A DNA stretch of 64,000 nt from a virus (lineage: Duplodnaviria > Heunggongvirae > Uroviricota > Caudoviricetes): IMG/VR virus record IMGVR_UViG_3300025429_000011, positions 18,527 to 82,526 of that record. The stretch is one strand, 5' to 3'. The position numbers and the translations under genes were made by a program. Below, piece by piece: positions 1-64,000 of this stretch. The notes under the pieces were generated by a model, which saw only the letters and a program-made list of their open reading frames with translations, was not told the origin of the DNA and searched no databases. How positions within the stretch are numbered: the first letter of the stretch is position 1; the number at the start of each line of letters is the position of its first letter.

Positions 1-1073
1 TTACTTCTGATCCAATAAGTGCACAACCTCCTAATAGCAACACATCTATTTTACTTGATAGCAATAACAATAAGCTAATTCAATTTAGAAATTCTGCTGA
101 CTCTGGTCAATATAGCGGATTGGTGTTCAGTGATAGTAAGCAAGGTGGCTACGTTGTTTACAACTCACCTGGCGGATCTTCTGGTGCAAATAGCGATTGG
201 ATGTCTTTAGGTTCTTACAATGGGTTTAAATTTGGTATTGGGCATGATGATACTAGAGATGGTATTGCATTTAAAGGTCAAATAGCAACTACTATTGACA
301 CTCATGGTATTGAAATAAGAAGCCAAAATGGTGGTCCAAATCTAAGAATGAGAGATTCTTCTGCTGGTGTACTAGCATTTTATGATCCGGCGGATACAAC
401 AAGTTCCGGTACATACAACTATAATATCACTATGGCAGACGGAGAGATGGATTTCAATTTCTCCAGTACAAATTCACCATATGATACCGGTGATACACAG
501 ATGATATTATATGATACTGGAGACTTAACTGTTTATAATTCTTTAGGTGTCGGTACCGATGCAACTGGTAATGATGGTGATATTGCTGCAAACACAATTA
601 TACTAACAGGTACAGCAACAATTGCAAAAGGATTAAATGTAACTGGTAATACAGGTATAAATGGATCTGCATTTGTTAATTTTGATATTACTGCTGGCGG
701 GACTATAGCTGCTGGTAATCAAATAAGAGCCGCGCAAGATATTATTGCATTTACTAGTTCTGATAGAACATTAAAGACTAATATTGTAAATATTCCAGAT
801 GCCTTAAACAAAGTAAGTCAAATTAACGGTGTAGAATTTGACTGGACTGATGAGCATATTGTAAAATATGGTGGTATTGATAACTATTTTAACCGTAAGC
901 ATGACGTTGGTGTAATAGCTCAAGAAGTAGAAGCAGTACTTCCAGAAGTTGTAGCAACAAGAAGCGATGGCACTAAAGCAGTTAAATATGATAGAATTGT
1001 TGCACTTTTAATTGAAGCAGTAAAAGAGCTTAAAGCAGAAGTAGATAGATTAAAAAATGTCAGCACAAAATAA
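1..1073 (+). CDS. Tail fibre protein, 5'-truncated at the window edge. C-terminal ~120 aa is a peptidase-S74 / intramolecular chaperone domain (..IVNIPDALNKVSQINGVEFDWTDE..GVIAQEVEAVLPEVV..YDRIVALLIEAVKELKAEVDRLK).
   Basis: The reading frame is open from position 3 to 1073 with no upstream stop. The S74 chaperone-domain motif pattern is typical of fibre and endosialidase C-termini. It sits in the fibre module. Confidence 0.6.
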   Translation, partial: TSDPISAQPPNSNTSILLDSNNNKLIQFRNSADSGQYSGLVFSDSKQGGYVVYNSPGGSSGANSDWMSLGSYNGFKFGIGHDDTRDGIAFKGQIATTIDTHGIEIRSQNGGPNLRMRDSSAGVLAFYDPADTTSSGTYNYNITMADGEMDFNFSSTNSPYDTGDTQMILYDTGDLTVYNSLGVGTDATGNDGDIAANTIILTGTATIAKGLNVTGNTGINGSAFVNFDITAGGTIAAGNQIRAAQDIIAFTSSDRTLKTNIVNIPDALNKVSQINGVEFDWTDEHIVKYGGIDNYFNRKHDVGVIAQEVEAVLPEVVATRSDGTKAVKYDRIVALLIEAVKELKAEVDRLKNVSTK

Positions 1074-1389
1074 CCTTACTATAGATAAAGGCACTGACTT
1101 TATCTACAATATACATTTAATAGATTCTTCTGGGGTACCTGTTGACATTTCTGATTTTACAGGAAACTCTCAAATGAGAACATCCTATTCGTCCAATGTG
1201 CATGTAACATTGGACGTTGCAATATCAACAGCTAATAATGGGCTTATAACTCTATCAATGAATTCTGAAACTTCTAGCACACTTACTGCGTCTAGATATC
1301 TCTATGATTTAACACTAACAAGTAGTAACAATGTAGTTTCCAGATTAATGGAAGGCTTTGTTACTATTAATCCTAGTGTAACGCGTTAA
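1057..1389 (+). CDS. Hypothetical small Ser/Thr-rich protein downstream of the fibre, possibly a structural or fibre accessory protein.
   Basis: 110-aa ORF overlapping the previous stop. Codon usage is consistent with its neighbours. Confidence 0.4.
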   Translation: MSAQNNLTIDKGTDFIYNIHLIDSSGVPVDISDFTGNSQMRTSYSSNVHVTLDVAISTANNGLITLSMNSETSSTLTASRYLYDLTLTSSNNVVSRLMEGFVTINPSVTR

Positions 1390-4169
1390 ACGCGGTAAAT
1401 ATAAGATCCTGTATGATCACACATTATTGATGTATCAGCATAGATTTTAAACCTTTTTTCTTTACACATTCTAGCAAAGTATAGATCTTCTGAGAATGTG
1501 TGAGCATGATCTAATGCTGACTTATACACAAACTGCGGATAACCAATCTCAGTAAGCACATGCTGTTTAATAAGAGCGCAACCAAAACCAACAGCCCCAA
1601 CTTCTACTAAACCTTTGTCTTTTATTTTCTCATAAGGTATATGAGTATAGCCACCAAGCTCATTTGATTCAAAAATCTCTAGGGTATGCTGACCTTGTAT
1701 TCGTTGAATATAAAGACCAGATACTACATCAACATCATGGCTTAATAGTTTAACTAAAGTATCTGGTGCAAATGAAATATCAGAATCAACTGCAAACAAA
1801 TAATCATACCCTTTAACAACCCAGTCAGCAATCAAGTTACGTACTTGATCTACCTGATATCCGTAAAAGAATTGAAAGTAAGTTTCATATCCAGCTGGTA
1901 CAATCAAATCATAAATGGCTTTAAACGTAGACGCTTCTATATTTCTAGCTGTTGGAATTGCGATTAAAATCTTTTTTTTTATCATATTGTTTAACTTTTC
2001 TGTTGTATTATAAGCAATGATATCTTTTGTAGGAACCATTTCAACATTCAACGGACGAGGCGTCGAATTTACTTCTACTTTATTGATCTGTATTTTTTTA
2101 TCACCAGCTATCTTACTAGCATTCTTATTCTGAATCTCACCATTTACTTTATAATCATTCAATGGATTCTTATCATTATAAAGCATAACAATATCAGAAA
2201 CTACTGCAATCTTATTAGGATCAGCTTGTTCTAATATATTATAAAATGTTGCATTATCACCACCTGCCTTAAACCATTCACCGTTTTCATCTTTAAATAC
2301 AGAATCATCTTCAATGTTATGAACTAGTTCAGATCTAAAAACTCTGAGATGCGGATAAGGCATTCCCCAATTAAACTTATACTGACGATATGCCTTCTGA
2401 TCCTTTACCCATTGCGGATATGGTTGTGACTGTAGCGGGATGTTATCAACCTCCGACCAGCAACTGCCATAAGCATATTCTGTCTTATTATCTGCAAACA
2501 AGTTATTATACATGTTAAAGATATTTGGATCGTTAACTAGAGCATCATCCCCATCAAGGAGTACTACAATACTATCCTTAGGTACATCACGTTTAATATT
2601 TACTATTTGATTGTATACTGCACCACGGTTTACTGGATTATCTACAACAGTAAAATGTTTAATTAAATTAGGATATCTACCTTTAATATATTGTACTACC
2701 AAATCTAAACTACTATCATTACTACAATCATTTATAAGATGCATATGCCAGTTATTATAGTTTTGTGATGCAACTGAATCAATACATCTAATTAAATAAT
2801 CAAATGCATTATAGAAAGGCGTGATTACATGGATTCGTTTTTCTTCCGGTAATTTATATGTATTCCATTCTTCTGGATTACTAAAACGTCTTCCAAATAC
2901 TTTATGAACACGATCATTAATGAAAGATACTTTACGATACTCTTCTACAGGTAGATACAATCCAAGCTTCTTAAAGAGGTGTTGTTTCCATTGTAGTGCA
3001 ACCGTATCCCATCCTGCAATCTCTTTTACAATATTACATGCAAACATTTTTTGTTGATGTAAGTAAGTATTATGATAAGCATCAAAAGCCATACGAGCAA
3101 ATCTATCTGCTTGTTGAGCTACATCAATATTAGGAAAAAGACCATTAGGCTCGATTGCATAATCAATATGGTAACAAGCAGACTCAACTGCTGTCTCTTC
3201 TAATGCACCAAACCTATTAGTTAAAAGAGGTGTATTATAGTATAGAGATTCTAAAGCTGAAATACCGAATGTTTCAGGGAACCCTGCAGGAAAAATAAAA
3301 AATGACGCTTTCTGAAATAATTCTGCTACTTGCTTTTGAGGAATAATACCAGTAAAAGAAACATCCAATTCTTTATACTTTTTATCCTGAGCCAGTTCTT
3401 CTAGCTCTTTTTGTTGTTGATCTGGTTCTGAAGTAGAACTGAATCTATAGTAACCACCAGCAACAACCAATTTAGCATCTGGAATATTACGCTTTACTAA
3501 AGGCCATACATTTGCAAGTAAAGGTTTAAGACCCTTAGAGACTGCTGCAACATAAACAAATAAATTACGATCTTTCTGAAAAATATCTGTATTTTCAAAA
3601 TACTTTACTATGCCGTTTCTTGTCTGGAATACTTTATTTTTTAATACCTCAAAATTGCGGCGATTACCACCATGCCAGCAATTAGTCACATATGCTGTAT
3701 GAAAATCTGATAAAGTAAACATCTCATTAATATGGTTATTTAACAATAACGTCTCTACATGAGGGTCACCCCATATAAAGGTATCATGCATCCATAAAAC
3801 TTTATGTTTACTTACACGTCTAACTTTATCGAAAATTTGATAAGGATATTTTGTAGAATTTTCAATTTGAGACTGAAGAGGAATCGGCACAAAAGGTGTA
3901 ATACAACGTAACGATACCATAACATCATAATAATCATTACATTTTGCTAAAGTACTAATATGTCTATATTCGACTCTATCATAAACACCAGGTTTACAGT
4001 CGATATCATTGCAATCATTATAAATAGTAACTTGAAAGCCAATTTGTGCCAGCTCTCTAGCCATAAGAGCACATGCTGACTCAGAACCACCTAACGCTCG
4101 TTTTTTAATGGTATCTCCGTCATAAACCAAGCCAATAGAATCAATTATTACAATAGACGGATTGCTCAT
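1386..4169 (-). CDS. Three-domain glycosyltransferase: N-terminal GT4/GT-B domain, central GT2 (GT-A) domain and a C-terminal second GT-A-like domain.
   Basis: The GT4 domain has an LGGSE motif, and ..FPAGFPETFGISALESLYYNTPLL shows the E-x7-E motif. The GT2 domain has ITPFYNAFDYLIRCIDSVASQNY and LLDGDDALV. The third domain has ILIAIPT...YLFAVDSDISF. A 927-aa ORF. Confidence 0.75.
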   Translation of the reverse strand: MSNPSIVIIDSIGLVYDGDTIKKRALGGSESACALMARELAQIGFQVTIYNDCNDIDCKPGVYDRVEYRHISTLAKCNDYYDVMVSLRCITPFVPIPLQSQIENSTKYPYQIFDKVRRVSKHKVLWMHDTFIWGDPHVETLLLNNHINEMFTLSDFHTAYVTNCWHGGNRRNFEVLKNKVFQTRNGIVKYFENTDIFQKDRNLFVYVAAVSKGLKPLLANVWPLVKRNIPDAKLVVAGGYYRFSSTSEPDQQQKELEELAQDKKYKELDVSFTGIIPQKQVAELFQKASFFIFPAGFPETFGISALESLYYNTPLLTNRFGALEETAVESACYHIDYAIEPNGLFPNIDVAQQADRFARMAFDAYHNTYLHQQKMFACNIVKEIAGWDTVALQWKQHLFKKLGLYLPVEEYRKVSFINDRVHKVFGRRFSNPEEWNTYKLPEEKRIHVITPFYNAFDYLIRCIDSVASQNYNNWHMHLINDCSNDSSLDLVVQYIKGRYPNLIKHFTVVDNPVNRGAVYNQIVNIKRDVPKDSIVVLLDGDDALVNDPNIFNMYNNLFADNKTEYAYGSCWSEVDNIPLQSQPYPQWVKDQKAYRQYKFNWGMPYPHLRVFRSELVHNIEDDSVFKDENGEWFKAGGDNATFYNILEQADPNKIAVVSDIVMLYNDKNPLNDYKVNGEIQNKNASKIAGDKKIQINKVEVNSTPRPLNVEMVPTKDIIAYNTTEKLNNMIKKKILIAIPTARNIEASTFKAIYDLIVPAGYETYFQFFYGYQVDQVRNLIADWVVKGYDYLFAVDSDISFAPDTLVKLLSHDVDVVSGLYIQRIQGQHTLEIFESNELGGYTHIPYEKIKDKGLVEVGAVGFGCALIKQHVLTEIGYPQFVYKSALDHAHTFSEDLYFARMCKEKRFKIYADTSIMCDHTGSYIYRV

Positions 4170-4180
4170 ATTTTAACCTC

Positions 4181-4188
4181 AATAAATA
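4181..4188 (+). promoter_or_regulatory. T4-type late promoter variant AATAAATA upstream of the giant fibre gene.
   Basis: Matches NATAAATA about 45 nt upstream of the ATG at 4235. This is the gp55-dependent late promoter consensus of T4-like phages. Confidence 0.4.
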
Positions 4189-4234
4189 CATTGTATACTA
4201 CTAATATATATTATCTTAATTAATTAGGCAACAT

Positions 4235-7200
4235 ATGTCATCAGATATTTTAAATCAGCATCTAATCGGTAATGGAAGTAACACTCAATTCACCTTATTA
4301 GAAGCTGTTGCCAATACTAGCTCTATTCTAGTAACTATCAACGGTCTAGTATCAGATCCTGACAGAGATTATACGGTTTCAGATAATTTATTATTATTTA
4401 ATACCGCTCCATATAGTACTTCAGATATTGAAATTAGATATTTACCTGTAGTTCCCGTAGGATATACTGGGTCTGCAGGTGAACCTGCTGGTTACACTGG
4501 TTCTGCAGGACCAGTAGGAGCTCCTTCAGATATTCAGACTATAGTAGCTACTGGTTCATCTTATTACACTTTAACATCTACTCCTAATTCTTCTAAAAAT
4601 ATATTAGTATCTGTAAATGGACTCTTACAGGTTCCAGAAGCTGATTATACTGTTTCTGGTTCTACTATTAATTTTAATACTATACCAGTAGAATTATCTG
4701 ACATTGAAATAATTTATTTTGGTAATGTTGTAGGTTATAGAGGTTCTGCAGGGTTTCAAGGTTCTGTCGGATTTACAGGTTCTATTGGTTACAGTGGTAA
4801 TGATGGATACACTGGTTCGATTGGTTACACAGGTTCTATAGGTGGTGCAGGTCCAGCTGGTTACACAGGTTCTGGTGGTGTAGCAGCCCCATCTGGTTTT
4901 CAAACATTTTTAACAGATAATAGAACTTCTTATCCTATTGATAGGGTAGTAGCATCATCTAAAGATATCTTAGTTTCCGTTAACGGGTTAATACAAGTAC
5001 CTGACGCAGACTATATTGTTGTTGGTTCTAATATTAACTTTATAACAAAACCAAGTAATAATTCTGATGTAGAAATTTTATACTTTGATGTTGCAGGGTT
5101 TATTGGTTCTACTGGTTATCTTGGTTCAACTGGGTTTAAAGGTTCTTCCGGTGACAACGGCTTACCAGGTTTCGTAGGATCCCAAGGTTATACAGGCTCT
5201 TCTGGTTTTGTCGGTTCTATGGGGTATGTTGGTTCTGGTGGTGTTGCCGCACCTTCAGAAATACAAACTATAGTTGCTGATGGTTCTAGTACATATACTT
5301 TAACAAGATATGTTGTTGATCCTAAACATATTTTTGTTATCGTTAACGGTCTTATTCAGATTGCAGATAGAGATTATACTGCAGCTGCAACTACCCTTAC
5401 TTTCTATAATCCTCCTAATAATACTTCTGAAATTGAAATAATTTATTTTGAAGAAGCATTAGGATATCGAGGTTCTGTAGGTTATGCAGGTTCTGCAGGT
5501 ACACCTGGAGGATCTACTGGTTATACTGGTTCTAGAGGAACTGACGGTTCCTTTGGATATACGGGTTCTACTGGTTATGTTGGTTCTGCTGGTGTTGGAG
5601 CTCCTTCTTCATATCAAATTTTATATGCAAATGGCTCTAATACAGTATTTACGTTAACATCTTCTGTTGATGCAGCTAAAAATATCCTTGTTTCTGTTAA
5701 CGGTCTATTACAAATACCAGATACCGATTATACTGTATCCGGAACAACTATTTTATTTACTAATCCACCTAGTGATACTTCTCATATTGAAGTTTTATAT
5801 TTTGATGTTTCTGGATATAGAGGTTCCACTGGTTATATGGGATCTAAAGGTGATCCTGGCGGTGATACTGGTTATACTGGCTCTATAGGTCCAAAAGGTG
5901 ATATTGGTCCATTAGGTTATACTGGTTCTGTTGGATTTGGTTACACAGGTTCTGCAGGCCCTGTAGGTGCACCAACAAATTATCAAACTATTGTTACAAC
6001 ATTTAATCAATCAACTTATAGTTTAAATCAAGATGTTGCACAAGCAGTAAGTATAATCGTTACTATAAACGGTCTTGTTCAAGTACCAGATCAAGACTAT
6101 ACCCTTCCTACTTCTAATACAATTACATTTACCAATACTCCAAATCCTAATTCTGATGTTGAAATTTTATATTTTTCTGCATCAGGATTTACTGGATCAA
6201 GAGGTGCAGTAGGCTATCTAGGTTCAGTAGGTTATCAAGGTACTGTTGGTTTTAGCGGGTCGGCTGGTATTACTGGTTATATGGGATCTGCAGGGTCTGG
6301 GTTTACTGGCTCTATAGGTTATTCAGGATCTACAGGGTTTGCAGGATCTAGAGGAAGTTTAGGTTATACCGGCTCTATTGGTATTGGATACACAGGTTCA
6401 GTTGGTTCTGGTTATACTGGTTCTACTGGTGCTGGGTATACCGGCTCTATCGGTTCATTAGGTTATACTGGTTCACAAGGATTTCAAGGTCTTACTGGTT
6501 ATAGAGGTTCTACTGGTAGTACTGGTTTTGTAGGTTCTATTGGTTTAACAGGATCTATAGGTTATACAGGCTCTACTGGTGCCGGATTTGTTGGTTCTAG
6601 AGGTTTTGTTGGTTCTATTGGTTCACTAGGTTACACCGGATCTATTGGATTTACAGGTTCTATTGGTTATTCTGGTTCTAGAGGTGATATTGGTTTCTCT
6701 GGTTCAATAGGCTCGTTAGGTTATACAGGTTCTATTGGTATTGGATATACCGGTTCTACAGGAGCCCCTGGTGGTATTACGTATAACTATAGATTCATTA
6801 ATACACCTGTTGTTACTCCTGCATTTACTCAACAAGGTTATGCAGTTTTTAGTGCAACATCAAATGCTATTTACGTTACATCTGCTGACCTAGCAGGAGC
6901 AAATACTGCATACTTTATAGAGTATGCATTAAAATCAGTTAATAATAGTATAAAAGGGTTTGTAACTTTATCAAGAGCTTCGACACCTTATGATGTTACA
7001 ATATATTCAACTAACACTGCTATCTATTTCCCTTATCCTGCAGTACCTGCATTTCATAAAATATATCTTTCTTATCTGTCTGGTAATACTACACCTTACT
7101 TAGACAATGAAATAATTAACATTTCATTTACGTTAACTGGAAGTCAAGGACCTAAAGGTGATAAGGGCGATATTGGTTATACTGGTTCTGCAGGTCCAGC

Positions 7201-10200
7201 TGGTCCTTCTGGTGCATTTGCTGGTATGGGTTATACCGGTTCTATTGGTTCATTGGGTTATTCTGGATCTATTGGATATACTGGTTCTATAGGTATACAA
7301 GGTTCAATTGGCCCACAAGGCTACACAGGCTCTGTTGCTAACCCATCAGCTCCTGTAAGACAGAACTTTAACGGTGACGGTGTAACTAACACATACAGTA
7401 TTGATATCGGTCAAAACGTTAACGGTTATACACCTTATCAATTAGACGTTTATATTAACGGTGTAAAACTCTTTAACGGTATAGATGTCGATGTATCATC
7501 TGGTAATACCATACACTTTATTACCCCACCGAGAAAAGATGATAATATCGAAGTTGTAGGGTCATATATTTTCTCTACAAACCCAGATAGTGCAGCATTA
7601 TTTGGACCTAGAGGTTATACTGGGTCTGCTGGTCCACCTAACGGATATCAAGGATCTTTAGGTGAAACTGGCTATGTAGGTTCTAGAGGTTATACAGGTT
7701 CAACACCTAATCCTTCTGCACCTGTAAGACAAAATTTTAACGGTGATGGTACAACCAATACTTACTATATTGATATTGGTCAGAATGTAAATGGTTATAC
7801 ACCTTATCAGCTAGATGTTTATGTCAACGGTGTTAAGCTTTTCAATGGTATTGATGTTGATGTATCTTCTGGTAACTCTATTCATTTTATTACACCACCT
7901 AGAATAAACGATAACATTGAAATAGTTGGATCTTATATCTTTTCAACTAATCCAGACAGTGCTGCATTGTTTGGTCCAAGAGGGTATACTGGATCTCAAG
8001 GTCCACCAAACGGGTATCAAGGTTCTATTGGTGACATTGGTTATACTGGTTCTAGAGGCGATACTGGGTTTTCTGGTTCTGCTGGTACTATTGGTTACTC
8101 TGGTTCTGGTGTAAGTTTTAGAAGTTACTATAATAATACTACAAATTACTATATTAATGATTTAGTAGAAGAAGATGGTGCCACTTACATTGCTATTGCA
8201 CCTAGTATAGGAGAAGATCCTAAAACTAGCAACACATACTGGCAATTATTTGCTAGCAAAGGATATCAAGGTTCTAGAGGTTATACAGGTTCTACTCCTA
8301 ACCCATCGTCTCCTGTAAGACAAAACTTTAACGGTGATGGTGTTTCTAGAACTTATTATATTGATATTGGGCAAAATGTCAATGGTTATACTCCTTACGA
8401 GTTAGATGTATTCGTAAACGGTATTAAATTGTTTAACGGTCTTGATGTTGATGTATCATCTGGTAATGCTATTCACTTTGTAATACCGCCGAGAATAAAC
8501 GATAATATCGAAGTAGTAGGGTCATATATTTTCTCTACTAATCCTGATCAAAATGCATTATTTGGGCCAAGAGGTTATACTGGTTCAGCAGGATTAAACG
8601 GGGCTGGTAATTCATTTACTAAAATTGTTGTTAGCGGTCAACCAGATTTAGTAGCATTAGAAGCAGATACTCTTCAAATAGTTGCTGGTGATAATATAGT
8701 TATATCAACTAACAATATTAATTCACCTAAAACTTTAACAATTTCTACATCACTGCCATCTGGTGCATCTGGTTATACAGGTTCGCAAGGTATAACGGGT
8801 TATATAGGTTCTATAGGAATTACCGGTTATACAGGATCAAGAGGATCTGATGGTGTTATAGGTTATAGTGGAAGTATAGGTTTCACAGGTTCTAAAGGGT
8901 CTGATGGCACTATAGGTTATACAGGATCGCAAGGTAATATAGGAAATACTGGAGATACTGGCTATACCGGATCAAGTGGAATAGACGGTGCAGTAGGTTA
9001 TAATGGAAGTATAGGGTTCACAGGTTCTAAAGGGTCTGATGGTACTATAGGTTATACTGGATCTACAGGACCTGTAGCCGGATATGATACTCAAATTATA
9101 TTTAATGATGGTAGTTATGCTAATGGTTCTTATGGATTAACTTATAATAAATCTACTCAAACATTAAACATAGGAAATAATCTTTATGTAGGTGGTAACA
9201 TTTATATCACCGGCAACACTACAACTTTTGCTGCTAATAATTTAGAAATAGTAGATAATATGATCTACTTAAATTCTAATAGTGAATATTCAAATCCCGA
9301 TATTGGTTTTGCTGCAAATTATAATGACGGTGAATATCATCATACCGGTTTCTTTAGAGATCATGCAACAGGTATTTGGAAGGTATTTGAAAATTATAAA
9401 CCAGAACCGCAAGCATCACAATTTATTGATCAATCTAATAATACCTTTAGAATAGCAGATTTTCAAGCAAATACTATTTTTGCTAATTCAATATATGCAA
9501 ATGGTTCTTACGGTTCTTTTGGTCAAGTACTTATTTCTAATGGTTCAGGAATATTCTGGTCAACTTCTGCATTAGGGTTTAATGGTTCAACAGGGTATCA
9601 AGGTTCTTTAGGTGATACTGGCTACAAAGGTTCAATTGGTTACCAGGGTTCAGTTGGTAATCAAGGTATTTTTGGTTACCAGGGTTCTTCTGGCTACCAA
9701 GGATCAGTTGGTTATCAAGGAACTGTAGGTTTTCAAGGTTCAGCTGGCGCTACCGCCGATGCTGGTTATCAAGGAAGTGCAGGTTATCAGGGATCAGTAG
9801 GATTTCAAGGATCTTATGGATATCAAGGTACTGTAGGATTCCAAGGTTCTATAGGAGCTGTTGGATATCAAGGATCAGCAAGTGTTGGCTATAACGGTTC
9901 TACTGGATTTAATGGTTCTATAGGTAATAGAGGTCCTATAGGTTATACTGGATCAAAAGGTCAAGGATTTAATTGGAGAGGAGCTTGGGACGGAACACAT
10001 AATGATTTTGGTGATTATCAAGTATACCTTCCTTATGATGTAGTACAATATGATCTAAACACATATGTTTGTATAGTATTATGTTATGGTGATTCTGGTA
10101 CTCCTGCTGCAAGAACAGATTTATGGCAGATATTTGCAGAAGGTGTAGTAGGTTATGTTGGATCTAAAGGTCAAGATGGTGTACTGGGTTATAATGGTTC

Positions 10201-10858
10201 TATAGGTTATACAGGCTCAAAAGGTGATAATGGCGTTATTGGATATAACGGTTCTATAGGATATACAGGTTCTACTGGATTTGTTGGATCTTCTGGAGCA
10301 TCAGTTTATCAAGGCTATACTGGATCTACTGGTTATCAGGGTTCTAAAGGTGAAAGTTCTTATATTACCTCTGATACTGCACCTTCTAGTCCTTTAGTTG
10401 GAGATAGATGGTATAATACTACAGCTGGTATTGAACTAGTATGGACTTATGATGGTAATTCTTATCAGTGGGTAGAATTAGCTGCAAGCGGTTTCTTAGG
10501 TATGACCGGATATTCTGGTTCAATAGGAACTATAGGGTATACAGGTTCAGCTGCACAATCATTAATAAATTCAACTCAAAGTTCAATTTATGTTTTACAA
10601 TCTTCGGATGATGGTAAATTAATTAATACATCTTATAGCGTTACTATACCTTCAAATGTATTTACAGCAGGTCAGACAATTACAATATATAACAGTAGCC
10701 AAACTAACGGTATTACAGTTACTCAAGGAAGCGGCACAACCGTATATTTGGTTAATACTACTTCTGTTGGAGACAGAACAGTAGGAGTAAATGGTATTGC
10801 AGTTATAATATGCGTGGATAATAATACTTTTGTTATTTCTGGTGGTGGTGTATCTTAA
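4235..10858 (+). CDS. Giant (2207 aa) collagen-like tail-fibre or whisker-like structural protein. It has many G-X-Y runs (GYTGSIGYTGS..) interspersed with repeated beta-rich modules.
   Basis: Continuous ORF with collagen triplet periodicity. Six copies of an ILVSVNGLLQVPxxDYTVSG..EIIYF module sit in the N-terminal third. Three near-identical ~95-aa modules (NPSAPVRQNFNGDG..) follow in the middle. Confidence 0.85.
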   Translation: MSSDILNQHLIGNGSNTQFTLLEAVANTSSILVTINGLVSDPDRDYTVSDNLLLFNTAPYSTSDIEIRYLPVVPVGYTGSAGEPAGYTGSAGPVGAPSDIQTIVATGSSYYTLTSTPNSSKNILVSVNGLLQVPEADYTVSGSTINFNTIPVELSDIEIIYFGNVVGYRGSAGFQGSVGFTGSIGYSGNDGYTGSIGYTGSIGGAGPAGYTGSGGVAAPSGFQTFLTDNRTSYPIDRVVASSKDILVSVNGLIQVPDADYIVVGSNINFITKPSNNSDVEILYFDVAGFIGSTGYLGSTGFKGSSGDNGLPGFVGSQGYTGSSGFVGSMGYVGSGGVAAPSEIQTIVADGSSTYTLTRYVVDPKHIFVIVNGLIQIADRDYTAAATTLTFYNPPNNTSEIEIIYFEEALGYRGSVGYAGSAGTPGGSTGYTGSRGTDGSFGYTGSTGYVGSAGVGAPSSYQILYANGSNTVFTLTSSVDAAKNILVSVNGLLQIPDTDYTVSGTTILFTNPPSDTSHIEVLYFDVSGYRGSTGYMGSKGDPGGDTGYTGSIGPKGDIGPLGYTGSVGFGYTGSAGPVGAPTNYQTIVTTFNQSTYSLNQDVAQAVSIIVTINGLVQVPDQDYTLPTSNTITFTNTPNPNSDVEILYFSASGFTGSRGAVGYLGSVGYQGTVGFSGSAGITGYMGSAGSGFTGSIGYSGSTGFAGSRGSLGYTGSIGIGYTGSVGSGYTGSTGAGYTGSIGSLGYTGSQGFQGLTGYRGSTGSTGFVGSIGLTGSIGYTGSTGAGFVGSRGFVGSIGSLGYTGSIGFTGSIGYSGSRGDIGFSGSIGSLGYTGSIGIGYTGSTGAPGGITYNYRFINTPVVTPAFTQQGYAVFSATSNAIYVTSADLAGANTAYFIEYALKSVNNSIKGFVTLSRASTPYDVTIYSTNTAIYFPYPAVPAFHKIYLSYLSGNTTPYLDNEIINISFTLTGSQGPKGDKGDIGYTGSAGPAGPSGAFAGMGYTGSIGSLGYSGSIGYTGSIGIQGSIGPQGYTGSVANPSAPVRQNFNGDGVTNTYSIDIGQNVNGYTPYQLDVYINGVKLFNGIDVDVSSGNTIHFITPPRKDDNIEVVGSYIFSTNPDSAALFGPRGYTGSAGPPNGYQGSLGETGYVGSRGYTGSTPNPSAPVRQNFNGDGTTNTYYIDIGQNVNGYTPYQLDVYVNGVKLFNGIDVDVSSGNSIHFITPPRINDNIEIVGSYIFSTNPDSAALFGPRGYTGSQGPPNGYQGSIGDIGYTGSRGDTGFSGSAGTIGYSGSGVSFRSYYNNTTNYYINDLVEEDGATYIAIAPSIGEDPKTSNTYWQLFASKGYQGSRGYTGSTPNPSSPVRQNFNGDGVSRTYYIDIGQNVNGYTPYELDVFVNGIKLFNGLDVDVSSGNAIHFVIPPRINDNIEVVGSYIFSTNPDQNALFGPRGYTGSAGLNGAGNSFTKIVVSGQPDLVALEADTLQIVAGDNIVISTNNINSPKTLTISTSLPSGASGYTGSQGITGYIGSIGITGYTGSRGSDGVIGYSGSIGFTGSKGSDGTIGYTGSQGNIGNTGDTGYTGSSGIDGAVGYNGSIGFTGSKGSDGTIGYTGSTGPVAGYDTQIIFNDGSYANGSYGLTYNKSTQTLNIGNNLYVGGNIYITGNTTTFAANNLEIVDNMIYLNSNSEYSNPDIGFAANYNDGEYHHTGFFRDHATGIWKVFENYKPEPQASQFIDQSNNTFRIADFQANTIFANSIYANGSYGSFGQVLISNGSGIFWSTSALGFNGSTGYQGSLGDTGYKGSIGYQGSVGNQGIFGYQGSSGYQGSVGYQGTVGFQGSAGATADAGYQGSAGYQGSVGFQGSYGYQGTVGFQGSIGAVGYQGSASVGYNGSTGFNGSIGNRGPIGYTGSKGQGFNWRGAWDGTHNDFGDYQVYLPYDVVQYDLNTYVCIVLCYGDSGTPAARTDLWQIFAEGVVGYVGSKGQDGVLGYNGSIGYTGSKGDNGVIGYNGSIGYTGSTGFVGSSGASVYQGYTGSTGYQGSKGESSYITSDTAPSSPLVGDRWYNTTAGIELVWTYDGNSYQWVELAASGFLGMTGYSGSIGTIGYTGSAAQSLINSTQSSIYVLQSSDDGKLINTSYSVTIPSNVFTAGQTITIYNSSQTNGITVTQGSGTTVYLVNTTSVGDRTVGVNGIAVIICVDNNTFVISGGGVS
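4300..6200 (+). repeat. Six diverged copies of a ~40-aa module (I[LI]V[ST][IV]NGL[LIV]Q[VI]PDxDYT..[ST][DE][IV]E[IV][IL]YF), alternating with collagen G-X-Y stretches, period ~350 nt.
   Basis: Read directly in the protein translation at residues ~30, 120, 250, 365, 480 and 590. Confidence 0.7.
7327..8575 (+). repeat. Three tandem near-identical ~95-aa domain repeats (NPSAPVRQNFNGDGVTNTYSIDIGQNVNGYTPYQLDVYINGVKLFNGIDVDVSSGN.IHFITPPR..NIEVVGSYIFSTNPDSAALFGPRGYTGS).
   Basis: Copies begin at about nt 7331, 7715 and 8282. They are ~85-90% aa identical, with many synonymous nucleotide differences. Confidence 0.8.
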
Positions 10859-11622
10859 TGAGTATTTTTAATGCTATAACTTCTATACCCTATCAAGCTG
10901 CATATTTGCCAGCTGGAGTTTCATACGGAAGCGCGCTTCTTAACAATCTATATGTTGGTAATTCAGATAGAAGTTTAGGATCAGGGTATCTTTATACTTC
11001 CCGTACAGGTGGATTTATTACTTCCGGCTCACTAAATGATTTTACTATAGAAGCATGGATATATCCTAAGTGGTTTAGTTATTCTGGTGGATATTATAAT
11101 ATGGTTATTATGAGTACCCACACTGGAAGTGGAAATCCAGGATGGGAATTTAAATTACAAGGTCCTTCTGCATCTAGATGGACTTCTTTAACTTTACGTA
11201 ATCAAAGAATTTCAACAGATTATCAATTTCCTATAAATTTAGGAGGAAGTGATCTTAACAAATGGTATCATGTTGCCATAGTATATACTTCATCTAATCA
11301 TAGTTTAATTGGTTATTTAAATGGGAATGTATTATCATCTATATCTCCAGCTTATTTTTCAGATAATAATATTCTTCATGTTGGATTTAATTATACATAC
11401 TTCCCTTATTGGTTTAAGGGAAACCTTACTAATTTAAGAATATCTAAAACTGCAAGATATACTAATTATTTTACACCATCTGTAGCACACAATATAGCAG
11501 ATAGTAATGATACATTTATAATGAATATGCCAACAAGTAATTTTTTACAAGAAGATACCGGACTAACTATTTTATATTCAGGTGATCCTAGTGTAGTTTC
11601 ACAAGATAATAATCACCCTTAA
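10858..11622 (+). CDS. LamG / concanavalin-A-like lectin domain protein (structural accessory).
   Basis: DFTIEAWIYPKW...WYHVAIVYTSSNHSLIGYLNGNV matches the pentraxin/LamG_3 pattern (FT[IV]xAW..., W.HVA.VY, ..LY.NG). Confidence 0.5.
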   Translation: MSIFNAITSIPYQAAYLPAGVSYGSALLNNLYVGNSDRSLGSGYLYTSRTGGFITSGSLNDFTIEAWIYPKWFSYSGGYYNMVIMSTHTGSGNPGWEFKLQGPSASRWTSLTLRNQRISTDYQFPINLGGSDLNKWYHVAIVYTSSNHSLIGYLNGNVLSSISPAYFSDNNILHVGFNYTYFPYWFKGNLTNLRISKTARYTNYFTPSVAHNIADSNDTFIMNMPTSNFLQEDTGLTILYSGDPSVVSQDNNHP

Positions 11623-11628
11623 TAAATA
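11621..11628 (+). promoter_or_regulatory. Late promoter variant AATAAATA (within cttaataaatattata) upstream of the 11656 fibre gene.
   Basis: The same extended motif cttaataaatattata recurs upstream of gp13 at 22991-23007. Confidence 0.35.
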
Positions 11629-11655
11629 TTATATAACATTAACCTATGAATAAAA

Positions 11656-13683
11656 ATGACAATTATTGATTTTCCTAATAGCCCAGCAGATGGTGATATC
11701 TATACATTTGGAAATAAATCCTGGCAATGGAATGCGTCAGGAAACTATTGGTTTGCAATATCAAAAACAATAGGCTATTCAGGCTCGATAGGGTATACCG
11801 GATCTTCTGGTGCATCTGTATACATGGGATATACCGGGTCACAAGGATATTATGGTTCTACCGGGTTTCAAGGCTCTTTAGGCTATGATGGTTCTATTGG
11901 ATATACAGGATCTATAGGTTATACAGGTTCAACTGGATTTCAAGGATCAGCTGGGTTTGTAGGATCTCAAGGAACAAGTGGTGTTATAGGATATATTGGC
12001 TCTTCTGGTTTTACTGGTTCTACCGGGTTTAATGGTTCAGTAGGGTTTATAGGTTCTATAGGTTATTCTGGATCCATAGGTTACAACGGTTCTTTTGGTT
12101 TTACTGGTTCTACCGGGTTTAATGGGTCGGTAGGATTTACTGGATCACTAGGTTATACAGGATCTTTAGGTTACAGCGGTTCTATTGGGTATACTGGTTC
12201 TACAGGGTTTAATGGGTCGATAGGTTTTACAGGATCATTAGGTTTTACAGGATCATTAGGTTATAACGGTTCTACTGGATTTCAAGGGTCGTCAGGATTT
12301 AATGGATCTATAGGTTTTAACGGATCTATTGGATATACAGGTTCAATAGGGTATATAGGATCAGCTGGTTTTCAAGGGTCAACTGGTTTTCAAGGATCAG
12401 TAGGATTTATAGGGTCATTAGGATTTACTGGATCCCAAGGTGTTAACGGTGTAATAGGCTATAATGGATCGGTAGGATTTACAGGGTCAATTGGATATAC
12501 AGGGTCTGCTTCTACTACACCGGGATATAATGGTTCTTTTGGGTATACTGGTTCGCAAGGTGCAAACAGTTTATACACACAATCTAATACTGCTCCTCTA
12601 TATCCTAATCCAGGTGATAGATGGTTTAATACTGATATTGGAATTGAGTTAGTATACACAACAGATGCTAACGGTTCACAGTGGGTAGAAATTGCATCTA
12701 GCGGATTTTTAGGTCAAACTGGTTATAATGGGTCTCAAGGTGTTATCGGGTATACTGGATCACAAGGCATTCAAGGCATTATAGGTTATTCTGGTTCAGT
12801 AGGATTTAACGGATCTATTGGATTTACAGGTTCAACAGGATTTACGGGCTCTACTGGTTTTAACGGATCGATTGGATTTGTAGGATCTATAGGTTTTACA
12901 GGTTCTATTGGTACAGGGTATGTAGGTTCTAAAGGGTTTAATGGTTCAATAGGTGCAACAGGTTATGTTGGATCTACAGGATCAACACCTACTATAACTT
13001 ATACTTCACCTACTATGAACGTGTTTACATCTGGTTCTGGAACATATACAACACCAGGAAGTGTTGTGTGGATACGCGTACGAATGATAGGCGGTGGCGG
13101 TGGCGGTGGTGGTGGTGGCACTAATAATTCAACCACATATAATTCAGTATATGCAGGAGCAAACGGAACTGCAACAACGTTTGGTGGTACTTTACTAGTA
13201 TGTAATCCTGGTCAAGGTGGTTTTGGTGCATATGATCTGCAATATGGTTTTGGAGGTACTGCTTCTATTGGTGATACTTCAAAAGCATTTGGTATTGCAT
13301 TAAACGGTGCATCTGGAGAACCAGGTTGGTCATCATCTCCTTCTACTTATGTTTCTGGTGGTTCTGGTGGTGCATCACCTTTTGGAGGTGCAGGGGCAAG
13401 AGGTTCTGGTGGTACAACCCCGGATGCAGTTTCAATTGCTGCGTCACCAAATACAGGAAGCGGCGGCGGAGGTGGTGGCAGCACTAACGCTACTAACGCA
13501 AGAGGCGGCGGCGGTGGAGGCGCTGGAGGTTACATAGATGTTATAATAAGAATTCCAGATGCAACGTATTCATATGTAGTAGGTACTGGCGGAAGAGGTG
13601 GAGCTAACGGTACATCACAGTCTGGTTCAGGTAACACAGGTGCTTCTGGTATTATTATGATTGAAGAGCATTATGGTAGCTAA
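11656..13683 (+). CDS. Collagen-like fibre protein with a conserved N-terminal module and a C-terminal glycine-rich domain (GGGGGGGGGG tracts).
   Basis: The N-terminus is DFPNSPADGDIYTFGNKSWQWNASGNYW. G-X-Y repeats are (GYTGS/GFNGS)n. The C-terminus is FTSGSGTYTTPGSVVWIRVRMIGGGGGGGGGG...GASGIIMIEEHYGS. Confidence 0.8.
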   Translation: MTIIDFPNSPADGDIYTFGNKSWQWNASGNYWFAISKTIGYSGSIGYTGSSGASVYMGYTGSQGYYGSTGFQGSLGYDGSIGYTGSIGYTGSTGFQGSAGFVGSQGTSGVIGYIGSSGFTGSTGFNGSVGFIGSIGYSGSIGYNGSFGFTGSTGFNGSVGFTGSLGYTGSLGYSGSIGYTGSTGFNGSIGFTGSLGFTGSLGYNGSTGFQGSSGFNGSIGFNGSIGYTGSIGYIGSAGFQGSTGFQGSVGFIGSLGFTGSQGVNGVIGYNGSVGFTGSIGYTGSASTTPGYNGSFGYTGSQGANSLYTQSNTAPLYPNPGDRWFNTDIGIELVYTTDANGSQWVEIASSGFLGQTGYNGSQGVIGYTGSQGIQGIIGYSGSVGFNGSIGFTGSTGFTGSTGFNGSIGFVGSIGFTGSIGTGYVGSKGFNGSIGATGYVGSTGSTPTITYTSPTMNVFTSGSGTYTTPGSVVWIRVRMIGGGGGGGGGGTNNSTTYNSVYAGANGTATTFGGTLLVCNPGQGGFGAYDLQYGFGGTASIGDTSKAFGIALNGASGEPGWSSSPSTYVSGGSGGASPFGGAGARGSGGTTPDAVSIAASPNTGSGGGGGGSTNATNARGGGGGGAGGYIDVIIRIPDATYSYVVGTGGRGGANGTSQSGSGNTGASGIIMIEEHYGS

Positions 13684-13703
13684 TAAAAAGGTTTTTATTT
13701 TTA

Positions 13704-14318
13704 ATGAGTATTAATTTTCCTGCTAACCCAACACCTAATCAAGTATACACACTAGGTAGTAAAACTTGGACTTGGAATGCAGTATATGGTTACTGGCAGG
13801 CAACATCTACAACCATTGGGTATACCGGTTCACAAGGTAACCAAGGTTACTTAGGTTATACTGGTTCAACTGGGTTTCAAGGATCAGTTGGATACCAAGG
13901 ATCAACTGGGTATCAAGGATCTGTAGGTTTTCAAGGATCTGCTGGGTTTCAAGGATCTGCTGGGTTTCAAGGATCTGCTGGGTTTCAAGGGTCAGCAGGA
14001 TTTAATGGATCTTTCGGTTATACAGGATCTCTTGGTTATGCTGGATCTATAGGTCTTGCAAATGCTGTAGTTAGTGATACTGCTCCAGGTACTCCTGCTA
14101 CTGGCCAATTATGGCTAGACTCTTCTACTGGTCTGCTAAATATATGGTATTCTCCTTCTAATGTGTGGCTTTCGGTAACATCAGTAGGCATTCAAGGACA
14201 GACCGGTTATGCTGGTTCTGTGGGAAATCCTGGACCTGCAGGAGGAGCTACTGGTTATCAAGGGTCAGCTGGCTCTCTAAGTGCAGCTATAGGTATATCA
14301 ATTATTTTTGGAATTTAA
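13704..14318 (+). CDS. Short collagen-like fibre protein (paralogous N-terminal module NFPANPTPNQVYTLGSKTWTWNAVYGYW).
   Basis: 204-aa ORF with G-X-Y runs (GFQGSAGFQGSAGFQGS). Confidence 0.7.
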   Translation: MSINFPANPTPNQVYTLGSKTWTWNAVYGYWQATSTTIGYTGSQGNQGYLGYTGSTGFQGSVGYQGSTGYQGSVGFQGSAGFQGSAGFQGSAGFQGSAGFNGSFGYTGSLGYAGSIGLANAVVSDTAPGTPATGQLWLDSSTGLLNIWYSPSNVWLSVTSVGIQGQTGYAGSVGNPGPAGGATGYQGSAGSLSAAIGISIIFGI

Positions 14319-14329
14319 GAGAATAGCAA

Positions 14330-14683
14330 ATGGCAAACCCAAATATTTTAGCTTTATCTTCTGTAACTGGTAAATCTAATACTGCTCAGATAACTACTGG
14401 TGGTGTTACTATACTATCAGGATCAGCCGGTACTGTTCTTAAAGTAAATACATTAATGATCGGTAATATGGACGGTGTTACTGCATATGGTGTTACTATG
14501 AACTACAATAACGGTATCACTAGTGTTACAGTAGCTAACAATATATCTGTTCCTGCACAATCTACTCTTACTATCATAGATAAAACTGCCACATTTTATA
14601 TGGAAGAAAATCATACTATAGTTTTATATGCATCGCAAAATAATAAATTAAATAGTATTATTAGTTATGAGATAATGTCCTAA
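14330..14683 (+). CDS. Hypothetical structural-module protein.
   Basis: 117-aa ORF tightly packed between fibre genes. ATGA overlap with the next gene. Confidence 0.45.
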   Translation: MANPNILALSSVTGKSNTAQITTGGVTILSGSAGTVLKVNTLMIGNMDGVTAYGVTMNYNNGITSVTVANNISVPAQSTLTIIDKTATFYMEENHTIVLYASQNNKLNSIISYEIMS

Positions 14684-15864
14684 TGATTATTAACGGCGGT
14701 GTAAAAGGTATTTACAATATTCCTTCTACGGCCAGCGCGTCTGGAGTATGGTCAAGATTTGATCAAAATATAAACAAATCTTTAGGAAGATGGCCTATTG
14801 CAGCAGGAAATACAGCATCTCCTGTTATTGCATCTACAATTAGTGTATCCCCTTATGTTAAAGTAATTAATTTTTTTCCAGGCTCTGGTTTTGGTACAAC
14901 GTTTTCTAATCCTGGAACATTACCTAGCGGACCGGGTAACGATATACAATTTTCTCCTGATAATAGCAGTATTGTATGGGTAGAGTTGAGCGGTGGTATA
15001 GTAAAAGTATTAAGTTGGGGTAGCACTGGTTTTGGTTCAACATTGTCTAATATAACTGTAGGCAGTACATATTATGCAAAAAGTGCTCAAATTAGTCCTT
15101 CAGGTAACTTTATTGCCATTAGATTTGTAACAAATCTTAGTGTAGGATATGTTAGTATATACAATTTTAATGCAACTACAGGAATAGGGTCTTTTCGATC
15201 ATCAGCAACTGTTGGAACAGATAATATTACCTCAAATGGATATGATTTTGTTAAATGGTCACCGTTAGAAGATTCTATTATTACAACTACCTATAATAGT
15301 CCGTCAAGTACTTTATATGGGTTTACTTTCAACTCTATTACAGGTGTAATAGGAACTGCTGTAGAATTAGAATTTGCAGCTAACTATGACTATTATAGAG
15401 GTTCTATTCATCCTTCAGGTAAAGCTTTAGCTATAGGTGGTTCTTTTTTAAGCTTACATCTTTTTTCTTATTCATCTTCTACAGCGTCTGCTGTTTCTGC
15501 AGGCTCTGTTGGTACAGGTGGATCTGCTGCAGTAGATGCAAGTTATTCTAAAGACGGGACATTCTTATTAGCTTCAACGCCAAGTAATATATATATTCAT
15601 TCTACTAATTCAGTTAACGGTGCTTATATATCTACTATAACCTCCTCTGCCACTGGATATACAACAGGTAGAAGTACAATATCATATAGTTCTTCTGACA
15701 TCTTATATGATTTATCAAACACTACATCATATGGAATAAGAGGTTACCCAGTAACTAGAACAGGCTCTGTACCTACAGGTATAGGTACATCTTATTCCGC
15801 TTCTTTTACTTCAGGATCTTCTGTAACTACATATTCAATAGTAACAAACAATTATAATTATTAA
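14683..15864 (+). CDS. Hypothetical Ser/Thr/Gly-rich structural protein.
   Basis: 393-aa ORF in the fibre module. Composition suggests a beta-rich structural protein. Confidence 0.5.
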   Translation: MIINGGVKGIYNIPSTASASGVWSRFDQNINKSLGRWPIAAGNTASPVIASTISVSPYVKVINFFPGSGFGTTFSNPGTLPSGPGNDIQFSPDNSSIVWVELSGGIVKVLSWGSTGFGSTLSNITVGSTYYAKSAQISPSGNFIAIRFVTNLSVGYVSIYNFNATTGIGSFRSSATVGTDNITSNGYDFVKWSPLEDSIITTTYNSPSSTLYGFTFNSITGVIGTAVELEFAANYDYYRGSIHPSGKALAIGGSFLSLHLFSYSSSTASAVSAGSVGTGGSAAVDASYSKDGTFLLASTPSNIYIHSTNSVNGAYISTITSSATGYTTGRSTISYSSSDILYDLSNTTSYGIRGYPVTRTGSVPTGIGTSYSASFTSGSSVTTYSIVTNNYNY

Positions 15865-15877
15865 AAGGAGTTTTATT

Positions 15878-16240
15878 ATGGATTTTTTTACTATTACAGA
15901 TGCGGATAAAAAACTAACAATTGCAAGAAATATTGTTATGAGAGAACAAGAAATACATGCATACGAATTAAATGTAATAAATTATCAAGTAATTTTAGAT
16001 TCTCTTCCAAAAGATGAATGGCCAGCAGTTATTAGTGCATATAAAGAAACACCTATTCAAAACGTTCCTTCAGATTATCATGATCTAGTAAATGACTATC
16101 AATTTAGAGAGCGTGTTAGACATCTTATAGCAACAGAAAAGCATGAAATGAATAAATCAGTGAAAGTATATCAAGCTTTGTTAACACAGATACCAGCAGA
16201 AGAATTGCCAGATCTATTAAAAGCAGCACAACAAGTTTAA
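15878..16240 (+). CDS. Hypothetical small protein.
   Basis: 120-aa ORF with an upstream AGGAG-like RBS (aaaaggagtttt). Confidence 0.45.
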   Translation: MDFFTITDADKKLTIARNIVMREQEIHAYELNVINYQVILDSLPKDEWPAVISAYKETPIQNVPSDYHDLVNDYQFRERVRHLIATEKHEMNKSVKVYQALLTQIPAEELPDLLKAAQQV

Positions 16241-16246
16241 TAAAAA

Positions 16247-18391
16247 ATGTCACTAAGTTTTCCTAGTAGCCCTAGTATCGGTAATTTATATTTTTCTGGT
16301 GGTAACACCTGGAAATGGACTGGTACCACATGGGTTATAGTAGGTAGTTCTGGCTTTCAAGGATCTATAGGGTTTCAAGGTTCTTCTGGTGCTATCGTAG
16401 CACCAGGCAGCACATCACAAGTATTATATAATGATGGTGTTTATGCTAATGCATCAGCTGGGTTAACATTTAGTAAAACTAGTAACAATTTATTTGTTGG
16501 TAATACTTTAATTGCAAATTCTATATCTGCTAACGGATATATTGGTTCAGCAGGCCAACTTTTATATTCTAATTCTTCCGGTGGAATATATTGGGCAAAT
16601 GCTGCAGGCGGGTTTGCAAATGGTCAATCTATTGCAGTAAACGTTTTGACAGTTAATAGTTCATTAACTGCAAACGGTATAACAATTCACAATGCTAATT
16701 TAGTCGCAAATAGTATTACTATTCATAATGCTAACGTAATATTTTCTACAACATTACCTTTAACATCACCTGCTGGTATTATAGCAAACGGCTCTATTGG
16801 TACAGCATTTCAAACTCTATTATCTAACGGCACGGGGTTATATTGGGATAGTAATACCTATGTCTCTAACTCTTATTTTTCTACTAGTGGTGTAGGAGTA
16901 TCTAATTCTTATGCATCAGCTACATATGTTACCAATAATACAATTAATTCCGCCAACATAATTTTAGGTGTTGCAAATGTTACTTTTAATAGTAATGTAG
17001 TACATAATGCTAACATAACAATTAATGCTGTTTCTGCATATACGACATTTGCATCAAAAAATTATGTGTTTAATGCAAATACTATGGCTATTTTAACAAA
17101 TAATTTTAGCACATATGCAACAACATTAAGTTCATCACAATATGTTAATATCGGTACTGGAACAACCTCAGTTTATGCTGGTAATGGTTATGGCTTTACT
17201 TCAGAATTTTTTGTTAAATTTAATACTCTTTCAACAACTTCAACATTGACACCTATGTGGTTTGATAATACAGGTGGTGGAGGTCGTCCAAATCAATATG
17301 CATTATTTGCTAATACTACTACGTTATCAGCTTCTCAAATTGGATACGGTACAATATTTACATTAACAGGATTAACAATTGCAACTGGTGTGTGGTATCA
17401 TATGGCCTGGATAGGCTTTAATAATAACATGTATTTTGCAATTAATGGTACTGTTTATGATTTAAATACAGTTCCATCTAATGGAAATTTTGCAACCGGG
17501 TATCCGTACAATTGGGGTGGTATATATAATCTTTCAAATGCTACCTATTCAAACATAAGAGTTGTTGCAAACAATAATATTTACTCCATACATGGGTTTA
17601 TTCCTCCAAACGCACCATTAAATGCACCCCCAGGCACATCCTTGTTAAATTTTCAATCTAGTACTTTTGCTGATTCTATTACAGGTACTTTATTATCTAC
17701 TACTGGAACACCCACTTTATCAACAACGACTATAAACTTATATCCCACAGCTAATAACAATTTAGTAAGTGGTACTATTAATAATGGAAATGCTATATTT
17801 CAATCTGTAACAACAAACTATATTCAAACACCTACATTGTATGTGTATGGAGCTAATGGTGCTGCTTCTACTTTATATGTTTCTAATGGTGTTTTATTAA
17901 TAGGAAATACATCTGTTAACTCAGTTCATAATAGTAAATCATTATCCATTTATGATTCAATTGCAGTAAGCAATCTTACTATTAATTCTACTTCTATTGC
18001 TATATCAAATAGTACAATAACTAATGCTAAAATTTCTCCAGTTCAGACACTTACTGTTGCCTTGTCTGATGAATCAACTCAAATAACACAAGGTATTAAA
18101 ATTGTAACAAGAGCTCCTTATGCCATGACATTAGTACCTCCCTATGCAAGAATATCTTTATCAATAACAGGTACAACAACAACATCCGTAGATATTACAT
18201 CTGGCGGATCTTCTATATTTTCGGCAACCCCATCATTAGCATCTGGTGTAATTTCTAATACAGGACCTGCATCTATGTCAGCAACAGGATTAGCCACTAT
18301 TGCAGATGATACACAATTACAATTTAGTGTGTCTGCTAACGGCGCTGGTGCTAGCGGGTTAAAAGCAACACTATATTATGTAAAGATCTAA
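16247..18391 (+). CDS. Fibre-like structural protein with the paralogous N-terminal module (SFPSSPSIGNLYFSGGNTWKWTGTTW) and a short G-X-Y stretch.
   Basis: 714-aa ORF, Asn/Ser/Thr-rich and beta-rich. Confidence 0.7.
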   Translation: MSLSFPSSPSIGNLYFSGGNTWKWTGTTWVIVGSSGFQGSIGFQGSSGAIVAPGSTSQVLYNDGVYANASAGLTFSKTSNNLFVGNTLIANSISANGYIGSAGQLLYSNSSGGIYWANAAGGFANGQSIAVNVLTVNSSLTANGITIHNANLVANSITIHNANVIFSTTLPLTSPAGIIANGSIGTAFQTLLSNGTGLYWDSNTYVSNSYFSTSGVGVSNSYASATYVTNNTINSANIILGVANVTFNSNVVHNANITINAVSAYTTFASKNYVFNANTMAILTNNFSTYATTLSSSQYVNIGTGTTSVYAGNGYGFTSEFFVKFNTLSTTSTLTPMWFDNTGGGGRPNQYALFANTTTLSASQIGYGTIFTLTGLTIATGVWYHMAWIGFNNNMYFAINGTVYDLNTVPSNGNFATGYPYNWGGIYNLSNATYSNIRVVANNNIYSIHGFIPPNAPLNAPPGTSLLNFQSSTFADSITGTLLSTTGTPTLSTTTINLYPTANNNLVSGTINNGNAIFQSVTTNYIQTPTLYVYGANGAASTLYVSNGVLLIGNTSVNSVHNSKSLSIYDSIAVSNLTINSTSIAISNSTITNAKISPVQTLTVALSDESTQITQGIKIVTRAPYAMTLVPPYARISLSITGTTTTSVDITSGGSSIFSATPSLASGVISNTGPASMSATGLATIADDTQLQFSVSANGAGASGLKATLYYVKI

Positions 18392-18392
18392 T

Positions 18393-19331
18393 ATGAGTAC
18401 CTATCTTTTAAATGAATATATAGGTGCTGGTTATAGTGATGGTCTAATAATTCCACCTGCAGCACCGTCACAAATTATTTTTACTACAGTAGGTGCATAT
18501 TCATGGGCAGTACCACTAGGAGTAACTAGAATATGTGTTGTTGCAGTTGGGGGAGGTGGTGGAGGTGCAAATATAGCCAACGCTGGAGGAGGTGGCGGAG
18601 GTGGTTTAGTATATCTGAACAATTACACAGTAAAAGCTGGTGATATTGTTTCAGGAATCGTAGGAGATGGTGGTACAGCAAATACAGTAGGTGTTTCTAC
18701 TACAGTACTTGTTAATGGATCTAATATAATTACTGCTCAGGGTGGAAGTGGAGGATCTGGTACTGTTGGTGGATCGGGAGGAAGTGGTACTGGTATCTCA
18801 GGTATAGTTGCAAATTCAGGAGGAGCAGGAGGTAATTTTACTGGTTCTGGATCACCTTACGGTGCAGGTGGAGGTGGTGCTGCAGGTTATTCAGGTGCTG
18901 GAGGACGTGGTGGATTTTCATCAGGAAACTCTGGAGGTATAGCAGCTATTGCAGGTGCAGGAGGTGGTGGCGGTGGCGGGGGAGCTGCTTACAGTACAAA
19001 TAATACCGGTAGTGGTAGTGGTGCTGGAGGTGGTGGTGTTGGACTATTAGGTTCTGGTACAAATGGAACAGCTGGTACTCAAGGTTTTAGAAATACTCCT
19101 GTAAATCCTACTGGAGGCGGTGGTGGTTCAGGAGGAGCAGCTGGTACAAATGGCGGAGTTGTTAGTGCATCTGCTCCAGTTGGAGGAGCATACGGTGGTG
19201 GAGGCGGTGGTACACAGGGTGCTAACGGAAACCCTGCAGTTAACGGTAAAGGCGGGCAAGGTGCTGTAAGAATAATTTACGGTTATTCAACAGACACAAG
19301 AACATTTCCTTCTAATGCCGGGGATTTATAA
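18393..19331 (+). CDS. Glycine-rich domain protein, paralogous to the C-terminus of the 11656 fibre.
   Basis: AYSWAVPLGVTRICVVAVGGGGGGANIANAGGGGGGG ... GAVRIIYGYS matches the pattern of ..TYTTPGSVVWIRVRMIGGGGGGGGGG...GIIMIEEHYGS. Confidence 0.6.
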   Translation: MSTYLLNEYIGAGYSDGLIIPPAAPSQIIFTTVGAYSWAVPLGVTRICVVAVGGGGGGANIANAGGGGGGGLVYLNNYTVKAGDIVSGIVGDGGTANTVGVSTTVLVNGSNIITAQGGSGGSGTVGGSGGSGTGISGIVANSGGAGGNFTGSGSPYGAGGGGAAGYSGAGGRGGFSSGNSGGIAAIAGAGGGGGGGGAAYSTNNTGSGSGAGGGGVGLLGSGTNGTAGTQGFRNTPVNPTGGGGGSGGAAGTNGGVVSASAPVGGAYGGGGGGTQGANGNPAVNGKGGQGAVRIIYGYSTDTRTFPSNAGDL

Positions 19332-19354
19332 TAAATTATCTTACCTTTGAATCT

Positions 19355-19362
19355 TATAAATA
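19355..19362 (+). promoter_or_regulatory. Canonical T4-type late promoter TATAAATA upstream of the 19398 fibre gene.
   Basis: Exact TATAAATA about 35 nt upstream of the ATG. Confidence 0.5.
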
Positions 19363-19397
19363 CTTAAAAATACATTTACTTTTAGGAAAAATCTAAA

Positions 19398-20630
19398 ATG
19401 ACCACGAAGATTTTCGTTTCCCAGATTGATAAAACTAATCCTGACGGGTATACAGGTTCTACCGGTGCCTTCTTAATCCTTGGTTCAACTGGACCTTATT
19501 GGGCTAGTGGTGACGCTGCTGCACCTGTAGGATTTTTAGGTTCTATAGGTTTTCAAGGATCTTCTGGATTTCAAGGATCTTTTGGATATACAGGGTATCA
19601 AGGATCACTAGGTTTTGTTGGTTATACTGGCTCAATTGGGTTTCAAGGTTCATCTGGATTTTTAGGATCATCAGGATTTCAAGGTTCTTTAGGTGATACT
19701 GGATATAAAGGATCTTTTGGTGATGTTGGTTTTAGAGGATCACAAGGTGTAATAGGTGATCAAGGTCCAGTAGGCTATCAAGGATCTACTTCTTTTGCTG
19801 GTTCAGTAGGATTTCAAGGTTCTGTCGGCCCTCCTGGACCAATTAATATTGGATTTCAAGGGTCATTAGGTGACACAGGTTACCAAGGATCAGCTGGTTT
19901 CCTAGGTTCTTCTGGATTTCAAGGTTCAGTAGGATTTTTAGGATCTTCAGGATTCTTAGGTTCAGCAGGATTTGCAGGTAGTGTAGGTTACGGTCTAACA
20001 GGCTATACTGGGTCAGTAGGTGCATCAGGAGGGCTAGGGCCTTTTGGTTATCAAGGATCTACTGGTTTTACTGGATCTGTACCCAATGTGAGTTTAACTG
20101 GTCTTGTTGATTTTCCTGCTTCATATACTTCTCCAAACGCATTTTTAAGAGTAAATGCTGCTGCTTCTGGTATTGTATTTGATACAAATACTTACATTAC
20201 TAATTCAATGTCTACTGGCATCAGTATGAATTATAATACATTGTTTAATCCAGTTCTTCTTGGATATGGTGAAGTAGTAAATCCAATTGGTAATGCAACA
20301 GTAACCGGTTTTGGTTTTACACCAACCGCTAATGGAAATATTGTTACTGTAACATTAACTGATTCTGTTGTTGGTGTTACAATAGGTACTACTGGAATGG
20401 TGTCTGGTAGATTATATACCGCAACAATGTTTATTAAACAAGACGGTACAGGTAACAGAACAATAGATTGGTCTGCTTTAAATATAAAATGGCCAACTGG
20501 TGAAAGTACGCCTCCTACAGGACCTGTTCTTTCTATACAACCAAATTATACAGATGTTATAACATTATATACTTTAAATGCAGGAACTACATGGTATGGT
20601 ATTTTAGCTATTAAAGGTTTTAACGGTTAA
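19398..20630 (+). CDS. Collagen-like fibre protein.
   Basis: Long G-X-Y region (GFQGSSGFQGSFGYTGYQGS..) followed by a non-collagenous C-terminal domain. Confidence 0.8.
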   Translation: MTTKIFVSQIDKTNPDGYTGSTGAFLILGSTGPYWASGDAAAPVGFLGSIGFQGSSGFQGSFGYTGYQGSLGFVGYTGSIGFQGSSGFLGSSGFQGSLGDTGYKGSFGDVGFRGSQGVIGDQGPVGYQGSTSFAGSVGFQGSVGPPGPINIGFQGSLGDTGYQGSAGFLGSSGFQGSVGFLGSSGFLGSAGFAGSVGYGLTGYTGSVGASGGLGPFGYQGSTGFTGSVPNVSLTGLVDFPASYTSPNAFLRVNAAASGIVFDTNTYITNSMSTGISMNYNTLFNPVLLGYGEVVNPIGNATVTGFGFTPTANGNIVTVTLTDSVVGVTIGTTGMVSGRLYTATMFIKQDGTGNRTIDWSALNIKWPTGESTPPTGPVLSIQPNYTDVITLYTLNAGTTWYGILAIKGFNG

Positions 20631-20632
20631 AA

Positions 20633-22168
20633 ATGCCTGTATCAAGTACGCACTTTTCATTCTCAAGAACTTATATTCAAAAAGAAAATGTTATAACAGT
20701 TTCGTTGCCAGATTATGCTGTACTTTTTTACTATGATAAAATAAAAAATTGGAATTCTACATATTCAGGCAATCTTAACATAGATTACTATATAAGTCTT
20801 TCTACAAAAACTAATAATTTTAATTCTAAAACGCCTATAGATTGGCCATTAGTATATTGTGTTAATGATTACTCTGTTGATTCTGCAGTAGGTATATACT
20901 CCTCGGCTAATTTAGATGTTAGCAGTTTTACTAACAGCTCAACATTTTTAGACATAGGTGGTGCTCATAATCCTACTGTAGCAGGATTTCAAACTCAACC
21001 AACATTAGGGTTTGCATTTAATTCCGGCGATACTGCTTCTACATTAGTTACTGATGTGTATTATAATTATACTACGCCTCATAATGGTCATTATCATGAA
21101 GTGTCTGGACTTAATATAGCAAACGCATTATTAAATATTAAAAATTTATCTGCAAATGGTACATTATTACCTCAAAATATTGCTAATTTAGAAACGATAG
21201 GTATTCCACAAACTACTGTTAATATGTTATTAAAAGATCCAACTATAAAAAATGGAACTAAAATAATAACATTCTTACCTAAAAATGTAATTGTTTTTGG
21301 TAACAATTTACCTTCAGATTCTTATACACGAACAGATCCACTTTATTCAGGCTCACAGTCTGTGAATAGTAATCCAGTAAGAGGAAGTGATATATTAAGT
21401 AATACGTTTTATCTTTCTTGCTTTAATGATGCATCTGGATCTTATTTTAATTCTACTACTAATTTTAGTGTAACTTCTAATAACTCACCATTTCACGATC
21501 ATACTCCTTCTAGTGCTGGTGGTGTAAATACACCACAACGTAAATCTAATAAATCAGGTCAAACTGCTTCACTTTTTGGAGCAAGTGGAAGACACAATCA
21601 TTCAGTAACTTATAATGTTAATGCATATCTAAAAGGTAAAAAGTTAAAAGCCTATTTTACTAAAAATGATCAAACTACTATTGCTAACGGAGTTATTATA
21701 GGTTACTGTCCAAGTGCTGCATTAGGTTATACTGGTAAATCTTACTCTACTACTTTACCGCCGCATTGGCATGTATGTGATGGAAATAATGGAACACCAG
21801 ATCTTAGAGGTTTCTACATTGGAGCAAATTTCAATGACTCAGACAATAATGTTAACATTACAATATTAGAAAATAAAATGAAAATAAACAATATTACGGT
21901 AGCTGCAAACGGTGCACATTCACATGGTGTTGTAGGAGCTGTAAATGCAGTTGGGCCTGCAGGTACTGCTAAAAATATTGGAAGTCATTTATTAGAACCG
22001 GCAACTAACCACTCTCACTCTATTATAGCATCGGCAACATATCCAACATTTCCTACTGCTGCTACACCGCAAAAAACTAATATTAATGGAATAACATTTA
22101 CTAATTTTAACTATAAGCCTGCTACATTTACAATGGCTTTCATAATGTATAACGAAAATATACCATAA
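20633..22168 (+). CDS. Putative fibre-tip / receptor-binding protein with repeated His-x-His motifs.
   Basis: HNGHYHEV, RHNHSV, AHSHGV and NHSHSI. The H-x-H motifs resemble the metal-coordinating His pairs of T4 gp37/gp12 fibre tips. It follows the fibre genes. Confidence 0.4.
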   Translation: MPVSSTHFSFSRTYIQKENVITVSLPDYAVLFYYDKIKNWNSTYSGNLNIDYYISLSTKTNNFNSKTPIDWPLVYCVNDYSVDSAVGIYSSANLDVSSFTNSSTFLDIGGAHNPTVAGFQTQPTLGFAFNSGDTASTLVTDVYYNYTTPHNGHYHEVSGLNIANALLNIKNLSANGTLLPQNIANLETIGIPQTTVNMLLKDPTIKNGTKIITFLPKNVIVFGNNLPSDSYTRTDPLYSGSQSVNSNPVRGSDILSNTFYLSCFNDASGSYFNSTTNFSVTSNNSPFHDHTPSSAGGVNTPQRKSNKSGQTASLFGASGRHNHSVTYNVNAYLKGKKLKAYFTKNDQTTIANGVIIGYCPSAALGYTGKSYSTTLPPHWHVCDGNNGTPDLRGFYIGANFNDSDNNVNITILENKMKINNITVAANGAHSHGVVGAVNAVGPAGTAKNIGSHLLEPATNHSHSIIASATYPTFPTAATPQKTNINGITFTNFNYKPATFTMAFIMYNENIP

Positions 22169-22178
22169 GGAGTTTAAG

Positions 22179-22793
22179 ATGATTACTGAAGAAATTATTA
22201 AATCTTGCTTTCCGCATGCAAAAGCTTCAATAGTAAAAGCGCTTGTAGAAAATGCAGAAGAATTATCAACCCATTATGAAATTAATAATGAATTAAGATG
22301 GGCACATTTTCTTGCTCAAACCGGTCATGAATCTGGCGGGTTTACTGTTACAGAAGAAAATTTAAATTATAAAGCTGAAGGTCTAGAAAAAATATTTCCA
22401 AAGTACTTTAAAGATGTAGATGCAGAAGATTATGCTCATCAACCAGTTAAAATTGCAAATCGAGTTTATGCTAATAGAATGGGAAACGGAGATGAAGAAT
22501 CAGGTGATGGCTACAAATTTAGAGGTCATGGTCTTATTCAATTAACTGGTAGAGATAATTACACCCATATGGCAAATGATTTAGATGTAAATCTAGAAGA
22601 TTTAATTACACATTTAGCAACAGTTGATGGTGCTGTAGAGTCGGCTGCTTGGTTTTGGCATAAAAATGGCATTAATAAATTAGCTGATGCAGACGATGTT
22701 ACTGCTGTTACAAAAAAAGTAAATGGAGGAACTATCGGATTAGCTGAAAGACAAGAAAATACAGATAAATTAAAAGATATTTTAGGTGCGTAA
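22179..22793 (+). CDS. Glycoside hydrolase family 19 (chitinase-like) lysozyme / endolysin.
   Basis: AHFLAQTGHESGGF...YKFRGHGLIQLTGRDNY is the GH19 phage-lysin signature. Confidence 0.8.
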   Translation: MITEEIIKSCFPHAKASIVKALVENAEELSTHYEINNELRWAHFLAQTGHESGGFTVTEENLNYKAEGLEKIFPKYFKDVDAEDYAHQPVKIANRVYANRMGNGDEESGDGYKFRGHGLIQLTGRDNYTHMANDLDVNLEDLITHLATVDGAVESAAWFWHKNGINKLADADDVTAVTKKVNGGTIGLAERQENTDKLKDILGA

Positions 22794-22996
22794 TGATTGC
22801 CAGTACCAATATGATTGTTCAAAGAATAGGAGATTCTATAATCTCTCAAGCTAGAATACTAGGTTATAGCACTCACCTAATTATAAACAAACAAAATAAT
22901 GTAATTACGCCTATTTCTATTCTAAGACAGACTAGTAGCGGGCTTTTAAATGCATTACCTTCTTTACCAACTAATCCTCCTACATATATTTCTTAA
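22793..22996 (+). CDS. Hypothetical small protein.
   Basis: 67-aa ORF with ATGA overlap with the lysozyme stop. Confidence 0.3.
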   Translation: MIASTNMIVQRIGDSIISQARILGYSTHLIINKQNNVITPISILRQTSSGLLNALPSLPTNPPTYIS

Positions 22997-23002
22997 TAAA
23001 TA
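22995..23002 (+). promoter_or_regulatory. Late promoter variant AATAAATA upstream of gp13.
   Basis: cttaataaatattata motif 20 nt upstream of the gp13 ATG. Confidence 0.35.
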
Positions 23003-23020
23003 TTATAAAAGGGTATAATA

Positions 23021-23767
23021 ATGTCATTTACTAAAATTACAAACAGAGCAGATTTTGCGTCTTATTGTTTAAGACGTTTAGGAGCACCTGTTATTGACAT
23101 TAATGTTGATCCAGATCAGGTAAATGATCGTATAGATGATGCACTTAAATTTTGGTATGATTATCATTTTGAAGGTGCAGAAAAAACATTCTACAAATAT
23201 GTAATTTCTCAAACTGATATTGATAACAAATATATCCCAGTACCGGAAAATATTATAGGTGTTGTAAATATATTTGATCTTGGAGATTATATTTCTACTA
23301 ATAATATTTTTAATATTCGTTATCAAATTGCTTTAAATGATTTGTATACTTTGACATATCAATCAATGGTTCCATATTATATGGCATTCCAGCAACTTCA
23401 ATTGCTAGAACAAATACTAGTTGGAAAACAACCAATCAGATATAATAGACATTTAGGTAAATTATATATTGATACAGATTGGACAAAGTTAACTGTTGGA
23501 AGTTATATAGTAGCAGAAGCATACATGGTAGTTGATCCGGACGTTTATACATCTGCATGGGATGATAGATGGTTGCAAAAATATGCAACTGCGCTTATTA
23601 AACAGCAATGGGGTGCTAATTTAATTAAATTTACAGGCATGCAACTTCCAGGCGGTGTGCAATTTAACGGTGAAAAAATATATAATGATGCTTCAGCTGA
23701 AATTGAAAAGATGGAACAAGAAGTAATTATTGGTTACAGTTTACCAGTTACTGATATGATTGGATAA
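23021..23767 (+). CDS. 13: Neck protein gp13.
   Basis: CLRRLGAPVIDINVDPDQVNDRIDDALKFWYDYHFEG, DRWLQKYATALIK and MQLPGGVQFNG align with T4 gp13 (ILRRLGAPIINVELTPDQI..YHFDG; NRWVKDYATALAK; MMLPGGVTIDG). Confidence 0.8.
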   Translation: MSFTKITNRADFASYCLRRLGAPVIDINVDPDQVNDRIDDALKFWYDYHFEGAEKTFYKYVISQTDIDNKYIPVPENIIGVVNIFDLGDYISTNNIFNIRYQIALNDLYTLTYQSMVPYYMAFQQLQLLEQILVGKQPIRYNRHLGKLYIDTDWTKLTVGSYIVAEAYMVVDPDVYTSAWDDRWLQKYATALIKQQWGANLIKFTGMQLPGGVQFNGEKIYNDASAEIEKMEQEVIIGYSLPVTDMIG

Positions 23768-23770
23768 TAA

Positions 23771-24493
23771 ATGCCATCCAATTTTTATATTAATAATTTT
23801 AATTCTAAAAATGAACAAAACCTTATTCAAGATTTAGTTGTTGAATCAATTAAATTTTACGGTATTGATCTTTATTACCTTCCTCGAGAAATTATTAATT
23901 TAAGTACTGAATTTAGAGAACAGCAAACATCAAGATACAATCAAGCTGTAACAACAGTAATGTATATTAAATCAATTGATGGCTTTGATGGTGATGGTGA
24001 ATTTCTATCTTCATTTGGTGTAGAAGTAAGAGAAGAAATTACATTTTCTGTAGCTAATTTTACTTTTGATAAAGAAGTTGGCCAGTTAACTAGAAGAGAT
24101 CGTCCTTTAGAATCTGATCTTATTTGGTTTCCATTAAATAAAGCATTATTTCAAATTAAATATGTAAATGTAAGACCTGTATTTTATCAATTTGGTGCAC
24201 TACAGTTTTATGATGTTACTTGTGAATTATTTGAATATAGCAATGAAATATTTAATACTGGTGTTCCTGCTATTGATGCAGTATATAATGCTTTTGCTAC
24301 AACTACTGAGCCTTATCATTTACAATCAGAAGACAATACTGTATTAATGACTGAAGAAGGTTTTGATTTAATTGAAGAAGAATATGGTATTGAAAATGAA
24401 ACAAATCAACAAAATTCTACATTTGATCAAATAGCTGTAAATTTCTTAGATTTTACACAACAAGATCCATTTAGTGAAACAAAGAGAATCTAA
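23771..24493 (+). CDS. 14: Neck protein gp14 (by synteny).
   Basis: 240-aa ORF between gp13 and gp15, as in T4-like genomes. Confidence 0.55.
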   Translation: MPSNFYINNFNSKNEQNLIQDLVVESIKFYGIDLYYLPREIINLSTEFREQQTSRYNQAVTTVMYIKSIDGFDGDGEFLSSFGVEVREEITFSVANFTFDKEVGQLTRRDRPLESDLIWFPLNKALFQIKYVNVRPVFYQFGALQFYDVTCELFEYSNEIFNTGVPAIDAVYNAFATTTEPYHLQSEDNTVLMTEEGFDLIEEEYGIENETNQQNSTFDQIAVNFLDFTQQDPFSETKRI

Positions 24494-25383
24494 TGATTGG
24501 CGGCACTCCATTTTATAATTCTTTGTTTAAAAAGTACGTTGCCATATTTGGCACGCTTTTTAACAATCTTTATATTGATAGAACTGATGATGCAGGCAAC
24601 TTAATTCAAGAGATAAAGGTACCTATTGCATACGGTCCGCGCGAAAAATTCTTAGCACGTCTTCAAGATAATCCTACTGGTTCTGCTCAAGTTTCTATTA
24701 CTCTACCTAGAATGGCATTTGAAATTGAAAGAATTCAATATGCTCCTAATAGAAAATTGCAGACTTTAAATAAAATCGCTTCAAAGAAAAACATTAATGG
24801 TCATAACGTATATAAGAAAGTATACTCTTCTGTTCCATATGATATAGGATTTAAATTACAAATCCTTACTAAAACTATGGAAGACGGGCTTAAAATTATT
24901 GAACAAATTCTTCCTTATTTTACTCCTGAATGGACCGTACAGGCTCATCTTTTAGGTGAAGATTTTGATATGGTAACAGATATCCCTACTATATTAGATT
25001 CTGTATCAATTGATGATCAATATGAAGATAATTTTTTACAAAGAAGAGTATTAACATTTATTTTAAACTTTACTATGAAAGCTTATTTTTATGGGCCAAT
25101 TACTGAAAGCAAAATTATTAAACTTACAGATACTAGAATATATGCTGATTTAACTGCAAATAGTGGATTTATAGAAACAACTATTCGCCCAGGATTAACA
25201 GCAAACGGTATGCCTACATCTAATCTAGCTTTATCTGTAGATATTTCTCAAATAGATGAAAATACGCATTACGGGTTTATTATTAATACTACACAAACAT
25301 ATGCCGGTAATGCTAATACCACTTATAATGTAACTTCAAATACATATTTTAACGTTAATACAGGCGAGTTTGTAGGTGGCTAA
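24493..25383 (+). CDS. 15: Tail sheath stabiliser / tail terminator gp15.
   Basis: FYNSLFKKYVAIFGTLFNNLYIDR and IIEQILPYFTPEWT match T4 gp15 (FYNSSFRRYATLMGDLFSNIQIKR; IVEQILPYFQPHFN). Confidence 0.8.
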   Translation: MIGGTPFYNSLFKKYVAIFGTLFNNLYIDRTDDAGNLIQEIKVPIAYGPREKFLARLQDNPTGSAQVSITLPRMAFEIERIQYAPNRKLQTLNKIASKKNINGHNVYKKVYSSVPYDIGFKLQILTKTMEDGLKIIEQILPYFTPEWTVQAHLLGEDFDMVTDIPTILDSVSIDDQYEDNFLQRRVLTFILNFTMKAYFYGPITESKIIKLTDTRIYADLTANSGFIETTIRPGLTANGMPTSNLALSVDISQIDENTHYGFIINTTQTYAGNANTTYNVTSNTYFNVNTGEFVGG

Positions 25384-25765
25384 AGATATTATTTCACAAT
25401 CCTTAGGATTAGAACCTTTAAACGATGAGATTATAAATCAAGTAGTTGTACCACCTTCTACTATTAAAAATGATTATGATTATGCCAGAGATAATCTTTA
25501 TAATATAATAGAAAAAGGTAATACTGCATTAGAAGATATTATGGATATTGCTAAACAGTCTGAGTCAGCGCGCGCATTTGAAGTAGTAACTAATCTTATT
25601 AAAACTATGGTTGATGCTAATAAAGATCTTTTAGAACTTGCTAAAAAGAAAAAAGAATTAGATAAAACTGAGCAACCAGAACAAACTAATGTAACAAATA
25701 ATAATCTGTTTGTTGGTTCATCTGCAGAACTACTTAAAATGATTAAAGATAAAGCTAATGGCTGA
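25376..25765 (+). CDS. 16: Terminase small subunit gp16.
   Basis: NDYDYARDNLYNIIEKGNTALEDIMDIAKQSESARAFEVVTNLIKTM resembles T4 gp16 ([47 protein letters not shown]). It lies immediately upstream of gp17. Confidence 0.7.
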   Translation: MAKDIISQSLGLEPLNDEIINQVVVPPSTIKNDYDYARDNLYNIIEKGNTALEDIMDIAKQSESARAFEVVTNLIKTMVDANKDLLELAKKKKELDKTEQPEQTNVTNNNLFVGSSAELLKMIKDKANG

Positions 25766-27347
25766 TATTTACCTAGGTAATAAAAATCTTAAAAATAAAG
25801 ATGTAAAAATATCTTTTACTCCAGAACAAATGGCAGAATTCTGGAAATGTGCTAATGATGTTGATTATTTTTGTGAAACATATGTAAAAATTGTATCTGT
25901 AGATAAAGGTTTGGTTCCATTTAAACCATTTCAATATCAAAAGAATATGTTTAAAACTTTTAATGATAATAGATATACAATTTGTAAAATGCCTCGTCAG
26001 GTCGGTAAGACAACTGGTGTTGTAGGTTATTTACTACATAAGATTCTTTTTAATGAAAATTATAACATAGCAGTTCTTGCTAATAAACAAGTACAGGCTA
26101 GAGAAATTCTTTCACGAATTCAACTTGCATATGAATGGTTACCTAAATGGCTTCAACAAGGAGTAGTTGAGTGGAATAAAGGTAACATTGAACTTGAAAA
26201 TGGTTCTAAGATACTTGCATCTGCTACATCATCATCTGCTGTTCGTGGTCAATCTTATAACTTAGTTTATCTTGACGAGTTTGCTTTCGTGCCTCGTAAT
26301 GTTCAAGATGCATTCTTTGCCTCAGTATTTCCTACAATATCTTCTGGTAATACATCTAAGCTTCTTATAACATCTACACCTAATGGAATGAATTTATTCT
26401 ATAAACTGTGGGTTGATTCAGAAAATGGTAACAATGATTATGCACGAGTAGATGTTCATTGGTCTGATGTTCCTGGAAGAGACCAAGCCTGGGCTGATCA
26501 AATGATCCGTAGTACATCTATAGATCAATTTAGACAAGAATTTGAATGTGAATTTTTAGGATCTGCTAACACTCTTATTCATCCTTCTGCAATGGCTAAA
26601 TTAACATTTATAAATCCAATTTCTGTAAATCAAGGTGTAAAATTATTTAAACAACCAGAAAAAGATCACGTATATGTTATGATAGTAGATGTGGCAGAAG
26701 GACTAGGTCTTGATAGTTCCGCTTTTGTAGTTGTAGATATCACTATTAATCCATACGAGGTAGTTGCAACATATCAAGATGCTAGTATTTCTCAGTTAAT
26801 GTTTCCTAATGTACTTTATAATGTAGGAAGATATTTCAATGAAGCTGCTATTTTAGTTGAAACTAATATTGGATCACAGGTTGTTAATATTTTACAACAA
26901 GATTTAGAATATGAAAATGTCGTAATGACTAAAACTAACGGTAGAAAAGGTACTGTTATTGGTAGCGACGGTTTATCTAAATTAGGTGTAAAAACTACTA
27001 AATCAGTTAAAAGAATAGGTTGCGCAAATCTTAAGTCTATTATAGAAAATCAAAAAATAATATTAAATGATTATGATGTAATAAATGAACTTTCAACTTA
27101 TGTAATGGATGGTTCTTCTTATAATGCAGAAGACGGGTATCACGATGATTTAGTTATGTGTATGGTGCTTTTTGCATGGTTGATAAATCAGCCATATTTT
27201 AAAGATATTTCTAATTCTGATATTAGATTACTATTGCTAGAAGGCCAAGAAGAAAACTTTACTCCTTTTGGATTTATTGATGATGGTCAAGAAGATCTAA
27301 ATAGAGTATTAAACGATTCAGAATTTGCAAATTTTCTTCTAAATTGA
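25758..27347 (+). CDS. 17: Terminase large subunit gp17 (ATPase + nuclease).
   Basis: Walker A is KMPRQVGKTT and Walker B is LVYLDEFAFV. Size 529 aa; the T4 gp17 C-terminal nuclease region is conserved. Confidence 0.9.
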   Translation: MADIYLGNKNLKNKDVKISFTPEQMAEFWKCANDVDYFCETYVKIVSVDKGLVPFKPFQYQKNMFKTFNDNRYTICKMPRQVGKTTGVVGYLLHKILFNENYNIAVLANKQVQAREILSRIQLAYEWLPKWLQQGVVEWNKGNIELENGSKILASATSSSAVRGQSYNLVYLDEFAFVPRNVQDAFFASVFPTISSGNTSKLLITSTPNGMNLFYKLWVDSENGNNDYARVDVHWSDVPGRDQAWADQMIRSTSIDQFRQEFECEFLGSANTLIHPSAMAKLTFINPISVNQGVKLFKQPEKDHVYVMIVDVAEGLGLDSSAFVVVDITINPYEVVATYQDASISQLMFPNVLYNVGRYFNEAAILVETNIGSQVVNILQQDLEYENVVMTKTNGRKGTVIGSDGLSKLGVKTTKSVKRIGCANLKSIIENQKIILNDYDVINELSTYVMDGSSYNAEDGYHDDLVMCMVLFAWLINQPYFKDISNSDIRLLLLEGQEENFTPFGFIDDGQEDLNRVLNDSEFANFLLN

Positions 27348-27352
27348 TTTTT

Positions 27353-27360
27353 TATAAATA
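27353..27360 (+). promoter_or_regulatory. Canonical late promoter TATAAATA upstream of gp18.
   Basis: Exact TATAAATA 47 nt upstream of the gp18 ATG. An AGGAG RBS follows. Confidence 0.5.
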
Positions 27361-27406
27361 AGTAATAAAAGATCTTAAAGTTTATATTATATTAAAGGAG
27401 AAAACC

Positions 27407-29509
27407 ATGCCATTTCAAGTAAGTCCTGGTGTAAACGTATCAGAAATTGACTTGACAACAATCGTACCTGCAGTATCTACTACAACTGGTGCGTTTGCTG
27501 GAACATTCAGATGGGGTCCTGTAGATCAGGCATTCCTAGTATCTTCTGAAGATGAACTAGTTCAATATTTCGGTAAGCCTACAGCCAACAATTACGAAAC
27601 ATTTTTTACTGCAGCTAACTTCCTAGCTTACGGTAATCAATTATATATTTCTAGAGCAGCTAATACTGGAACATATAATGCTTATGCATATACTGGCGGT
27701 ACTGCTGCAAACGTAACAGTAAGAAATTCTGATGATTTTAATATTCAAAGTGGATCTTTCTCTTCTAATCAGCCATTTATTGCTAAGTATCCAGGTGCCC
27801 TAGGTAATTCTCTAAGAATTTCTATTTGCCCTACTGCAAATGCCTATAGCAGCATGCTAACAGCTGCAAATATGGCTAATAATTCACCAAATGGTAATGC
27901 AGCTACTTATGCTGCTAATACTACTGCACAATTCATGCTAGATATTGGTTCTAGTGTAGCTAACATAGTAGTTAATTGTGCTAATACATCTGGTTTCGGT
28001 GCATTATTTGCTAATGATTCTGCATTTAACATATATTCAAACATCAACTTAAATGATTACATTAAAGTAGGAGATGCAACTACAGGTGTACAATATATGC
28101 AAGTTGCATATTCTACAATACCAGTCGTTGATCCTTCTAACGTACAACAATATTGGTTTAATATTGGTTTTACTGATGTATTAAAAGTAAAATCTGGTAT
28201 TAATATGTCTTATCTTGGTGGAAACACTGCAGTTACTAGATTCTGGGAATTTTATAATGCAGTTGATGGTGCACCTGGTGTTTCTAATTACGTAAATCAA
28301 CGCACTTCTAATAATGCAATTAGAGATCAACTTCATATTGTTGTTGTTGATAATCAAGGTGTTATTACCGGTGTGCCTAATCAAATTTTAGAAGTATGGC
28401 CTAACCTTTCTCGTGCAACTGATGCAAAAGGTGAACAAGGTGGTTCAATTTATTACCGTCGCGTATTAGATCAATCATCTAGATATGTTTGGGCAGCTAC
28501 AGATTATGTTGGTTCAGGTGTTACTAATAATCAGCTACAACCTCCTAACTTTAGCGCACCACACTATATAAACTTTGTAAAAGGTACAGATGGTCCAACA
28601 GAAAGTGATATTTCAATATCTGCAGTAGCAACAGCATATGATGTATTTGCTTCAGCAGAAAGTATTGATATTTCATTAGTATTAACTGGTAAAGCTTCAA
28701 TATCAGCAGGGTCTGGAGAAGTTCTTCCAAATTACCTAATTGATAATATTGCTGAATCAAGAAGAGATTGCGTAGTTTTCGTATCTCCTCCTTATGAATC
28801 TGTAGTAGGTGTACCCGGTTTTGAAGGATCTAATTTAGTTGCATTCCGTAATTTATTAAGATCCTCTTCATACTCTGTACTTGATTCTGGTTACAAATAT
28901 CAATATGACAAGTATAACGATACTTACCGTTGGGTTCCACTAAATGGTGATATTGCCGGTCTATGTGTAAGAACTGATAATACACGTGATCCATGGTACT
29001 CACCAGCTGGGTTTAACAGAGGTCAGGTAAAAAATGTTGTTAAATTAGCATTTAATCCAAATCAAGCTAACCGCGACCTTCTTTATAAGAATGGTGTTAA
29101 TCCAGTTGTTACATTCCCAGGTCAAGGAACTGTATTGTATGGGGATAAGACAATGTTAGCACAACCTTCTGCATTTGATCGTATTAACGTACGTAGATTG
29201 TTCATTGTGCTTGAAAAAGCAATTTCTACTGCTGCTAAGTTTGCTCTATTTGAATTCAATGATGATTTTACTAGAGCAGCATTCCGCAACCTCGTTGAAC
29301 CATATCTAAGAGATGTTCAAGGTCGTCGTGGTATCTATGACTTTAAGGTAGTTTGTGACGCAACAAACAATACGCCAGAAGTTATTGACGGAAATAGATT
29401 TGTAGGAGATATTTACATTAAACCAGCACGCTCAATTAACTTCATTCAGCTTAACTTCGTTGCAGTACGCACCGGTGTTCAGTTCGATGAAATTGTTGGT
29501 AAGTTCTAA
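27407..29509 (+). CDS. 18: Tail sheath protein gp18.
   Basis: N-terminal SPGVNVSEIDLTT..TTGAFAGTFRWGP matches T4 gp18 (SPGIELKETTVQ..GTAALAGKFQWGP). 700 aa. Confidence 0.9.
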   Translation: MPFQVSPGVNVSEIDLTTIVPAVSTTTGAFAGTFRWGPVDQAFLVSSEDELVQYFGKPTANNYETFFTAANFLAYGNQLYISRAANTGTYNAYAYTGGTAANVTVRNSDDFNIQSGSFSSNQPFIAKYPGALGNSLRISICPTANAYSSMLTAANMANNSPNGNAATYAANTTAQFMLDIGSSVANIVVNCANTSGFGALFANDSAFNIYSNINLNDYIKVGDATTGVQYMQVAYSTIPVVDPSNVQQYWFNIGFTDVLKVKSGINMSYLGGNTAVTRFWEFYNAVDGAPGVSNYVNQRTSNNAIRDQLHIVVVDNQGVITGVPNQILEVWPNLSRATDAKGEQGGSIYYRRVLDQSSRYVWAATDYVGSGVTNNQLQPPNFSAPHYINFVKGTDGPTESDISISAVATAYDVFASAESIDISLVLTGKASISAGSGEVLPNYLIDNIAESRRDCVVFVSPPYESVVGVPGFEGSNLVAFRNLLRSSSYSVLDSGYKYQYDKYNDTYRWVPLNGDIAGLCVRTDNTRDPWYSPAGFNRGQVKNVVKLAFNPNQANRDLLYKNGVNPVVTFPGQGTVLYGDKTMLAQPSAFDRINVRRLFIVLEKAISTAAKFALFEFNDDFTRAAFRNLVEPYLRDVQGRRGIYDFKVVCDATNNTPEVIDGNRFVGDIYIKPARSINFIQLNFVAVRTGVQFDEIVGKF

Positions 29510-29523
29510 GGGAGGAATGACAA

Positions 29524-30075
29524 ATGGCATTTAATATCAACGACATTCGTGCCCAACTTACACTTGGTGGTGCGAGACCTAGTTTATTCCAGGTTATTAT
29601 TAGTAACCCAGTTAATCCAATTGCAGATCTAAAGTTGCCTTTCCTATGTAAGGCAGCTCAACTTCCTGCTTCATCTTTAGGCACTATTGAAGTACCATAC
29701 TTTGGTAGAAAGCTTAAGATTGCTGGAGATCGTAAATTTGATCCATGGACTGTTACTATCATCAATGATGAAGATTTCTTAGTAAGAAATGCTATGGAAA
29801 CTTGGAATAACTCAATTCAACTTTATCAACAAAATATTACTGCTCTCGGAACTTCTGCACCAGCTGTGTATAAGTCTCAAGCAACTGTAACTCAGTTTGG
29901 TAAAGACGGTACAATTCTAAGAACATATCAATTCAATGGTATCTTCCCTGATCAAATCTCAGCTATTGATTTGGCATGGAATACTACTGATGAAATTGAA
30001 GATTTCCAAGTATCATTCCAGTATGACACATTCGAAGTATTGAATAGTATTACTGGTAATGCTGGTGGCGCTTAA
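29524..30075 (+). CDS. 19: Tail tube protein gp19.
   Basis: RPSLFQV..CKAAQLPAS..GRKLKIAGDRKFDPWTVTIINDE matches T4 gp19 (RPNLFQVEIS..CKATALPAG..NRKINVAGDRTFDDWTVTVMNDE). Confidence 0.9.
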   Translation: MAFNINDIRAQLTLGGARPSLFQVIISNPVNPIADLKLPFLCKAAQLPASSLGTIEVPYFGRKLKIAGDRKFDPWTVTIINDEDFLVRNAMETWNNSIQLYQQNITALGTSAPAVYKSQATVTQFGKDGTILRTYQFNGIFPDQISAIDLAWNTTDEIEDFQVSFQYDTFEVLNSITGNAGGA

Positions 30076-30085
30076 GAAATAATTT

Positions 30086-30120
30086 AAAAGAGACCCTATA
30101 AATACAATAGGGTCTCTTTA
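30086..30120 (+). terminator. Stem-loop (9-bp perfect stem agagaccct/agggtctct) after gp19. Its loop contains the late promoter TATAAATA (30097-30104) for gp20, and the stem is followed by a T-rich tract.
   Basis: aagagaccctataaatacaatagggtctctttactttctt was read directly. Confidence 0.5.
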
Positions 30121-30143
30121 CTTTCTTAAGGAAAATTATTATT

Positions 30144-31736
30144 ATGGTACAATTATTTGGATTTGAAATCAACCGCAAGGTTAAAGAACCAATAGAATCA
30201 TTTGCACCTCCTGTAAATGATGATGGCGCAGTAATTGTTGCAGCCGGTGGTGCATATGGCACCTATATTGATTTAGATGGTACTGCACGTACTGAATCAG
30301 AACTAGTTTCCAAATATCGCGAAATTGCATTAGAAGCAGATATCGAAAGAGCTGTTGACGATATTGTCAATGAAGCCATTGATACTGATGCAGAGAAAAT
30401 TGTAGAAATTAATCTTGATAAAATTAAATATAGTGAAAATGTAAAAGAAAAAATTAGAGAAGAATTTGAAATTATAATTGAACTTCTTAATTTTCATAAT
30501 GAAGCATATGATCTCTTTAAAAGATGGTATATTGATGGCAGAATGTATTTCCATGCTATCATAGACGAAAAAAACCCTAGAGAAGGTATTAAAGAGCTTC
30601 GTTATATTGATCCTAGAAAAATTCGTAAGATAAGAGAAATTAAAAAGAAAACTAAAGGTGATACTACGGTTGCTTATGCTAATCGCGAGTATTATGTATA
30701 TAATGAGCGTAATTTTTTACCTGCTGGTGGTAATGCAGGTCTTCCAATGGATGCAGGCGCTGTTAATGGCGTAAAAATTGCTGCAGACTCTATTATTCAT
30801 GTTACATCTGGTTTAATGGATAAAAACAACGCATTTGTTTATTCATACCTTCAAAAAGCTATTCGCCCTCTTAATCAATTACGTACATTAGAAGATGCAA
30901 CCGTTATTTACCGCATCTCACGTGCTCCAGAGCGTCGTATTTTTTATATTGATGTTGGCAATCTTCCTAAGATTAAAGCTGAACAATATATGAGAGACAT
31001 GATGACTAAACATAAGAATCGTTTAGTCTATGATGCTACTACCGGTGAAGTTCGTGATGATCGTAAATATATGACGATGCTAGAAGATTATTGGTTGCCA
31101 AGAAGAGAAGGTAATCGTGGTACAGAAATTACTACTCTTCCAGCAGGTCAAAATTTAGGTGAGATGGCAGACGTTACATACTTTCAACAGAAGTTATATC
31201 AATCTCTTAACGTTCCTGTATCGCGTCTTCAATCATCTTCTGAAGTATTCAGTTTAGGAAAAGCTACTGAAATTTCTAGAGATGAAGTAAAGTTTGTTAA
31301 GTTTGTAGGACGTCTGAGAAAAAGATTCTCTCATCTTTTAATGAAATCATTAGAAAAGCAATTAATTCTTAAAGGAATAGTATCTGAAAATGATTGGAAT
31401 GAATTATCTAATCAAATTAATTTTGATTTTGCAATAGATAGTCATTTTGAAGAATTTAAAGATACAGAAATATTACAAAGTAGATTAGCTAATCTAACAG
31501 AAATACAGCCTTTTATTGGTAAGTATTTTTCTGAAGAATGGGTAAGAAAAAATATACTTCATCAAACAGATAAAGACATAGAAGATATGATGGCTCAAAT
31601 AGAAGCAGAGGTATCTAATCAGCCCGAGCCAGACGTAGAAACACAACCAGCTGAACAGCCTGCTAATGCTAATAACAACATTAAAATACATGTAACAAGT
31701 TCAGCAGTACCAACTGTAGATGGTGCTGGTAGATAA
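30144..31736 (+). CDS. 20: Portal vertex protein gp20.
   Basis: 530 aa (T4 gp20 is 524 aa). Lies between gp19 and the prohead genes. Conserved portal core regions. Confidence 0.85.
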   Translation: MVQLFGFEINRKVKEPIESFAPPVNDDGAVIVAAGGAYGTYIDLDGTARTESELVSKYREIALEADIERAVDDIVNEAIDTDAEKIVEINLDKIKYSENVKEKIREEFEIIIELLNFHNEAYDLFKRWYIDGRMYFHAIIDEKNPREGIKELRYIDPRKIRKIREIKKKTKGDTTVAYANREYYVYNERNFLPAGGNAGLPMDAGAVNGVKIAADSIIHVTSGLMDKNNAFVYSYLQKAIRPLNQLRTLEDATVIYRISRAPERRIFYIDVGNLPKIKAEQYMRDMMTKHKNRLVYDATTGEVRDDRKYMTMLEDYWLPRREGNRGTEITTLPAGQNLGEMADVTYFQQKLYQSLNVPVSRLQSSSEVFSLGKATEISRDEVKFVKFVGRLRKRFSHLLMKSLEKQLILKGIVSENDWNELSNQINFDFAIDSHFEEFKDTEILQSRLANLTEIQPFIGKYFSEEWVRKNILHQTDKDIEDMMAQIEAEVSNQPEPDVETQPAEQPANANNNIKIHVTSSAVPTVDGAGR

Positions 31737-31747
31737 TTTAATAATTT

Positions 31748-31755
31748 TATAAATA
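31748..31755 (+). promoter_or_regulatory. Canonical late promoter TATAAATA upstream of the small acidic protein gene.
   Basis: Exact TATAAATA about 25 nt upstream of the ATG at 31780. GGAGG RBS at 31770-31774. Confidence 0.45.
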
Positions 31756-31779
31756 TATTATAGATTTTTGGAGGTAATT

Positions 31780-32049
31780 ATGGCGGATATAGAAGATCTT
31801 TTAGTTCATGCTTGGAATAAAGATGCGGTAAATCTTAAGCCTGCATTAGATGATATTATGACAGCAAAAGTAGCAGAAAGAATGGATGATACATTCATGG
31901 ATGTTGCTGCTTCAATTTATGGTAGTACTGATGGTGATCCTAATAATGAACCTCTAGACGGCGATTCAGATTTAGATACACAAGATAACACAGATAACGA
32001 AGGAACCCCAGAAGATGCCGATGAATTTGAAGCAAATAATCAAGAGTAA
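31780..32049 (+). CDS. Small very acidic protein (gp67-like prohead core protein candidate).
   Basis: MADIEDLL...DGDSDLDTQDNTDNEGTPEDADEFE is highly acidic. Position matches T4 gp67 between gp20 and gp21. A strong RBS precedes the ATG at 31780. Confidence 0.5.
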   Translation: MADIEDLLVHAWNKDAVNLKPALDDIMTAKVAERMDDTFMDVAASIYGSTDGDPNNEPLDGDSDLDTQDNTDNEGTPEDADEFEANNQE

Positions 32050-33931
32050 GTTGTTTGAAGTAGAACAACCACAATCTCAGGGTGAGAAAAATTTCAAAGC
32101 CCTTCACAAGGCAGTTGACCATAAGAACTTGGTTCCTGGGGTTACTGATCAAGACCATGTTTTTAACGGTTCAACAAAACCATATGACAACAAATATCTT
32201 AACTCATATAAGCCAGGCGAAGATCGTACTGCTTATGATAAGACATTAAAGTTAGACGATAAAGAAACAAATAATGGTTATGAAACTGCTAATGTAAAAG
32301 AAGCAATGGGTTCTATGATCGATAAAACACATAAAGATAGTCAACATAAAGCATCTTTTGGTTCATCAAACATTTCAGATATGATGAGAAAAGAAAAACA
32401 AAGAAAAGCTGCTGCAGAAGGCAAAAGAAATTCTTCTTTATCATCTAGAGCATCTTCAAATAGACAAGTACATTCTGAAGAAGTAGAAACTACAGATGAA
32501 AATTATTTTAGATCAAATAATCAAACATCATTTCATAAAAGAGAAAAGATGTATAAATTAGCTTCTAACAAGCCATTTCATAGTGATATGCAAACACATA
32601 TTATACATGTTCATGCTTCTAAAGATGGCGGACCTGTAGAAGTTCATAAAGAAAAAATTCAAGCAAAAGATAAACATAAAGCAATGACTGATGCTCAATT
32701 TAAATATTCACCTAAAAAAGGCTATAAAATTAGTGATACAAAATATAAAGGTGTAATGAAAGAAGAAATTGAGCTTCTTGACGAAGCCGCTTGGACTGAA
32801 AAGAATTTGCCTGCTGGTAATTATAATCAAGGCGGTCATACTGAAAAAGGCGACCTTCATCATATTGAAGTACATCCAGAAGTACTTAAGAAGCATGGCA
32901 TTTCACATCAAGTATCACATGCCGGTGAATATGGACAGACTCATCATTTTGAGCATCCATCACATGGTAAGGTAGCAGTGTATCAATCAGATTTAAATAA
33001 AAAGACAGGCAACCCAATTATGTCAGTTAGAACTTATGGCCCACAAGGTGCTAAGCCAGTCGCTCATAAATTTGCTAAAAAATTATCTGGAAATATGATG
33101 CATTCTTATAGTGAATCAGTAAATGAAGATTATGATGATACACCAGAAGAAGTATCAATGGTAAGAACTGAACTTAGAGCAATTATTAATGATGCACAAA
33201 GTCTTTTAGATAATATGCCATCAAACATGCACATTGAACCATGGGTACAATCTAAAATTGCAGTAGCAAAGTCTATGGTTTGTGGTGTACATGACTATAT
33301 GTTATATTCTGATGATGCAGGTGTGCCTTCTGATCAAAGAGTTGCTCCTATGCCTTCTATGTCTAATCCTTTTATGTCTAGTGAAGAAACTACTCCTTCA
33401 CAAAAGAAAAAAATGATGAAAGATGTGCCAGTAGCTGGAACTATGAGTCCTTCAGAAGGTGCTTCAGTTATTACTAAAGAAGAAACAGATGTAGTAGATG
33501 AAAAACTTTCAGATGAGAAATTAAAGAAGTTTGCTAAACTAGCTCCTCCTTATGATAAAATTACACATGCTGATAAAATTGTAGCAGTAAAGAAAAAAGA
33601 AGCTGGACAAAAAATTCTTCCAGAAGCTTCTATGCTAGGTAAAGAATGTTCTGAATGTAATGATGGTCATTATAAAGAAGAAAAAGGTAAAATGGTTTGC
33701 GATGAATGCGGTCATATGGCTAAAAATGAAATGAAAGAAGCTTCTGTTATTAAGAGTCATGCTATGAATATGGCTAAACAGGCTCTTCATAAATTAAAGC
33801 CAAAAATGAAGTACACTATGCATACTAAAATGAAAACACCAAAAGAACATATTAAGATGGATGAAAGTATTCTTTCTGATGAAGAAAAAGCTCGTCTTGA
33901 TTCTATCATGAATACAGAAATGGGAGAATAA
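32015..33931 (+). CDS. Lys/His-rich 638-aa protein with a C-terminal CxxC..CxxC zinc ribbon. Candidate internal head / prohead core protein.
   Basis: His-rich tracts (HIIHVHASKDGGPVEVHKEK; HHIEVHPEVLKKHGISHQVSHAGEYGQTHHFEHPSHGK) and CSECNDGHYKEEKGKMVCDECGH. It lies between the portal and the prohead protease. Confidence 0.5.
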   Translation: MPMNLKQIIKSKLFEVEQPQSQGEKNFKALHKAVDHKNLVPGVTDQDHVFNGSTKPYDNKYLNSYKPGEDRTAYDKTLKLDDKETNNGYETANVKEAMGSMIDKTHKDSQHKASFGSSNISDMMRKEKQRKAAAEGKRNSSLSSRASSNRQVHSEEVETTDENYFRSNNQTSFHKREKMYKLASNKPFHSDMQTHIIHVHASKDGGPVEVHKEKIQAKDKHKAMTDAQFKYSPKKGYKISDTKYKGVMKEEIELLDEAAWTEKNLPAGNYNQGGHTEKGDLHHIEVHPEVLKKHGISHQVSHAGEYGQTHHFEHPSHGKVAVYQSDLNKKTGNPIMSVRTYGPQGAKPVAHKFAKKLSGNMMHSYSESVNEDYDDTPEEVSMVRTELRAIINDAQSLLDNMPSNMHIEPWVQSKIAVAKSMVCGVHDYMLYSDDAGVPSDQRVAPMPSMSNPFMSSEETTPSQKKKMMKDVPVAGTMSPSEGASVITKEETDVVDEKLSDEKLKKFAKLAPPYDKITHADKIVAVKKKEAGQKILPEASMLGKECSECNDGHYKEEKGKMVCDECGHMAKNEMKEASVIKSHAMNMAKQALHKLKPKMKYTMHTKMKTPKEHIKMDESILSDEEKARLDSIMNTEMGE

Positions 33932-33932
33932 G

Positions 33933-34979
33933 ATGGAACACAAATATCTTAATACCATTAAAGCAATTAAAGCTAAACGTAAAGAAATGCAAAAAGAAGA
34001 AGTAGAGACTAATGAAGGTATTGTAAAAGGTACTGCTTCATTAGTTAAGCATGCTGTTGGTGTACCGGTTAAAACAGCCGGTAGAGTTGCAATGGGCGCA
34101 GTAAATGCAGTTCATTCAGTAGCTAGTGGCGTTAAAAATACAGTAAAAGATGTAAAAGATGCATCTAAAAAAGTAAAAGCTGCATATTCTGAAGAAGTAG
34201 ATCTTACTGAAGTATTAAAAGCATCTGATCCTGTTGGTAAGTGGATTGACGATTTTGTTCAATCTGATAATCCTAAGTTTAAAGATAAAACTAAAGAAGA
34301 ACGTCGTAAGATGGCTTTAGGGGCTTACTATGCAGCTCAAAAAGAATCTTACGAAAATTCAACCGAAGAATTAGCAGAAGGTCGTGGACGTCCTCCTAAA
34401 GAAGGTTCTAAAGCATGGCATGCTGCACAAACTAAATCTTCTGCAGGAGAAAGCTCCGATCAAGAAGCAGATAAGAACATTGTTAACCAAATGAGAAAGA
34501 AACCTGTAGGTGACACTCATCATCTAATATTTGGTAATGGTGAAAAGAAAAACGTGCATGTAAAGCATGTCAATAAAGCACTTTCTATGTTAGCTAATAC
34601 TCCAAAACCTGCTGATAGAGAAAAACTTCAATCAAGTCTAAGTCATTCTCATAAGAGATTTATGGATACTGTTACATCTGGTAAAGCAGTAGAAGATTCA
34701 GCTCGCCCTAAAGTATCACTTGGCAAGATGAAAGCTGAAGCTGTAGAAATGTCAGATACAGGTCCAGAAAAAGCTTATATTGAGAATGGTAAATTGGTAG
34801 TAAGAAAAAAAGCAAGAAAAGATATAAAAATTGAAAATCTTGACCTAGAAATTGAAAATTCACTAAATAATTTATACTTAAATTTATCAGAAAACAATCA
34901 AGAATTGTTTTTAGATCTAATTTCTTCTGAAGATGGATTATTAGATTTAATTAATTTTGCTAAGGATCAAGGATTTTAA
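33933..34979 (+). CDS. Lys-rich hypothetical protein (possible internal head or scaffold-associated protein).
   Basis: 348-aa ORF with ATGA overlap with the upstream gene. Confidence 0.5.
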   Translation: MEHKYLNTIKAIKAKRKEMQKEEVETNEGIVKGTASLVKHAVGVPVKTAGRVAMGAVNAVHSVASGVKNTVKDVKDASKKVKAAYSEEVDLTEVLKASDPVGKWIDDFVQSDNPKFKDKTKEERRKMALGAYYAAQKESYENSTEELAEGRGRPPKEGSKAWHAAQTKSSAGESSDQEADKNIVNQMRKKPVGDTHHLIFGNGEKKNVHVKHVNKALSMLANTPKPADREKLQSSLSHSHKRFMDTVTSGKAVEDSARPKVSLGKMKAEAVEMSDTGPEKAYIENGKLVVRKKARKDIKIENLDLEIENSLNNLYLNLSENNQELFLDLISSEDGLLDLINFAKDQGF

Positions 34980-34980
34980 T

Positions 34981-35241
34981 ATGAGTACTGTAATAAAGCC
35001 ATTGGCAAATACTATCAATATTGATTCAACAGCCAATAATATGAATGGAGCAACTTTGTTGAAAGTTGTTAATTCATCTACAACTACATATGCAACTTTA
35101 GTATTTAAATATGCTAATGGTACTCAATACGCAGATTTGCCAATGGCACCTCTAGAAAGTGTGATTGTACAAAAGGCAAATACTGATTTAGTTATTGGAA
35201 ACAGTATGTATGCCTGCGCAATTGCTTGGCCAAAAGGATAA
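34981..35241 (+). CDS. Hypothetical small protein.
   Basis: ATG at 34981 immediately after the upstream stop. 86 aa. Confidence 0.4.
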   Translation: MSTVIKPLANTINIDSTANNMNGATLLKVVNSSTTTYATLVFKYANGTQYADLPMAPLESVIVQKANTDLVIGNSMYACAIAWPKG

Positions 35242-35246
35242 TACAA

Positions 35247-35924
35247 ATGAAACTTATTACTGAAGTAAATGAAGAATTAAAATACATTGCTGAAGATAGC
35301 GCTGAAGGTAAAAAGAACCTTTATATTGAAGGTATATTCCTTCAAGGAGGTCTTGTAAACCGTAATGGCAGAATGTATGATCCTGAAATTCTTGAAAAAG
35401 AAGTCAATCGCTATCATAAAGAAAATATTGATGCAGGGCGTGCTTATGGTGAACTAGGTCATCCATCAGGTCCATCTATCAATTTAGAGCGCGTTTGTAT
35501 GATGATTAAGTCTCTTAGAAGAGAAGGTAATAACTTCATTGGTAAAGCTAAGATTATGGATACACCATATGGACAGATTGTAAAAAACCTTATGTCAGAA
35601 GGTGCCAGACTAGGTGTTTCTTCTCGTGGTATGGGCTCTTTAAAAGAAGTAAATGGTGTAAATGTAGTTCAAGATGATTTTTATCTTGCTACAGCTGCAG
35701 ACATTGTTGCTGATCCTTCCGCTCCAGACGCTTACGTTAATGGTGTTATGGAAGGCGTTGAGTGGGTTTGGAACAATGGTGTATTAAAGGCTGCTGCTCC
35801 TCAAAAAGCAGAAGAGCTTGTACAGGTTGCAGAAGTTCATAAAGAAGTAATTAAGAAAGCATCTAAATCTGAATTAGCTGAAGCTAAGATTAGAGTTTTC
35901 CAACATTTTCTTTCAAAATTATAA
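35247..35924 (+). CDS. 21: Prohead core protease gp21.
   Basis: NLYIEGIFLQGGLVNRNGRMYDPEILEKEV..YGELGHP..GVSSRGMGSL matches T4 gp21 (GLYIEGIFMQAEVVNRNKRLYPKRILEKAV..LGELNHP..GVSSRGLGSL). Confidence 0.9.
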   Translation: MKLITEVNEELKYIAEDSAEGKKNLYIEGIFLQGGLVNRNGRMYDPEILEKEVNRYHKENIDAGRAYGELGHPSGPSINLERVCMMIKSLRREGNNFIGKAKIMDTPYGQIVKNLMSEGARLGVSSRGMGSLKEVNGVNVVQDDFYLATAADIVADPSAPDAYVNGVMEGVEWVWNNGVLKAAAPQKAEELVQVAEVHKEVIKKASKSELAEAKIRVFQHFLSKL

Positions 35925-35960
35925 TTTGCATAAATAGTTCATATAACACAGGAGATTCTA

Positions 35961-37043
35961 ATGGATAATGTAAATAATCAAGTAGATGTAAATGAAGCAG
36001 ATGCTGCTTCAAATATGTCCACAATTCAAGCAAAGCCAACTGAAGTGTCACGTTCAGAGCTTATGGCAAAGATGGTAGACTATGCTGCAAAAGCAAGCAA
36101 AGAAGATCTTGCTGCCTTTATTGCTAGCATTGGCGGTGAGCCAGCTGAAAACGATCATGTACCTACTAATGATGAAATTGCTAACAACAATAAAGGTGCA
36201 GAAAACGGTGCTGGTGATAATTCTGCTAAGAATATGGCATCAATTAAATCATCTGGTAAGCATGCAGATCCAATGCCATCAATCAAAGAAGATCTAGAAA
36301 TGATTTTCGGAGATTCAGATGACCTTTCTGAAGATTTTAGAGTTAAAGTTTCTACACTATTTGAAGCAGCAGTTTCAACTAGAGTAAACTTAGAAGTTGC
36401 TAAGATTGAAGAAAATTATGAGACACTTCAAAACAATCTATCAGAGCAATATGAACAAGCTCTTGAAGAGTCTGTAACCGAAATTAAGAATGAAATGGTA
36501 GAAAATATTGATAACTACCTAAATTATGCTGTTGCTGAATGGATGACAGAAAACAAACTAGCTATTACTAATAATATTCGCACTGAGATGGCAGAATCAT
36601 TTATTGCTAGTTTGAAGAATGTATTTGAAGATCATTATGTAAATATTCCTGAAGATAAGGTTGATGTTGTAGAAGCATTAACTTCTGAACTAGAAGAAAT
36701 TAAAGCTCGTTTGAATGAAACAACTGAAAAGAATATTGAATTATCAAAGGTTGTTAATGAAAAGAACGTAGCAGAAATTGCTAGTTCAATGGCAGAAGGA
36801 ATGACAGATACTCAGAAAGACAAGTTCTTTAAGCTTACTGAGGCTGTTAGCTATAATGATGCTGATGAATTTCGCAAAAAGATTGCTATCATTAAAGAAA
36901 CATATTTCCCAAAGGCTCAGGAAGTAAGAGTTGCTCAGGATCAGCTTCTTAGCGAAACTGTTGAAGAGCCTGTAAAGGAGCCTTCACTTGATCCTAATAT
37001 GCAAAGCTATGTTTCTTCAATCTCAAGAACTCTTAAAAGATAA
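35961..37043 (+). CDS. 22: Prohead scaffolding protein gp22.
   Basis: Acidic, coiled-coil-rich 360-aa protein between gp21 and gp23. Confidence 0.7.
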   Translation: MDNVNNQVDVNEADAASNMSTIQAKPTEVSRSELMAKMVDYAAKASKEDLAAFIASIGGEPAENDHVPTNDEIANNNKGAENGAGDNSAKNMASIKSSGKHADPMPSIKEDLEMIFGDSDDLSEDFRVKVSTLFEAAVSTRVNLEVAKIEENYETLQNNLSEQYEQALEESVTEIKNEMVENIDNYLNYAVAEWMTENKLAITNNIRTEMAESFIASLKNVFEDHYVNIPEDKVDVVEALTSELEEIKARLNETTEKNIELSKVVNEKNVAEIASSMAEGMTDTQKDKFFKLTEAVSYNDADEFRKKIAIIKETYFPKAQEVRVAQDQLLSETVEEPVKEPSLDPNMQSYVSSISRTLKR

Positions 37044-37047
37044 AATT

Positions 37048-37055
37048 TAATAAAT
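37048..37055 (+). promoter_or_regulatory. Late promoter variant AATAAATA upstream of gp23.
   Basis: About 33 nt upstream of the ATG. AGGAG RBS at 37074-37078. Confidence 0.4.
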
Positions 37056-37087
37056 AAGTTAATAAACACTCTAAAGGAGAAAGACAA

Positions 37088-38470
37088 ATGAACGGTTTAA
37101 ATGAAGAATTAGTTGCAAAGTGGAAGCCAGTGCTTGAGCACTCAGATCTTCCAAGAATTGCTGACGCCCACAAGCGTTCAGTAATTGCTACACTTCTAGA
37201 AAATACTGAAAAGGAAATGCGTTCTGAAGCAATGGCACGTGGTTCTTATAACGGTATTACATCTCTTAACGAAACTGGTATCAATGCTGTTGGTACTGGC
37301 GGTTATGGTTCAGCTGGCGGCTCAGGCGTTGCTGGTTACGATCCAATCCTTATCTCATTGATTCGTCGTGCAATGCCTAATCTTATTGCTTATGACGTTT
37401 GCGGTGTTCAACCAATGACTGGTCCAACTGGACTTATCTTTGCTATGCGTTCACAATATGCAAACTCAACTGCAAAAGGTTCAGAAACATTCTATGACGA
37501 AGTTAACACTGGTATGTCATCTGGCTTCAATGGCACTGGCGTATTTGGTCAAGGTACTGGTTCAGGCATTGGTGCTAACAACGTTGGTTCAACACCTGAC
37601 AACACTGGCGGTGTTGGTTCATACAACTATCAAGCTGGTGCTCCTACATCAACAGCAGAAGCTTTTGGTACAGGTACTACATTCCCAGAAATGGCCTTCT
37701 CAATTGATAAGGTTTCTGTAACTGCAGTATCACGTGCTCTAAAGGCAGAATACACTATTGAATTGGCACAAGATCTAAAGGCTATCCATGGATTGGATGC
37801 TGAGACTGAATTGTCAAACATTCTTCAGTCTGAAATTCTTGCTGAAATCAATCGTGAAGTTATTCGTGCTATTAACATTACTGCACGTCAAGGTGCTACA
37901 GACGGTACTACACAAGCTGGTATCTTCGATCTTGATACTGATTCAAACGGCCGCTGGTCAGTTGAAAAGTTCAAGGGTCTTATGTTCCAACTTGAAAGAG
38001 AAGCTAACAAGATCTCAAAAGACACACGTCGTGGTAAGGGTAACCTAGTTATCTGCTCTTCAGATGTTGCATCTGCTCTTCAGATGGCTGGCGTACTTGA
38101 CTATACACCTGCTCTTGCTTCTAACAACCTACAAGTTGATGATACTGGCAATACATTCGCTGGTGTTCTAAACGGACGCTTCAGAGTATATGTTGATCCA
38201 TATACAACTGGTAACTATATGACTGTTGGCTATAAGGGTGCTAATGCATTCGATGCAGGTATCTTCTATTGCCCATACGTTCCACTACAAATGGTTCGTG
38301 CAGTTGGTCAAGCAGACTTCCAACCAAAGATTGGATTTAAGACTCGTTATGGAATGGTAGCAAATCCATTTGCTCGTTCACAACAAGGTTCACCAAATCT
38401 TTCAGACGGTACACTATCTGCTTCTACTAACAGCTACTATCGTAGAACAATCATCCAAAACATCTTCTAA
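37088..38470 (+). CDS. 23: Major capsid protein gp23.
   Basis: AYDVCGVQPMTGPTGLIFAMR matches the T4 gp23 motif (VQPM.SPTGQVFALR). 460 aa. Confidence 0.9.
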   Translation: MNGLNEELVAKWKPVLEHSDLPRIADAHKRSVIATLLENTEKEMRSEAMARGSYNGITSLNETGINAVGTGGYGSAGGSGVAGYDPILISLIRRAMPNLIAYDVCGVQPMTGPTGLIFAMRSQYANSTAKGSETFYDEVNTGMSSGFNGTGVFGQGTGSGIGANNVGSTPDNTGGVGSYNYQAGAPTSTAEAFGTGTTFPEMAFSIDKVSVTAVSRALKAEYTIELAQDLKAIHGLDAETELSNILQSEILAEINREVIRAINITARQGATDGTTQAGIFDLDTDSNGRWSVEKFKGLMFQLEREANKISKDTRRGKGNLVICSSDVASALQMAGVLDYTPALASNNLQVDDTGNTFAGVLNGRFRVYVDPYTTGNYMTVGYKGANAFDAGIFYCPYVPLQMVRAVGQADFQPKIGFKTRYGMVANPFARSQQGSPNLSDGTLSASTNSYYRRTIIQNIF

Positions 38471-38496
38471 TAGAAGAACCGGGTTAACCGGTCGAA

Positions 38497-38529
38497 CTAA
38501 AAAAGGCCCCGAAAGGGGCCTTTTTCTTT
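38497..38529. terminator. Bidirectional rho-independent terminator with a 7-bp GC stem and a GAAA tetraloop (aaaaaaggccccgaaaggggcctttttcttt).
   Basis: An A-run and a T-run flank the GC-rich hairpin. It lies between the convergent gp23 (+) and the minus-strand block. Confidence 0.8.
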
Positions 38530-38536
38530 ATTTAAA

Positions 38537-38788
38537 TTATTTTTTATAAAGCCAAGTATTAAATATATCTGCCATTTGACATACTTGTTCACTTGTCATA
38601 ATAACGCCGTTCACCTCATTGCCTGGTGATGCTACAAGTTCATTAATATGCTTACACCATTCAATAGACTTATCTAAAGCCCATTGACGATTCCAAATAC
38701 GATCTGCTTTCTCGCGACGAGCAATACTTTCTGGTGTTTCTTTTGGAACTTCAAATTCTTCATTCATTCTGTTACTACCTTTCTCCAT
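38537..38788 (-). CDS. Hypothetical protein.
   Basis: 83-aa ORF, last gene of the minus-strand block. Confidence 0.4.
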   Translation of the reverse strand: MEKGSNRMNEEFEVPKETPESIARREKADRIWNRQWALDKSIEWCKHINELVASPGNEVNGVIMTSEQVCQMADIFNTWLYKK

Positions 38789-39075
38789 TGACCATCTTTA
38801 CGTTTTAACCAAAGATCGCCATCATCACCTACTGCCATTGTTACTGCTTTATTAGGATCTGGTTGATGCATTCTCACTAATGATATTTTATATTGATCAG
38901 GATTATCAAATTGTGTCTTCTTCATTTCTGTAGTATCAACTTTAGATGCACCATTAAGAGTTATACTAAAAGCAGTATCTAAAGGTACACCATCTGCTGT
39001 TGCTGCTCTTGCTCCTTCAGCAACCAAAGCAAGAGGAGCTACAGGTAGGAATGCAAAGAAACTACGACGATTCAT
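38764..39075 (-). CDS. Small exported protein with a twin-arginine (Tat) signal peptide.
   Basis: MNRRSFFAFLPVAPLALVAEGARAATA carries the RRxFF Tat motif, a hydrophobic core and an AxA cleavage site. Confidence 0.55.
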   Translation of the reverse strand: MNRRSFFAFLPVAPLALVAEGARAATADGVPLDTAFSITLNGASKVDTTEMKKTQFDNPDQYKISLVRMHQPDPNKAVTMAVGDDGDLWLKRKDGQWRKVVTE

Positions 39076-40268
39076 TGTTTCACCTCCGGTAATGGTGCCT
39101 TAGGAGCTAATCCAATCAATGCATCAATCATTTGTGGAGTGACTACAATAGGCAATCCATGCTTATCCAAACCTGAACCAAGACCTTCTTGTACCTTAAG
39201 ACCAGCAACTGCCTGAAGAATAGGAAGTGCAGAAGCAAGCTTAGTAGCAATATAACGATCGTTAACAGCTTTCTGAACTGATTGATCAAACTCAAACGTA
39301 TCTGCCCATCCAATAAAGTCTAGAGTAATACCAACAGAAGCAAAGTATTCTTTTACGCTCTTTTGAATACTTTCCATCATAGGTACCATATCTTCATTAG
39401 CCTGATCAAATGTACGTTTGCCGATTTCAGCACAAACAAGTGTCTGAACCTTCTTACGGCCTACATCATCCATAACATTAGCCAATGAACGCCCATAATA
39501 AACAGATGTAAAGATTACTTGTGGATCATTACGATTACCTTGTTGTGGAACTACACCAAAGCGGTAAAGAAACTTAGCCGCATCAACTTCTGATACAGAT
39601 GCGCCAATAGAAACACCTGCTGTAATATTCAAACCTTCCTTTGATTGACAAGGAAATGATTGATCTGAAGAAGCAGTTCCACGATTAGCAGACTTTACCC
39701 ATTCACGAGAGTAGGGGGTACGATCAACAATAATCAAACGACCTGTAGGTACATAAAAGTCCCAATTCAAAAAGCCGCCTGAATTACTCAACTTAGCATG
39801 AGGAACAATAAAACGCTTTGCAGCAATCTTATTATCACTCAAATATGATTCAGAATCAAACTTGGCTTGAGTATCTTTGTTTGCACCAACATCTGGAATC
39901 CAGAATGCTGATTCATTAGGAAGAATTGTATATGCTTCTGTCTTGTCAACAGTATCAGCATATGCAAATGCCTGTTGAGGATGTGCAATTATCACAAGCA
40001 ATAACAGCGCAGTAGATGCAGCCAGAAATTCTTGAATTTTATTCTTCCAAATAGCAAACAGAGTAACAAAAAGCACTAGCGTTGAAATAAAATACACCGT
40101 GTTATTGATTGCAAAAACAAAACTCGTTGTAAGGTAAGTTGTTGTACTGTTATCAAATTGACTGCCTGCAACAGATCCTGTAATCAAAGTAGCCAAAGGA
40201 TTAACTATACTAATTATTGTCATATAGACAAAAAAAGTAATAGCAGTTTTAATAATATTGCCGATCAT
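39072..40268 (-). CDS. Membrane protein with N-terminal transmembrane helices and a large C-terminal domain (possibly SPFH/band-7-like).
   Basis: IIKTAITFFVYMTIISIV.., ..FISTLVLFVTLFAIW and ..LLLLVIIA are hydrophobic helices. The C-terminal region has an alternating beta/alpha pattern. Family assignment is tentative. Confidence 0.5.
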   Translation of the reverse strand: MIGNIIKTAITFFVYMTIISIVNPLATLITGSVAGSQFDNSTTTYLTTSFVFAINNTVYFISTLVLFVTLFAIWKNKIQEFLAASTALLLLVIIAHPQQAFAYADTVDKTEAYTILPNESAFWIPDVGANKDTQAKFDSESYLSDNKIAAKRFIVPHAKLSNSGGFLNWDFYVPTGRLIIVDRTPYSREWVKSANRGTASSDQSFPCQSKEGLNITAGVSIGASVSEVDAAKFLYRFGVVPQQGNRNDPQVIFTSVYYGRSLANVMDDVGRKKVQTLVCAEIGKRTFDQANEDMVPMMESIQKSVKEYFASVGITLDFIGWADTFEFDQSVQKAVNDRYIATKLASALPILQAVAGLKVQEGLGSGLDKHGLPIVVTPQMIDALIGLAPKAPLPEVKQ

Positions 40269-40291
40269 TATAAATGCTCCATTATAAAGCG

Positions 40292-41077
40292 TTACAGTTT
40301 AATTAAATCTTCTAGTTGATATTTCTGTGACATATAGCTAGAAACATTGTCTAAGACTGTTCTTTCTAAATCACCTTCACGTCTAGGATATTCATTAACA
40401 GTAAAGTCTACATTATTAACTTTTTTAAAAGCTCTAATAATAGCTCTTACTGTATAACCAATACCAGTACCTAAATTTTCCAAACCATTAGCAGGTTTGT
40501 CTATTGCTTTAATTAAAGCTTCACATATTTCGTTTACATGAACATAATCTCTAATACAAGTACCATCAGGTGTATTATAATCTGTACCGTAAAGATTAAA
40601 TTCACCGGTATTTGCAGCTTTAATTAAATTATAAAGAAGACCGTCCGGGTTAGTAGGAGGAAAACCATCAGTTCCTATTACGTTATAAAATCTAAAAATA
40701 GTATAATTAAGATCTTTTTTATTGCAAACTTCTTTTACCACATCTTCACATGCACGCTTTGAAAATGCATATGGATTATTAGGGCTAGATGCAGTCCCTG
40801 AAGAAGCAAAAATAAAATTATTATAAACAATCTTATTAAGTATATTAATTGTTCCACCAAGATTGTTATTATAATACTTAGAAGGTTCTTTAACCGATTC
40901 GTTAACCCTTACTAGTGCAGCAAGATGAATTACTGTATCTACAGAATAAAAAGTGAGTTTATCATTAATATCACCTTCATACTCTATTACTTCATACAAG
41001 TCATTATAATGTGAAAGCATCTTTACTAAATGCTGACCAATATAACCCTTACTGCCTGTAATAATAATTTTTTTCAT
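40292..41077 (-). CDS. NAD-dependent nucleotide-sugar epimerase/dehydratase (SDR family).
   Basis: Rossmann motif IIITGSKGYIGQHL and catalytic YxxxK (YAFSKRACE). Confidence 0.8.
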   Translation of the reverse strand: MKKIIITGSKGYIGQHLVKMLSHYNDLYEVIEYEGDINDKLTFYSVDTVIHLAALVRVNESVKEPSKYYNNNLGGTINILNKIVYNNFIFASSGTASSPNNPYAFSKRACEDVVKEVCNKKDLNYTIFRFYNVIGTDGFPPTNPDGLLYNLIKAANTGEFNLYGTDYNTPDGTCIRDYVHVNEICEALIKAIDKPANGLENLGTGIGYTVRAIIRAFKKVNNVDFTVNEYPRREGDLERTVLDNVSSYMSQKYQLEDLIKL

Positions 41078-41081
41078 TTAG

Positions 41082-41276
41082 TTAACGGATAACTTTCAAG
41101 TGATCAAAAACATAACCTGATGCTTTCAAGAATGTTTCAAATTGGCTTAACACAACATGAAGATTAGCTTCTGTAGCATCAAATGATATTTCTACTGTCT
41201 GGTCAGGATGATCATCCATTCCGCTGTTGACCATATCCATACGGAATGTGTATGTTACACTAAAATCGTCATTCAT
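41082..41276 (-). CDS. Hypothetical small protein.
   Basis: 64-aa ORF in the operon-like minus-strand array. Confidence 0.35.
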   Translation of the reverse strand: MNDDFSVTYTFRMDMVNSGMDDHPDQTVEISFDATEANLHVVLSQFETFLKASGYVFDHLKVIR

Positions 41277-41686
41277 AATATAAACTCCAAATGATCTTCT
41301 ACTACCTTAAAACGCACTGTTTGAGGATTGCCATTAATCTTAGTATAGTCTCTACCCCCATCAATAGCAACTTTATCGGCCGCACGATAATCATGACGGT
41401 ACCGACTATATACGACTTTCTCACCTAAAACAATACCGGTATACTCTACTTCTGTAGCTGAGATGCCATTAGCAATCATTAGATCACCATCCATATCAAA
41501 ATACAAACCAAAATAGTTAGAACCTTCTGGATGAGCTTTTTCTGTGTAGAAAATAGCACATGGAAAGTTGCCCCAGTCTCCACTCTTAAGTCTCAAACAC
41601 GAATCAAAGATATAAGTAGCATTATATTTCTCTTCTATTTTTGCTATAGAATCTGGTCTAAGAAATGATGAAGTGTCTATCCACAT
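41273..41686 (-). CDS. Hypothetical protein.
   Basis: 137-aa ORF with overlapping stop/start with its neighbours. Confidence 0.45.
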   Translation of the reverse strand: MWIDTSSFLRPDSIAKIEEKYNATYIFDSCLRLKSGDWGNFPCAIFYTEKAHPEGSNYFGLYFDMDGDLMIANGISATEVEYTGIVLGEKVVYSRYRHDYRAADKVAIDGGRDYTKINGNPQTVRFKVVEDHLEFIL

Positions 41687-41992
41687 TTATTTTTTCCTAT
41701 AGTACATTGTATAAATTTTTTCTAACCCAACTTTGTTCGGATGCTTATGAATCCATTGTCCTGTATATGGGCTAAACTCTTTTTGGAAGTACAAATCCAT
41801 TATATCGTTTTCTGTAGAAATGGCAATATTTATTTTAGATGCAAGTTCATCAAACTCAGCATCAGTCATAATAGAATCTGAATGTACTTCATAAGCATAA
41901 GCTGCTACTGATAATTTAATTCTATTTCGTCTTTCTATTTCAACCGGTGACCCCCAATTAGACTTAACTTCCATAAAGTCTTCTATACTCAA
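41687..41992 (-). CDS. Hypothetical protein.
   Basis: 101-aa ORF. Confidence 0.4.
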   Translation of the reverse strand: MSIEDFMEVKSNWGSPVEIERRNRIKLSVAAYAYEVHSDSIMTDAEFDELASKINIAISTENDIMDLYFQKEFSPYTGQWIHKHPNKVGLEKIYTMYYRKK

Positions 41993-42348
41993 GACATACC
42001 TACTATATGCTTACAGTTACGACGGAACATAAAAGCCTGACAAGTACAAGACTTATAATTCTCTCCTACAGTTACAATATAAGTATCACCTTTAGAACCT
42101 GTAACTGAAAAAGTGCGCTCTTTTACTGCTTCTGTTTTAAAAGAAGTAGCAGCACCATCCATTTCTATAATATCTTCTTTAGGTATGATACGAAACTTAA
42201 ACTTAGTATTTTCGCTTGTAGTAAGAGCAATAGCATCATACTCTACCCATTTAGGAGTAGCAACAAGCTCTCCTTCATAGGTATAGTAATTTTGTCCCAT
42301 TGTACGGTGAGAGTTTTTAACTGTAACTTTCATTGCTTTGACACACAA
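41989..42348 (-). CDS. SWIM-type zinc-finger protein.
   Basis: C-terminal KSCTCQAFMFRRNCKHIVGM matches the CxCxnCxH SWIM motif. Confidence 0.5.
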   Translation of the reverse strand: MCVKAMKVTVKNSHRTMGQNYYTYEGELVATPKWVEYDAIALTTSENTKFKFRIIPKEDIIEMDGAATSFKTEAVKERTFSVTGSKGDTYIVTVGENYKSCTCQAFMFRRNCKHIVGMS

Positions 42349-42515
42349 GTAATATAAGGATGTAAGGAAGCAAACTCTTTTGCGATCATTTTAGATGATA
42401 CTTCACAATGAGCTTTATCTTTTACTGGTGTCTCAATAGTTACTTTAGATTTCTCTACACCAGTAAAAGATAAAGATACAATCATAACTAGAACATAAGA
42501 CATATTAACGATCAA
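42330..42515 (-). CDS. Hypothetical small membrane-associated protein.
   Basis: 61-aa ORF with a hydrophobic N-terminus (MIVNMSYVLVMIVSLSF). Confidence 0.3.
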   Translation of the reverse strand: MIVNMSYVLVMIVSLSFTGVEKSKVTIETPVKDKAHCEVSSKMIAKEFASLHPYITCVSKQ

Positions 42516-42690
42516 TTGCTAAATCATGATAGTAGTCAGCTGCATCTCCAAGATACTCTTGAAGGCGGTTATCAATTTCTTCTGAATTACTACAAACTAT
42601 ATCATAGGCTTCAGACCAATCCATTAATGGATTTTTATCCATAAGTTCCTCGACCATCTTGTCAAGAATTTGAACCCATAGTTCTTTCAT
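42505..42690 (-). CDS. Hypothetical small acidic protein.
   Basis: 61-aa ORF. Confidence 0.3.
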   Translation of the reverse strand: MKELWVQILDKMVEELMDKNPLMDWSEAYDIVCSNSEEIDNRLQEYLGDAADYYHDLAIDR

Positions 42691-42693
42691 ATA

Positions 42694-43023
42694 TTACATG
42701 CTCCAGTAAGTTTCTTTCGAAGGATCACAAGCAAGAGGAGTAGAAGCAAGAATCGTAACATCCTTGCCGGTCATAAGGCTCTTAACAACCTTAGTACGAG
42801 TTTCTTCCGTATGCTGAGCCTTTGCTTTCTTAAGATGCAGCTTAGCATTACCAATCTTCAAACCCAACTTATGGCAGAGTTCAGAAAGAATAACTTCGTC
42901 GGTATCACCCTTACGAAGCGAACCCATGATAAAATTACGAACTTCATTCCGTTTATGACGCATTTGAGTATCTCCATTTCTCATCTTATAATTAATCATA
43001 GCGGTTTTAGGAAAATAATGCAA
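42694..43023 (-). CDS. Hypothetical protein.
   Basis: 109-aa ORF. Confidence 0.4.
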   Translation of the reverse strand: MHYFPKTAMINYKMRNGDTQMRHKRNEVRNFIMGSLRKGDTDEVILSELCHKLGLKIGNAKLHLKKAKAQHTEETRTKVVKSLMTGKDVTILASTPLACDPSKETYWSM

Positions 43024-43033
43024 CTGTTATTTT

Positions 43034-43405
43034 TTACCCTACCTTAACATAGCAAACTTCTTCGATATCAATAAAATCTTCCTTCACTTCATATTCATAG
43101 TTATCAGTACCGTCACCTAAAAACATTTTTTCACTATATCTCAATTCTTCCATAAACTTTTTATCAATTTTTTCTCCTACAAACTCAACAGATACGTAAC
43201 CAGAATCTTCAAACCGATACCAACCTTTTTTAGTAACTACTTCATTAATAGTATCAACATCACCACCAAAGAATTCTTCTGCCGACATACTACCTAATTC
43301 GAATTTATCCATAAATTCTTTTGCTAATTTGTTCATTTTCATCTCTCCATTTATCATATTATTATAATCGTATAAATCTGATATAAAATCTACTGTTTTT
43401 TTCAT
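43034..43405 (-). CDS. Hypothetical acidic protein, first gene of the minus-strand block.
   Basis: 123-aa ORF. Upstream of it lies the divergent control region. Confidence 0.45.
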   Translation of the reverse strand: MKKTVDFISDLYDYNNMINGEMKMNKLAKEFMDKFELGSMSAEEFFGGDVDTINEVVTKKGWYRFEDSGYVSVEFVGEKIDKKFMEELRYSEKMFLGDGTDNYEYEVKEDFIDIEEVCYVKVG

Positions 43406-43413
43406 AAAAACGC

Positions 43414-43500
43414 CATTGAAATCATTGAGTTTTTTTAGATCTAGCTAACTTATTGAAATCATTATACTTTTTATATCAAAAAAACTCAATGATTTCAATG
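43414..43500. promoter_or_regulatory. Perfect 23-bp inverted repeat (cattgaaatcattgagttttttt ... aaaaaaactcaatgatttcaatg) separated by ~41 bp, in the 166-bp divergent intergenic region. A third partial copy (tattgaaatcatta) sits in the spacer.
   Basis: Read directly. Arms at 43414-43436 and 43478-43500. It lies between the divergently transcribed blocks. Confidence 0.7.
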
Positions 43501-43571
43501 TCGTTTTTTTATAGATTTTATTATAAAAACATGCTATATTTAATTATAAGATAAAATAAAGGAGATAAAAA

Positions 43572-43772
43572 ATGACAAAACGTATTTTCGCCACTTTTGA
43601 CTTCGAGCACGAAACAGTTCTCGGCGACCTTTTAGACCTTTTATTCTGCTATCAAGGTAAAATTGAATCTTTTTTTCCTCGTGAAGATGTATGGGTTTTG
43701 ACTCTATCTTTTTCAGCAGAAAAAGAATTAAAAAGCTTTATAGAAGATTTAGGTCGTGATCCGATTTACTAG
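43572..43772 (+). CDS. Hypothetical small protein.
   Basis: 66-aa ORF with RBS aaaggagat 6 nt upstream. Confidence 0.45.
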   Translation: MTKRIFATFDFEHETVLGDLLDLLFCYQGKIESFFPREDVWVLTLSFSAEKELKSFIEDLGRDPIY

Positions 43773-43827
43773 TTGCTATTATTTTCAAAATACCGTATAT
43801 TAGTATTATGAGAAATGGAGAAGTGAA

Positions 43828-44043
43828 ATGAATGTCAATGAAGCAATATCATTAGCTAATCAGCTTGAACTTTTAATTACTAATTCTCTCACATACAATA
43901 TGTCTCGAGAACAGCTCATACAAGGGATAGGATTTGTATCTAAGGAGCTACGTGAGTATGCGGATAAGCTAGATTCTGATATGTATAACGAATTAGGTCA
44001 TGCATACGAGAAGTATGATGATGCAATGGTTGTTGGAGGTTAA
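43828..44043 (+). CDS. Hypothetical small protein.
   Basis: 71-aa ORF with RBS aatggagaag upstream. Confidence 0.45.
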   Translation: MNVNEAISLANQLELLITNSLTYNMSREQLIQGIGFVSKELREYADKLDSDMYNELGHAYEKYDDAMVVGG

Positions 44044-44044
44044 T

Positions 44045-44449
44045 ATGATCCCTGTTACTTTTCCTGCTGGTCGTTATCTCATTGGTGATCTTTGCTACCG
44101 TGATGAATATATGTGGGATGCTATGCTTAATACACCTATGGGTAAAAAAGGCAAAGTAGAGAATTCCTATGAAGGTACTGTTCATGATTTTTGTATTTTA
44201 AGGACTAAGTGGGGTGATGGTGGTTATGATGATCAATATGGTAACGAATATTTTGTAGATTCTGGTACAATTGGAATTATGAGCTGGAATCAAGATAAAA
44301 AAGATAGCGGTACTGGTCGCACTTTTAATTTTGCCGGTCCGTTTCAAGTATATGAAGAAAACGGTAAGTTGGTTTTTGGTAGTATCATCATTAATACTGA
44401 TCCAGTATATGAAGAAAAAGAAGAATATGAACTAGAGGAGACATTCTAA
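44045..44449 (+). CDS. Hypothetical protein (start taken at the ATG at 44045 rather than the overlapping 44000).
   Basis: MIPVTFPAGRYLIGDLCY... The ATG abuts the upstream stop and is preceded by GGAGG. Confidence 0.45.
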   Translation: MIPVTFPAGRYLIGDLCYRDEYMWDAMLNTPMGKKGKVENSYEGTVHDFCILRTKWGDGGYDDQYGNEYFVDSGTIGIMSWNQDKKDSGTGRTFNFAGPFQVYEENGKLVFGSIIINTDPVYEEKEEYELEETF

Positions 44450-44450
44450 T

Positions 44451-44630
44451 ATGGATAAGCTATTAATTTTTTTAGGTGCTTTGGTTATCATTATCATCGG
44501 ACCGTTTCTTTCAATCTGGGCATTGGATACTCTTTTCCCAGTGCTTAATATCCCCTATACACTTGAAACATGGTTTGCTGCTGCAATTTTGTCAGCTGGG
44601 GTATATACTAGACCTAATAAGAAAGGTTGA
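44451..44630 (+). CDS. Small (59 aa) two-helix membrane protein, not in the supplied ORF track.
   Basis: MDKLLIFLGALVIIIIGPFLSIWALDTLFPVLNIPYTLETWFAAAILSAGVYTRPNKKG. It exactly fills the gap between flanking genes. RBS gaggag. Confidence 0.4.
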   Translation: MDKLLIFLGALVIIIIGPFLSIWALDTLFPVLNIPYTLETWFAAAILSAGVYTRPNKKG

Positions 44631-44632
44631 TT

Positions 44633-44812
44633 ATGTTTAACTTACAGGCTTGCTATTCTATCAATGATATACTATTCTCAGTATCATTGTTTACAATGAT
44701 TTTAACAGTCATTGTTACATTTACGTATTTGATGGTTACGTTGATTAAAGATGCAGTGTTTGAAGTACAAGACATGAAATCTAAGAAAGATAGAGCCATA
44801 AATACTCAATGA
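44633..44812 (+). CDS. Small hydrophobic protein.
   Basis: MFNLQACYSINDILFSVSLFTMILTVIVTFTYLMVTLIK.. contains one transmembrane helix. Confidence 0.35.
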   Translation: MFNLQACYSINDILFSVSLFTMILTVIVTFTYLMVTLIKDAVFEVQDMKSKKDRAINTQ

Positions 44813-44822
44813 GGAGTAGTAT

Positions 44823-45353
44823 ATGGCAATTATTACAGATCAACCACAAAATATTAATTTTCTTTCACCGTTAGGGTTCAGGTTTAAATTAGCCAGAACT
44901 CCTAATGTGAATTTTTTTGTTACTGATGTTAAACTGCCTTCTATAAGTTTAGGATTTGTAGAAGTTCCTTCACCGTTTAAAATTATTGAAATAGCTGGTA
45001 ATAAATTAGATTACGGTGATTTTGAATTAACATTTAGATTAGATGAAGATTTAGAATCTTATTTTGAGATTTATAACTGGTTAACTGCTATCGGATTTCC
45101 AGAAGACTTTAAGCAATTTGCTAAATTAAAAAACTCTTCTAATGCATATGGCTCGCTTCAGACTCAATATTCAGACGGAACATTAACTATATTAACAAAT
45201 GAAATGGTTCCTAATTATGAAGTTAATTTTGTCAATATGTATCCTACAACAATTAGCGATATAAATTTTACAGTTACTGATACAGATGTAAATTATATTA
45301 CGGCAACCGTTACATTTAAATACCAGATTTATCGCATTAATAAAGCCCAATAA
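44823..45353 (+). CDS. 3: Tail-tube-family protein, gp3-like tail completion / tube terminator candidate.
   Basis: The pattern KIIEIAGNKLDYGDFELTFRLDEDLESYFEIYNWL parallels gp19 (KINVAGDRTFDDWTVTVMNDEAHDARQKFVDW). 176 aa, the same length as T4 gp3. It lies next to uvsY, as in marine T4-like phages. Confidence 0.45.
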   Translation: MAIITDQPQNINFLSPLGFRFKLARTPNVNFFVTDVKLPSISLGFVEVPSPFKIIEIAGNKLDYGDFELTFRLDEDLESYFEIYNWLTAIGFPEDFKQFAKLKNSSNAYGSLQTQYSDGTLTILTNEMVPNYEVNFVNMYPTTISDINFTVTDTDVNYITATVTFKYQIYRINKAQ

Positions 45354-45362
45354 AGGTTTGTT

Positions 45363-55200: not shown

Positions 55201-55721
55201 TGTATTATTCAACAAAGACATATGGTACTGATAGAGGTTTAAGTTGTTGCTTCCGTCAATGGAAAGCAGATCATAGTCACTGTTCTACTCTTCATGGCTA
55301 CTCGATCGGTATTAAATTAATTTTTAAATCAGAAACCCTTGATGAAAAAAACTGGGTTATGGACTTTGGTGGACTAAAAGCTTTTAAGGCTTGGGCTGAT
55401 CATATGTTTGATCATACAATGCTTATTGCACAAGATGATCCACATTTAGATACTTTTATCGAATTGAATAATATTGGTGGTGGTTTTAACGATAGCGGTG
55501 TTGTTGATCTGCGTATAGTTGATGCAGTTGGATGTGAGGCATTTGCTGAAATGACTTATCACGTTATGAATAATATCTTGAAATCATTTCAGGAAGGTGA
55601 TATAGTAGAGATTGATGATCAAGAATATACTGCACGGTATCCTGTCAACAAAGGTGTAAAGCTAGTTTCGGTAGAAGTATTTGAACATGCAGGTAATTCT
55701 GCAGTATACGAAGGTGAATAA
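55200..55721 (+). CDS. queD: 6-carboxy-5,6,7,8-tetrahydropterin synthase QueD (PTPS T-fold).
   Basis: ..CSTLHGYS..NWVMDFGGLKAFKAWADHMFDHTMLIAQDDP..VFEHAGNSAVYEGE aligns with E. coli QueD (..[51 protein letters not shown]). Confidence 0.8.
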   Translation: MYYSTKTYGTDRGLSCCFRQWKADHSHCSTLHGYSIGIKLIFKSETLDEKNWVMDFGGLKAFKAWADHMFDHTMLIAQDDPHLDTFIELNNIGGGFNDSGVVDLRIVDAVGCEAFAEMTYHVMNNILKSFQEGDIVEIDDQEYTARYPVNKGVKLVSVEVFEHAGNSAVYEGE

Positions 55722-56422
55722 TGATTAAAGGTTATAGAGATTATTTTACACCAGTAGTAGTAGAAGAAGAGCAGCCGATTAAAAAACTTTCAGCTATTAT
55801 TTTTTCTTGCTCATTAAAATCAGATCCAAATAAATCTATGTCTCATTATCTTAGTGAGATAGTTAAAGATAAGTTTGATGCAGAAAATATTGAAACAGAA
55901 ATTGTTTATATTAAAGATCTAAAAGATTTTAAATTTGGTGTAGAAAGAGAAGTTGAAGGTGAAAAAGATGACTTTACAGACTACATTGATAAAGTAATTA
56001 ATTCTGATATAGTTATTGTTGCCACTCCTATATGGTGGGGCGTCCATTCTAGTCTTGCACAAGCAGTCTTAGAAAGATTAACTTGGTTTGATGATGAAGC
56101 ATTAAGAACAAATCATAGTTTACTTTACGGTAAACTTTTTGGTACTATTGTTTCAGGTGCAGAAGATGGATGGCAACACATTCAAGGTAATATGTTTAAT
56201 TTTGCTTCTGAGCTAGGGTTTATAGTTCCTCCAAAAGCTTTTATTTCATCTAAGATGCAGAGTAAAAAAGAAATAGATAAAGACAAAGAGACACAAGACC
56301 AAGTTAATAGTTTTACTACTATTATGGTTGATCTTTGTAAAGTAATTTCATATAATGATTTAAATCAGTCGTTTCAATCAAATGGATTTTTGCAAGTAGG
56401 TACACTTGCTGGTAAAAAATAA
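55721..56422 (+). CDS. Flavodoxin-like fold protein (NAD(P)H-dependent FMN reductase family-like).
   Basis: SDIVIVATPIWWGVHSSLAQAVLERLTW resembles the FMN_red / flavodoxin_2 core (DA.I..SP.Y.G....LK...D). Confidence 0.4.
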   Translation: MIKGYRDYFTPVVVEEEQPIKKLSAIIFSCSLKSDPNKSMSHYLSEIVKDKFDAENIETEIVYIKDLKDFKFGVEREVEGEKDDFTDYIDKVINSDIVIVATPIWWGVHSSLAQAVLERLTWFDDEALRTNHSLLYGKLFGTIVSGAEDGWQHIQGNMFNFASELGFIVPPKAFISSKMQSKKEIDKDKETQDQVNSFTTIMVDLCKVISYNDLNQSFQSNGFLQVGTLAGKK

Positions 56423-56433
56423 TTGCAAGATAT

Positions 56434-57165
56434 ATGAAAGAGTTAGATATGAATGAATTAAACACACTACCAGTATCAGTAAGAATTAAGGAGCAATTAA
56501 AGAATGCCAATATTCGTTATTTTGCCAATGATAACGTTAGTCAATTTTTGGACGATGAATCTCGTGCTCTACTCATCGACGAGGTAGCAGATAAATTTGA
56601 AGGTGTTTTACGCTCTTTGTTAATCGACGTCGATAATGATCCTAATTCCAAAGGCACTGCTCACCGTCTTGCTAAGATGTACATTAATGAAATTATGTCT
56701 GGGAGATATTATAATGAACCTACTGTCACTTCATTCCCTAATGACGGGTCGCATGGAACGAAGCCTTATCATGGTATGCTTGTTGTCCGTGCTGAACTTA
56801 AGTCTATGTGTTCTCACCACCATCAACCTGTTACGGGAACCGCTTACATTGGAGTCATCCCTTCTACTAATGTTATCGGTCTCAGTAAGTATATTAGGAT
56901 TGCACAACATTGTGCAAGACGTGGCACTCTTCAAGAAGAACTTTGCGGGGACATCGCCGCAGCAATAAGTAAAGCAACACAGTCTAAAGACGTTGGTGTT
57001 TATATTGAAGCAACCCACGGCTGCTGTGAAAACAGAGGTATTATGGCTTCTAATAGTCTCACACAAACGTCAGTATTACTTGGTGATTTCTTAGATGATG
57101 CTTCAGTAAAGAATGAATTCTATAGTAATATTAAGTTACAGACAAGTCGTTATAGCTGTAACTAA
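56434..57165 (+). CDS. folE: GTP cyclohydrolase I FolE.
   Basis: KSMCSHHHQPVTGTAYIGVIPSTNVIGLSKYIRIAQHCARRGTLQEEL matches FolE (MCEHHLVPF.GKAHVAYIP...VVGLSK..R.V..FA.R.Q.QE.L). Confidence 0.9.
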   Translation: MKELDMNELNTLPVSVRIKEQLKNANIRYFANDNVSQFLDDESRALLIDEVADKFEGVLRSLLIDVDNDPNSKGTAHRLAKMYINEIMSGRYYNEPTVTSFPNDGSHGTKPYHGMLVVRAELKSMCSHHHQPVTGTAYIGVIPSTNVIGLSKYIRIAQHCARRGTLQEELCGDIAAAISKATQSKDVGVYIEATHGCCENRGIMASNSLTQTSVLLGDFLDDASVKNEFYSNIKLQTSRYSCN

Positions 57166-57177
57166 TTGAAATACATG

Positions 57178-57214
57178 AGGTTCTTTTCAGTTGATTTTTT
57201 ACTGAAAAGAACCT
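57178..57214 (+). terminator. Perfect 14-bp stem hairpin (aggttcttttcagt / actgaaaagaacct) with a 9-nt T-rich loop, after folE.
   Basis: Read directly. An A/T-rich tract follows. Confidence 0.5.
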
Positions 57215-57250
57215 ATTATTATAATTATAGGAAGAAATGGAGAATCACCT

Positions 57251-57463
57251 ATGATTAATCTTGATCAATACGTTAAAGCAGTTTGGGATGCAAAGACTGA
57301 CGCAGATAAACGTACTGCAATGGAGGCATTAGTAGATGCTTCTCATGCCAAAAAAGAAACTAAAATTCTTACCAAGCTTAAAATTAAAACTCTGTATGGC
57401 AAAAAGCTAGACTCTTTTGCTACCAACTATGCTTTTTCTGGTGAAGGTATGAAGGTAAGTTAA
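57251..57463 (+). CDS. Hypothetical small protein.
   Basis: 70-aa ORF with a GGAGAA RBS. Confidence 0.4.
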   Translation: MINLDQYVKAVWDAKTDADKRTAMEALVDASHAKKETKILTKLKIKTLYGKKLDSFATNYAFSGEGMKVS

Positions 57464-57464
57464 G

Positions 57465-57818
57465 ATGAATTACTCATATTTTAAGAAAAACTATCTAATA
57501 GATAATTTATTAGATTATGATGGATATCCTAAACATACGCGATTTATTAAAAAGCTCTTTTATAGGTTTGCAGATGAGTTATTTAATGATTTTGGGTTTA
57601 ATATGCGTAAATGTTCTATATGCGGAATTGAAGATAAGTGGAATGGCAGACCTTTTATGATGGAACTTGACCATATTAACCGTATTACTAATGATTCAAG
57701 AATTGAAAATCTCAGAATTATATGTCCTATTTGTCATTCACAAACAGATGGTTACAAAAATAGGAAGATAACTATCGAAGAATATCATAGAAAGATGGTA
57801 TGTGATGGTATGGTATGA
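57465..57818 (+). CDS. HNH endonuclease.
   Basis: CSICG...ELDHINRITNDSRIENLRIICPICHSQT has the HNH core with flanking CxxC zinc-binding pairs. Confidence 0.7.
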   Translation: MNYSYFKKNYLIDNLLDYDGYPKHTRFIKKLFYRFADELFNDFGFNMRKCSICGIEDKWNGRPFMMELDHINRITNDSRIENLRIICPICHSQTDGYKNRKITIEEYHRKMVCDGMV

Positions 57819-58233
57819 AAACTCAGAAGGCCGGCATGGTAAAAATGGTGCTAAAGGTGATGCTGGTGAAAAATTTGTATCTGAGTATTTTGAAAAAAGA
57901 GGATTTGAATGGAAACATTTAAAAGATCCACACAGTCAGTATAATAGAGGTATAGATTTTATTGTTAATGGGTACCCTATAGATGTAAAAACAAATGGTA
58001 AGGAAAACACTCTTACTGTTGAATTGAAGAAAGAAGGCAAACAAGGTTGGCTTTATAAATCAGAAGCTGTATTTATTTTTGGTGTTGATTTAAAGCAAAA
58101 AGAAATATATGTTTATAGATTAGTAAAAATGCGTGAATATGTTAAAGAAAATATTAATAAAGCTTACTATAGAGGTGATGATTTGTTAATTAAAGTTCCT
58201 AAAACTTTAGAATTTATAAAAAGGTTACAATGA
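57802..58233 (+). CDS. Hypothetical protein with a PD-(D/E)xK nuclease-like motif.
   Basis: GIDFIVNGYPIDVKT matches the D...(D/E)xK pattern. Overlaps the HNH gene. Confidence 0.35.
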   Translation: MMVWYENSEGRHGKNGAKGDAGEKFVSEYFEKRGFEWKHLKDPHSQYNRGIDFIVNGYPIDVKTNGKENTLTVELKKEGKQGWLYKSEAVFIFGVDLKQKEIYVYRLVKMREYVKENINKAYYRGDDLLIKVPKTLEFIKRLQ

Positions 58234-59021
58234 AAATAGCACATGAAGCTCCTATAAGTATATTTCCTACAGTTCAGCTTATGACCGATTATGATTATGC
58301 GCTGGTACATTTATTTGAATCTAATTTAATGTATTACCGCATGTTCAAGGATGCAGTGGTAAGCGGACGTGAAGTAATTCTTGATAATTCTATTTTTGAA
58401 TTAGGTACATCATTTGATGGTGATACTTATTTTAATTGGATTGAAAAGTTACAACCTACATGGTACATTATACCAGATGTACTAGAAGATAAACAGGGCA
58501 CTTTGGATAAAATGGATAATTGGTTATCTAAGTATAAAGTCTCTTCAAATATTAAATCTATTGGTGTTATTCAAGGTAAGACTTTTGATGAGCTTGCTGA
58601 ATGTTATTTAAAGATTGCTCCACGGGTAGATAAAATTGCAATCTCTTTTGATTACTCATACTATATAGAATCAACAAAAGATATTAATCCTACTAGCAAA
58701 TACGCTGCATGGATGTTTGGTCGTCAAGCATTGTTAGAGGATTTACTTGCTGATGGTATTATAGATACTAACAAGCCCCATCATTTATTAGGTTGCGCTT
58801 TACCACAAGAATTCTCTGCCTATAAAGACTATAAGTGGATTGACTCTGTTGATACTTCTAATCCTGTAGTACACGGGTTAAATGGTATACATTATACTTC
58901 TAATGGCTTAGATAGTAAAATTTCTACTAAGCTTATTGAGTATATGAACGAACAAGTAACCGATATACAACTTGGTATGGTTAAATATAATATTGAAAAA
59001 TTTAGAGAGTTTTGTAATTGA
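58230..59021 (+). CDS. dpdA: DpdA-like 7-deazaguanine DNA transglycosylase (TGT-fold TIM barrel).
   Basis: IGVIQGKTFDE matches TGT FGIVQGG. HLLGCALPQEF..WIDSVDTSNPV matches TGT YLMGVGTPEDL..GIDMFDCVMPTRNA (catalytic Asp region). It is embedded in the preQ0/preQ1 biosynthesis cluster. Confidence 0.7.
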   Translation: MKIAHEAPISIFPTVQLMTDYDYALVHLFESNLMYYRMFKDAVVSGREVILDNSIFELGTSFDGDTYFNWIEKLQPTWYIIPDVLEDKQGTLDKMDNWLSKYKVSSNIKSIGVIQGKTFDELAECYLKIAPRVDKIAISFDYSYYIESTKDINPTSKYAAWMFGRQALLEDLLADGIIDTNKPHHLLGCALPQEFSAYKDYKWIDSVDTSNPVVHGLNGIHYTSNGLDSKISTKLIEYMNEQVTDIQLGMVKYNIEKFREFCN

Positions 59022-59554
59022 GACCGTGGATAGCTCTTTTTAGTCAAACTGGAAGTGAACTCAAAAGTATTTGTGATCACTTTAACGTATGGCCTACAAA
59101 CATATATACTAACAATTATAATGAAGATCAATGGGCTCATAATATACCTGTTGATAAAGTAACCATTATGAGCCATGATGCTATTCATAATGGATTGCGC
59201 TTTACTAAGCAAAATTGCTTTGTAACCTTGCATGGATATCTTCGTATTATACCTGCTGACGTTTGTAAAATGCATGACATTTACAACGGTCATCCTGCAC
59301 CTATACATCTTTATCCAGAACTTAAAGGTAAAGACCCTCAAGAGCGTATTTGGGAAGGTAATGCCAGGTATCATACATTAGGTTCAGTTATTCACAGAGT
59401 AACAGAAGGTGTTGATGAAGGCGAAATAGTTTATAGTGTTATTGAAGATAATACTTGCATTAGTAAGGAAGAGCTTTATAATACACTTAAGGATTGCTCA
59501 TATAATTCGTGGATTGAATTTTTAGAAAGTAAGATAGATGTCAGCAAAAGATAA
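59018..59554 (+). CDS. Formyltransferase (PurN/Fmt N-terminal-domain family). Candidate DpdN-type preQ1 formyltransferase.
   Basis: IYNGHPAPIHLYPELKG matches PurN LLNIHPSLLPKYPG. YHTLGSVIHRVTEGVDEGEIV matches EHGTSVHFVTDELDGGPVI. The N/H/D catalytic triad is conserved. Confidence 0.65.
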   Translation: MRPWIALFSQTGSELKSICDHFNVWPTNIYTNNYNEDQWAHNIPVDKVTIMSHDAIHNGLRFTKQNCFVTLHGYLRIIPADVCKMHDIYNGHPAPIHLYPELKGKDPQERIWEGNARYHTLGSVIHRVTEGVDEGEIVYSVIEDNTCISKEELYNTLKDCSYNSWIEFLESKIDVSKR

Positions 59555-59792
59555 TAAAGATGCAATTAGACCTAATCATTATAAAGGTAAAGGTAAATAC
59601 GAATGCATCGATGTAATTGAAGATCTCTGCAATACTTCTACTAATGATCGATTTACTGACTACAATAGGTTTCAAGCTTTTAAATATGTCTGGCGTGCAG
59701 GTAATAAAGATCCTGTAATTCAGGATCTTAAGAAAGCTATTACGTTTTTAGAATTTGCAATTGCATATGAGGAAAAGAAAAATGTCAAGTAA
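59538..59792 (+). CDS. Hypothetical small protein.
   Basis: 84-aa ORF. Confidence 0.35.
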   Translation: MSAKDNKDAIRPNHYKGKGKYECIDVIEDLCNTSTNDRFTDYNRFQAFKYVWRAGNKDPVIQDLKKAITFLEFAIAYEEKKNVK

Positions 59793-60723
59793 GATTGAAG
59801 ATATTGCATCCGTACACTTAGGAAAGGCTGGAGATGGATCAGTTGTTAAGCCTTATATTACTCCCGATTTTATTGATCGTAGCCTTCTTGTGGGTATTCC
59901 TCGCATGCTTAATCGCACTGCTTACAATATTGATGAATCTGATCTACCTTTCGTTGGTTTTGATACTTGGAACTGTTATGAGTTTTCTACCCTTACTGAT
60001 AATGGGTTTCCTGTTTGTGGTGTTATTAGGATTAGTTATCCGTCTGATTCGCCTAATATTGTAGAGTCAAAGTCACTTAAACTCTATATGAACTCATTTA
60101 ACATGACTCACTGTGGTAAGACCGTTGAGGATGTTATTGCAAAAGCAGAAGAAGTTATTATTCAAGATCTTGCACCTGCATTAGGTATTGAGTATGATGA
60201 TCTCTCAGTATCATTTGTTAATGAGTTTTCAGATACAGTAACACCAATCAAGAATTATTTTGCTCTTCTTGAAACTACAGTAGATGTAGAAAATATTTCG
60301 TTTGACCATTTTAACGAAGATCCAGATATCTTACAAATTGTAGATTATACTGGTATGAATCAAAATGGTATGCAAGTACGTTCTGCAGTTCTTCGTTCTA
60401 ACTGCCGTGTTACTAATCAGCCAGACTGGGGTGATGTATATATTTCATTCAGAGGTGAAAAAGGTGTAACACCTGAATCACTACTACAGTATATTGTTTC
60501 TATGCGTAAAGAAAATCACTTTCATGAAGAGATTTGTGAGTGCATTTATAAGCGACTTCATGATATGCTACAACCAGAAGATCTTTTTGTAGCATGTCTG
60601 TATACACGTCGTGGTGGTATTGATATTAATCCAGCACGCGCTTCTAGCTATGAGCTATTAATGACTTATGCAGATAATCTAAGCAAGACTCATAAATTGA
60701 ACAATAAGACATTGAGGCAGTAA
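59782..60723 (+). CDS. queF: NADPH-dependent 7-cyano-7-deazaguanine reductase QueF (bimodular, E. coli type).
   Basis: MSS..LGK...Y...Y....L.G.PR.LNR..........LPF.G.D.W..YE.S.L...G.P..... VESKSLKLYMNSFN, SNCRVTNQPDWG, ENHFHEEICE and YTRRGGIDINP align across E. coli QueF. Confidence 0.9.
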   Translation: MSSKIEDIASVHLGKAGDGSVVKPYITPDFIDRSLLVGIPRMLNRTAYNIDESDLPFVGFDTWNCYEFSTLTDNGFPVCGVIRISYPSDSPNIVESKSLKLYMNSFNMTHCGKTVEDVIAKAEEVIIQDLAPALGIEYDDLSVSFVNEFSDTVTPIKNYFALLETTVDVENISFDHFNEDPDILQIVDYTGMNQNGMQVRSAVLRSNCRVTNQPDWGDVYISFRGEKGVTPESLLQYIVSMRKENHFHEEICECIYKRLHDMLQPEDLFVACLYTRRGGIDINPARASSYELLMTYADNLSKTHKLNNKTLRQ

Positions 60724-61469
60724 TGAACTTACAAGAAGCATTAGCAGCATTACCTGATACAGATGATAATGTAGTATCCGTTCTTTCTGGTGGAATGGAT
60801 TCTACTATCATGACTTACATCCTTGTTGCAAAGTATGGCAAGGAAAGAGTTTTTGCTTTATCATATAACTATGGTCAAAAGCAAAAGAAAGAACTTGAGA
60901 TGGCTGCCAAGACATGTGAATATCTTGGCATTGCTCATAAAGTATTGGATCTTGGAATTCTTGGTGATATTGTAAAGGATGTCAGTGCAAATATCGGCGG
61001 CACTGACGTGGCTATGCCAACCATCAAAGATGTTCTTGGAGATCCACAACCTAAAACTTATGTACCATTCCGCAATATGATCTTAAATGCATTAGCATTT
61101 TCATTTGCTGAATCTAATAAAGCTTCTCATGTATTTACCGGTTTACAAGTACATGACGAGTATGGCTACTGGGATACTTCTCAGAAATTTGTTGATAATA
61201 TGAATGCAGTTGCTGGTCTTAATCGCACCCACAAGGTTAAGCTTGAAGCGCCTTTTAGTCAATTAGCAAAGTGGGAAGAGATCAAGATTGCAGAGGAGCT
61301 TGGTAATGTTAAACTTGAATACACTCTTACTTGTTATGATCCTGATGATGATGGAAGGTCATGTGGTGTTTGCCCCAGCTGTTCGGAGCGTATACAGAAT
61401 TTTATTAGAGCTAATGTTCGTGATCCTATTGCTTACGTACACGGTATCGATTGGGATAGATTTATATAA
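60723..61469 (+). CDS. queC: 7-cyano-7-deazaguanine synthase QueC.
   Basis: PP-loop VLSGGMDST, ..YNYGQKQKKELE..AHKVLDL, and a C-terminal Zn cluster CYDPDDDGRSCGVCPSCSER. Confidence 0.9.
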   Translation: MNLQEALAALPDTDDNVVSVLSGGMDSTIMTYILVAKYGKERVFALSYNYGQKQKKELEMAAKTCEYLGIAHKVLDLGILGDIVKDVSANIGGTDVAMPTIKDVLGDPQPKTYVPFRNMILNALAFSFAESNKASHVFTGLQVHDEYGYWDTSQKFVDNMNAVAGLNRTHKVKLEAPFSQLAKWEEIKIAEELGNVKLEYTLTCYDPDDDGRSCGVCPSCSERIQNFIRANVRDPIAYVHGIDWDRFI

Positions 61470-62098
61470 TGTGCAGTATCATTGGTTCTTTCAGTAAAGA
61501 TAAAATTGCTGACCTCGTAAAGCTAAACCTTTATAGAGGTCAGCATTCATATTCTTATTCTTACTATAACCTTGAAGATAATACAATCCAAGTAAACAGA
61601 GGCTTAGGTGAGATACCTCTTGATGCTATTAACATACCCGATAGGTGCTATTGTATTGCTCATATGCAGGCGCCTACAACAGAAAATAAAGATATAAATT
61701 CTGTTCACCCTGCTTATAGTGGTAATGCTTTACTATGGCATAACGGTATAGTAAAGGCAAAATGGATTAACGAACGTAAGCAACAATATGAAGGTGACCG
61801 TTATAATACTTGGGATACTTATTTGATTTTAAAGCAGTATGCTGAGGAAGGTCACCTAAATAATATTGATGGTACTTTTTCCTGTGTGTACTACAGTCCT
61901 ATGGAAGGATTGCAGTTGTTTCGCAATCTCATTTCACCATTGTTCATAGATGATGATCATAATATCTCATCTACAAAATTTGAAAATTCTCAACCATTAC
62001 CTGCAAATATTATCTGGAGTTTTAATCCAGGTGAAGGTATTATAAGAGATGGTATTTTTAATACAGTTGAAAACCCTTATTATGGATTAGATTTATGA
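61469..62098 (+). CDS. Class-II (Ntn) glutamine amidotransferase domain protein, translationally coupled to queC (TAATG).
   Basis: N-terminal MCSIIG (Cys2 nucleophile after Met removal). 209 aa, the size of a stand-alone GATase-II domain. Confidence 0.55.
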   Translation: MCSIIGSFSKDKIADLVKLNLYRGQHSYSYSYYNLEDNTIQVNRGLGEIPLDAINIPDRCYCIAHMQAPTTENKDINSVHPAYSGNALLWHNGIVKAKWINERKQQYEGDRYNTWDTYLILKQYAEEGHLNNIDGTFSCVYYSPMEGLQLFRNLISPLFIDDDHNISSTKFENSQPLPANIIWSFNPGEGIIRDGIFNTVENPYYGLDL

Positions 62099-62610
62099 GT
62101 ATGTTACATATTGCTTCAAAGAAAACCAAATCAAGTTTAACCAATATGTTGGATGAAGATATCCAACCTAATGCCGTTGATCTTCGTCTTGATAAAATTT
62201 TTATTATTCATCCTGCTCTCTTTACTCTTGGTACTGATGATACTGGTAAAGAAATCAAAAAGCATAGAGGATCAGTAGAGATATATCCTGATAGTGAAGG
62301 TTACTTTTATTTGCATCCAGGTAATGCATACGAAGTTATTATGGAAAATGTTATTGAGGTAGGTGATGGTGAAGCAGGTTGGGTTATTACCAGAAGTACT
62401 CTTAATCGTAATGGTTTGTATATTACTTCCGGTTTATATGACTCTGGCTATCATGGAGTTATGGCTGGTGCTCTACATGTAAAAAATGGTCCAGCAAAAA
62501 TTAAAAAAGGTAGCCGTATTGGCCAGTTTTTACTTTTTAAGTCTGAGTCACTAAAGAAGTATGATGGTGATTATGGTCTCGGTAAAGAGCATGATAAAAA
62601 ATATACTTGA
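62095..62610 (+). CDS. dCTP deaminase / dUTPase superfamily protein (Dcd-like).
   Basis: NAVDLRLD matches Dcd ATVDVRLG. EGYFYLHPGNAYEV matches Dcd EGEAFYLHPGELAL. GLYDSGYHGVM resembles dUTPase motif III G.IDxDYRG. Confidence 0.65.
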   Translation: MSMLHIASKKTKSSLTNMLDEDIQPNAVDLRLDKIFIIHPALFTLGTDDTGKEIKKHRGSVEIYPDSEGYFYLHPGNAYEVIMENVIEVGDGEAGWVITRSTLNRNGLYITSGLYDSGYHGVMAGALHVKNGPAKIKKGSRIGQFLLFKSESLKKYDGDYGLGKEHDKKYT

Positions 62611-62782
62611 ATATATTAAATGGTCTAACTTATTAATAAAATTTAGATTAAACCCATTTCGGTGGCATATATCCTATAGTTGGTATACTCATAGTGATAT
62701 GGATCCTGGAATGTTAATAAATGCGCATTTAGAATTTGGTCCATTAGAAATTGCATTATGGATTGATGATGGTAGTTGGTAA
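62591..62782 (+). CDS. Possible small protein (64 aa from the ATG at 62591).
   Basis: MIKNILEYIKWSNLLIKFRLNPFRWHISYSWYTHSDMDPGMLINAHLEFGPLEIALWIDDGSW fills the 190-bp gap before the next gene. Confidence 0.3.
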   Translation: MIKNILEYIKWSNLLIKFRLNPFRWHISYSWYTHSDMDPGMLINAHLEFGPLEIALWIDDGSW

Positions 62783-62802
62783 AAAACAAGGAAAAATAAA
62801 AA

Positions 62803-63876
62803 ATGGAAATTAAAATTGATTTAGAATTATTGCGCTCTAAGAAAATTTTCTTAGCTACACCAATGTATGGTGGTAATTGTAACGGCATGTATACCCGTTC
62901 ATTGTGTGACTTGACCGCTATGTGTGTTAAGTATGGTATTGAACTTCGTTCTTACTTTCTTTTCAACGAGTCCTTGATTACACGTGCTCGTAACTATTGT
63001 GTTGACGAGTTTATGCGTTCAGGTGCAGATCACCTTCTATTCATTGACTCTGACATTGGATTTAATCCACAAGACGTTATTGCTATGATGGCATTGCAAG
63101 CAGCAGAACCAGAGAAGTATAATGTTATTGGTGGTCCATATCCTAAGAAGTGTATTACATGGGAAAAGATTCTTGCTGCTGTTAATAAAGGTGTAGCAGA
63201 TCAAAATCCTAATCAGTTAGAAGATTTCGTCGGTGATTTTGTTTTTAATCCAGTTATTACAGGTGAGCAGACTTCTATTCGTCTTGATGAGCCAGCTGAA
63301 GTTCTTGAGATCGGTACAGGCTTTATGATGGTAACACGTGATACTTTCTTGACATTTGAAAAAGAGTATCCACAGTATTCCTATAAACCAGATCATGTTC
63401 GCACCGAAGCCTTTGATGGTTCACGTGAAATTATGATGTACTTCCAGGCTGAAAAAGATGGTTTAGATTATGGCAAGTTCTATGCTGACGGTATGCAGAA
63501 AATTGCCGCTATGCGTCTCAACGATCCTGATCTAGTACAAGCAGAAATTGAAAAGTTAATGGCAACTGCTATTGAAATGGATTCAAGAACTTCTAAGCGT
63601 TATCTCTCAGAGGATTATTGGTTCTGTCAATTAGTTCGCCGTATTGGATTGAAAGTCTGGTTGTGCCCTTGGATGCACTTACAGCATGCTGGTACATATG
63701 TGTTTGCTGGTAAGCTACCTGCATTAGCTTCAATTGGTGCATCTGCAACTGCTGATGCTGCTCTTCTTAATAAATTTAAGAACGGCGGTGTAGCTAAACC
63801 AGCAATCGCACCTTCAAAGTCTACACCGGTCATTGCTAATGATCCTGCTCTTCTTAGCAAGTTTAAGAAGATTTAA
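62803..63876 (+). CDS. GT-A-fold glycosyltransferase-like protein, paralogous to the C-terminal domain of the 1386-4169 glycosyltransferase.
   Basis: KIFLATPMYGG...HLLFIDSDIGFNPQD matches KILIAIPTARN...YLFAVDSDISFAPDT. The C-terminus has a tandem repeat, AALLNKFKNG / PALLSKFKKI. Confidence 0.45.
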   Translation: MEIKIDLELLRSKKIFLATPMYGGNCNGMYTRSLCDLTAMCVKYGIELRSYFLFNESLITRARNYCVDEFMRSGADHLLFIDSDIGFNPQDVIAMMALQAAEPEKYNVIGGPYPKKCITWEKILAAVNKGVADQNPNQLEDFVGDFVFNPVITGEQTSIRLDEPAEVLEIGTGFMMVTRDTFLTFEKEYPQYSYKPDHVRTEAFDGSREIMMYFQAEKDGLDYGKFYADGMQKIAAMRLNDPDLVQAEIEKLMATAIEMDSRTSKRYLSEDYWFCQLVRRIGLKVWLCPWMHLQHAGTYVFAGKLPALASIGASATADAALLNKFKNGGVAKPAIAPSKSTPVIANDPALLSKFKKI

Positions 63877-63893
63877 CAGAAAGTTAATATATT

Positions 63894-64000
63894 ATGAAAT
63901 TAAGTGAACATACAGTTAACATTCTTAAGAATTTCTCTAATATTAATCCAATGTTGTTAGTGAACCCTGGTAGTTCACTAACAACTATGAATATTAATAG
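63894..64000 (+). CDS. 45: Sliding clamp gp45, N-terminal 35 codons (3'-truncated at the window edge).
   Basis: MKLSEHTVNILKNFSNINPMLLV matches T4 gp45 MKLSKDTTALLKNFATINSGIML. Confidence 0.8.
   Translation, partial: MKLSEHTVNILKNFSNINPMLLVNPGSSLTTMNIN

Follow-up and report, generated by a model that had tools for sequence, protein, structure and literature searches.

The 2207-aa open reading frame at 4235..10858 (+) encodes a segmented collagen-like protein that is probably a structural fibre with a rope-and-node build and a chimeric distal end, from an uncultured T4-like myovirus of low GC content, in whose host-recognition (tail-fibre) cluster the gene lies. Coordinates refer to the window, the whole 64,000-nucleotide stretch of DNA that was analysed. 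The gene starts with an ATG, and the description of it in an earlier note as a single, real mosaic ORF held: rods of collagen alternate with ~15 interspersed globular domains, nine of which (T1-T6 and U1-U3) share one anchor-like fold. The fibre contains 26 Gly-X-Y runs of at least four triplets, 286 triplets in total, bearing out the earlier count of more than 20; when runs of at least three triplets are counted, the collagen register covers 919 of the 2207 residues (42%). The longest near-continuous collagen stretch spans 198 aa (aa 651-848; 6185..6778, +), and a GYQGS-type block lies farther along the protein (aa 1781-1911; 9575..9967, +). The fibre passes the Pfam threshold for uninterrupted Gly-X-Y repeats, matching PF01391 (Collagen) over 15 stretches at E 1.8e-85 and 281 bits, against a cutoff of 27.2. 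Three chains would form a rope of collagen triple-helix segments interrupted by the small globular nodes. With the collagen rise of 0.286 nm per residue, the ~860-920 Gly-X-Y residues would give ~250 nm of collagen, and the fibre could reach ~300 nm if fully extended.

The collagen is of the GYTGS type, with Ser, Tyr, and Phe at X and abundant Thr at Y, the latter also common in prokaryotic collagens (PMC8968730). Pro is rare at X (15 of 286 positions), and because the collagen is proline-poor, the stability of the triple helix is only predicted. Collagen alone scored above threshold when single fibre domains were searched against Pfam, and a megablast search of the gene against 50,697 deposited phage records returned no match and no close homologue; the weak matches among isolate phages are proteins annotated as tail fibre. 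Large and chimeric, the protein belongs to an established type of host-recognition protein in phages and is not new in kind. It shares Gly-X-Y repeats and globular domains with collagen-like tail-fibre and minor-tail proteins (PHROG 5073, 1806, and 6320; PF01391 fibres); however, it is far larger than known collagen-like phage fibres, has many more nodes, most of them anchor-like, and has Ser, Tyr, and Phe at X in place of Pro.

The proximal part of the fibre is an array of six copies of a beta-module (ILVSVNGLLQVPDxDYT...EIIYF), at aa 1-75, 98-166, 218-287, 339-409, 456-526, and 581-650. The copy number agrees with the earlier note, whereas the size does not, as each copy is a non-collagen domain of ~70 aa rather than ~40 aa; pairwise identity among the six is 36-56%. 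T1, the N-terminal copy (aa 1-75; 4235..4459, +), matches the podovirus tail-fibre anchor signature PF03906 at E 0.009, and four of five orthologues conserve its N-terminus; judged from its sequence, T1 is likely the end by which the fibre attaches to the virion. Each of the other five (T2-T6, aa 98-650; 4526..6184, +) is followed by a collagen segment of 46-54 aa. Only three of 24 T modules reached E<=0.01 against PF03906 (best E 6e-5), and the T profile also matched the K1 depolymerase 9k4a (E 7e-7) and the fibre gp28 of cyanophage P-SCSP1u. The fibre departs from the T7-like anchor (T7 gp17, P-SCSP1u gp28; PF03906) in several ways: its modules score below the gathering threshold (25.2 bits, with a top score of 21.8 bits among the matches listed), there are nine copies, eight of them internal and collagen-flanked with T1 alone N-terminal, and its phage is a myovirus without an adaptor-nozzle dock.

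Three copies of the NPSAPVRQNFNGDG unit follow at aa 1035-1123 (U1; 7337..7603, +), aa 1158-1246 (U2; 7706..7972, +; 92% identical to U1), and aa 1355-1443 (U3; 8297..8563, +). They had been described as near-identical tandem domains of ~95 aa; the three copies stand, but the unit measures 89 aa, and since the start-to-start distances are 123 and 197 aa, with collagen linkers in between and a 50-aa CBM-like domain separating U2 from U3, the units are not strictly tandem. The copies share 82-92% amino acid and 77-78% nucleotide identity, and they differ mostly synonymously (40-54 synonymous vs 11-26 non-synonymous differences), as noted before. Synonymous sites are saturated (pS 0.56-0.81) and pN is 0.04-0.11, so that the units are under strong purifying selection, again in line with the first reading. 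Identical residues are encoded by identical codons about as often as independent draws on the codon usage of the gene would give: slightly less often in U1-U2 (z -2.0), more often in U1-U3 (z +2.1), and at expectation in U2-U3 and the L001 pair. Selected synonymous divergence between the units, as a form of anti-recombination recoding, is therefore unsupported. Exact nucleotide matches between units reach just 16-23 nt, which together with synonymous saturation argues against ongoing homologous recombination or gene conversion and for copy gains that are old. The proposed recombination-driven change in copy number thus survives in that the number of units varies among relatives, but not as an ongoing process.

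The T and U profiles align with each other (hhalign probability 91.7%, E 8e-7), so that the supposed two distinct repeat families are distant homologues of one fold. That the U unit might be Ig-like or carbohydrate-binding, as had been asked, found no support: it has the beta-sandwich of a tail-fibre anchor, and it resembles both the beta-sandwich/jelly-roll of the PF03906 fibre N-terminus and the XD-type beta-sheet fold of T4 gp10 and CBA120 TSP4-N, while a PF03906 search with the U units themselves gave no match. When just the 89-aa unit was the query, a word-indexed homology search found no relatives, and an exhaustive profile search was needed, which recovered 712 cluster representatives, often with multiple copies per protein; a scan of IMG/VR with the U profile added one good further relative only. 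This unnamed domain family is a relative of the T7-fibre anchor and possibly of the DUF4183 fold. Bacillus BclA, whose one collagen region bears a C1q-like head, and the DUF4183 F-ENA spore appendages are among the nearest known systems, and both are bacterial spore-surface proteins, not virion proteins. Fold likeness to CBA120 TSP4-N and the T4 gp10 XD domains extends to the C-terminal tip of the fibre, and the modular and, for the fibre, presumably trimeric architecture is alike; however, the domains of the fibre do not stack but sit at intervals along collagen rods, and no triple beta-helix anchor domain was detected in it.

Neither array behaves as the hotspot of host-range variation that the repeats had been taken for. 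The T array keeps its positional orthology across relatives and is thus stable, and between relatives no part of the protein is as conserved as U (pN 0.04-0.07, against 0.20-0.34 for other domains), which poorly fits a variable host-range determinant. T2-T6 and U1-U3 are most likely points of trimer registration and nucleation, and hinges, for the proline-poor collagen. The anchor-like fold is known mostly for protein-protein docking, and a registration role may for that reason understate what the nodes do. The conservation of U would be easier to reconcile with a conserved partner from the phage than with a host receptor that varies, which raises the prospect of a branching scaffold, in which the nine anchor/XD-like nodes, U especially, dock other phage fibres, as with CBA120 TSP4 and T4 gp10, and the protein serves as the trunk of a tree-like complex for receptor binding. 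Downstream, there are at least three more genes for collagen-like fibres, whose smaller products would be the candidate partners. We regard such a trunk as unlikely, however: many unrelated fibre proteins carry the module in mid-shaft, as 2-22 copies and without evident partners, likeness of fold by itself would be no proof of docking, and the monomer model is of moderate confidence (pLDDT 76).

Besides the T and U modules, the fibre carries domains of other kinds. The 120-aa non-collagen K domain (aa 849-968; 6779..7138, +) is present in the relatives P0001, P0002, L004, P0006, and P0008 and missing from P0003 and P0004; a PDB sequence search with it gave chance-level matches alone. Two CBM5/12-like modules, C1 (aa 1293-1342; 8111..8260, +) and C2 (aa 1912-1969; 9968..10141, +), are separate from the U units. 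Single C-module sequences had no match in Pfam, but a profile of seven sequences with invariant Y, Y, and W positions matched the chitin-binding domain of ChiA1 (1ED7, E 1.3e-5) and the CBMs of Vibrio chitin deacetylases (E ~1e-5), a similarity that includes the conserved aromatics. The D domain (aa 1615-1780; 9077..9574, +) weakly matched a staphylococcal autolysin in a PDB sequence search (E 6e-4) through an Asn-rich stretch, a likely compositional match that was set aside. The terminal cassette (aa 2042-2207; 10358..10855, +) consists of a W-motif beta-hairpin domain, a 21-aa collagen segment, and a ~100-aa beta-sandwich tip, which was modelled confidently (pLDDT ~97) and has 26 homologues, including complete fibre genes of ~152 aa. 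The two CBM5/12-like modules and the tip cassette are the probable ligand-binding elements of the distal half, and they may make the first, reversible contact with glycans on the host surface.

An orthologue of 1216-1457 aa occupies the same locus in five close and two distant metagenomic relatives. Three U units are present in two of the orthologues and two in the other four, and where the full orthologue is available, it carries variable inserts and two or three of the 89-aa units. U2 is an additional copy with respect to P0001, P0002, and L004, whereas U3 is the orthologue of the last unit in P0001 and P0002. The N domain (aa 1459-1509; 8609..8761, +) is the last segment held in common with these orthologues, and the fibre is ~750 aa longer than any of them. 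Its C-terminal ~700 aa are chimeric. The junction comes after the N domain and coincides with a domain boundary; an in-frame collagen segment (aa 1510-1614; 8762..9076, +) then opens the extension missing from the orthologues. The D domain is 76-79% identical to a domain within the giant gene located after the fibre gene in relatives, and 62% identical to P0008, and the last 166 aa correspond to stand-alone fibre genes of ~152 aa elsewhere, such as the complete 152-aa P0275-P0277. Variation takes other forms than a repeat hotspot: modules are inserted and lost, and the C-terminal end is replaced as a whole. The fibre probably evolves through gain, loss, and replacement of whole modules rather than through repeat slippage: the proximal six-node array is old and fixed, the 89-aa unit underwent separate, long-past duplications in two lineages, and the distal end is a chimera that joins parts of the giant fibre gene next to it with a small fibre gene of the stand-alone kind.

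That the protein exceeds all its orthologues and joins, in its C-terminal part, pieces that are separate genes elsewhere could also mean that repeats were collapsed, expanded, or chimerically joined in assembly and that no natural 2207-aa ORF exists. The earlier note had named this as the outcome that would undo its reading. We consider it very improbable and reject repeat collapse or expansion: no internal DNA repeat longer than ~100 nt exceeds 82% identity, which makes the repeats unambiguous for an assembler, and the matches between U units are far shorter still. The reading frame is open throughout 6.6 kb at 34% GC, the junction respects a domain boundary and stays in frame, and the next gene begins at the stop codon of the fibre gene.

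The setting of the fibre gene agrees with the preferred reading. The window is a T4-like myovirus structural module, with T4-type terminase, sheath, portal, scaffold, and major capsid genes, and tail-fibre genes lie on both sides of the ORF; a Peptidase_S74 fibre, an LtfC-like gene, and Laminin_G_3 proteins are nearby. The order Peptidase_S74 fibre, LtfC-like gene, glycosyltransferase (-), and collagen fibre recurs in seven related contigs, placing the gene in the variable tail-fibre cluster of the module with conserved synteny. Tail fibres, glycosyltransferases, and collagen-repeat proteins also make up the “host recognition cluster” of pelagimyophages and cyanomyophages (PMC7029224), and the match in gene order supports the tail-fibre cluster reading; the collagen-repeat proteins of those phages likewise sit in a T4-like tail-fibre cluster. 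The tail, as opposed to the neck, whiskers, or capsid, is indicated by gene neighbourhood alone. A fibre on the neck, whiskers, or capsid, raising the encounter rate or sensing the environment like T4 fibritin or capsid spikes, would suit the estimated length, far beyond a T4-type tail, the absence of similarity to T4 gp34-37 in the searches run, and the capsid spike of Pseudomonas phage Pa223 among the fold matches of the tip. It seems quite improbable, given that the gene sits among tail-fibre and baseplate-type genes and that matches to its modules include tail-fibre PHROGs and proteins that carry a tail-fibre annotation.

The gene divergent from the fibre gene encodes a 927-aa GT1+GT2 glycosyltransferase (1386..4169, -); in each of the seven related genomes examined, it is likewise the neighbour of the fibre gene. 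The 65-nt intergenic region lacks an exact TATAAATA (T4-type late promoter); its sole near-match is AATAAATA at ~4182, and an exact copy of TATAAATA lies at 4019, within the glycosyltransferase gene. A functional link between enzyme and fibre is hypothetical. The fibre might be the substrate of the enzyme, with O-glycosylated Thr at Y and Ser at X of the GYTGS repeats stabilising and hydrating the proline-poor helix, a suggestion that we hold only tentatively and rate as doubtful. Thr glycosylation in the cuticle collagen of Riftia is a parallel. Glycosylation is also documented for the collagen-like BclA (PMC8968730). If true, the glycosyltransferases of host-recognition clusters in marine T4-like phages, now read as modifiers of host LPS, would be virion-glycosylating enzymes.

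The fibre is a case, dissected in full, of the construction and change of very long phage fibres, in which stable proximal anchor-like nodes on collagen rods are combined with a distal end rebuilt by cassette swaps between neighbouring fibre genes. Its near-identical protein repeats with fully randomised synonymous sites mark neither an assembly problem nor an active recombination hotspot. The U family is now placed near the T7-fibre anchor and, tentatively, the DUF4183 fold, and the conserved glycosyltransferase-fibre pair makes virion glycosylation in aquatic T4-like phages testable.

The fibre gene (4235-10858, + strand) is an open reading frame of 2207 codons with an ATG start, and it is real; a 6.6-kb open frame at ∼34% GC is not plausible by chance. 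The observation in the earlier note of a single 2207-aa collagen-like ORF was confirmed, while the interpretation built on it was supported in part. Gly-X-Y runs of at least four triplets numbered 26 (286 triplets in total), in agreement with the >20 claimed; when runs of three or more triplets are included, 919 of the 2207 residues (42%) were in collagen register, and Pfam Collagen matched the protein with an E-value of 1.8e-85. The composition of the collagen was unusual, with mainly Ser, Tyr or Phe at X, mainly Thr, Ile or Gln at Y, and Pro at X in just 15 of the 286 triplets.

The ILVSVNGLLQVPDxDYT...EIIYF module occurs in six copies (T1-T6), as previously described, but each is a ∼70-aa non-collagen domain rather than a ∼40-aa one; collagen segments of 46-54 aa follow each of T2-T6, and a shorter one follows T1. 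The three 89-aa units, U1 (aa 1035-1123), U2 (aa 1158-1246), and U3 (aa 1355-1443), are likewise genuine repeats, but not strictly in tandem, since collagen linkers separate them and a 50-aa domain additionally lies between U2 and U3. Although T and U had been presented as two distinct families, their profiles aligned over 60 columns (hhalign probability 91.7%, E 8e-7), and they are therefore branches of a single family. Matches of T modules to Pfam Phage_T7_tail (N-terminal domain) were sub-threshold (21.8 bits at best among the matches listed; cutoff 25.2), with 3 of 24 modules reaching E ≤ 0.01; the T profile also matched two tandem copies in the K1 capsule depolymerase 9k4a (E 7e-7) and the fibre of cyanophage P-SCSP1u. 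Exhaustive profile searching recovered 712 cluster representatives at E ≤ 1e-3, some of which reach Pfam DUF4183, from proteins often containing 2-22 copies; the unit is therefore a widespread fibre module that for the most part has no name. The C modules resemble CBM5/12, as their profile matched the chitin-binding domain of chitinase A1 (E 1.3e-5), and the tip was modelled confidently as a beta-sandwich (pLDDT ∼97) resembling TSP4-N, a capsid spike, and baseplate proteins.

Whole-protein searches yielded four metagenomic orthologues of 1216-1457 aa (P0001-P0004), 43-57% identical to the fibre over its N-terminal ∼1500 aa, and a scan of IMG/VR added a fifth of 1396 aa (L004); no close homologue was found among deposited phage genomes. 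With c denoting collagen, C the CBM-like module, and K, N, D, and W other domains, the architecture of this gene is T×6-c198-K-U-U-C-U-N-c105-D-collagen-C-W-tip, compared with T×6-K-U-C-U-N in P0001, an alternative N-terminus plus T×5-K-U-C-U-N in P0002, T×6-U-U-U-N in P0003, T×5-C-T-C-U-U-N in P0004, and T×6-K-U-U-N in L004. Each T module was 60-75% identical to its positional counterpart in P0002 and P0003 (∼50% for T4), whereas paralogous T modules within the fibre gene were 36-56% identical; the modules are thus positionally orthologous, and the sixfold array is older than these phages and stable.

The window is a T4-like myovirus structural module, in which the fibre gene is accompanied by genes for the large terminase, sheath, portal, scaffold, and major capsid protein, along with UvsW-like helicase and gp46-like genes. 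The capsid protein was just 59-66% identical to its closest counterparts in deposited phages (Stenotrophomonas phage DLP_6, Methylophilales phage Melnitz, and Pelagibacter phage Mosig), which marks the phage as divergent and uncultured. On the 5′ side of the fibre gene are an ORF (120-1073, +) ending in a Peptidase_S74 intramolecular-chaperone domain (a tail fibre C-terminus), a 110-aa LtfC-like beta-sandwich gene following it (the two spanning 120-1389, +, in the same order as in the related contig L011), and a divergently oriented 927-aa GT1+GT2 glycosyltransferase (1386-4169, −). On the 3′ side, a 254-aa Laminin_G_3 (ConA-like lectin) gene (10858-11622, +) begins at the final base of the fibre stop codon, which suggests translational coupling, and is followed by three more collagen-like fibre genes (11656-13683, 13704-14318, and 19398-20630, all +; 675, 204, and 410 aa), bringing the collagen-containing fibre proteins of this phage to at least four. 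This neighbourhood matches the “host recognition cluster” described for pelagimyophages and cyanomyophages, in which tail fibres and glycosyltransferases occur together with structural proteins that contain collagen repeats (PMC7029224). Exact copies of the T4 late-promoter consensus, TATAAATA, were rarer overall than chance (6 found versus 15 expected), and included sites at 19355, 27353, 30097, 31748, and 45731; four of the six lie 33-47 nt upstream of starts (the collagen fibre at 19398, sheath, portal, and helicase) and a fifth precedes the gene at 32015 by ∼260 nt. The intergenic region upstream of the fibre gene contained no exact TATAAATA, only AATAAATA.

All five orthologues adjoin the same divergent glycosyltransferase, with two extra genes intervening in the P0002 contig, and the pair is also kept in the contigs carrying the distant relatives P0006 and P0008 (seven of seven related contigs examined). 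The glycosyltransferase is far more conserved than the fibre, with 82-87% identity in close and 59-60% in distant relatives, versus 43-57% and ∼36%, respectively, for the fibre. It might glycosylate the Thr/Ser-rich fibre collagen, stabilizing that collagen, rather than host LPS.

The C-terminus is chimeric. The orthologues terminate ∼70 aa past the N domain, whereas this fibre continues with a 105-aa collagen segment and then D, which is 76-79% identical to a domain within a giant gene (2062-2623 aa) located 3′ of the fibre gene in relatives and absent from the window. For the final 166 aa (W-motif, short collagen, and tip), 26 homologues were recovered, including complete 152-aa proteins that start with the W-motif, of which one is encoded on a 159-kb contig; thus, the distal ∼700 aa were assembled from pieces that are separate genes elsewhere. 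Variation in the fibre is concentrated in this distal region and in whether C and K modules are present. The giant gene, at 13747-21540 of contig L001 and 13877-18109 of L003, consists mostly of degenerate “SNxYVxNxFTSN”-type repeats; it holds two D-domain copies in L001, and only one survives in the window, fused into the fibre. The W-motif (…GxRWxW/xxxGxxW…) opens many small stand-alone fibre proteins (for example, P0275-P0277), takes the place of T1 at the N-terminus of P0002 (L002/L003), and is internal here (aa 2042-2085), where it may delimit a portable cassette.

Copy number does vary among the relatives, with two or three U units per orthologue. The units sort into “first” and “last” orthologous types; U2 of the fibre is additional and shares 92% identity with U1, and P0003 has its own U1/U2 pair (94% identical), so the gain from two to three occurred at least twice. 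Pairwise, the U units were 82-92% identical as proteins and 77-78% as DNA and, as the earlier note had it, differed mostly synonymously (40-54 synonymous versus 11-26 non-synonymous differences; pS 0.56-0.81). At residues identical between two units, identical codons were about as frequent as expected from independent draws on the gene’s own codon usage (39 versus 47.7, 52 versus 43.2, and 44 versus 44.4 for the three pairs); synonymous sites are therefore fully randomized, and both gains are old enough for such saturation. The longest exact matches between units were 16-23 nt, and no internal DNA repeat longer than ∼100 nt exceeded 82% identity, which argues against the recombination previously proposed, at least as ongoing gene conversion or homologous exchange. 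An assembly artefact in the repeats was rejected on the same figures. Adjacent U1/U2 copies (7337-7972; also L001) were 92-94% alike as proteins, versus 77-80% to the other genome’s orthologue, despite saturated synonymous sites; separate old duplications explain this likeness, and protein-level co-evolution of the copies may also contribute. Between the fibre gene and P0002, pS was saturated everywhere, and pN was 0.04-0.07 in U, 0.20-0.33 in T, 0.34 in K, and 0.25 in N. Within the fibre, U is under the tightest constraint, a pattern that does not suit a hypervariable determinant of host range and agrees better with a conserved structural or protein-protein role.

The fibre is best explained as a trimeric, segmented collagen rope. 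At the textbook collagen rise of 0.286 nm per residue, the triple helix would measure ∼250 nm, or roughly 300 nm with the nodes if extended. The rope would be anchored through T1, the T and U nodes would act as points of registration and nucleation and also as hinges, and initial, reversible binding to glycans on the host surface would fall to the distal CBM5/12-like modules and the tip. In the main competing model, the anchor/XD-like nodes would serve as docking sites for other fibre proteins, so that the complex branches as in CBA120 and T4 gp10 (PMC8825819); the strong conservation of U somewhat favours such docking, but the module is widespread mid-shaft without evident partners, which speaks against it. 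Precedents are known for collagen-like phage fibres, T7-type anchor domains, CBM modules, and the exchange of cassettes between fibre genes, and this fibre is a very large, well-resolved further example, ordinary in kind but instructive.

Follow-up and report, generated by a model that had tools for sequence, protein, structure and literature searches.

In bacteriophage T4 and its relatives, late promoters and hairpins have been found combined in more than one way. In T4 e, soc, I-TevI/II/III, and segB, and in Aeh1 mobE, a late promoter is embedded in the 5′ portion of a hairpin that sequesters the ribosome binding site (RBS); these hairpins occlude the Shine-Dalgarno sequence or the AUG and thereby silence translation of early or middle read-through RNA (PMC2988022, PMC3014915). 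The motif of T4-family late promoters occupies positions −13 to −6 (PMC1524935), and other T4-like phages conserve its first T poorly (PMC1524935, PMC2988020). A different kind of composite is represented by the promoter-early stem-loops (PeSLs) of T4-type phages, in which a stem-loop and a promoter share an intergenic spacer; PeSLs carry sigma-70 early promoters, occur in many copies in hyperplastic regions, and are implicated in gene shuffling (PMC4122927).

Hairpins and late promoters also stand side by side in T4. A canonical terminator upstream of gene 9 is followed by TATAAATA 6 nt downstream, a hairpin upstream of gene 19 is followed by the same motif after 1 nt, and in the orthologous 19-20 spacer the motif lies 24 nt downstream of the hairpin. 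We analyzed 64,000 nucleotides (here called the window) of an IMG/VR virus record (IMGVR_UViG_3300025429_000011, positions 18,527 to 82,526), in which TATAAATA lies within a terminator-like hairpin between the genes for gp19 and gp20. Like the T4 arrangements at genes 9, 19, and 20, this locus has a stem-loop after the upstream late gene and a TATAAATA for the next gene. However, the T4 promoters lie 1 to 24 nt past a complete hairpin and do not overlap it, whereas the promoter of the window lies inside the hairpin and its predicted start falls in the 3′ arm. The pair of hairpin and late promoter is ordinary for the T4 family; the nesting is the variant.

The switches of the e/soc/I-TevI type are the closest mechanistic analogue. 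In these, the late RNA lacks the 5′ strand and escapes the effect of the structure, and the same would apply to an RNA that begins at the start site predicted here. The window hairpin differs in that it ends 7 nt short of the Shine-Dalgarno sequence, carries a U-rich tail, and lies between two late genes, and the escape would be from termination rather than from translational masking. Early or middle read-through is not expected here, as the upstream genes (gp17, gp18, and gp19) encode late structural proteins and gp18 has its own TATAAATA at 27353, which suggests late timing; the element is not a member of the e/soc/I-TevI class. With PeSLs it shares the format of a small stem-loop and promoter composite in an intergenic spacer, but it is single-copy in the window, contains a gp55 late promoter, and is located in the conserved structural core. 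Canonical terminators occupy the same position in other T4-like phages (L046, L049, L061, and S-CAM7) and likewise consist of a hairpin and a U tract; they have 3- to 8-nt loops without a promoter and long unbroken U runs, whereas the loop in the window holds the promoter and the tail is weaker. A full-text literature search yielded no account of a terminator at the 19-20 junction whose loop holds a late promoter.

Anatomy of the gp19-gp20 spacer and its predicted late promoter

The window is a portion of a T4-like myovirus genome with 34% G+C. Its nearest nucleotide matches are cyanomyoviruses with ~70% identity. No close cultured relative was found, gp19 being less than 56% identical to that of any GenBank phage, and sequence comparison places the phage in an uncultured clade. 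The gene names gp18, gp19, and gp20 used in the preliminary description were borne out by PHROG matches to tail sheath (27407-29509, plus strand; PHROG 23, E = 3.9e-132), tail tube (29524-30075 in the list of open reading frames [ORFs], plus strand; PHROG 45, E = 2.5e-56), and portal (30144-31736, plus strand; PHROG 213, E = 8.4e-202). PHROG searches also placed the terminase large subunit at 25758-27347, the major head protein gp23 at 37088-38470, a UvsW-like helicase at 45772-47226, and a gp47-like nuclease subunit at 48399-49466. The expected reader of TATAAATA, the late sigma factor gp55, is encoded at 47628-48185 on the plus strand (PHROG 234, 'late sigma transcription factor', E = 5.5e-58). 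None of 10 candidate ORFs between 47 and 61 kb of this partial genome matched the coactivator gp33 or the sliding clamp gp45.

Other features of the gene content were recorded on the way. An ORF of 2207 amino acids (within 4235-10858) stands at the head of the structural block, and one of 638 amino acids (32015-33931) without a PHROG match lies between the portal gene and the prohead genes. A cluster at 56434-61469 resembles a 7-deazaguanine/queuosine pathway, with two GTP cyclohydrolase-like ORFs (PHROG 2197 and PHROG 5949) and a QueC-like ORF (PHROG 1550); judging from these genes, the phage may modify its DNA.

From the gp19 stop codon (TAA, 30073-30075, plus strand) to the gp20 start codon, the spacer reads TAA-gaaataattt-AAAGAGACCCTAT-AAATACA-ATAGGGTCTCTTT-ACTTTCTT-AAGGA-aaattattatt-ATG. 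It contains a 13-bp perfect inverted repeat that starts 11 nt past the stop codon and, together with its tail, occupies 30087-30127 (AAAGAGACCCTAT-AAATACA-ATAGGGTCTCTTT-ACTTTCTT). The 5′ arm (AAAGAGACCCTAT, 30087-30099) and the 3′ arm (ATAGGGTCTCTTT, 30107-30119) were delimited on the plus strand by sequence, folding, and covariation, and the 7-nt loop AAATACA (30100-30106) was delimited by folding and a repeat search. The stem includes 5 G-C pairs, and the 27-nt core hairpin has a free energy of −14.7 kcal/mol. Folding of 30070-30145 as RNA gave −24.7 kcal/mol (z = −6.9), a value reached by none of 200 shuffled sequences. The hairpin is followed by a U-rich tail (TTTACTTTCTT, 30117-30127, plus strand; T-tail score, 3.28), a putative release tract of a terminator, whose first three T residues are at the same time the last three positions of the stem.

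The preliminary description had reported a hairpin with a 9-bp stem and a 12-nt loop that held the promoter, followed by a T-rich tail. The hairpin is real and the tail is present as described, but the stem has 13 bp and the loop has 7 nt. The promoter is an exact TATAAATA (30097-30104, plus strand); rather than lying wholly in the loop, it straddles the boundary, its first 3 nt (TAT) closing the 5′ arm and its other 5 nt (AAATA) opening the loop. In the string 'agagaccct-TATAAATA' given earlier, one T had been counted twice, since the first T of TATAAATA (30097) also ends that arm.

Markov-1 simulations gave an expectation of 0.07 perfect inverted repeats per window (stem of at least 13 bp, loop of 3 to 12 nt), and three distinct ones were observed, including the gp19-gp20 hairpin. 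At 57178-57214, downstream of a GTP cyclohydrolase-like ORF, there is a perfect 14-bp hairpin (AGGTTCTTTTCAGT...ACTGAAAAGAACCT); behind it comes ATTATTATAATTATAGG, with a TATAAT, and from the sequence this could be a PeSL-like stem-loop with an early promoter. A repeat at the end of the window (63953-63985; 13-bp stem, 7-nt loop) and one with a 10-bp stem within ORF 1057-1389 (1190-1216) are also perfect and beyond chance expectation. Rfam yielded no match in the whole window at the gathering cutoff, and an 'evalue' scan of 29-31 kb gave only chance-level matches over the hairpin (Thr leader, mir-454, and RsaJ; E ≥ 0.09). Beyond chance, the window contains no further copy of the arm GAGACCCTAT, so that a repeated or mobile element of the PeSL or REP type was rejected. 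An ORF on the minus strand that spans the hairpin (30050-30262; 70 amino acids, GTG start) was regarded as a mechanical ORF only.

The promoter assignment was evaluated from the distribution of the motif. TATAAATA occurs six times in the window, always on the plus strand (6:0), compared to ~15 copies expected on both strands; it is both depleted and directional. Four of the six copies (19355, 27353, 30097, and 31748) are intergenic and lie 35 to 50 nt before an ATG with a Shine-Dalgarno sequence. The copy at 27353-27360 (plus strand) is located 46 nt before the gp18 ATG; the gp18-gp19 transcripts that run into the hairpin probably arise from it, and the intergenic copy at 31748 (plus strand) follows gp20. 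Across 415 kb of related IMG/VR loci, the gene strand carried 136 copies and the other strand 7; 83 copies were intergenic and at most 80 nt upstream of an ORF start, mostly at a distance of 38 to 53 nt. A strand-specific motif upstream of genes, together with a gp55 gene in the window, is the behavior expected of a T4-type late promoter. The assignment of a late promoter to gp20, as proposed initially, was thereby supported, and the constancy of the ATAAATA core amid diverging stems (see below) agrees with it.

The two remaining copies have other contexts. At 45731-45738, TATAAATA lies in a small hairpin (45728-45744) of a similar format (CTCTAT-AAATA-ATAGAG), in the 3′ end of ORF 45363-45797 and just before the UvsW-like helicase gene. 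Inside the 5′ portion of ORF 1386-4169 (minus strand), ~200 nt before the 2207-amino-acid ORF, there is a plus-strand copy at 4019-4026; either the start of ORF 1386-4169 is to be placed further in or this copy acts as a promoter from an unusual distance. A possible sigma-70 promoter at 30117-30145 (9 of 12 positions matching) was dismissed, as such matches occurred at chance frequency in the region (80 found versus 80.7 expected).

With the T4 rule for motif position (−13 to −6; PMC1524935), the late gp20 mRNA is predicted to start at G30110 on the plus strand, the 4th nucleotide of the 3′ arm. A start at this position lies past the 5′ arm; the gp20 transcript would lack that arm, and the hairpin would be unable to form in it. 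In 20 of 20 clade members, the motif starts 0 to 4 nt before the loop and ends 0 to 5 nt before the 3′ arm, and with the spacing borrowed from T4 the predicted +1 falls on nucleotides 1 to 6 of the 3′ arm in each of them.

Conservation of the hairpin among relatives

For comparison, 80 IMG/VR loci were fetched with gp19 as bait (gp19 identity, 57 to 91%), which provided 64 distinct gp19-gp20 spacers. A hairpin of −9 kcal/mol or better was present in 60 of them. The motif (T)ATAAAT(A/G) lay inside the hairpin in 25 spacers and upstream of it in 3, and 32 spacers had a hairpin without the motif. When 20 sequences of the window's clade were aligned, ATAAAT was invariant while the arms were almost wholly different, with pairs such as GAGACCC/GGGTCTC, GAGCTGC/GCAGCTC, GGGCCGTC/GACGGCCC, and AAGGGCTATC/GATAGCCCTT. 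The ATAAATA core in the hairpin is conserved as sequence.

In contrast to their sequence, the complementarity of the arms was retained. For the 13 named pairs in the 20 sequences, 92.9% of the cells were standard pairs, compared to 34 to 60% when the 3′ partner was slid by 1 to 3 columns. Both sides had changed in 8 of the 13 pairs, and the observed covariation score was reached by none of 500 shuffles. The shuffle control overstates significance because the sequences share descent, a weakness that does not affect the slide control. RNAalifold found the same helix independently, and 7 of its 10 pairs were compensatory. Among the inner pairs of the clade alignment there were 6 G.U and no A.C pairs, and an unbiased count over 50 distinct hairpins gave 10 G.U versus 3 A.C. 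This excess speaks modestly for a structure in the plus-strand RNA, rather than for one in minus-strand RNA or a DNA cruciform. Selection has kept the arms of the hairpin paired, most likely in plus-strand RNA.

These data also bear on the idea that the palindrome acts in DNA, either as an operator for a dimeric regulator or as a cruciform or single-strand hairpin that offers TATAAATA to the polymerase. The inverted repeat is centered on the promoter, which would suit such a role, and hairpin promoters exist, for example, among the early promoters of phage N4. However, the arms vary freely while their complementarity is kept, which points to a folded nucleic acid and not to a protein-binding site; the tolerance of G.U and the rarity of A.C favor plus-strand RNA over a cruciform; and the other late promoters of the window lack such a repeat. 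An operator or cruciform was therefore disfavored, and we regard action in DNA as very improbable.

The distribution of the element was examined on a neighbor-joining tree of gp19 and the N-terminal 250 residues of gp20. The nested arrangement was present in all sampled members of the window's clade (21 distinct sequences and the TATAAATG variant L026) and persisted down to ~64% gp19 identity. A second clade (L067, L070, L072, L074, and L076) also has the nested arrangement, and a further member of it, L059, carries CTAAATA, an Aeh1-type late-promoter variant, in a 16-nt hairpin loop. The remaining clades have hairpins without the promoter. The deep branches of the tree are unreliable, so that the nested arrangement of the two clades is compatible both with shared ancestry and with convergence. 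In the cultured cyanophage Synechococcus phage Bellamy (L082, 577-624), AATAAATA is located in a small hairpin without a U tract at the gp19-gp20 junction.

That a palindrome and an AT-rich octamer should have met here by chance and serve no function is scarcely credible in light of this distribution. AT-rich octamers are common in principle in a window of 34% G+C; yet TATAAATA is depleted and strictly one-stranded, the z score of the hairpin and the expected number of 13-bp repeats given above speak against coincidence, and the combination recurs throughout the clade of the window and again in a second one.

Several relatives have spacers of unusual makeup. L028 to L031 have a G+C-rich hairpin without a U tract, and TATAAATA lies upstream of it and shares bases with the gp19 stop codon; with the promoter in this position, the gp20 leader would hold the whole hairpin. 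Extra DNA is found between gp19 and gp20, directly after a canonical terminator hairpin, in L025 (~1.56 kb; 3180-4750) and in L055 (~280 bp with a small ORF; 3549-3830), and by analogy these insertions are reminiscent of stem-loop-associated gene shuffling. In the near relative L007 (775-860) the nested element is present, but the Shine-Dalgarno sequence and approximately the first 18 gp20 codons after it are apparently missing, which may reflect a deletion or an assembly artifact.

Terminator signature and translation of gp20

The tail of the window hairpin (UUUACUUUCUU) reached a d'Aubenton-Carafa T score of 3.28, which is attained by 1.1% of window positions (99th percentile), and a simple scan listed the hairpin as terminator-like. 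The U tract is interrupted (UUUACUUUCUU), and the d score was −4.8, just under the cutoff of 0 on a scale calibrated for E. coli. This borderline value makes attenuation more likely than a full stop. Throughout the plus strand of the 64 kb, a stable hairpin coincides with a T-rich tail at only two intergenic sites, the gp19-gp20 junction and the site after gp23. The latter, the sole other strong hairpin and T-tract site in the late gene block, is a strong bidirectional intrinsic terminator at 38500-38525 (AAAAAGGCCCC-GAAA-GGGGCCTTTTT) between gp23 and convergent minus-strand genes, with d values of +52.9 on the plus strand and +40.5 on the minus strand and its textbook site at 38505-38520.

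Among the relatives, a T score of at least 2.5 was found for 68% of the promoter-bearing and 53% of the promoter-less hairpins, compared to 4.7% of background positions. The d score was 0 or lower in 18 of the 25 promoter-bearing hairpins; it was above 0 in 12 of the 32 promoter-less hairpins at the gp19-gp20 junction versus none of 47 coding controls. Canonical terminators occupy this junction in many more distant relatives (for example, GGAGGCtttcGGGCCTCCATTTTTT). Where the promoter precedes the hairpin (three distinct spacers), the U tract is poor in every case, as would be expected if a promoter placed before an efficient terminator were useless. The claim of a terminator-like hairpin after gp19 thus gained support: the structure is conserved with compensatory changes, and its U-rich tail is far above background.

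The main rival to a partial terminator is pure 3′-end stabilization. According to this explanation, the hairpin acts mainly as a stabilizer of the mRNA 3′ end or as a processing barrier for gp18-gp19 and causes little termination, and the shortness of the spacer is the only reason for the nesting of the promoter. The U tract is absent from some relatives that retain the hairpin (for example, L018, L019, L023, and phage Bellamy, where the small hairpin still bears the motif), so that conservation extends further for the hairpin than for the signature of a terminator. Similarly, 38 of 57 stable hairpins with the motif inside or absent have a d score of 0 or lower, several of them lacking a U run, and the T4 hairpin before the gene 19 promoter also has no U tract. 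The enrichment of U-rich tails behind the hairpins (53 to 68% versus 4.7%) and the textbook terminators at the gp19-gp20 junction of many relatives argue against stabilization as the whole explanation, and we consider it unlikely. The two roles are compatible and do not exclude each other. From the sequence features of the window and its relatives, the element most likely acts as a partial terminator, or attenuator, and would also leave the 3′ end protected by the hairpin.

We also considered a translational switch of the T4 e/soc/I-TevI type, in which read-through RNA would mask the gp20 RBS and only transcripts from the nested promoter would be translated. As in the T4 cases, the late promoter lies in the 5′ half of the hairpin (PMC2988022, PMC3014915). 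In addition, the minimum-free-energy fold contains a possible outer helix between CUUAAGAAA (30071-30079, plus strand), which overlaps the gp19 stop codon, and UUUCUUAAG (30122-30130, plus strand), which overlaps the first 4 nt of the gp20 Shine-Dalgarno sequence (AAGGA, 30127-30131, plus strand; AAGGA in 17 of 20 relatives). Outer-type helices occur in many relatives, including compensatory variants such as TTAGAGA/TCTCTAA (L004) and ATAAGAT/ATCTTAT (L002), and support for the predicted outer helix is moderate.

However, several observations speak against masking. A gap of 7 nt separates the end of the inner 3′ arm (30119) from the Shine-Dalgarno sequence. The duplex between the two flanks had a z score of −2.9 in the window but a mean of only −1.1 over 20 relatives, with −0.5 or weaker in 7 of the 20 sequences, and the outer helices are composed of copies of the self-complementary CTTAAG. 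Partition function calculations predicted no gain in Shine-Dalgarno accessibility for the promoter-initiated RNA (0.35) relative to the read-through RNA (0.42; Wilcoxon P = 0.13). Furthermore, the temporal logic of the T4 switch is inapplicable because the upstream genes are themselves late. RBS masking was therefore rejected as the main function, the outer helix being weak and palindromic and the Shine-Dalgarno sequence being no more accessible in the short RNA, and a switch of this type is improbable.

Proposed transcription of the late block

The best reading of these data is a partial terminator or 3′ stabilizer for the gp18-gp19 mRNA that the nested late promoter would escape. We consider it probable, though well short of certain, that the gp19-gp20 junction of this T4-like phage is a nested terminator/late-promoter unit; the compact terminator/promoter composite of the preliminary description is supported in this respect by comparative evidence.

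Transcripts that originate at the 27353 promoter or further upstream would carry both arms, and the hairpin would fold as the polymerase reaches UUUACUUUCUU. A share of these transcripts would end at the hairpin, or the hairpin would shield their 3′ end, and gp18-gp19 mRNA would be enriched as a result. On the DNA, gp55-RNA polymerase would read TATAAATA at 30097-30104 and start at approximately 30110, within the 3′ arm. The resulting gp20 transcript would have a 34-nt leader without the 5′ arm, could not form the hairpin, and would be immune to the terminator. The position of the promoter flush with the 5′ arm can be understood from two constraints, as the loop must be small for stability and yet the start must fall past the 5′ arm.

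For the late block as a whole, the 27353 promoter would boost gp18 and gp19, the hairpin would shed or cap much of this flow, and the nested promoter would restart transcription for gp20. The TATAAATA at 31748 would then boost the prohead genes, and the terminator at 38500-38525 would close the unit after gp23. The T4 virion contains ~138 copies each of the gp18 and gp19 products, and the gp20 portal is present in 12 copies per virion. We infer that the element may tune the ratio of tube to portal expression.

A bolder version of this model would couple termination and reinitiation within the ~40-bp unit. The polymerase freed at the U tract, 10 to 20 bp past the promoter, would be recaptured by gp55, gp33, and the clamp, or hairpin-forming DNA or RNA would help to open TATAAATA. 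We rate such coupling as decidedly improbable. If it were true, gp20 output would be a fixed fraction of gp18-gp19 transcription and would not follow an independent promoter strength, and two clades of uncultured T4-like phages would have conserved the element as a built-in stoichiometry divider.

The nested terminator/late-promoter unit overturns nothing, since T4 itself nests late promoters in hairpins and sets terminators beside late promoters, and a T4 specialist would not be surprised by it. As a part, it could offer synthetic biology a compact insulator. For the phages themselves, it suggests that a streamlined T4-like phage could pack a stop or attenuation signal and a restart into ~40 bp, with a restart transcript that would be immune because it starts in the 3′ arm. 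This would constitute a concrete design for setting the ratio of very abundant tail proteins to a 12-copy portal, and a large clade of uncultured aquatic T4-like phages gains a candidate regulatory element that has the support of covariation.

Follow-up and report, generated by a model that had tools for sequence, protein, structure and literature searches.

A reverse-strand accessory operon between the capsid gene and gp3 of a T4-like phage

Organisation of the locus and its control signals

The window analysed is a 64-kb stretch of DNA from a T4-like phage (source contig up to 229 kb) whose capsid protein shares 66% identity with that of Stenotrophomonas phage DLP6. Twelve minus-strand ORFs (o1–o12), packed closely or overlapping, occupy positions 38537–43405, with gp21, gp22 and the major capsid gene gp23 on one side and gp3, uvsY and uvsW on the other, as described in the first-pass annotation. 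All 12 are uninterrupted in at least one diverged relative. For several ORFs with a TTG start, gene callers place the start a few codons later, at an ATG. That annotation had also placed all flanking genes on the plus strand, which holds for the neighbours, and GC skew is negative over 38.0–43.7 kb and positive to either side; a second minus-strand unit, at 1386–4169, is the sole exception among the remaining long ORFs of the window. The GC content of the block is similar to that of the rest of the phage.

The end of the block next to gp23 is marked by a bidirectional intrinsic terminator (38500–38525) that serves gp23 on the plus strand and o1 on the minus strand. The hairpin, AAAAAGGCCCC-GAAA-GGGGCCTTTTT, has an 11–12-bp stem and a GAAA loop, folds with about −19 to −20 kcal/mol on either strand, and is followed by a U-run on both strands. 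The only Rfam matches at this site, on both strands, were to terminator-bearing sRNA models, and all were sub-threshold.

The opposite end opens into a 166-bp divergent control region (43406–43571). In addition to an inverted repeat, this region has ATTGAAATCATT three times and, on the minus strand, sigma-70-like sites (43498–43461). The repeat arms (43406–43436 and 43478–43508) are 31 nt long and complementary at 30 of 31 positions, with the 23-nt perfect core noted at first reading. The fold z-scores are −7.5 and −8.9, and none of 200 shuffled sequences folds equally well. The control-region element is retained in the related loci L010, L061, L064, L078 and L058, with varying orientation and copy number. 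Two sigma-70-like sites, TTGAAA-17-TATAAA and TTGAGT-17-TATAAT, aim into the block. The promoter assignment is uncertain, since the −10 elements of the window are degraded in L010 and L061.

Thirteen copies of the late-promoter core ATAAATA lie on the plus strand, mostly immediately upstream of late genes, including gp23, gp3 and others; none was found at the 5′ end of the block. A lone late-like ATAAATA with an adjoining 11/12 sigma-70-like site lies inside o7 (41833–41799), and this pair could allow separate expression of o6–o1. From these motifs, early timing of the block is plausible. A further cassette, TTGnTn-17-TATATT with a GGAGA site, recurs ahead of genes that differ between relatives.

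Five small ORFs on the plus strand (p1–p5, 43572–44812) make up the second arm of this variable region; p4 and p5 encode single-TM proteins. This arm includes a promoter-plus-Shine-Dalgarno cassette at 43773–43827, and its content differs among relatives.

For eight of the 12 block proteins, no Pfam family scores above the gathering cut-off. SPFH, SDR epimerase, Nlig-Ia and SWIM domains could be identified, and no homologue carries a virion-protein annotation; together, these results support the view, also taken in the first-pass annotation, that the genes are non-structural. The 4.9-kb block is a true reverse-strand operon of non-structural accessory genes, and the evidence supports its action as a single unit from the divergent control region to the bidirectional terminator.

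Backbone and cargo genes

Five genes, o8, o7, o6, o2 and o1, form a clade-conserved backbone; o3, o4 and several orphans vary between phages. The four gene identities proposed earlier (Tat-type o2, membrane protein o3, epimerase o4 and SWIM protein o8) are all correct.

The first gene of the backbone, o8 (41989–42348), encodes a small SWIM zinc-finger protein (Pfam SWIM, 21.8 bits; cut-off 19.6). Its family comprises 392 clusters at 50% identity, and the CxCx8CxH protein is encoded immediately upstream of o7 in all clade loci where the fetched DNA covers the position. The o7 product (41687–41992) is about 100 residues long and contains only domain Ia, the NAD+-binding domain of NAD-dependent ligases (PF22745, E=6.4e-11, 43.2 bits; cut-off 27); it resembles the solo Nlig-Ia proteins described in phages (Iyer, Burroughs, Aravind et al. 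2022, PMC9503650). Its alignment to the N-terminus of E. coli LigA by hhalign is weak (probability 20%) and pairs Y34/E35/D44/F47/D48 with Y22/H23/D32/Y35/D36. Of the NMN-binding set, the Tyr and two Asp residues are retained; an invariant Glu stands in place of LigA His23, and Phe in place of Tyr35. Also unlike other solo Nlig-Ia genes, o7 is always preceded by the SWIM gene and followed by the DUF7695 gene in this clade, a linkage absent from 60 other phage loci. That DUF7695-family protein, o6 (41273–41686), has 137 residues.

The 103-residue o2 product (38764–39075) has a signal peptide of the twin-arginine (Tat) type together with a small beta domain. Its MNRRSxF motif is nearly invariant over 30 members of a family of more than 120 clusters, and a C-terminal motif, MAVGDDGNLWLKRKDGxWKRVVTE, is also conserved. 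The AF2 model (pLDDT 72) gave only weak fold matches, to single beta-propeller blades. The o1 ORF (38537–38788) begins inside o2, sharing 25 nt with its end. The 83-residue cytoplasmic product had no family match in Pfam, PHROG or NCBIfam; homologues are present in 14 related loci and share the core WN(K/R)QWALDKS(I/V)EW(C/S)KH.

Among the cargo, o3 (39072–40268) encodes a 398-residue protein that combines three TM segments at its N-terminus with an SPFH/Band-7 domain (Pfam Band_7, 28.5 bits; cut-off 23.6). SPFH/Band-7 ORFs have been reported in the T4-like phages 44RR, Aeh1 and RB43 (Nolan et al. 2006, PMC1524935), and o3 is likewise a membrane-anchored SPFH domain encoded by a non-core "novel ORF" of a T4-like phage. 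Its domain probably faces the periplasm, as in bacterial HflK/HflC. It differs from these proteins by having three N-terminal TM helices rather than one and by matching chromosomally encoded proteins from Acetobacteraceae and Rhodospirillales from end to end at 50–63% identity; there is also no partner of the NfeD or HflC type. By these comparisons, o3 is an SPFH/Band-7 membrane protein of alphaproteobacterial type, and it looks like a cellular gene that moved into phages, or the reverse. Another homologue, gp65 of Bacillus phage G, carries a lipoprotein signal (LAGC). The 64-residue acidic protein o5 (41082–41276, phrog_935) is 57–63% identical in loci that also carry o3.

Between these two genes, o4 (40292–41077) encodes a compact, 261-residue GalE-like NAD-dependent sugar epimerase (Pfam Epimerase, E=5.7e-31). 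It displays the extended-SDR signature (GxxGxxG, a Ser and YxxxK) common to GalE and the phage "nucleotide-sugar epimerases" (phrog_540), its best structural matches are to GalE, and GxxGxxG and YxxxK are kept in the alignment to the E. coli enzyme. However, it scores 171.8 against the GalE equivalog model, below the 262.3 cut-off, and is shorter than GalE (about 338 residues): it has a shortened version of the segment equivalent to GalE residues ~28–64 and lacks the last ~30 residues. Identity to other phage epimerases is just 28–34%. In the relatives examined that do not carry o4, o5 abuts o3 directly, and the GC content of o4 is 29%, compared with 35–38% for its neighbours. By sequence comparison, o4 is a single-gene insertion found, among the relatives examined, in this strain only.

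The promoter-proximal cargo consists of o9–o12. The 57–61-residue o9 protein (42330–42515) begins with a hydrophobic signal or anchor and has two conserved cysteines; the gene contains a 19-bp perfect inverted repeat that its relatives do not share. The o10 gene (42505–42690) encodes a very acidic 61-residue orphan (pI 4.1) with homologues in L010 (93%) and L079 (74%), and o11 (42694–43023) a basic orphan of about 101–109 residues (pI 9.8) with a conserved C-terminal ...TP..C.P..E.YWSM; its homologue in L011 is on the opposite strand. The ORF of the acidic orphan o12 spans 43034–43405; however, its most likely start is 43336 (100 residues) rather than 43405, the block start given in the first-pass annotation, since GGAG, an 8-nt spacer and ATG are found there and L061 is identical to about this point and unrelated beyond it. 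If so, 43337–43405 would belong to the conserved leader. In L061, the control region and leader are near-identical as far as the Shine-Dalgarno site, after which an unrelated protein is encoded.

Distribution and recombination

The gp23–gp3 junction is nearly empty in distant relatives and filled by the block here: DLP6 has a single gene between gp23 and gp3, and in Melnitz and many distant IMG/VR relatives the two genes are adjacent or at most 1.7 kb apart. About 20 related uncultured IMG/VR loci, with gp23 59–95% identical to that of the window, carry an opposite-strand series o8-o7-o6-(o5-o3)-o2-o1 directed toward gp23. One phage whose gp23 is 68% identical still has o6, a lipoprotein and o2 at the same site. 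The block is not the idiosyncratic island first proposed; it is a syntenic operon, conserved in the clade and carrying swappable cargo, and lies in a variable region of a known type.

Identities within the block do not follow those of the capsid gene. L009 has a gp23 95% identical to that of the window, yet its o1, o2, o6, o7 and o8 products are just 47–64% identical; conversely, L061 has gp23 at 78%, yet o6, o7 and o8 at 85–92%. The mismatch in L009 and its reversal in L061 show, at the level of sequence identity, recombinational shuffling of the block among related phages. L010 shares o9–o12 at 91–98%, yet o1 at 50%.

Interpretation of the operon

The first-pass annotation had read the block as an early host-takeover or anti-defence cassette. 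Early expression is plausible from the promoter motifs, but PADLOC returned no significant match, and an anti-defence function has no direct support. Small acidic proteins acting as DNA mimics or inhibitors, with an Nlig-Ia protein sensing or buffering NAD+ against defences that deplete it, such as Thoeris, SIR2 or DSR, would suit the very acidic o10, o12 and o5 (pI 4.1–4.4), the early-type promoters, the fast evolution of the block proteins and their shuffling relative to core genes, and the proposal that phage solo Nlig-Ia proteins are NAD+ sensors (PMC9503650). We consider such a dedicated cassette unlikely: the Pfam, PHROG and NCBIfam matches include no known anti-defence protein, the export or membrane signals of three products fit poorly with a cytoplasmic role, and Nlig-Ia beyond this clade occurs in replication and nucleotide-metabolism neighbourhoods. 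Also rather improbable is a coherent envelope or glycan pathway, in which the epimerase would provide a sugar nucleotide that, with the exported proteins and a 927-residue glycosyltransferase (1386–4169), serves to change the surface glycans of the host and so to mask receptors or exclude superinfecting phages. The window has just two minus-strand units, both with sugar enzymes (GT1+GT2 and o4), and o2, o3 and o9 are envelope-targeted; however, the glycosyltransferase is 35 kb distant, no transporter or flippase is present, and among relatives examined o4 occurs only here and o3 in a subset, while the backbone persists.

The position beside gp23 and gp3 and the ATAAATA within o7 might suggest that these accessory genes are late or act in morphogenesis, for instance as head decoration proteins or assembly factors. 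This is very improbable, given transcription opposite to the late genes, the 5′ end devoid of a late motif, export signals on several products and a search that found no structural homologues. Least credible is a recently acquired foreign mobile element that inserted beside the capsid gene and whose end is the inverted repeat. The opposite orientation, the conspicuous repeat at one end and the empty site in distant relatives are compatible with it, but both repeat arms lie at the same end, within the intergenic control region, Pfam and PHROG detected no integrase, transposase or homing endonuclease, the GC content is phage-like, and the operon occupies this site throughout a clade whose gp23 identities fall as low as about 59–68%.

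We favour, with a probability of about 60%, an accessory operon of mixed content, probably early and shuffled by recombination, in a hyperplastic region (HPR) between gp23 and gp3. HPRs with promoter-early stem-loop (PeSL) cassettes are known from T4-type phages (Arbiol et al. 2010, PMC2839356; Comeau et al. 2014, PMC4122927). The recurrent promoter cassettes and the L061 leader followed by a different gene match their description. Further shared features are a variable run of ORFs, mostly small orphans, set between conserved core modules and differing in content from one close relative to another, sigma-70-like promoter cassettes that recur at gene boundaries with AT-rich tracts upstream of them, a stem-loop-forming sequence that overlaps the promoter, and a terminator that shields late virion genes. 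The candidate promoter cassettes are unrelated in sequence to the RB49/phi1 PeSLs and do not have their GGGG/CCCC stems, and the block is tightly packed under one main control region instead of having a PeSL ahead of each ORF. The order of the five backbone genes is also stable over deep divergence, more so than in a typical ORFan cluster. Such retention of order could mean a coherent function, contrary to a mixed-bag reading. The block is an ordinary kind of feature, and some of its proteins are uncharacterised.

As an HPR accessory operon, the block would be transcribed against the late structural genes from the shared divergent control region, most likely by host sigma-70 RNA polymerase early in infection, and the bidirectional terminator would keep this transcription from colliding with that of gp23. 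It would not encode one machine; o5 with o3, the o4 epimerase and the o9–o12 orphans would be interchangeable cargo inserted into the conserved backbone. Related phages would swap gene content and alleles by recombination, with at least some exchange at the conserved promoter, leader and Shine-Dalgarno cassettes.

The operon may serve to condition the infected cell. In the cytoplasm, o7 would bind NAD+, o4 a nucleotide-sugar, and o8 DNA or protein; o9, o3, whose SPFH domain would face the periplasm, and o2, which Tat would export in folded form, would be bound for the envelope. T4 Imm, Sp and the antiholin RI are early envelope proteins of about 100 residues or less. They are not products of the late programme, and they act at the membrane or in the periplasm in superinfection exclusion or lysis control. 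A functional analogy to them is proposed for o2, o9 and o3; these have no sequence or fold similarity to the T4 proteins, and the signal of o2 is twin-arginine rather than Sec-type (RI signal peptide, PMC8385771). Our best guess is that o9, o3 and o2 may stabilise the envelope of the infected cell or exclude superinfecting phages.

Location and boundaries of the block

The block consists of 12 minus-strand ORFs (o1–o12, numbered from the capsid side) at positions 38537–43405, with overlaps or gaps of no more than 23 nt between them. It is flanked by core genes, gp20–gp23 upstream and gp3, UvsY and UvsW downstream, and a switch in the sign of the GC skew coincides exactly with its extent. All other long ORFs in the 64 kb are on the plus strand, with the sole exception of a glycosyltransferase gene (1386–4169, minus strand) whose 927-residue product contains GT1 and GT2 domains. 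This gene is divergent from a plus-strand gene for a protein of 2207 residues (4235–10858).

The major capsid protein gp23, encoded at 37088–38470, shares 66% sequence identity with the capsid protein of Stenotrophomonas phage DLP6 and 57–59% with those of Melnitz, Mosig and cyanomyoviruses. One gene lies at the gp23–gp3 junction of DLP6 and none at that of Melnitz, where the two genes are adjacent, and the gap measures 90 bp to 1.7 kb in about 40 more distant IMG/VR relatives. The corresponding gap in the window is 6.3 kb and is occupied by the minus-strand operon and five small plus-strand ORFs, p1–p5 (43572–44812). The last two of these, p4 and p5 (44451–44812, plus strand), encode single-TM proteins of about 60 residues directly upstream of gp3, a gene with a late-type ATAAATA of its own at 44798. 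A megablast search of 50,697 phage records returned no close relative of the window and no match to the block itself, and nine of the 12 island proteins had no match in these records. A tblastn search of the concatenated island proteins against cultured phages matched only o7, o6 and o3. Metagenome contigs (ENA, JGI and Logan) as long as 229 kb carry exact copies of island proteins.

At the capsid-side end, a hairpin (AAAAAGGCCCC-GAAA-GGGGCCTTTTT, 38500–38525) is accompanied by U-runs on both strands and has a fold energy of about −19 to −20 kcal/mol on either strand. The Rfam search gave nothing above threshold, and no tRNAs were found; the sole matches of the region, all sub-threshold, were at this hairpin, on both strands, to sRNA models that bear terminators. 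Together, these features identify a putative bidirectional terminator, as the first-pass annotation had supposed, that parts the convergent gp23 and o1.

The far end is a divergent region of 166 bp (43406–43571) containing an inverted repeat of 31 nt, of which 30/31 are complementary; its fold z-scores are −7.5 and −8.9, and its core is the 23-bp perfect repeat noticed at first reading. Therefore, an opposite-strand block of 12 genes between the capsid gene and gp3/uvsY is confirmed by its ORFs, strand and skew, and by the hairpin and repeat at its two ends. Three exact copies of ATTGAAATCATT occur within 43406–43571, against an expectation of 1.65 matches over the whole window when up to one mismatch is allowed. 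The divergent control regions of related phages share a 16-nt element, CCATTGAAATCATTGAG, bordered by A- and T-runs (43406–43571 in the window; 3720–3811 in locus L009; 5946–5961 in L058). It is present as two copies plus one inverted copy in the window, L010 and L061, as three tandem copies in L009, and singly in L058, L064 and L078. Since its number and orientation vary, the element may be a candidate protein-binding site or an UP/−35 module, rather than an RNA structure. A conserved RNA structure was rejected because the three same-orientation copies of L009 form no hairpin.

The ATG of o12 at 43405 lacks a ribosome-binding site, and a GGAG is found 8 nt before an ATG at 43336. Additionally, near-identity between L061 and the window extends from p1 across the repeat and stops just short of this GGAG, after which L061 encodes an unrelated protein. 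Thus, 43337–43405 is probably a leader, and o12 would contain about 100 residues.

The motifs of the region bear on the timing of expression. The six occurrences of TATAAATA in the window are all on the plus strand, as are 13 copies of the late core ATAAATA, most of them directly upstream of late genes (gp22, gp23, gp3, sheath and portal among them); the minus strand has two. The late core was not found at the 5′ end of the island, and an ATAAATA within o7 adjoins a site that matches a sigma-70-like consensus at 11 of 12 positions. The repeat copy closest to p1 contains, on the minus strand, TTGAAA-17-TATAAA overlapping TTGAGT-17-TATAAT, with an A-tract before both; the −10 elements of the island are degraded in L010 and L061. 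A search for data on when the phiCbK homologue of o6 is expressed found none. Early expression of the island is plausible from these promoter motifs. Elsewhere in the window, in the replication-gene region, an intergenic composite at 57166–57250 contains TTGAAA, a 13-bp stem-loop (GGTTCTTTTCAGT / ACTGAAAAGAACC), TATTATTATAAT and then GGAG, and looks like a terminator–promoter unit.

Proteins encoded in the block

For eight of the 12 island proteins, no Pfam match exceeds the gathering cut-off. No family could be assigned to o1, o5, o10, o11 or o12; three of these (o5, o10 and o12) are strongly acidic and one (o11) is basic.

Three proteins have features of export or membrane insertion. The N-terminus of o2, M-N-R-R-S-(F/L)-F, fits the Tat n-region motif (similar to (S/T)-R-R-x-F-L-K), with conservation of Arg3, Arg4 and Phe7 at 90% or more across 30 family members. 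It is followed by a weakly hydrophobic h-region, below the hydropathy threshold for a TM segment, and by an AxA-type c-region that reads ...EGARA|A or ...AFAK|E in the family alignment. The Tat-type signal predicted earlier for an island protein is thus present in o2 in all three of its regions, and the family comprises more than 120 clusters. A fixed partnership of o1 with o2, for example as a chaperone, was rejected, as the overlapping downstream ORF is unrelated outside the clade; the MEKGxNRM start shared by these ORFs arises only because they overlap the end of o2, which is conserved.

The SPFH domain of o3 (PF01145, 28.5 bits against a cut-off of 23.6) follows three N-terminal TM segments, with the sequence KNK between TM2 and TM3. 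The homologue in Bacillus phage G is a lipoprotein with an LAGC lipobox, so that an extracytoplasmic location is most likely for the o3 domain. Earlier work had already noted SPFH ORFs in T4-like phages (PMC1524935). Full-length cellular homologues, 50–63% identical to o3, are found in Acetobacteraceae and Rhodospirillales (loci L142, L153, L165 and others), where they are chromosomal and solitary; the GC content of these genomes is 63–70%, versus about 35% for the phage. Homologues of o3 (57%) and o8 (47%) also lie no more than 1.1 kb apart at 5677–8300 of a 493-kb jumbo-phage contig (L141), in surroundings otherwise unrelated to the window.

The third protein, o9, has a hydrophobic N-terminus and two conserved cysteines. 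Its coding sequence contains a perfect 19-bp inverted repeat (42413–42431 / 42457–42475, 25-nt spacer); L010 retains 17/19 of it, and L009 and L011 have lost it. Given this lack of conservation, and of compensatory changes in L009 and L011, the repeat was rejected as a functional element and is probably non-functional.

The o7 protein matches the Nlig-Ia domain (PF22745, 43.2 bits against a cut-off of 27) and, at 95–101 residues, has no fused ligase catalytic module. Solo Nlig-Ia proteins have been described as a class in 81 phages and proposed to be NAD+ sensors (PMC9503650). In a weak alignment (hhalign probability 20%) with E. coli LigA, the NMN/NAD+-binding residues Tyr22, Asp32 and Asp36 are identical in o7, Tyr35 is conservatively replaced by Phe, and His23 by Glu. 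Neither o7 alone nor its profile matched PDB sequences.

The SWIM zinc-finger protein of the first-pass annotation corresponds to o8 (PF04434, 21.8 bits against a cut-off of 19.6), whose CxCx8CxH, of the CxCxnCxH signature, is found in all 18 of the clade homologues detected. This small SWIM family contains about 390 clusters, and longer proteins with the o8 module showed no informative additional domains. Adjacency of SWIM and Nlig-Ia genes (o8–o7) is confined to this clade and was rejected as a general rule, being absent from the 60 loci that have no o8 homologue. The o6 protein is a member of DUF7695, whose more than 2,258 homologues include those of phiCbK-like phages and a cyanophage; it is modelled with confidence (pLDDT 91.5), and no solved structural relative was found.

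The predicted nucleotide-sugar epimerase is o4, a compact SDR with intact GxxGxxG and YxxxK motifs and a Pfam Epimerase match. Its score against the GalE equivalog TIGR01179 (171.8) is below the cut-off of 262.3, and it contains 261 residues versus 332–338 for GalE. Consequently, o4 is filed only as a GalE-like extended SDR. Its gene has a GC content of 29%, against 35–38% in the adjoining genes.

Conservation and shuffling among relatives

Closer relatives were recovered via gp3 and via o7. These contain an opposite-strand operon in the same place, in the order (variable genes), o8, o7, o6, (o5, o3), o2, o1 towards gp23. The order recurs in about 20 distinct contigs, whose gp23 proteins are 59–95% identical to that of the window; the o5–o3 pair is found only in a subset of clade contigs. 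None of the relatives examined has o4, which in the window strain is an insertion placed precisely between o5 and o3. In a UFOVP247-like phage (gp23 68% identical), the same slot contains o6, an ORF of 46 residues, a lipoprotein (Phage_VG64) and o2.

Island genes have been gained, lost and replaced across L009, L010, L011 and L061. In L009 (3173–3646, minus strand) and L011 (4790–5311, minus strand), o10–o12 are replaced by an HExxH protein of 157–173 residues with a weak match, below the cut-off, to the putative metallopeptidase family DUF6782. In L010, o2 and o7 are reduced to truncated remnants. The alleles also differ, with flanks 89–95% identical versus 47–64% for island proteins. For L009, gp23, gp3 and UvsW are 92–95% identical to those of the window, yet o1, o2, o6, o7 and o8 only 47–64%; L061 has a gp23 of 78% identity, yet o6, o7 and o8 of 85–92%; and in L010, o9–o12 are 91–98% identical, yet o1 is only 50%. 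Because island identities are out of step with those of core genes, the pattern is one of apparent allele exchange by recombination among relatives.

A cassette of promoter and Shine-Dalgarno sequence, TTGnTn-17-TATATT ... GGAGA, is found at 43773–43827 of the window and at 3147–3166 and 3673–3692 of L009. It precedes p2 in three phages, as well as two L009 genes missing from the window. The breakpoint between L061 and the window falls just upstream of the o12 Shine-Dalgarno sequence. Together, the cassette and this breakpoint appear to parallel the gene shuffling mediated by promoter-early stem-loop (PeSL) cassettes (PMC2839356, PMC4122927). Any likeness would lie in the repeated promoter and Shine-Dalgarno cassette and in the overlap of the hairpin-forming repeat with −35/−10-like hexamers. 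However, the window cassette sequences are unrelated to published PeSLs, and the island has only one stem-loop/promoter region, whose −10 is not kept in L010 or L061.

Nature of the operon

Hyperplastic regions of T4-type phages are blocks of variable content, rich in ORFans, that separate conserved core modules (PMC2839356, PMC4122927). The window block resembles them in its position between conserved core-gene blocks, in the variation of gene content and alleles among relatives while the flanks stay conserved, and in its wealth of small ORFs without recognised homologues. The evidence best supports an accessory operon of early type that fills a hyperplastic region, with a conserved backbone (o8, o7, o6, o2 and o1) and exchangeable cargo. 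The non-structural character proposed at first reading is supported. The products would provide several independent host-conditioning functions, rather than form one machine. At least three of them (o9, o3 and o2) are predicted to be sent to the envelope, and other products would bind NAD+, a nucleotide sugar, or DNA or protein. Imm, Sp and RI of T4 are analogues for such envelope roles, and by this analogy the envelope products would most likely act in superinfection exclusion or envelope stabilisation.

Two other accounts of the block were weighed. The suggestion that it is an anti-defence cassette gained no direct support: PADLOC, Pfam, PHROGs and NCBIfam returned no relevant defence or anti-defence family for the island proteins, and the best PADLOC E-values (0.02–0.04) are at chance level. 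The fast evolution of the proteins, the acidic orphans and the predicted NAD+-binding domain of o7 keep it alive as a minority hypothesis. Origin of the block as a mobile element is unlikely, since no recombinase was found, both arms of the repeat lie on a single side of the block, and the operon keeps to the gp23–gp3 site throughout the clade.

For the accessory operon, a more specific proposal, to which we give little credence, is that the backbone comprises two uncharacterised modules, a cytoplasmic NAD+ trio and small effectors exported by Tat. The SWIM, Nlig-Ia and DUF7695 proteins could sense or protect the NAD+ pool during takeover, for instance against NAD+-depleting immunity, and DUF7695 would contribute a fold without a solved relative. 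The o2 family could represent a class of small phage effectors that cross the membrane via Tat in the folded state; as single beta-propeller blades, they might come together as a lectin-like ring in the periplasm and there block superinfection or stabilise the envelope.

The block is real and clearly bounded, and it belongs to a known kind of feature; a few of its protein families are uncharacterised yet widespread, and current understanding is not overturned by it. It documents a gp23–gp3 hyperplastic region for a poorly sampled T4-like clade known only from metagenome-derived contigs. Unusually for this region, an ordered five-gene backbone is kept while the surrounding cargo is swapped. The solo, putatively NAD+-binding ligase domain is now placed in a fixed gene neighbourhood, and the operon makes three large families without a known function concretely testable: DUF7695, the small SWIM proteins and the Tat-signal protein.

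Follow-up and report, generated by a model that had tools for sequence, protein, structure and literature searches.

A perfect inverted repeat in the gap between two divergently transcribed phage genes raises the question of what the functional element is: the two-arm repeat as a whole, the structure that it could fold into, or the sequence carried in each arm. In the window, by which we mean the whole 64,000-nt stretch of DNA analyzed here, the 23-nt arms at 43414-43436 and 43478-43500 are exact reverse complements with 41 nt between them, as a sequence-only reading of the same DNA had described. With one mismatch allowed, the arms lengthen to 31 nt (43406-43436 and 43478-43508), and the third partial copy that the reading had placed in the spacer is indeed found there, at 43452-43472, in direct orientation and with 81% identity to the left arm. 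At spacers of up to 100 nt, this is the longest perfect inverted repeat in the 64-kb window, and under the same spacer limit 100 first-order Markov simulations of the window gave longest repeats of 10-15 nt. The inverted repeat is real, and its length is far beyond chance. Folding energies, which the sequence-only reading had proposed to calculate, are strong for RNA (-36.3 kcal/mol, z = -8.3, either strand) and for single-stranded DNA (-26.3 kcal/mol, z = -8.4), and the predicted DNA fold has an AT-rich stem and a 34-nt open loop. A 15-mer from the repeat, which the reading had thought worth searching for elsewhere, has no other exact copy within the 64-kb window.

The window belongs to an uncultured T4-like myophage of ~229 kb and 33% GC, and encodes a gp23-like capsid protein, UvsY, UvsW, a gp55-like factor, and gp46/47-like nucleases. 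Its best cultured relatives by UvsW, Methylophilales phage Melnitz and cyanophages, reach only ~54% identity; the 229-kb contig, as well as several samples from JGI and SRA, contain an identical UvsY gene. Comparison of the repeat region with 50,697 phage records by megablast and blastn gave chance matches only and no homologous region, and the exact two-arm pattern has no match in IMG/VR.

The repeat is AT-rich and lies ~1.9 kb upstream of uvsY, at a switch in the direction of transcription. It sits within a 230-bp intergenic gap, from which a leftward block of small minus-strand genes starts at 43336/43342 and plus-strand genes run rightward from 43572, so that its earlier description as a divergent control region holds. 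The first leftward gene (43034..43342, minus strand) encodes a small acidic ORFan with a pI of 4.35, whose family directly adjoins arrays of the motif described below in 14 loci, in every case with transcription running away from the array. The first rightward gene (43572..43772, plus strand) encodes a 66-aa ORFan. No match to a DNA-binding domain was found for the flanking genes, all of them acidic or unannotated ORFans, a tblastn search with the flanking acidic ORF found no match among cultured phages, and scans of the region for tRNAs, Rfam families, and terminators returned nothing.

Two back-to-back sigma-70-type promoters can be placed in this gap. The leftward promoter, P_L (43364..43392, minus strand), combines a -35 box TAGATT (43392-43387), a 17-nt spacer, and a -10 box GATTAT (43369-43364) that is overlapped by TATAAT at 43366-43361; its gene has the ribosome-binding site GGAGAG at 43348-43343 and an ATG at 43342/43336, and the cassette is kept in relatives. 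The rightward promoter, P_R (43512..43540, plus strand), has the same -35 box (43512-43517), again a 17-nt spacer, and the -10 box TATATT (43535-43540), followed by AGGAG at 43560-43564 and the ATG at 43572, and is conserved in loci L001 and L111. The T4-type late promoter motif TATAAATA occurs six times in the window, always on the plus strand and in four cases directly upstream of structural genes; none of the six copies is near the inverted repeat. As this late motif is found at structural genes and is absent here, P_L and P_R are of the host sigma-70 (early) type, and we infer from their sequence that both are probably early promoters.

Three copies of one motif fill the ~100 bp between the two promoters. 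The left arm (43406..43436, plus strand) comprises site 1, with the core TTGAAATCATTG at 43416-43427 and a T7 tract at 43430-43436, together with part of the A/T tract of P_L. Site 2 (43446..43472, plus strand) is the third partial copy and consists of TAA at 43446-43448, four further positions, the core TTGAAATCATTA at 43453-43464, and a T5 tract at 43468-43472. The right arm (43478..43508, minus strand) is site 3 in mirror orientation, with A7 at 43478-43484 and a core that reads CAATGATTTCAA on the plus strand at 43487-43498; the GTCGTTTTT that follows this core is the A/T tract upstream of P_R. Among the three sites, only site 2 has the YAA element, and sites 1 and 3 have GTT in its place. 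The -35 regions of the two promoters are mirror images as well (ATAAAATCTA at 43383-43392 and TAGATTTTAT at 43512-43521). The arms reach 31 nt because the outer units are mirror-imaged and each then runs into the A/T tract of its own promoter. The long inverted repeat is thus a by-product of independent sites in mirror arrangement, two outer copies and one between them, and serves as a worked example of how a spectacular inverted repeat can be merely this.

The nature of the motif becomes clear from related loci. Relatives were retrieved via the flanking acidic ORF, and arrays through a search of IMG/VR with TTGAAATCATTGRRTTTTT, which has matches in more than 116 IMG/VR stretches, dozens of them with clusters of two to four copies. 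The conserved unit is a tripartite 27-bp motif, YAA-N4-TTGAAATCATTG-N2-T5-8. In the weight matrix of 89 unique clustered copies it reads T-A-A-c-y-Y-a, then TTGAAATCATTG, then r-r-TTTTTT, with a T-tract that is partly imposed by the search pattern. The YAA element is absent from that pattern and is found at exactly N4 in 80 unique sites, compared with 3-10 sites at spacings of 2, 3, 5, or 6. The core holds a direct repeat with a 9-bp period, ATTGA...ATTGA (TCAAT...TCAAT on the reverse complement). Every relative examined retains the motif, and its absence from related phages was the outcome that the sequence-only reading had named as speaking against a function.

What relatives do not retain is the symmetry. 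Copy number, orientation, and spacing of the units vary among them: 27 of 46 unique arrays are all-direct and 19 are of mixed orientation, with neighboring units 24-28 or 33-38 nt apart and never 29-32. Locus L001, whose flanking ORF shares 97% amino acid identity, has the window-like layout of two direct copies and one inverted copy; L002, at 78% identity, has three direct copies, no inverted copy, and a different gene to the right of the array. The inverted repeat is perfect over 30 nt in L111 and has two mismatches in L001, and the arm differences between the window, L001, and L111 fall at flank positions and are uncompensated on the other arm. Because more than half of the arrays are all-direct and arm changes are not compensated, a hairpin, a cruciform, or a two-arm operator is not the conserved feature. 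The sequence-only reading had suggested an operator for a dimeric regulator or, equally, a large cruciform or hairpin controlling both directions. Its view that a regulator binds here survives insofar as the copies are most probably protein-binding sites; a dimer spanning both arms does not agree with the all-direct arrays, the variable spacings, or the three direct copies of L002, and a structure controlling both directions does not agree with the loss of symmetry or with the uncompensated arms. We conclude with high confidence that the functional element is the 27-bp unit and not the inverted repeat.

Several other properties that the unit might have had were considered and set aside. A small hairpin in each unit (AACCCA...TGGGTT followed by the T-run) is rejected, because the flanks of a unit show no covariation and paired cells equal the random expectation. 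The unit does not look like a promoter in itself, with TTGAAA or TTGAGT as the -35 box, since no conserved -10 box lies at the right distance. One promoter-like match reading into the repeat relies on degenerate positions of copy 2 and is missing from L001. Strong intrinsic curvature is not expected, as the T-tract spacings of 24-28 or 33-38 bp are mostly non-integral helical turns.

The position of the unit relative to promoters is informative. In more than 30 loci, the arrays are accompanied by conserved sigma-70-type cassettes with an AT-rich upstream region, in which an A/T tract and C(A/T)G are followed by a -35 box TTGnnn, 16-18 nt, a -10 box, a AATAATATGA-like sequence, GGAG, and ATG; in the phage of the window the -35 box is TAGATT at both P_L and P_R. 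The gap from the core to the -35 box is 13 nt in 22 promoters, 11 with a forward and 11 with a reverse unit, and in the remaining promoters it is mostly 21-25 nt, chiefly 22-23. The window has one promoter of each class, as P_R lies 13 nt from the core of site 3 and P_L 23 nt from that of site 1. With the -35 hexamer numbered -35 to -30, the core centers thus fall at about -54.5 and -64.5, which are 10 bp, or one helical turn, apart. As the center of the 27-bp unit coincides with the center of the 12-bp core, flipping the unit leaves its distance to the promoter unchanged. Promoters that lie between co-oriented genes have single units or arrays upstream as well (L028, L030, L049, L061, L093, and L117), and in L036 one unit at gap 13 is found at several promoters. 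The fixed gap and the use at many promoters identify the motif as a promoter-upstream module. Very similar promoter cassettes precede unrelated genes, and a further promoter of the same cassette type in the window (43773..43801, plus strand; TTGCTA-17-TATATT) has no motif copy upstream, so that cassette and motif are separable modules. The A/T tracts between unit and -35 box (TTTTTATGAAAAAAACAG in the gap of P_L; GTCGTTTTTTTA) would fit an UP element, the A/T-rich site for the alpha-CTD of RNA polymerase that spans -59 to -38 in fixed orientation next to the -35 box. The unit is more than an UP element, because it has invariant G/C positions, is used in both orientations, and is repeated further upstream.

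When the search is extended beyond these promoters, the same unit appears in quite different settings. Viral contigs with a GC content of 45-64%, in which matches by chance hardly count, contain the 19-mer mostly between genes, and YAA at N4, though not searched for, accompanies ~13 of 30 unrelated high-GC sites by manual count. In these contigs, the unit adjoins large terminase (TerL) genes in L053 and L116 and Prim-Pol/AAA_25 helicase genes in L009 and L029, the L009 copy lying among CCTCCGG repeats. In the cultured phage RHph_N65, a helicase/primase gene is followed by 11 GCGGAGAT iterons with two units embedded between them. Attachment sites of cultured phages provide further examples. Rhizobium phage 16-3 has an inverted pair of units inside its annotated functional attP, ~30 nt beyond the tRNA-like segment in which the annotated core is located; this attP also has several CAATGATT-like words, which could be integrase arm sites. 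An inverted pair flanks a tRNA-3'-like segment beside int in RHph_TM34, and two units, one reading TTGATATCATTG, flank such a segment in Roseobacter phage CRP-212. The spread over unrelated phages and alphaproteobacterial plasmids speaks for a conserved factor of the host and against a phage-specific one. Classic places for integration host factor (IHF) sites are attP arms, iteron origins, terminase-proximal DNA, and promoter-upstream regions.

The sequence of the unit can be compared directly with IHF sites. The IHF consensus is WATCARnnnnTTR with an optional tract of 4-6 A in the other half-site, and the two kinks that IHF introduces into DNA lie 9 bp apart, on either side of WATCAR (bioRxiv 10.1101/382655). 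On its reverse complement, the unit reads A6-N8-TTTCAA-N4-TTA, and the H' site of lambda attP (NC_001416) reads AAAAAA-GCATTGCT-TATCAA-TTTG-TTG. Element order and spacings are identical over ~27 bp: an A-tract, 8 bp, a hexamer ending in TCAA, 4 bp, and TTR. The weight matrix places the T5-8 tract 8 bp from the hexamer, as is the A-tract in H', and in 16-3, TM34, and CRP-212 the unit is placed in attP arms next to the core, which is also where H' is found in lambda. The likeness is incomplete. All strict copies have TTTCAA on the reverse complement rather than WATCAR, a 5/6 match with T instead of A at position 2. The 8-bp segment of the unit is nearly invariant (CTCAATGA), and the generic IHF consensus leaves its TCATTG unexplained. 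Unlike H', moreover, the units form contiguous arrays, and the outer copies in the window are without TTR. Variant units in arrays read TATCAA or AATCAA (L099, L007, L116, and L011/L013), and degenerate units vary in TCATTG, the N8 equivalent, while keeping YAA-N4-TTGAWW-N8-T-run, some of them with TTGATA or AATCAA (L099, L007, L116, L025, and L011/L013).

The kink positions in the H' structure are reportedly those of Rice et al. 1996. On that basis we infer that both kinks would fall at the same CA|A step of the TCAAT...TCAAT core. Neighboring units are often 24-28 bp apart, compared with an IHF footprint of more than 25 bp and a 35-bp crystal substrate, and whether neighboring units could be occupied by IHF simultaneously is uncertain. 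By tblastn with approximate E. coli IhfA, IhfB, and HupA queries, neither the window nor the collected loci contain an IHF/HU homologue, so that the factor would be supplied by the host. The usual consensus sequences of Sigma-54, Fis, CRP/FNR, CtrA, DnaA, LexA, and RirA do not fit the unit. A literature search for the 12-mer gave unrelated primers only, and one for IHF with the 16-3 attP or for an alphaproteobacterial IHF consensus gave nothing usable.

Taken together, these results suggest, with a probability that we put at roughly 55%, that the repeat is a set of three sites for a DNA-bending protein, probably host IHF, which would serve the two divergent early promoters and stimulate or coordinate both. 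It can be hypothesized that host IHF, or a factor of like specificity, would bind each unit soon after entry of the phage DNA and sharply bend it at about -54.5 of P_R, at about -64.5 of P_L, and once in between. The bending could then bring the upstream A/T tracts towards RNA polymerase, or a compact nucleoprotein structure could form, and both early transcription units might thereby be stimulated or coordinated in the way that IHF does at Mu Pe and lambda pL. If so, a DNA-bending protein of the host would be central to the first promoters of a lytic T4-like phage, in arrays at fixed distances from these promoters.

Several known systems share parts of this architecture. IHF acts at the early promoters Mu Pe, in the divergent Pe/Pc region, and lambda pL. 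There, as proposed here, a site for an architectural protein lies upstream of a strong early promoter of host RNA polymerase and acts in concert with A/T-rich upstream DNA, and in Mu the IHF site is likewise inside a divergent control region. Unlike these, the present locus has three candidate sites, at about -54.5, at about -64.5, and further upstream, and belongs to a lytic T4-like phage. Among T4-type phages, we know of no early promoters that depend on IHF and of no description of such arrays; T4 itself makes use of UP elements, ADP-ribosylation, and MotA/AsiA. The upstream activation regions of rrn P1-type promoters similarly combine an A/T-rich UP-like tract at the -35 box of a strong promoter with three phased sites for the bending protein Fis further upstream, but the motif misses the Fis consensus (G and C 14 bp apart), and the sites here are common to two divergent promoters. 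Lambda OR also has three related sites between divergent promoters. Unlike those of OR, however, the units are not pairs of palindromic half-sites, leave the -35 and -10 boxes free, vary without restriction in orientation and number, and recur in unrelated phages at attP and in origin-like and cos-proximal DNA. The locus is best placed in a familiar class, in which sites for an architectural protein lie ahead of the early promoters of a phage. Two features set it apart: in a T4-like phage, an IHF-type unit of very strict conservation forms contiguous arrays that are locked to promoters, and alphaproteobacterial phages reuse this unit at their attP and origin regions.

Other explanations differ in how much of this they can accommodate. 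A different sequence-specific protein, either a phage early protein or a conserved host regulator, could use the array as an operator or enhancer, for instance for shut-off or balance of the early promoters, with the IHF likeness being partly coincidence. In its favor, the 12-bp core tolerates far less variation than generic IHF sites do, the single deviation from WATCAR is present in all copies, the 9-bp direct repeat is of the type used by regulators that bind in tandem, units 24-28 bp apart would be easier for small proteins to occupy than for IHF, and three sites between divergent promoters recall phage switch regions. A phage-specific factor nevertheless fails to explain the unit in plasmids and in unrelated phages of 30-64% GC, at attP and in origin-like and terminase-proximal contexts; the flanking ORFans have no match to a DNA-binding domain; and an A-tract and YAA at fixed spacing fit IHF better than any regulator known to us. 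We regard this explanation as unlikely, although it is the strongest of the competitors. It is less probable still that the array is part of a replication origin, a bent nucleoprotein structure beside promoters that yield primers, as at T4 oriF/oriG or in IHF-assisted iteron origins. The AT-rich locus at a transcription switch near uvsY would suit an origin, and so would the units among iteron clusters beside the primase/helicase genes of RHph_N65 and L009. Apart from its three units, however, the window has no initiator-type iterons and no adjacent initiator gene; single contigs carry at least two loci, related T4-like contigs have units or arrays at several promoters, also between co-oriented genes, and a position locked to the -35 box points to a role in transcription.

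Recombination and structure account for less. In T4-type phages, elements known as PeSLs (promoter-early stem-loops) consist of a sigma-70-type early promoter with an AT-rich upstream region before small ORFans and probably aid modular gene exchange (PMC2839356, PMC4122927). They also carry a stable, usually G/C-rich stem-loop that terminates upstream transcription (PMC2839356). P_L, P_R, and the 43773..43801 promoter resemble them, as a sigma-70-type early promoter with AT-rich DNA upstream is repeated here with little change. Units and cassettes might be mainly PeSL-like mobile regulatory cassettes, recombination substrates that shuffle ORFans, with the inverted layout recording an inversion or duplication and having no regulatory role of its own: PeSLs are documented in just this group of phages, similar cassettes stand before unrelated genes, the right-hand gene differs between the window and L002, and inversion between copies could have produced the ++- and +++ patterns from one another. 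The G/C-rich terminator stem-loop that defines a PeSL is absent from this locus, though, where the inverted repeat is AT-rich and not structurally conserved and the genes are divergent rather than tandem; the strict distance to the -35 box, the rigid internal spacing, and the attP and origin contexts in unrelated phages are also left unexplained. As an explanation of its own, recombination is improbable to us, somewhat more so than an origin, but it can co-exist with an IHF-type one as a side effect. Least credible of all is that the inverted repeat acts through its structure, as a cruciform in supercoiled DNA, a long hairpin, or a bidirectional RNA terminator. The predicted fold is very stable, both arms have a T-run after them on their respective strands, and L111 has a perfect 30-nt version. 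Pairing is not conserved, however, as the all-direct arrays, L002 among them, and the uncompensated changes between the window and L001 indicate; a consensus scan gave no terminator-like site, and there is no Rfam match. The AT-rich stem with 41 nt between its arms also differs from a terminator, which has a short G/C-rich stem and a 3-8-nt loop after a gene. Finally, the repeat lies between two gene starts whose promoters fire outward, so that there is nothing to terminate and no RNA copy is expected.

A broader form of the reading as bending-protein sites can be offered tentatively. YAA-N4-TTGAAATCATTG-N2-T6 may be an undescribed "super-site" for alphaproteobacterial IHF or another conserved architectural protein of the host, reused by the phages and plasmids of this clade at attP, origins, and promoters, from which a large freshwater T4-like lineage would have made promoter-locked immediate-early enhancer arrays; we consider this possible but more doubtful than the reading of the locus itself. 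If the super-site is real, the motif would be a sequence-only marker for predicting the hosts of uncultured phages, including this one. Unrelated phages of 30-64% GC have this 27-bp unit in common at early promoters, attP sites, and iteron origins, and IHF binding, if confirmed, would annotate hundreds of intergenic regions in viral metagenomes and maybe mark a host clade.

With respect to hosts, a scan of 185,579 bacterial and archaeal genomes for direct pairs of the 12-mer gave 31 matches, all of them unrelated tandem or coding repeats, and so provides no host clue. In non-coding E. coli plasmid DNA the exact motif is absent, the E. coli matches being coding and chance-like, which implies that IHF sites of E. 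coli are normally different. The high-GC plasmid matches are alphaproteobacterial and come from Sinorhizobium, Rhizobium, Phyllobacterium, Methylobacterium, Azospirillum, and Ochrobactrum. Matches, the one inspected being in a record without annotation, are present in Acinetobacter plasmids too.

The most consistent gene partner of the arrays, which are clusters of two to four copies of the 27-bp motif unit, is a family of acidic ORFans found in the window and in 14 related loci. In the window, the ORFan occupies 43034-43342 on the minus strand and encodes 100 amino acids with a pI of 4.35 and 25 aspartate and glutamate residues. It is always the first gene next to the array and is always transcribed away from it, and paralogues lie on both sides of the array in two of the related loci (L002 and L090). 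The protein has no match in Pfam or PHROG; a possible function is immediate-early host takeover or anti-defence.

The minus-strand gene block in which this ORFan lies (38537-43342) is placed between the capsid gene and uvsY and carries unusual cargo for that position. Its products include a small protein that carries a twin-arginine-like signal (38764-39075, minus strand), a 398-aa membrane protein, an Nlig-Ia domain protein, a SWIM zinc-finger protein, and a 261-aa protein that, judged by eye, resembles GalE-type NAD-dependent epimerases. The window's second-longest inverted repeat is a perfect one, with 19-nt arms CTTTATCTTTTACTGGTGT and ACACCAGTAAAAGATAAAG (42413-42431 and 42457-42475) separated by a 25-nt spacer, and it falls within a small minus-strand ORF (42330-42515).

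The T4-type late promoter motif TATAAATA is depleted in the window overall, with 6 copies observed against about 15 expected, and it is present on the plus strand only. Copies at 19355, 27353, 30097, and 31748 stand directly upstream of plus-strand structural genes.

In five other loci (L041, L046, L049, L093, and L109), a conserved sequence, GTCGCTAGAAGACCAGGTAAAA, takes the place of the ribosome-binding site and start codon downstream of the conserved sigma-70-type promoter cassette, as at 2552-2640 of L046 on the reverse strand. ARAGORN found no tRNA, and the conserved sequence downstream of the cassette may specify a small non-coding RNA. Four tandem 61-nt repeats in L101 (7474-7670) each contain one motif unit, GGCC-TTGAAAACATTG-GGGTTTTTGG, together with a CATAGAGATTCATAGA-like segment. 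Another phage family, with a GC content of about 37% (L182-L199), bears a perfect palindrome of motif units, TAAGTCA-TTGAAATCATTG-N12-CAATGATTTCAA-TGACTTA (for example, L190, 463-498), in which the units are only 24 bp apart, centre to centre, and the first unit supplies, as its YAA, the stop codon for the gene upstream.

Motif units also occur in cultured phages. Rhizobium phage RHph_N65 has 11 copies of GCGGAGAT with two motif units embedded (34880-35140) directly downstream of its helicase/primase gene, a cluster that looks like an unannotated iteron-type origin. Two units bracket a tRNA-3'-like segment both in RHph_TM34, an Autographiviridae genome in which the segment adjoins an integrase gene, and in Roseobacter phage CRP-212; these are likely to be unannotated attP sites. 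On the Sinorhizobium meliloti plasmid pSmeMABNR56a, a unit at about 34772 immediately precedes an unannotated ORF, the N terminus of which (...RSTIYREIRRN...) resembles, on reading, that of an IS30-type transposase.

Follow-up and report, generated by a model that had tools for sequence, protein, structure and literature searches.

Guanine substitutes of the preQ1 type protect phage DNA from host restriction enzymes. The closest described system is that of Flavobacterium phage immuto 2-6A, the DNA of which contains 345,000 fdPreQ1 per 10^6 nt and neither dG nor dPreQ1, and the corresponding protein family was named DpdN in 2023, as a "proposed preQ1 or dPreQ1 formylase" (PMC10516641). Our literature searches for later biochemistry on DpdN or DpdA3, or for a nucleotide-level model of their action, returned none. 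The aminomethyl nitrogen of preQ1 is also decorated, in phage deazaguanine clusters, by DpdM, the dPreQ1 methyltransferase of Cellulophaga phage phiSM and Vibrio phage VH7D. DpdM is unrelated to DpdN in fold and chemistry and, unlike it, has been validated in vivo; it modifies a few per cent of dPreQ1 (212 mdPreQ1 versus 3790 dPreQ1; PMC10516641), whereas formylation is full in the DNA of DpdN phages. Base replacement can also be pre-replicative, as in the T4 hmdC and S-2L Z-base pathways, where a dNTP pyrophosphatase, a base-modifying enzyme acting on the dNMP and then a dNMP kinase operate in succession.

The locus analyzed here lies in a 64-kb stretch of DNA (hereafter, the window, to which all positions refer) from a T4-like phage. 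Megablast searches with positions 58000-62000 against phage records yielded no match, and the phage is therefore not closely related in DNA to any deposited genome. DpdA and the FolE-QueD-QueE-QueC-QueF enzymes are all co-encoded within 54056-61469, and the features of the locus are as follows:

54056-54946, + strand: QueE, radical-SAM CDG synthase (start possibly the ATG at 54083)
55200-55721, + strand: QueD, CPH4 synthase of the PTPS family
56434-57165, + strand: FolE, GTP cyclohydrolase I
58230-59021, + strand: guanine transglycosylase of the DpdA3 subfamily, 263 aa, sharing 57% identity with immuto DpdA3
59018-59554, + strand: predicted DpdN-family formyltransferase, 178 aa
59538-59792, + strand: DUF3310 protein, 84 aa, with a T7 gp1.7 nucleotide-kinase-type domain (Pfam, 47.3 bits)
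59755-60723, + strand: QueF, bimodular NADPH-dependent reductase converting preQ0 to preQ1 (true start probably the ATG at 59767 or 59782)
60723-61469, + strand: QueC, preQ0 synthase (180.9 bits; TIGR00364, 172 bits, cut-off 150)
61469-62098, + strand: class-II glutamine amidotransferase-like protein with an M-C-S start (GATase_6, 23.8 bits, below the cut-off of 27)
62095-62610, + strand: divergent protein of the dCTP deaminase/dUTPase superfamily (below both equivalog cut-offs)

A sequence-only reading of this DNA had described the ORF at 59018-59554 as a short, PurN-like formyltransferase overlapping the dpdA stop and separated from queF by a small ORF, and had proposed that it formylates preQ1. 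The gene structure was confirmed on all these points. The TTG start (59018-59020) and the TGA with which the upstream ORF ends share letters in the sequence TTGA, a 4-nt overlap, and the upstream gene belongs to the DpdA3 subfamily of DpdA. The quoted formyltransferase motifs are present as IYNGHPAP (aa 88-95) and VTEGVDEGEIV (aa 128-138), and the small ORF before queF is the DUF3310 gene, which overlaps the DpdN stop by 17 nt. An alternative DpdN start is excluded: conservation of the N-terminus (RPW-IALFSQTGSE) extends from residue 2 onward, and P0001, a metagenomic protein of 99% identity, likewise comprises 178 aa. The reduced length holds with respect to E. coli PurN (212 aa) but is not diagnostic, since genuine cyanophage PurNs span 174-191 aa. 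A minus-strand ORF at 58892-59374 was rejected as a real gene, as it lacks homologs whereas the plus-strand ORF is strongly conserved.

The window DpdN matches Pfam Formyl_trans_N (PF00551) with 33.9 bits (E 3e-8; gathering cut-off 26.1), and an AF2 model, generated with the immuto row left out of the input alignment, displays a complete PurN-type formyltransferase fold in which the whole chain constitutes one domain (pLDDT 95.5, pTM 0.90). The top PDB matches of this model in Foldseek are, over the full length, PurN structures 4s1n and 5cjj (TM 0.76-0.77), and its BFVD matches are giant-virus Fmt-like proteins only. Residues N90, H92, D133 and H126 are invariant in family alignments of 40, 117 and 139 sequences. 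Asn90, His92 and Asp133 correspond to PurN Asn106, His108 and Asp144, of which His108 and Asp144 are catalytic (PMC3261824). The folate pocket is conserved at L71, R76, I77 and V132 of DpdN, and the DpdN clade retains equivalents of PurN L85, I91, V143 and D144 (residues listed in PMC5562383), with the strand G-[FY]-[ML]-R-I and the loop V-T-x-x-[LV]-D-x-G common to both proteins.

DpdN and PurN (EC 2.1.2.2) thus share a fold (TM about 0.76), the Asn/His/Asp triad and, at the N-terminal end of helix 1, a small loop, but the window DpdN carries a three-residue insertion and a new active-site-loop motif (Y-P-E-L-K-G-K-D-P-Q), as well as invariant H72 and W165 residues that form part of the clade signature (S9-x-T11-G12-S13-E14, H72, L102-K-G-K-D-P-Q108, S161, W165). 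Against the NCBIfam PurN equivalog (TIGR00639), the window ORF scores 27.5 bits, compared with a cut-off of 150.1, and the match spans aa 67-139 only. Four PurN signature residues, defined as invariant among the four PurNs compared (E. coli and three cyanophages), are replaced in all 40 members of the DpdN clade (N10, N13, Q170 and E173 by T11, E14, K/R158 and S161, respectively). We take the PurN S-G-N-G-[ST]-N loop, together with Q170 and E173, to provide the phosphate and ribose contacts to GAR in the E. coli and human structures, and the loss of GAR-binding residues that the sequence-only reading had singled out as informative is hence clade-wide. The GAR-phosphate loop nonetheless keeps its shape in DpdN, where it is invariant as S-x-T/S-G-x-E and places a Glu at the site of the phosphate-binding Asn13 of PurN, whereas it is lost in PurU, Fmt and ArnA. 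The window ORF is also distinct from Fmt: it ends at 178 aa, and so has no C-terminal tRNA-binding domain, it does not match the fmt equivalog, and it is 17% identical to the N-domain of E. coli Fmt. The ArnA N-terminal domain and the sugar N-formyltransferases, which formylate a primary amine on a nucleotide-linked substrate, share with DpdN the superfamily and the triad, but resemble it less closely (TM about 0.7, 12-16% identity) and differ in their extra C-terminal parts and substrate site.

Among 50,697 phage records, the sole match to the window ORF is gp067, the DpdN of the immuto phages (YP_010114479.1 in immuto 2-6A; 39% identity, 96% coverage, E 5e-30). In a phylogeny whose comparison set comprised E. 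coli PurN, Fmt, ArnA and PurU, cyanophage PurNs and a Ralstonia PurU, the window ORF grouped with immuto DpdN and with 38 relatives from metagenomes as a monophyletic clade in 200 of 200 bootstraps, apart from the other formyltransferases, and the E. coli and cyanophage PurNs were separate in 195 of 200. The window ORF therefore adds a member to DpdN, a family already named in 2023, and presents its short single-domain form, unlike the longer "group 3" formylases. At least 837 homologs were recovered, a conservation far above what chance would give. Clustered at 50% identity, the family has at least 266 clusters with E<=1e-30, and it occurs on more than 559 viral contigs. Searches of 185,579 species genomes returned eight matches, all of them MAG contigs with DpdA3, and the family is essentially viral in its distribution.

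We consider it likely, with a probability of roughly 0.78, that the window ORF is a DpdN orthologue acting as a folate-dependent N-formyltransferase on the preQ1 moiety and giving fdPreQ1 in place of G. The preQ1 formyltransferase assignment put forward by the sequence-only reading is supported, at the level of sequence, by the fully supported clade, the loss of PurN residues and the deazaguanine context. In this reaction, 10-formyl-tetrahydrofolate would donate the formyl group, the acceptor would be the exocyclic nitrogen of the 7-aminomethyl group on the preQ1 moiety, and the product in phage DNA would be 7-(formylamino)methyl-7-deazaguanine (fdPreQ1), replacing G. By analogy with PurN chemistry, the amine would attack the formyl carbon, with His92 and Asp133 shuttling protons and Asn90 stabilizing the tetrahedral intermediate.

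The genomic context ties DpdN closely to DpdA3 and to the FolE-QueD-QueE-QueC-QueF pathway. DpdA3 lies upstream of DpdN in 77 of 81 IMG/VR-plus-immuto loci and in all eight MAG loci (85 of 88 related loci in the overall count); the loci are related by descent and do not represent independent events. The two genes usually overlap or abut, with 30 nt or less between the DpdA stop and the DpdN W4 codon in 80 of 85 loci (median 5 nt), and two loci encode DpdA3-DpdN fusion ORFs (L098, protein P0229, and L094). QueF is found downstream of DpdN in 76 loci, out of 80 from IMG/VR or 81 from IMG/VR plus immuto. The window DpdA3 is 37% identical to that of CP220 and 24% to that of phiST, and profile searches of DpdA3 against PDB sequences produced only a marginal match, to bDpdA (7ui4, E 0.29). 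The amidotransferase-like gene, separate and directly after QueC, is present in 55 of 81 loci. The dCTP deaminase/dUTPase-like gene, a putative pathway member, is also conserved in the module (46/81) and immediately follows the fusion in L094. The dUTPase beside DpdA3 in L099 is an ordinary dUTPase and was rejected as a pathway gene.

The immuto and window DpdNs are 39-40% identical over their full length, are single-domain proteins (about 175 aa in immuto) that have the catalytic triad and the clade signature in common, and are both encoded downstream of DpdA3 and upstream of QueF. The two loci differ in that immuto has a small ORF between dpdA and dpdN, which overlap in the window, encodes an AAA_28 "thymidylate kinase" as the next gene, where the window has DUF3310, and lacks the separate amidotransferase that follows QueC in the window; the window, in turn, has no MazG-like gene adjoining DpdA3.

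The gene directly after DpdN varies in a restricted manner. Across 90 loci, this slot holds an AAA_28 P-loop kinase (58), a DUF3310 protein (25) or a DUF1599-like domain (1); the types never co-occur, and at least four swaps between them map to the DpdN tree. DpdN is moreover fused to AAA_28 (P0179, locus L099), to a tmk-like domain (P0220) and to DUF3310 (P0022). This interchangeable slot is a new observation. In T7 gp1.7, a kinase acting on dGMP and dTMP (PMC11897194), Pfam recognizes DUF3310 and no other domain. The window DUF3310 protein aligns with gp1.7 residues 119-191 (hhalign, 88% probability), lacking the N-terminal ~120 residues of the 196-aa protein, and matches PHROGs families annotated as "nucleotide kinase". 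Its AF2 model (three helices, pLDDT 81) has no fold match in the PDB, and the fold is therefore silent on kinase function. No MazG, HD enzyme or P-loop kinase was found in the window. An NTP pyrophosphohydrolase and a P-loop kinase accompany DpdA3 in CP220, phiST and immuto; the DpdA1 phage 9g has no such pair.

The slot kinases, their fusions to DpdN, the activity of gp1.7 and the kinase and pyrophosphohydrolase neighbors of other DpdA3 phages lead us to favor, tentatively and at somewhat less than even odds, an order of reactions in which DpdA3, DpdN and the slot kinase act successively on nucleotides before replication. DpdA3 would place preQ1 on a deoxyribose 5'-phosphate, DpdN would formylate the resulting dPreQ1-monophosphate and the slot gene product (a P-loop kinase or, here, DUF3310) would phosphorylate it for the polymerase. 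A broader proposal, which we regard as possible though a little more doubtful, is that DpdA3 phages build the modified deoxynucleotide in the pool, with the pyrophosphohydrolase supplying dGMP, DpdA3 swapping its base, DpdN formylating it and the kinase initiating its conversion to the triphosphate. DpdA3 may then be a minimal, acidic TGT-like enzyme exchanging guanine for preQ1 on a nucleotide, and the ancestor of DpdN may have formylated a ribonucleotide 5'-phosphate. The T4 hmdC and S-2L pathways offer a parallel in their combination of an NTP pyrophosphohydrolase, modifying enzymes and a nucleotide kinase, as around DpdA3/DpdN, and in complete base replacement, but their modifying enzymes show no homology to DpdA3 or DpdN, for which gene context alone suggests a nucleotide route. 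Several observations count against the nucleotide-level order. All characterized TGT/DpdA enzymes act on polynucleotides, and the authors of the 2023 study propose post-replicative insertion (PMC10516641). Judging from sequence, the Glu replacing PurN Asn13 does not obviously favor phosphate binding, the window DUF3310 domain is a truncated, putative kinase, and no P-loop kinase, MazG or HD enzyme was found in the window. Another possible role for the P-loop slot protein is that of an ATPase helper resembling DpdB.

Two alternatives retain DpdN as the formylase and, granted that identity, each appears less likely than not, though only a little behind the favored order. In the first, DpdN formylates the free preQ1 base delivered by QueF, and DpdA3 inserts formyl-preQ1 into DNA after replication, the base being channeled by the overlapping or fused pair. 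The position of the gene between dpdA and queF and the known DpdA3-DpdN fusions agree with this, the absence of leftover dPreQ1 in immuto DNA follows easily if DpdA3 takes formyl-preQ1 only, and the acidic pI of the family (median 6.2; DpdA3, 5.2), a weak proxy for DNA binding, suits a small-molecule enzyme. Free-base formylation leaves unexplained, however, the nucleotide-kinase-type gene abutting or fused to DpdN in almost every locus, and it sits poorly with the retained shape of the GAR-phosphate loop. In the second, which follows the 2023 post-replicative model, preQ1 enters replicated DNA through DpdA3, and DpdN then formylates the dPreQ1 of the duplex. Action on DNA is established for bDpdA and DpdA1/2 (PMC10164549, PMC10516641), one family member (P0124) has an N-terminal tail rich in lysine, of a type known to bind DNA, and the fusions are compatible with consecutive action on DNA. 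Replacement and formylation are nonetheless complete in immuto, as opposed to ~5% for the DNA-level DpdM, both DpdA3 and DpdN are acidic, and the kinase and NTP-pyrophosphohydrolase neighbors are accounted for only if the P-loop protein serves as an ATPase helper, a role that would make its replacement by DUF3310 odd.

It is improbable that the window ORF serves the deazaguanine module in another capacity, such as formylating a different amine, hydrolyzing formyl-THF in the manner of PurU or acting solely as a structural partner of DpdA3. The catalytic triad is common to PurU, and DpdN activity is predicted in all members, but the DNA of immuto, the single phage of the clade with an analyzed base composition, contains exactly the predicted product, the immuto cluster encodes no second formyltransferase, and an invariant triad would be unexpected in a protein with structural duties alone. 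An ordinary auxiliary PurN (GAR formyltransferase) boosting purine synthesis as in cyanophages is very improbable: although the nearest Pfam, NCBIfam and PHROGs families and the closest fold are PurN-type, cyanophage PurNs are equally short and relatives are annotated as PurN in public records, the sequence-only reading's dismissal of a purine-biosynthesis role is borne out by the equivalog score, the low identity to PurNs (17-20%), the separate clade with its replaced signature residues, the deazaguanine rather than pur genes that surround the ORF and the absence of immuto from the 76 phage records matched by an E. coli PurN query.

Among natural DNA bases, fdPreQ1 is one of the most recent additions, and its biosynthetic enzyme has so far only been predicted. 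The window offers a well-behaved, confidently modeled DpdN inside an intact pathway, from a family that is large, almost exclusively viral and bound to DpdA3 so tightly that the two genes can be fused. The interchangeable kinase slot makes it testable how DpdA3 phages replace every guanine, and whether they do so before or after replication, a question with relevance for phage evasion of restriction and for the enzymatic synthesis of modified DNA. If the modified nucleotide is indeed built in the pool, no earlier member of the TGT superfamily would be a transglycosylase working at the nucleotide level, and the fact that only DpdA3 phages attain 100% guanine replacement would have an explanation.

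The open reading frame at 59018-59554 (+ strand) encodes a 178-aa protein, and its TTG start shares the tetranucleotide TTGA with the stop codon (TGA) of the ORF before it (58230-59021), reproducing the overlap with the dpdA stop described in the sequence-only reading. Because the N-terminus R-P-W-[IV]-A-L-F-S-Q-T-G-S-E is conserved from residue 2 and a metagenomic protein with 99% identity is equally long, a start further downstream is impossible. A minus-strand ORF at 58892-59374 was unsupported as a gene. Pfam Formyl_trans_N matches residues 68-159 (33.9 bits, E 3e-8), and the two formyltransferase motifs noticed earlier are both present. The best PDB matches of the AF2 model (pLDDT 95.5, pTM 0.90) are PurNs, aligned over the full length (TM 0.76-0.77, ~19% identity), so the ORF encodes a whole PurN-type domain and not a fragment. 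The protein is indeed shorter than PurN, as had been remarked, but its length is not diagnostic, since cyanophage PurNs span 174-191 aa.

To our reading, the equivalog score, phylogenetic placement, low identity and replaced signature residues rule out PurN, the GAR formyltransferase. With the NCBIfam PurN equivalog, whose cut-off is 150.1, the ORF reaches 27.5 bits, and it shares 16-20% identity with PurN, PurU, Fmt and ArnA. On a neighbor-joining tree, the window ORF, the DpdN of Flavobacterium phage immuto 2-6A (immuto) and 38 relatives form one clade (200/200 bootstraps), whereas E. coli PurN and three cyanophage PurNs form their own (195/200); the two clades join in only 2/200. With E. 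coli PurN as query, 76 phage records were matched, immuto not among them. In the alignment with PurNs, the catalytic Asn106, His108 and Asp144 correspond to N90, H92 and D133 (His108 and Asp144, PMC3261824) and PurN His137 to H126, all invariant in the DpdN clade, and the folate-pocket residues L85, R90, I91 and L/V143 (PMC5562383) are kept as L71, R76, I77 and V132. N10, N13, Q170 and E173, invariant in all four PurNs compared, are each replaced in the DpdN clade, by T11, E14, K/R158 and S161, respectively. These four we take to be the GAR phosphate and ribose contacts of the E. coli and human PurN structures. Their replacement and the separate clade support the earlier proposal that the protein is DpdN-like rather than PurN. 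The DpdN clade has also gained invariant His72 and Trp165, a glycine (Gly91) that separates the catalytic Asn from the catalytic His, an insertion of three residues and the active-site-loop motif Y-P-E-L-K-G-K-D-P-Q. Across 138 cluster representatives that share only 30-48% identity with the window ORF, S9, G12, E14, G73, N90, H92, P93, G104, H126, D133 and W165 never vary.

A tblastn search of 50,697 phage records matched only gp067 of the immuto phages (39% identity, 96% coverage, E 5e-30). This protein was named DpdN in 2023, having been chosen as the PF00551 protein adjoining deazaguanine genes in a phage with formylated preQ1 (fdPreQ1) for every G, and was termed a 'proposed preQ1 or dPreQ1 formylase', a predicted activity (PMC10516641); a literature search found no later DpdN biochemistry. 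In sequence, architecture and context, the window ORF shows the features that define this family and is a new member of it. We put the probability that it is a DpdN-type preQ1-moiety formyltransferase, with predicted activity and product, at about 0.78. The DpdN family is large and viral, with 837 matches in a 5.8-billion-protein index, 266 clusters (50% identity, E<=1e-30) and at least 559 IMG/VR stretches; 185,579 species genomes gave only eight matches, each on a MAG contig that encodes DpdA3 as well. One metagenomic member (P0124, 392 aa) combines a lysine-rich, histone-H1-like N-terminal tail, a degenerate DpdN copy lacking the catalytic motifs and an intact copy.

The window is otherwise that of a T4-like myovirus (terminase, sheath, portal, prohead protease, scaffold, major head protein, UvsW and a gp46/47-like nuclease), and the ORF lies inside a complete 7-deazaguanine module, from 54056 onward:

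54056, + strand: QueE
55200, + strand: QueD
56434, + strand: FolE
58230-59021, + strand: DpdA, DpdA3-like by identity, no match in a Pfam search
59538-59792, + strand: DUF3310 protein of 84 aa, overlapping the DpdN stop
59755, + strand: QueF
60723, + strand: QueC
61469-62098, + strand: class-II glutamine amidotransferase-like protein, N-terminal Met-Cys
62095-62610, + strand: dCTP-deaminase/dUTPase-like protein, below both equivalog cut-offs

The small ORF previously placed before queF is thus the DUF3310 protein. Over its full length the window DpdA shares 57% identity with immuto DpdA3; identity is 37% to that of Campylobacter phage CP220 and 24% to that of Cellulophaga phage phiST. These three are precisely the DpdA3 phages with complete replacement of guanine (PMC10516641). 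Unlike the type locus in immuto, the window has dpdN translationally coupled to DpdA3, DUF3310 in place of the P-loop kinase gene after DpdN, an extra amidotransferase after QueC and no MazG-like gene.

Among 80 IMG/VR loci and immuto, whose common ancestry means that the counts are not independent events, a DpdA3 homolog lies directly upstream of DpdN in 77/81 and QueF downstream in 76/81, the exceptions being mostly contig ends; DpdA3 is also present in 8/8 divergent MAG loci. The distance from the DpdA stop to the conserved Trp4 codon of DpdN is at most 30 nt in 80/85 pairs (median 5 nt), with typical overlaps of -8, -4 and -1. Fusions of DpdN were found with DpdA3 and with its downstream neighbors, in contigs and metagenomic proteins:

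L098, 2262-3605: DpdA3-DpdN fusion ORF (P0229, 447 aa)
L094, 7209-8570: DpdA3-DpdN fusion ORF (454 aa)
L099, 8001-9044: DpdN-AAA_28 kinase fusion ORF (P0179)
P0220: tmk-like kinase fused to DpdN
P0022: DpdN-DUF3310 fusion
P0212: DpdN-DUF1599 fusion

The DpdA3 fusions, and a pair that persists down to 35% identity, show that DpdA3 and DpdN work together. One of the two DpdA3-DpdN contigs comes from a gut Lachnospiraceae MAG, and the catalytic stretch of the divergent fusion members (L098, L094, L099) reads N-L-H-P, not N-G-H-P.

Several further genes accompany the module. The amidotransferase-like gene, directly 3' of QueC and resembling a split Gat-QueC, occurs in 55/81 loci, is absent from immuto and, in Pseudomonas phage pf16 and the KVP40-like phages of Vibrio, also adjoins QueC; its product could supply QueC with ammonia or channel preQ0 into archaeosine formation. 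The dCTP-deaminase/dUTPase-superfamily protein (dUTPase 81 against a cut-off of 130, dCTP deaminase 48 against 93) is kept in 46/81 loci and in L094 lies directly 3' of the DpdA3-DpdN fusion. Just upstream of QueE lies a peptide deformylase (53367-53846, +; Pfam 125.6 bits), found there in ~24/81 loci and in L096; a deformylase inside a formylated-base module is curious, yet these enzymes are common phage auxiliary genes. Two insertions are peculiar to this phage, having no homolog among the 81 loci: an NADPH-dependent FMN reductase (55721-56422, +) separates QueD from FolE, and an HNH endonuclease (57465-57818, +) lies between FolE and DpdA. Directly upstream of DpdA3, a 143-aa protein (57802-58233, +), its position kept in 34/81 loci, had no match in Pfam, NCBIfam, PHROG or the PDB sequences; on visual inspection, its GIDFIV...IDVKT looks like a putative PD-(D/E)xK nuclease motif. 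A 359-aa ORF (51632-52711, +) with an S-G-G-I-D-S PP-loop motif, found in 1/81 loci and lacking any family or PDB match, is followed by a cupin-domain protein (52708-53367, +); a cupin also lies near the phiST deazaguanine cluster (L101 4-435). A 357-aa protein (62803-63876, +; PHROG 1574) with faint glycosyltransferase similarity is kept near the module in 52/81 loci, and its domain recurs at the opposite window end as the C-terminus of a glycosyltransferase-containing protein of 927 aa (1386-4169, -).

The gene following immuto DpdN is annotated as a thymidylate kinase, and its Pfam family is AAA_28. In 90 loci with enough downstream sequence, this slot holds an abutting AAA_28 P-loop kinase (58/90), a DUF3310 protein (25/90, the window's closest relatives among them) or a DUF1599-like ('nucleotide modification associated domain 1') protein (1/90); five of the six remaining loci have a P-loop kinase within 1.8 kb. 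The slot types never co-occur, switch at least four times on the DpdN tree in every bootstrap replicate, and all three are also found fused to DpdN. DUF3310 is the sole Pfam domain of T7 gp1.7 (81.5 bits, residues 122-184; link in PMC10700055), which phosphorylates dGMP and dTMP (PMC11897194). The window DUF3310 protein aligns with gp1.7 residues 119-191 (hhalign 88%) and matches PHROGs families annotated 'nucleotide kinase'.

By analogy with PurN, the 7-aminomethyl nitrogen would attack the formyl carbon of 10-formyl-THF, with His92 and Asp133 shuttling protons and Asn90 stabilizing the tetrahedral intermediate. As to the order of steps, we tentatively favor, at somewhat below even odds, a nucleotide-level pathway in which DpdA3 would act first, then DpdN and then the slot kinase. 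Besides the kinase slot itself, this order is suggested by the completeness of replacement in DpdA3 phages and by the neighbors of DpdA3 in the three such phages known with 100% G replacement, where a P-loop kinase and an HD or MazG-like NTP pyrophosphohydrolase always adjoin it: HD plus P-loop protein, DpdA3 and AAA_28 kinase in CP220 (L100 4868-7361); MazG, a hypothetical gene, an AAA_18 protein and DpdA3 in phiST (L101 4564-6726); and a MazG-like gene, a hypothetical gene and DpdA3 in immuto (L001 7326-10049). Unlike these, phage 9g (L103) has DpdA1, 25% of G modified and no such neighbors. DpdA3 and DpdN are also acidic (pI medians 5.2 and 6.2), and DpdN descends from an enzyme with a ribonucleotide 5'-phosphate substrate, keeping the small loop at the helix 1 N-terminus that PurU, Fmt and ArnA lack. 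Against this order, every characterized TGT/DpdA enzyme acts on polynucleotides, and post-replicative insertion was proposed in 2023 (PMC10516641). Furthermore, an invariant Glu takes the place of PurN Asn13, the 84-aa window protein has only the DUF3310 domain and is missing the first 120 residues of gp1.7, the 64-kb window contains no MazG, HD or P-loop kinase, and the P-loop protein may instead be an ATPase helper like DpdB. The two other orders, in which free preQ1 is formylated and then inserted or dPreQ1 is formylated within DNA, are equally probable and only somewhat less so than the favored one.

The window gene itself will not surprise a specialist. The size of the family, its strict viral distribution, the fusions of DpdA3 with DpdN and the interchangeable kinase slot, however, are apparently unreported so far, and together they allow a test of whether modification precedes or follows replication.
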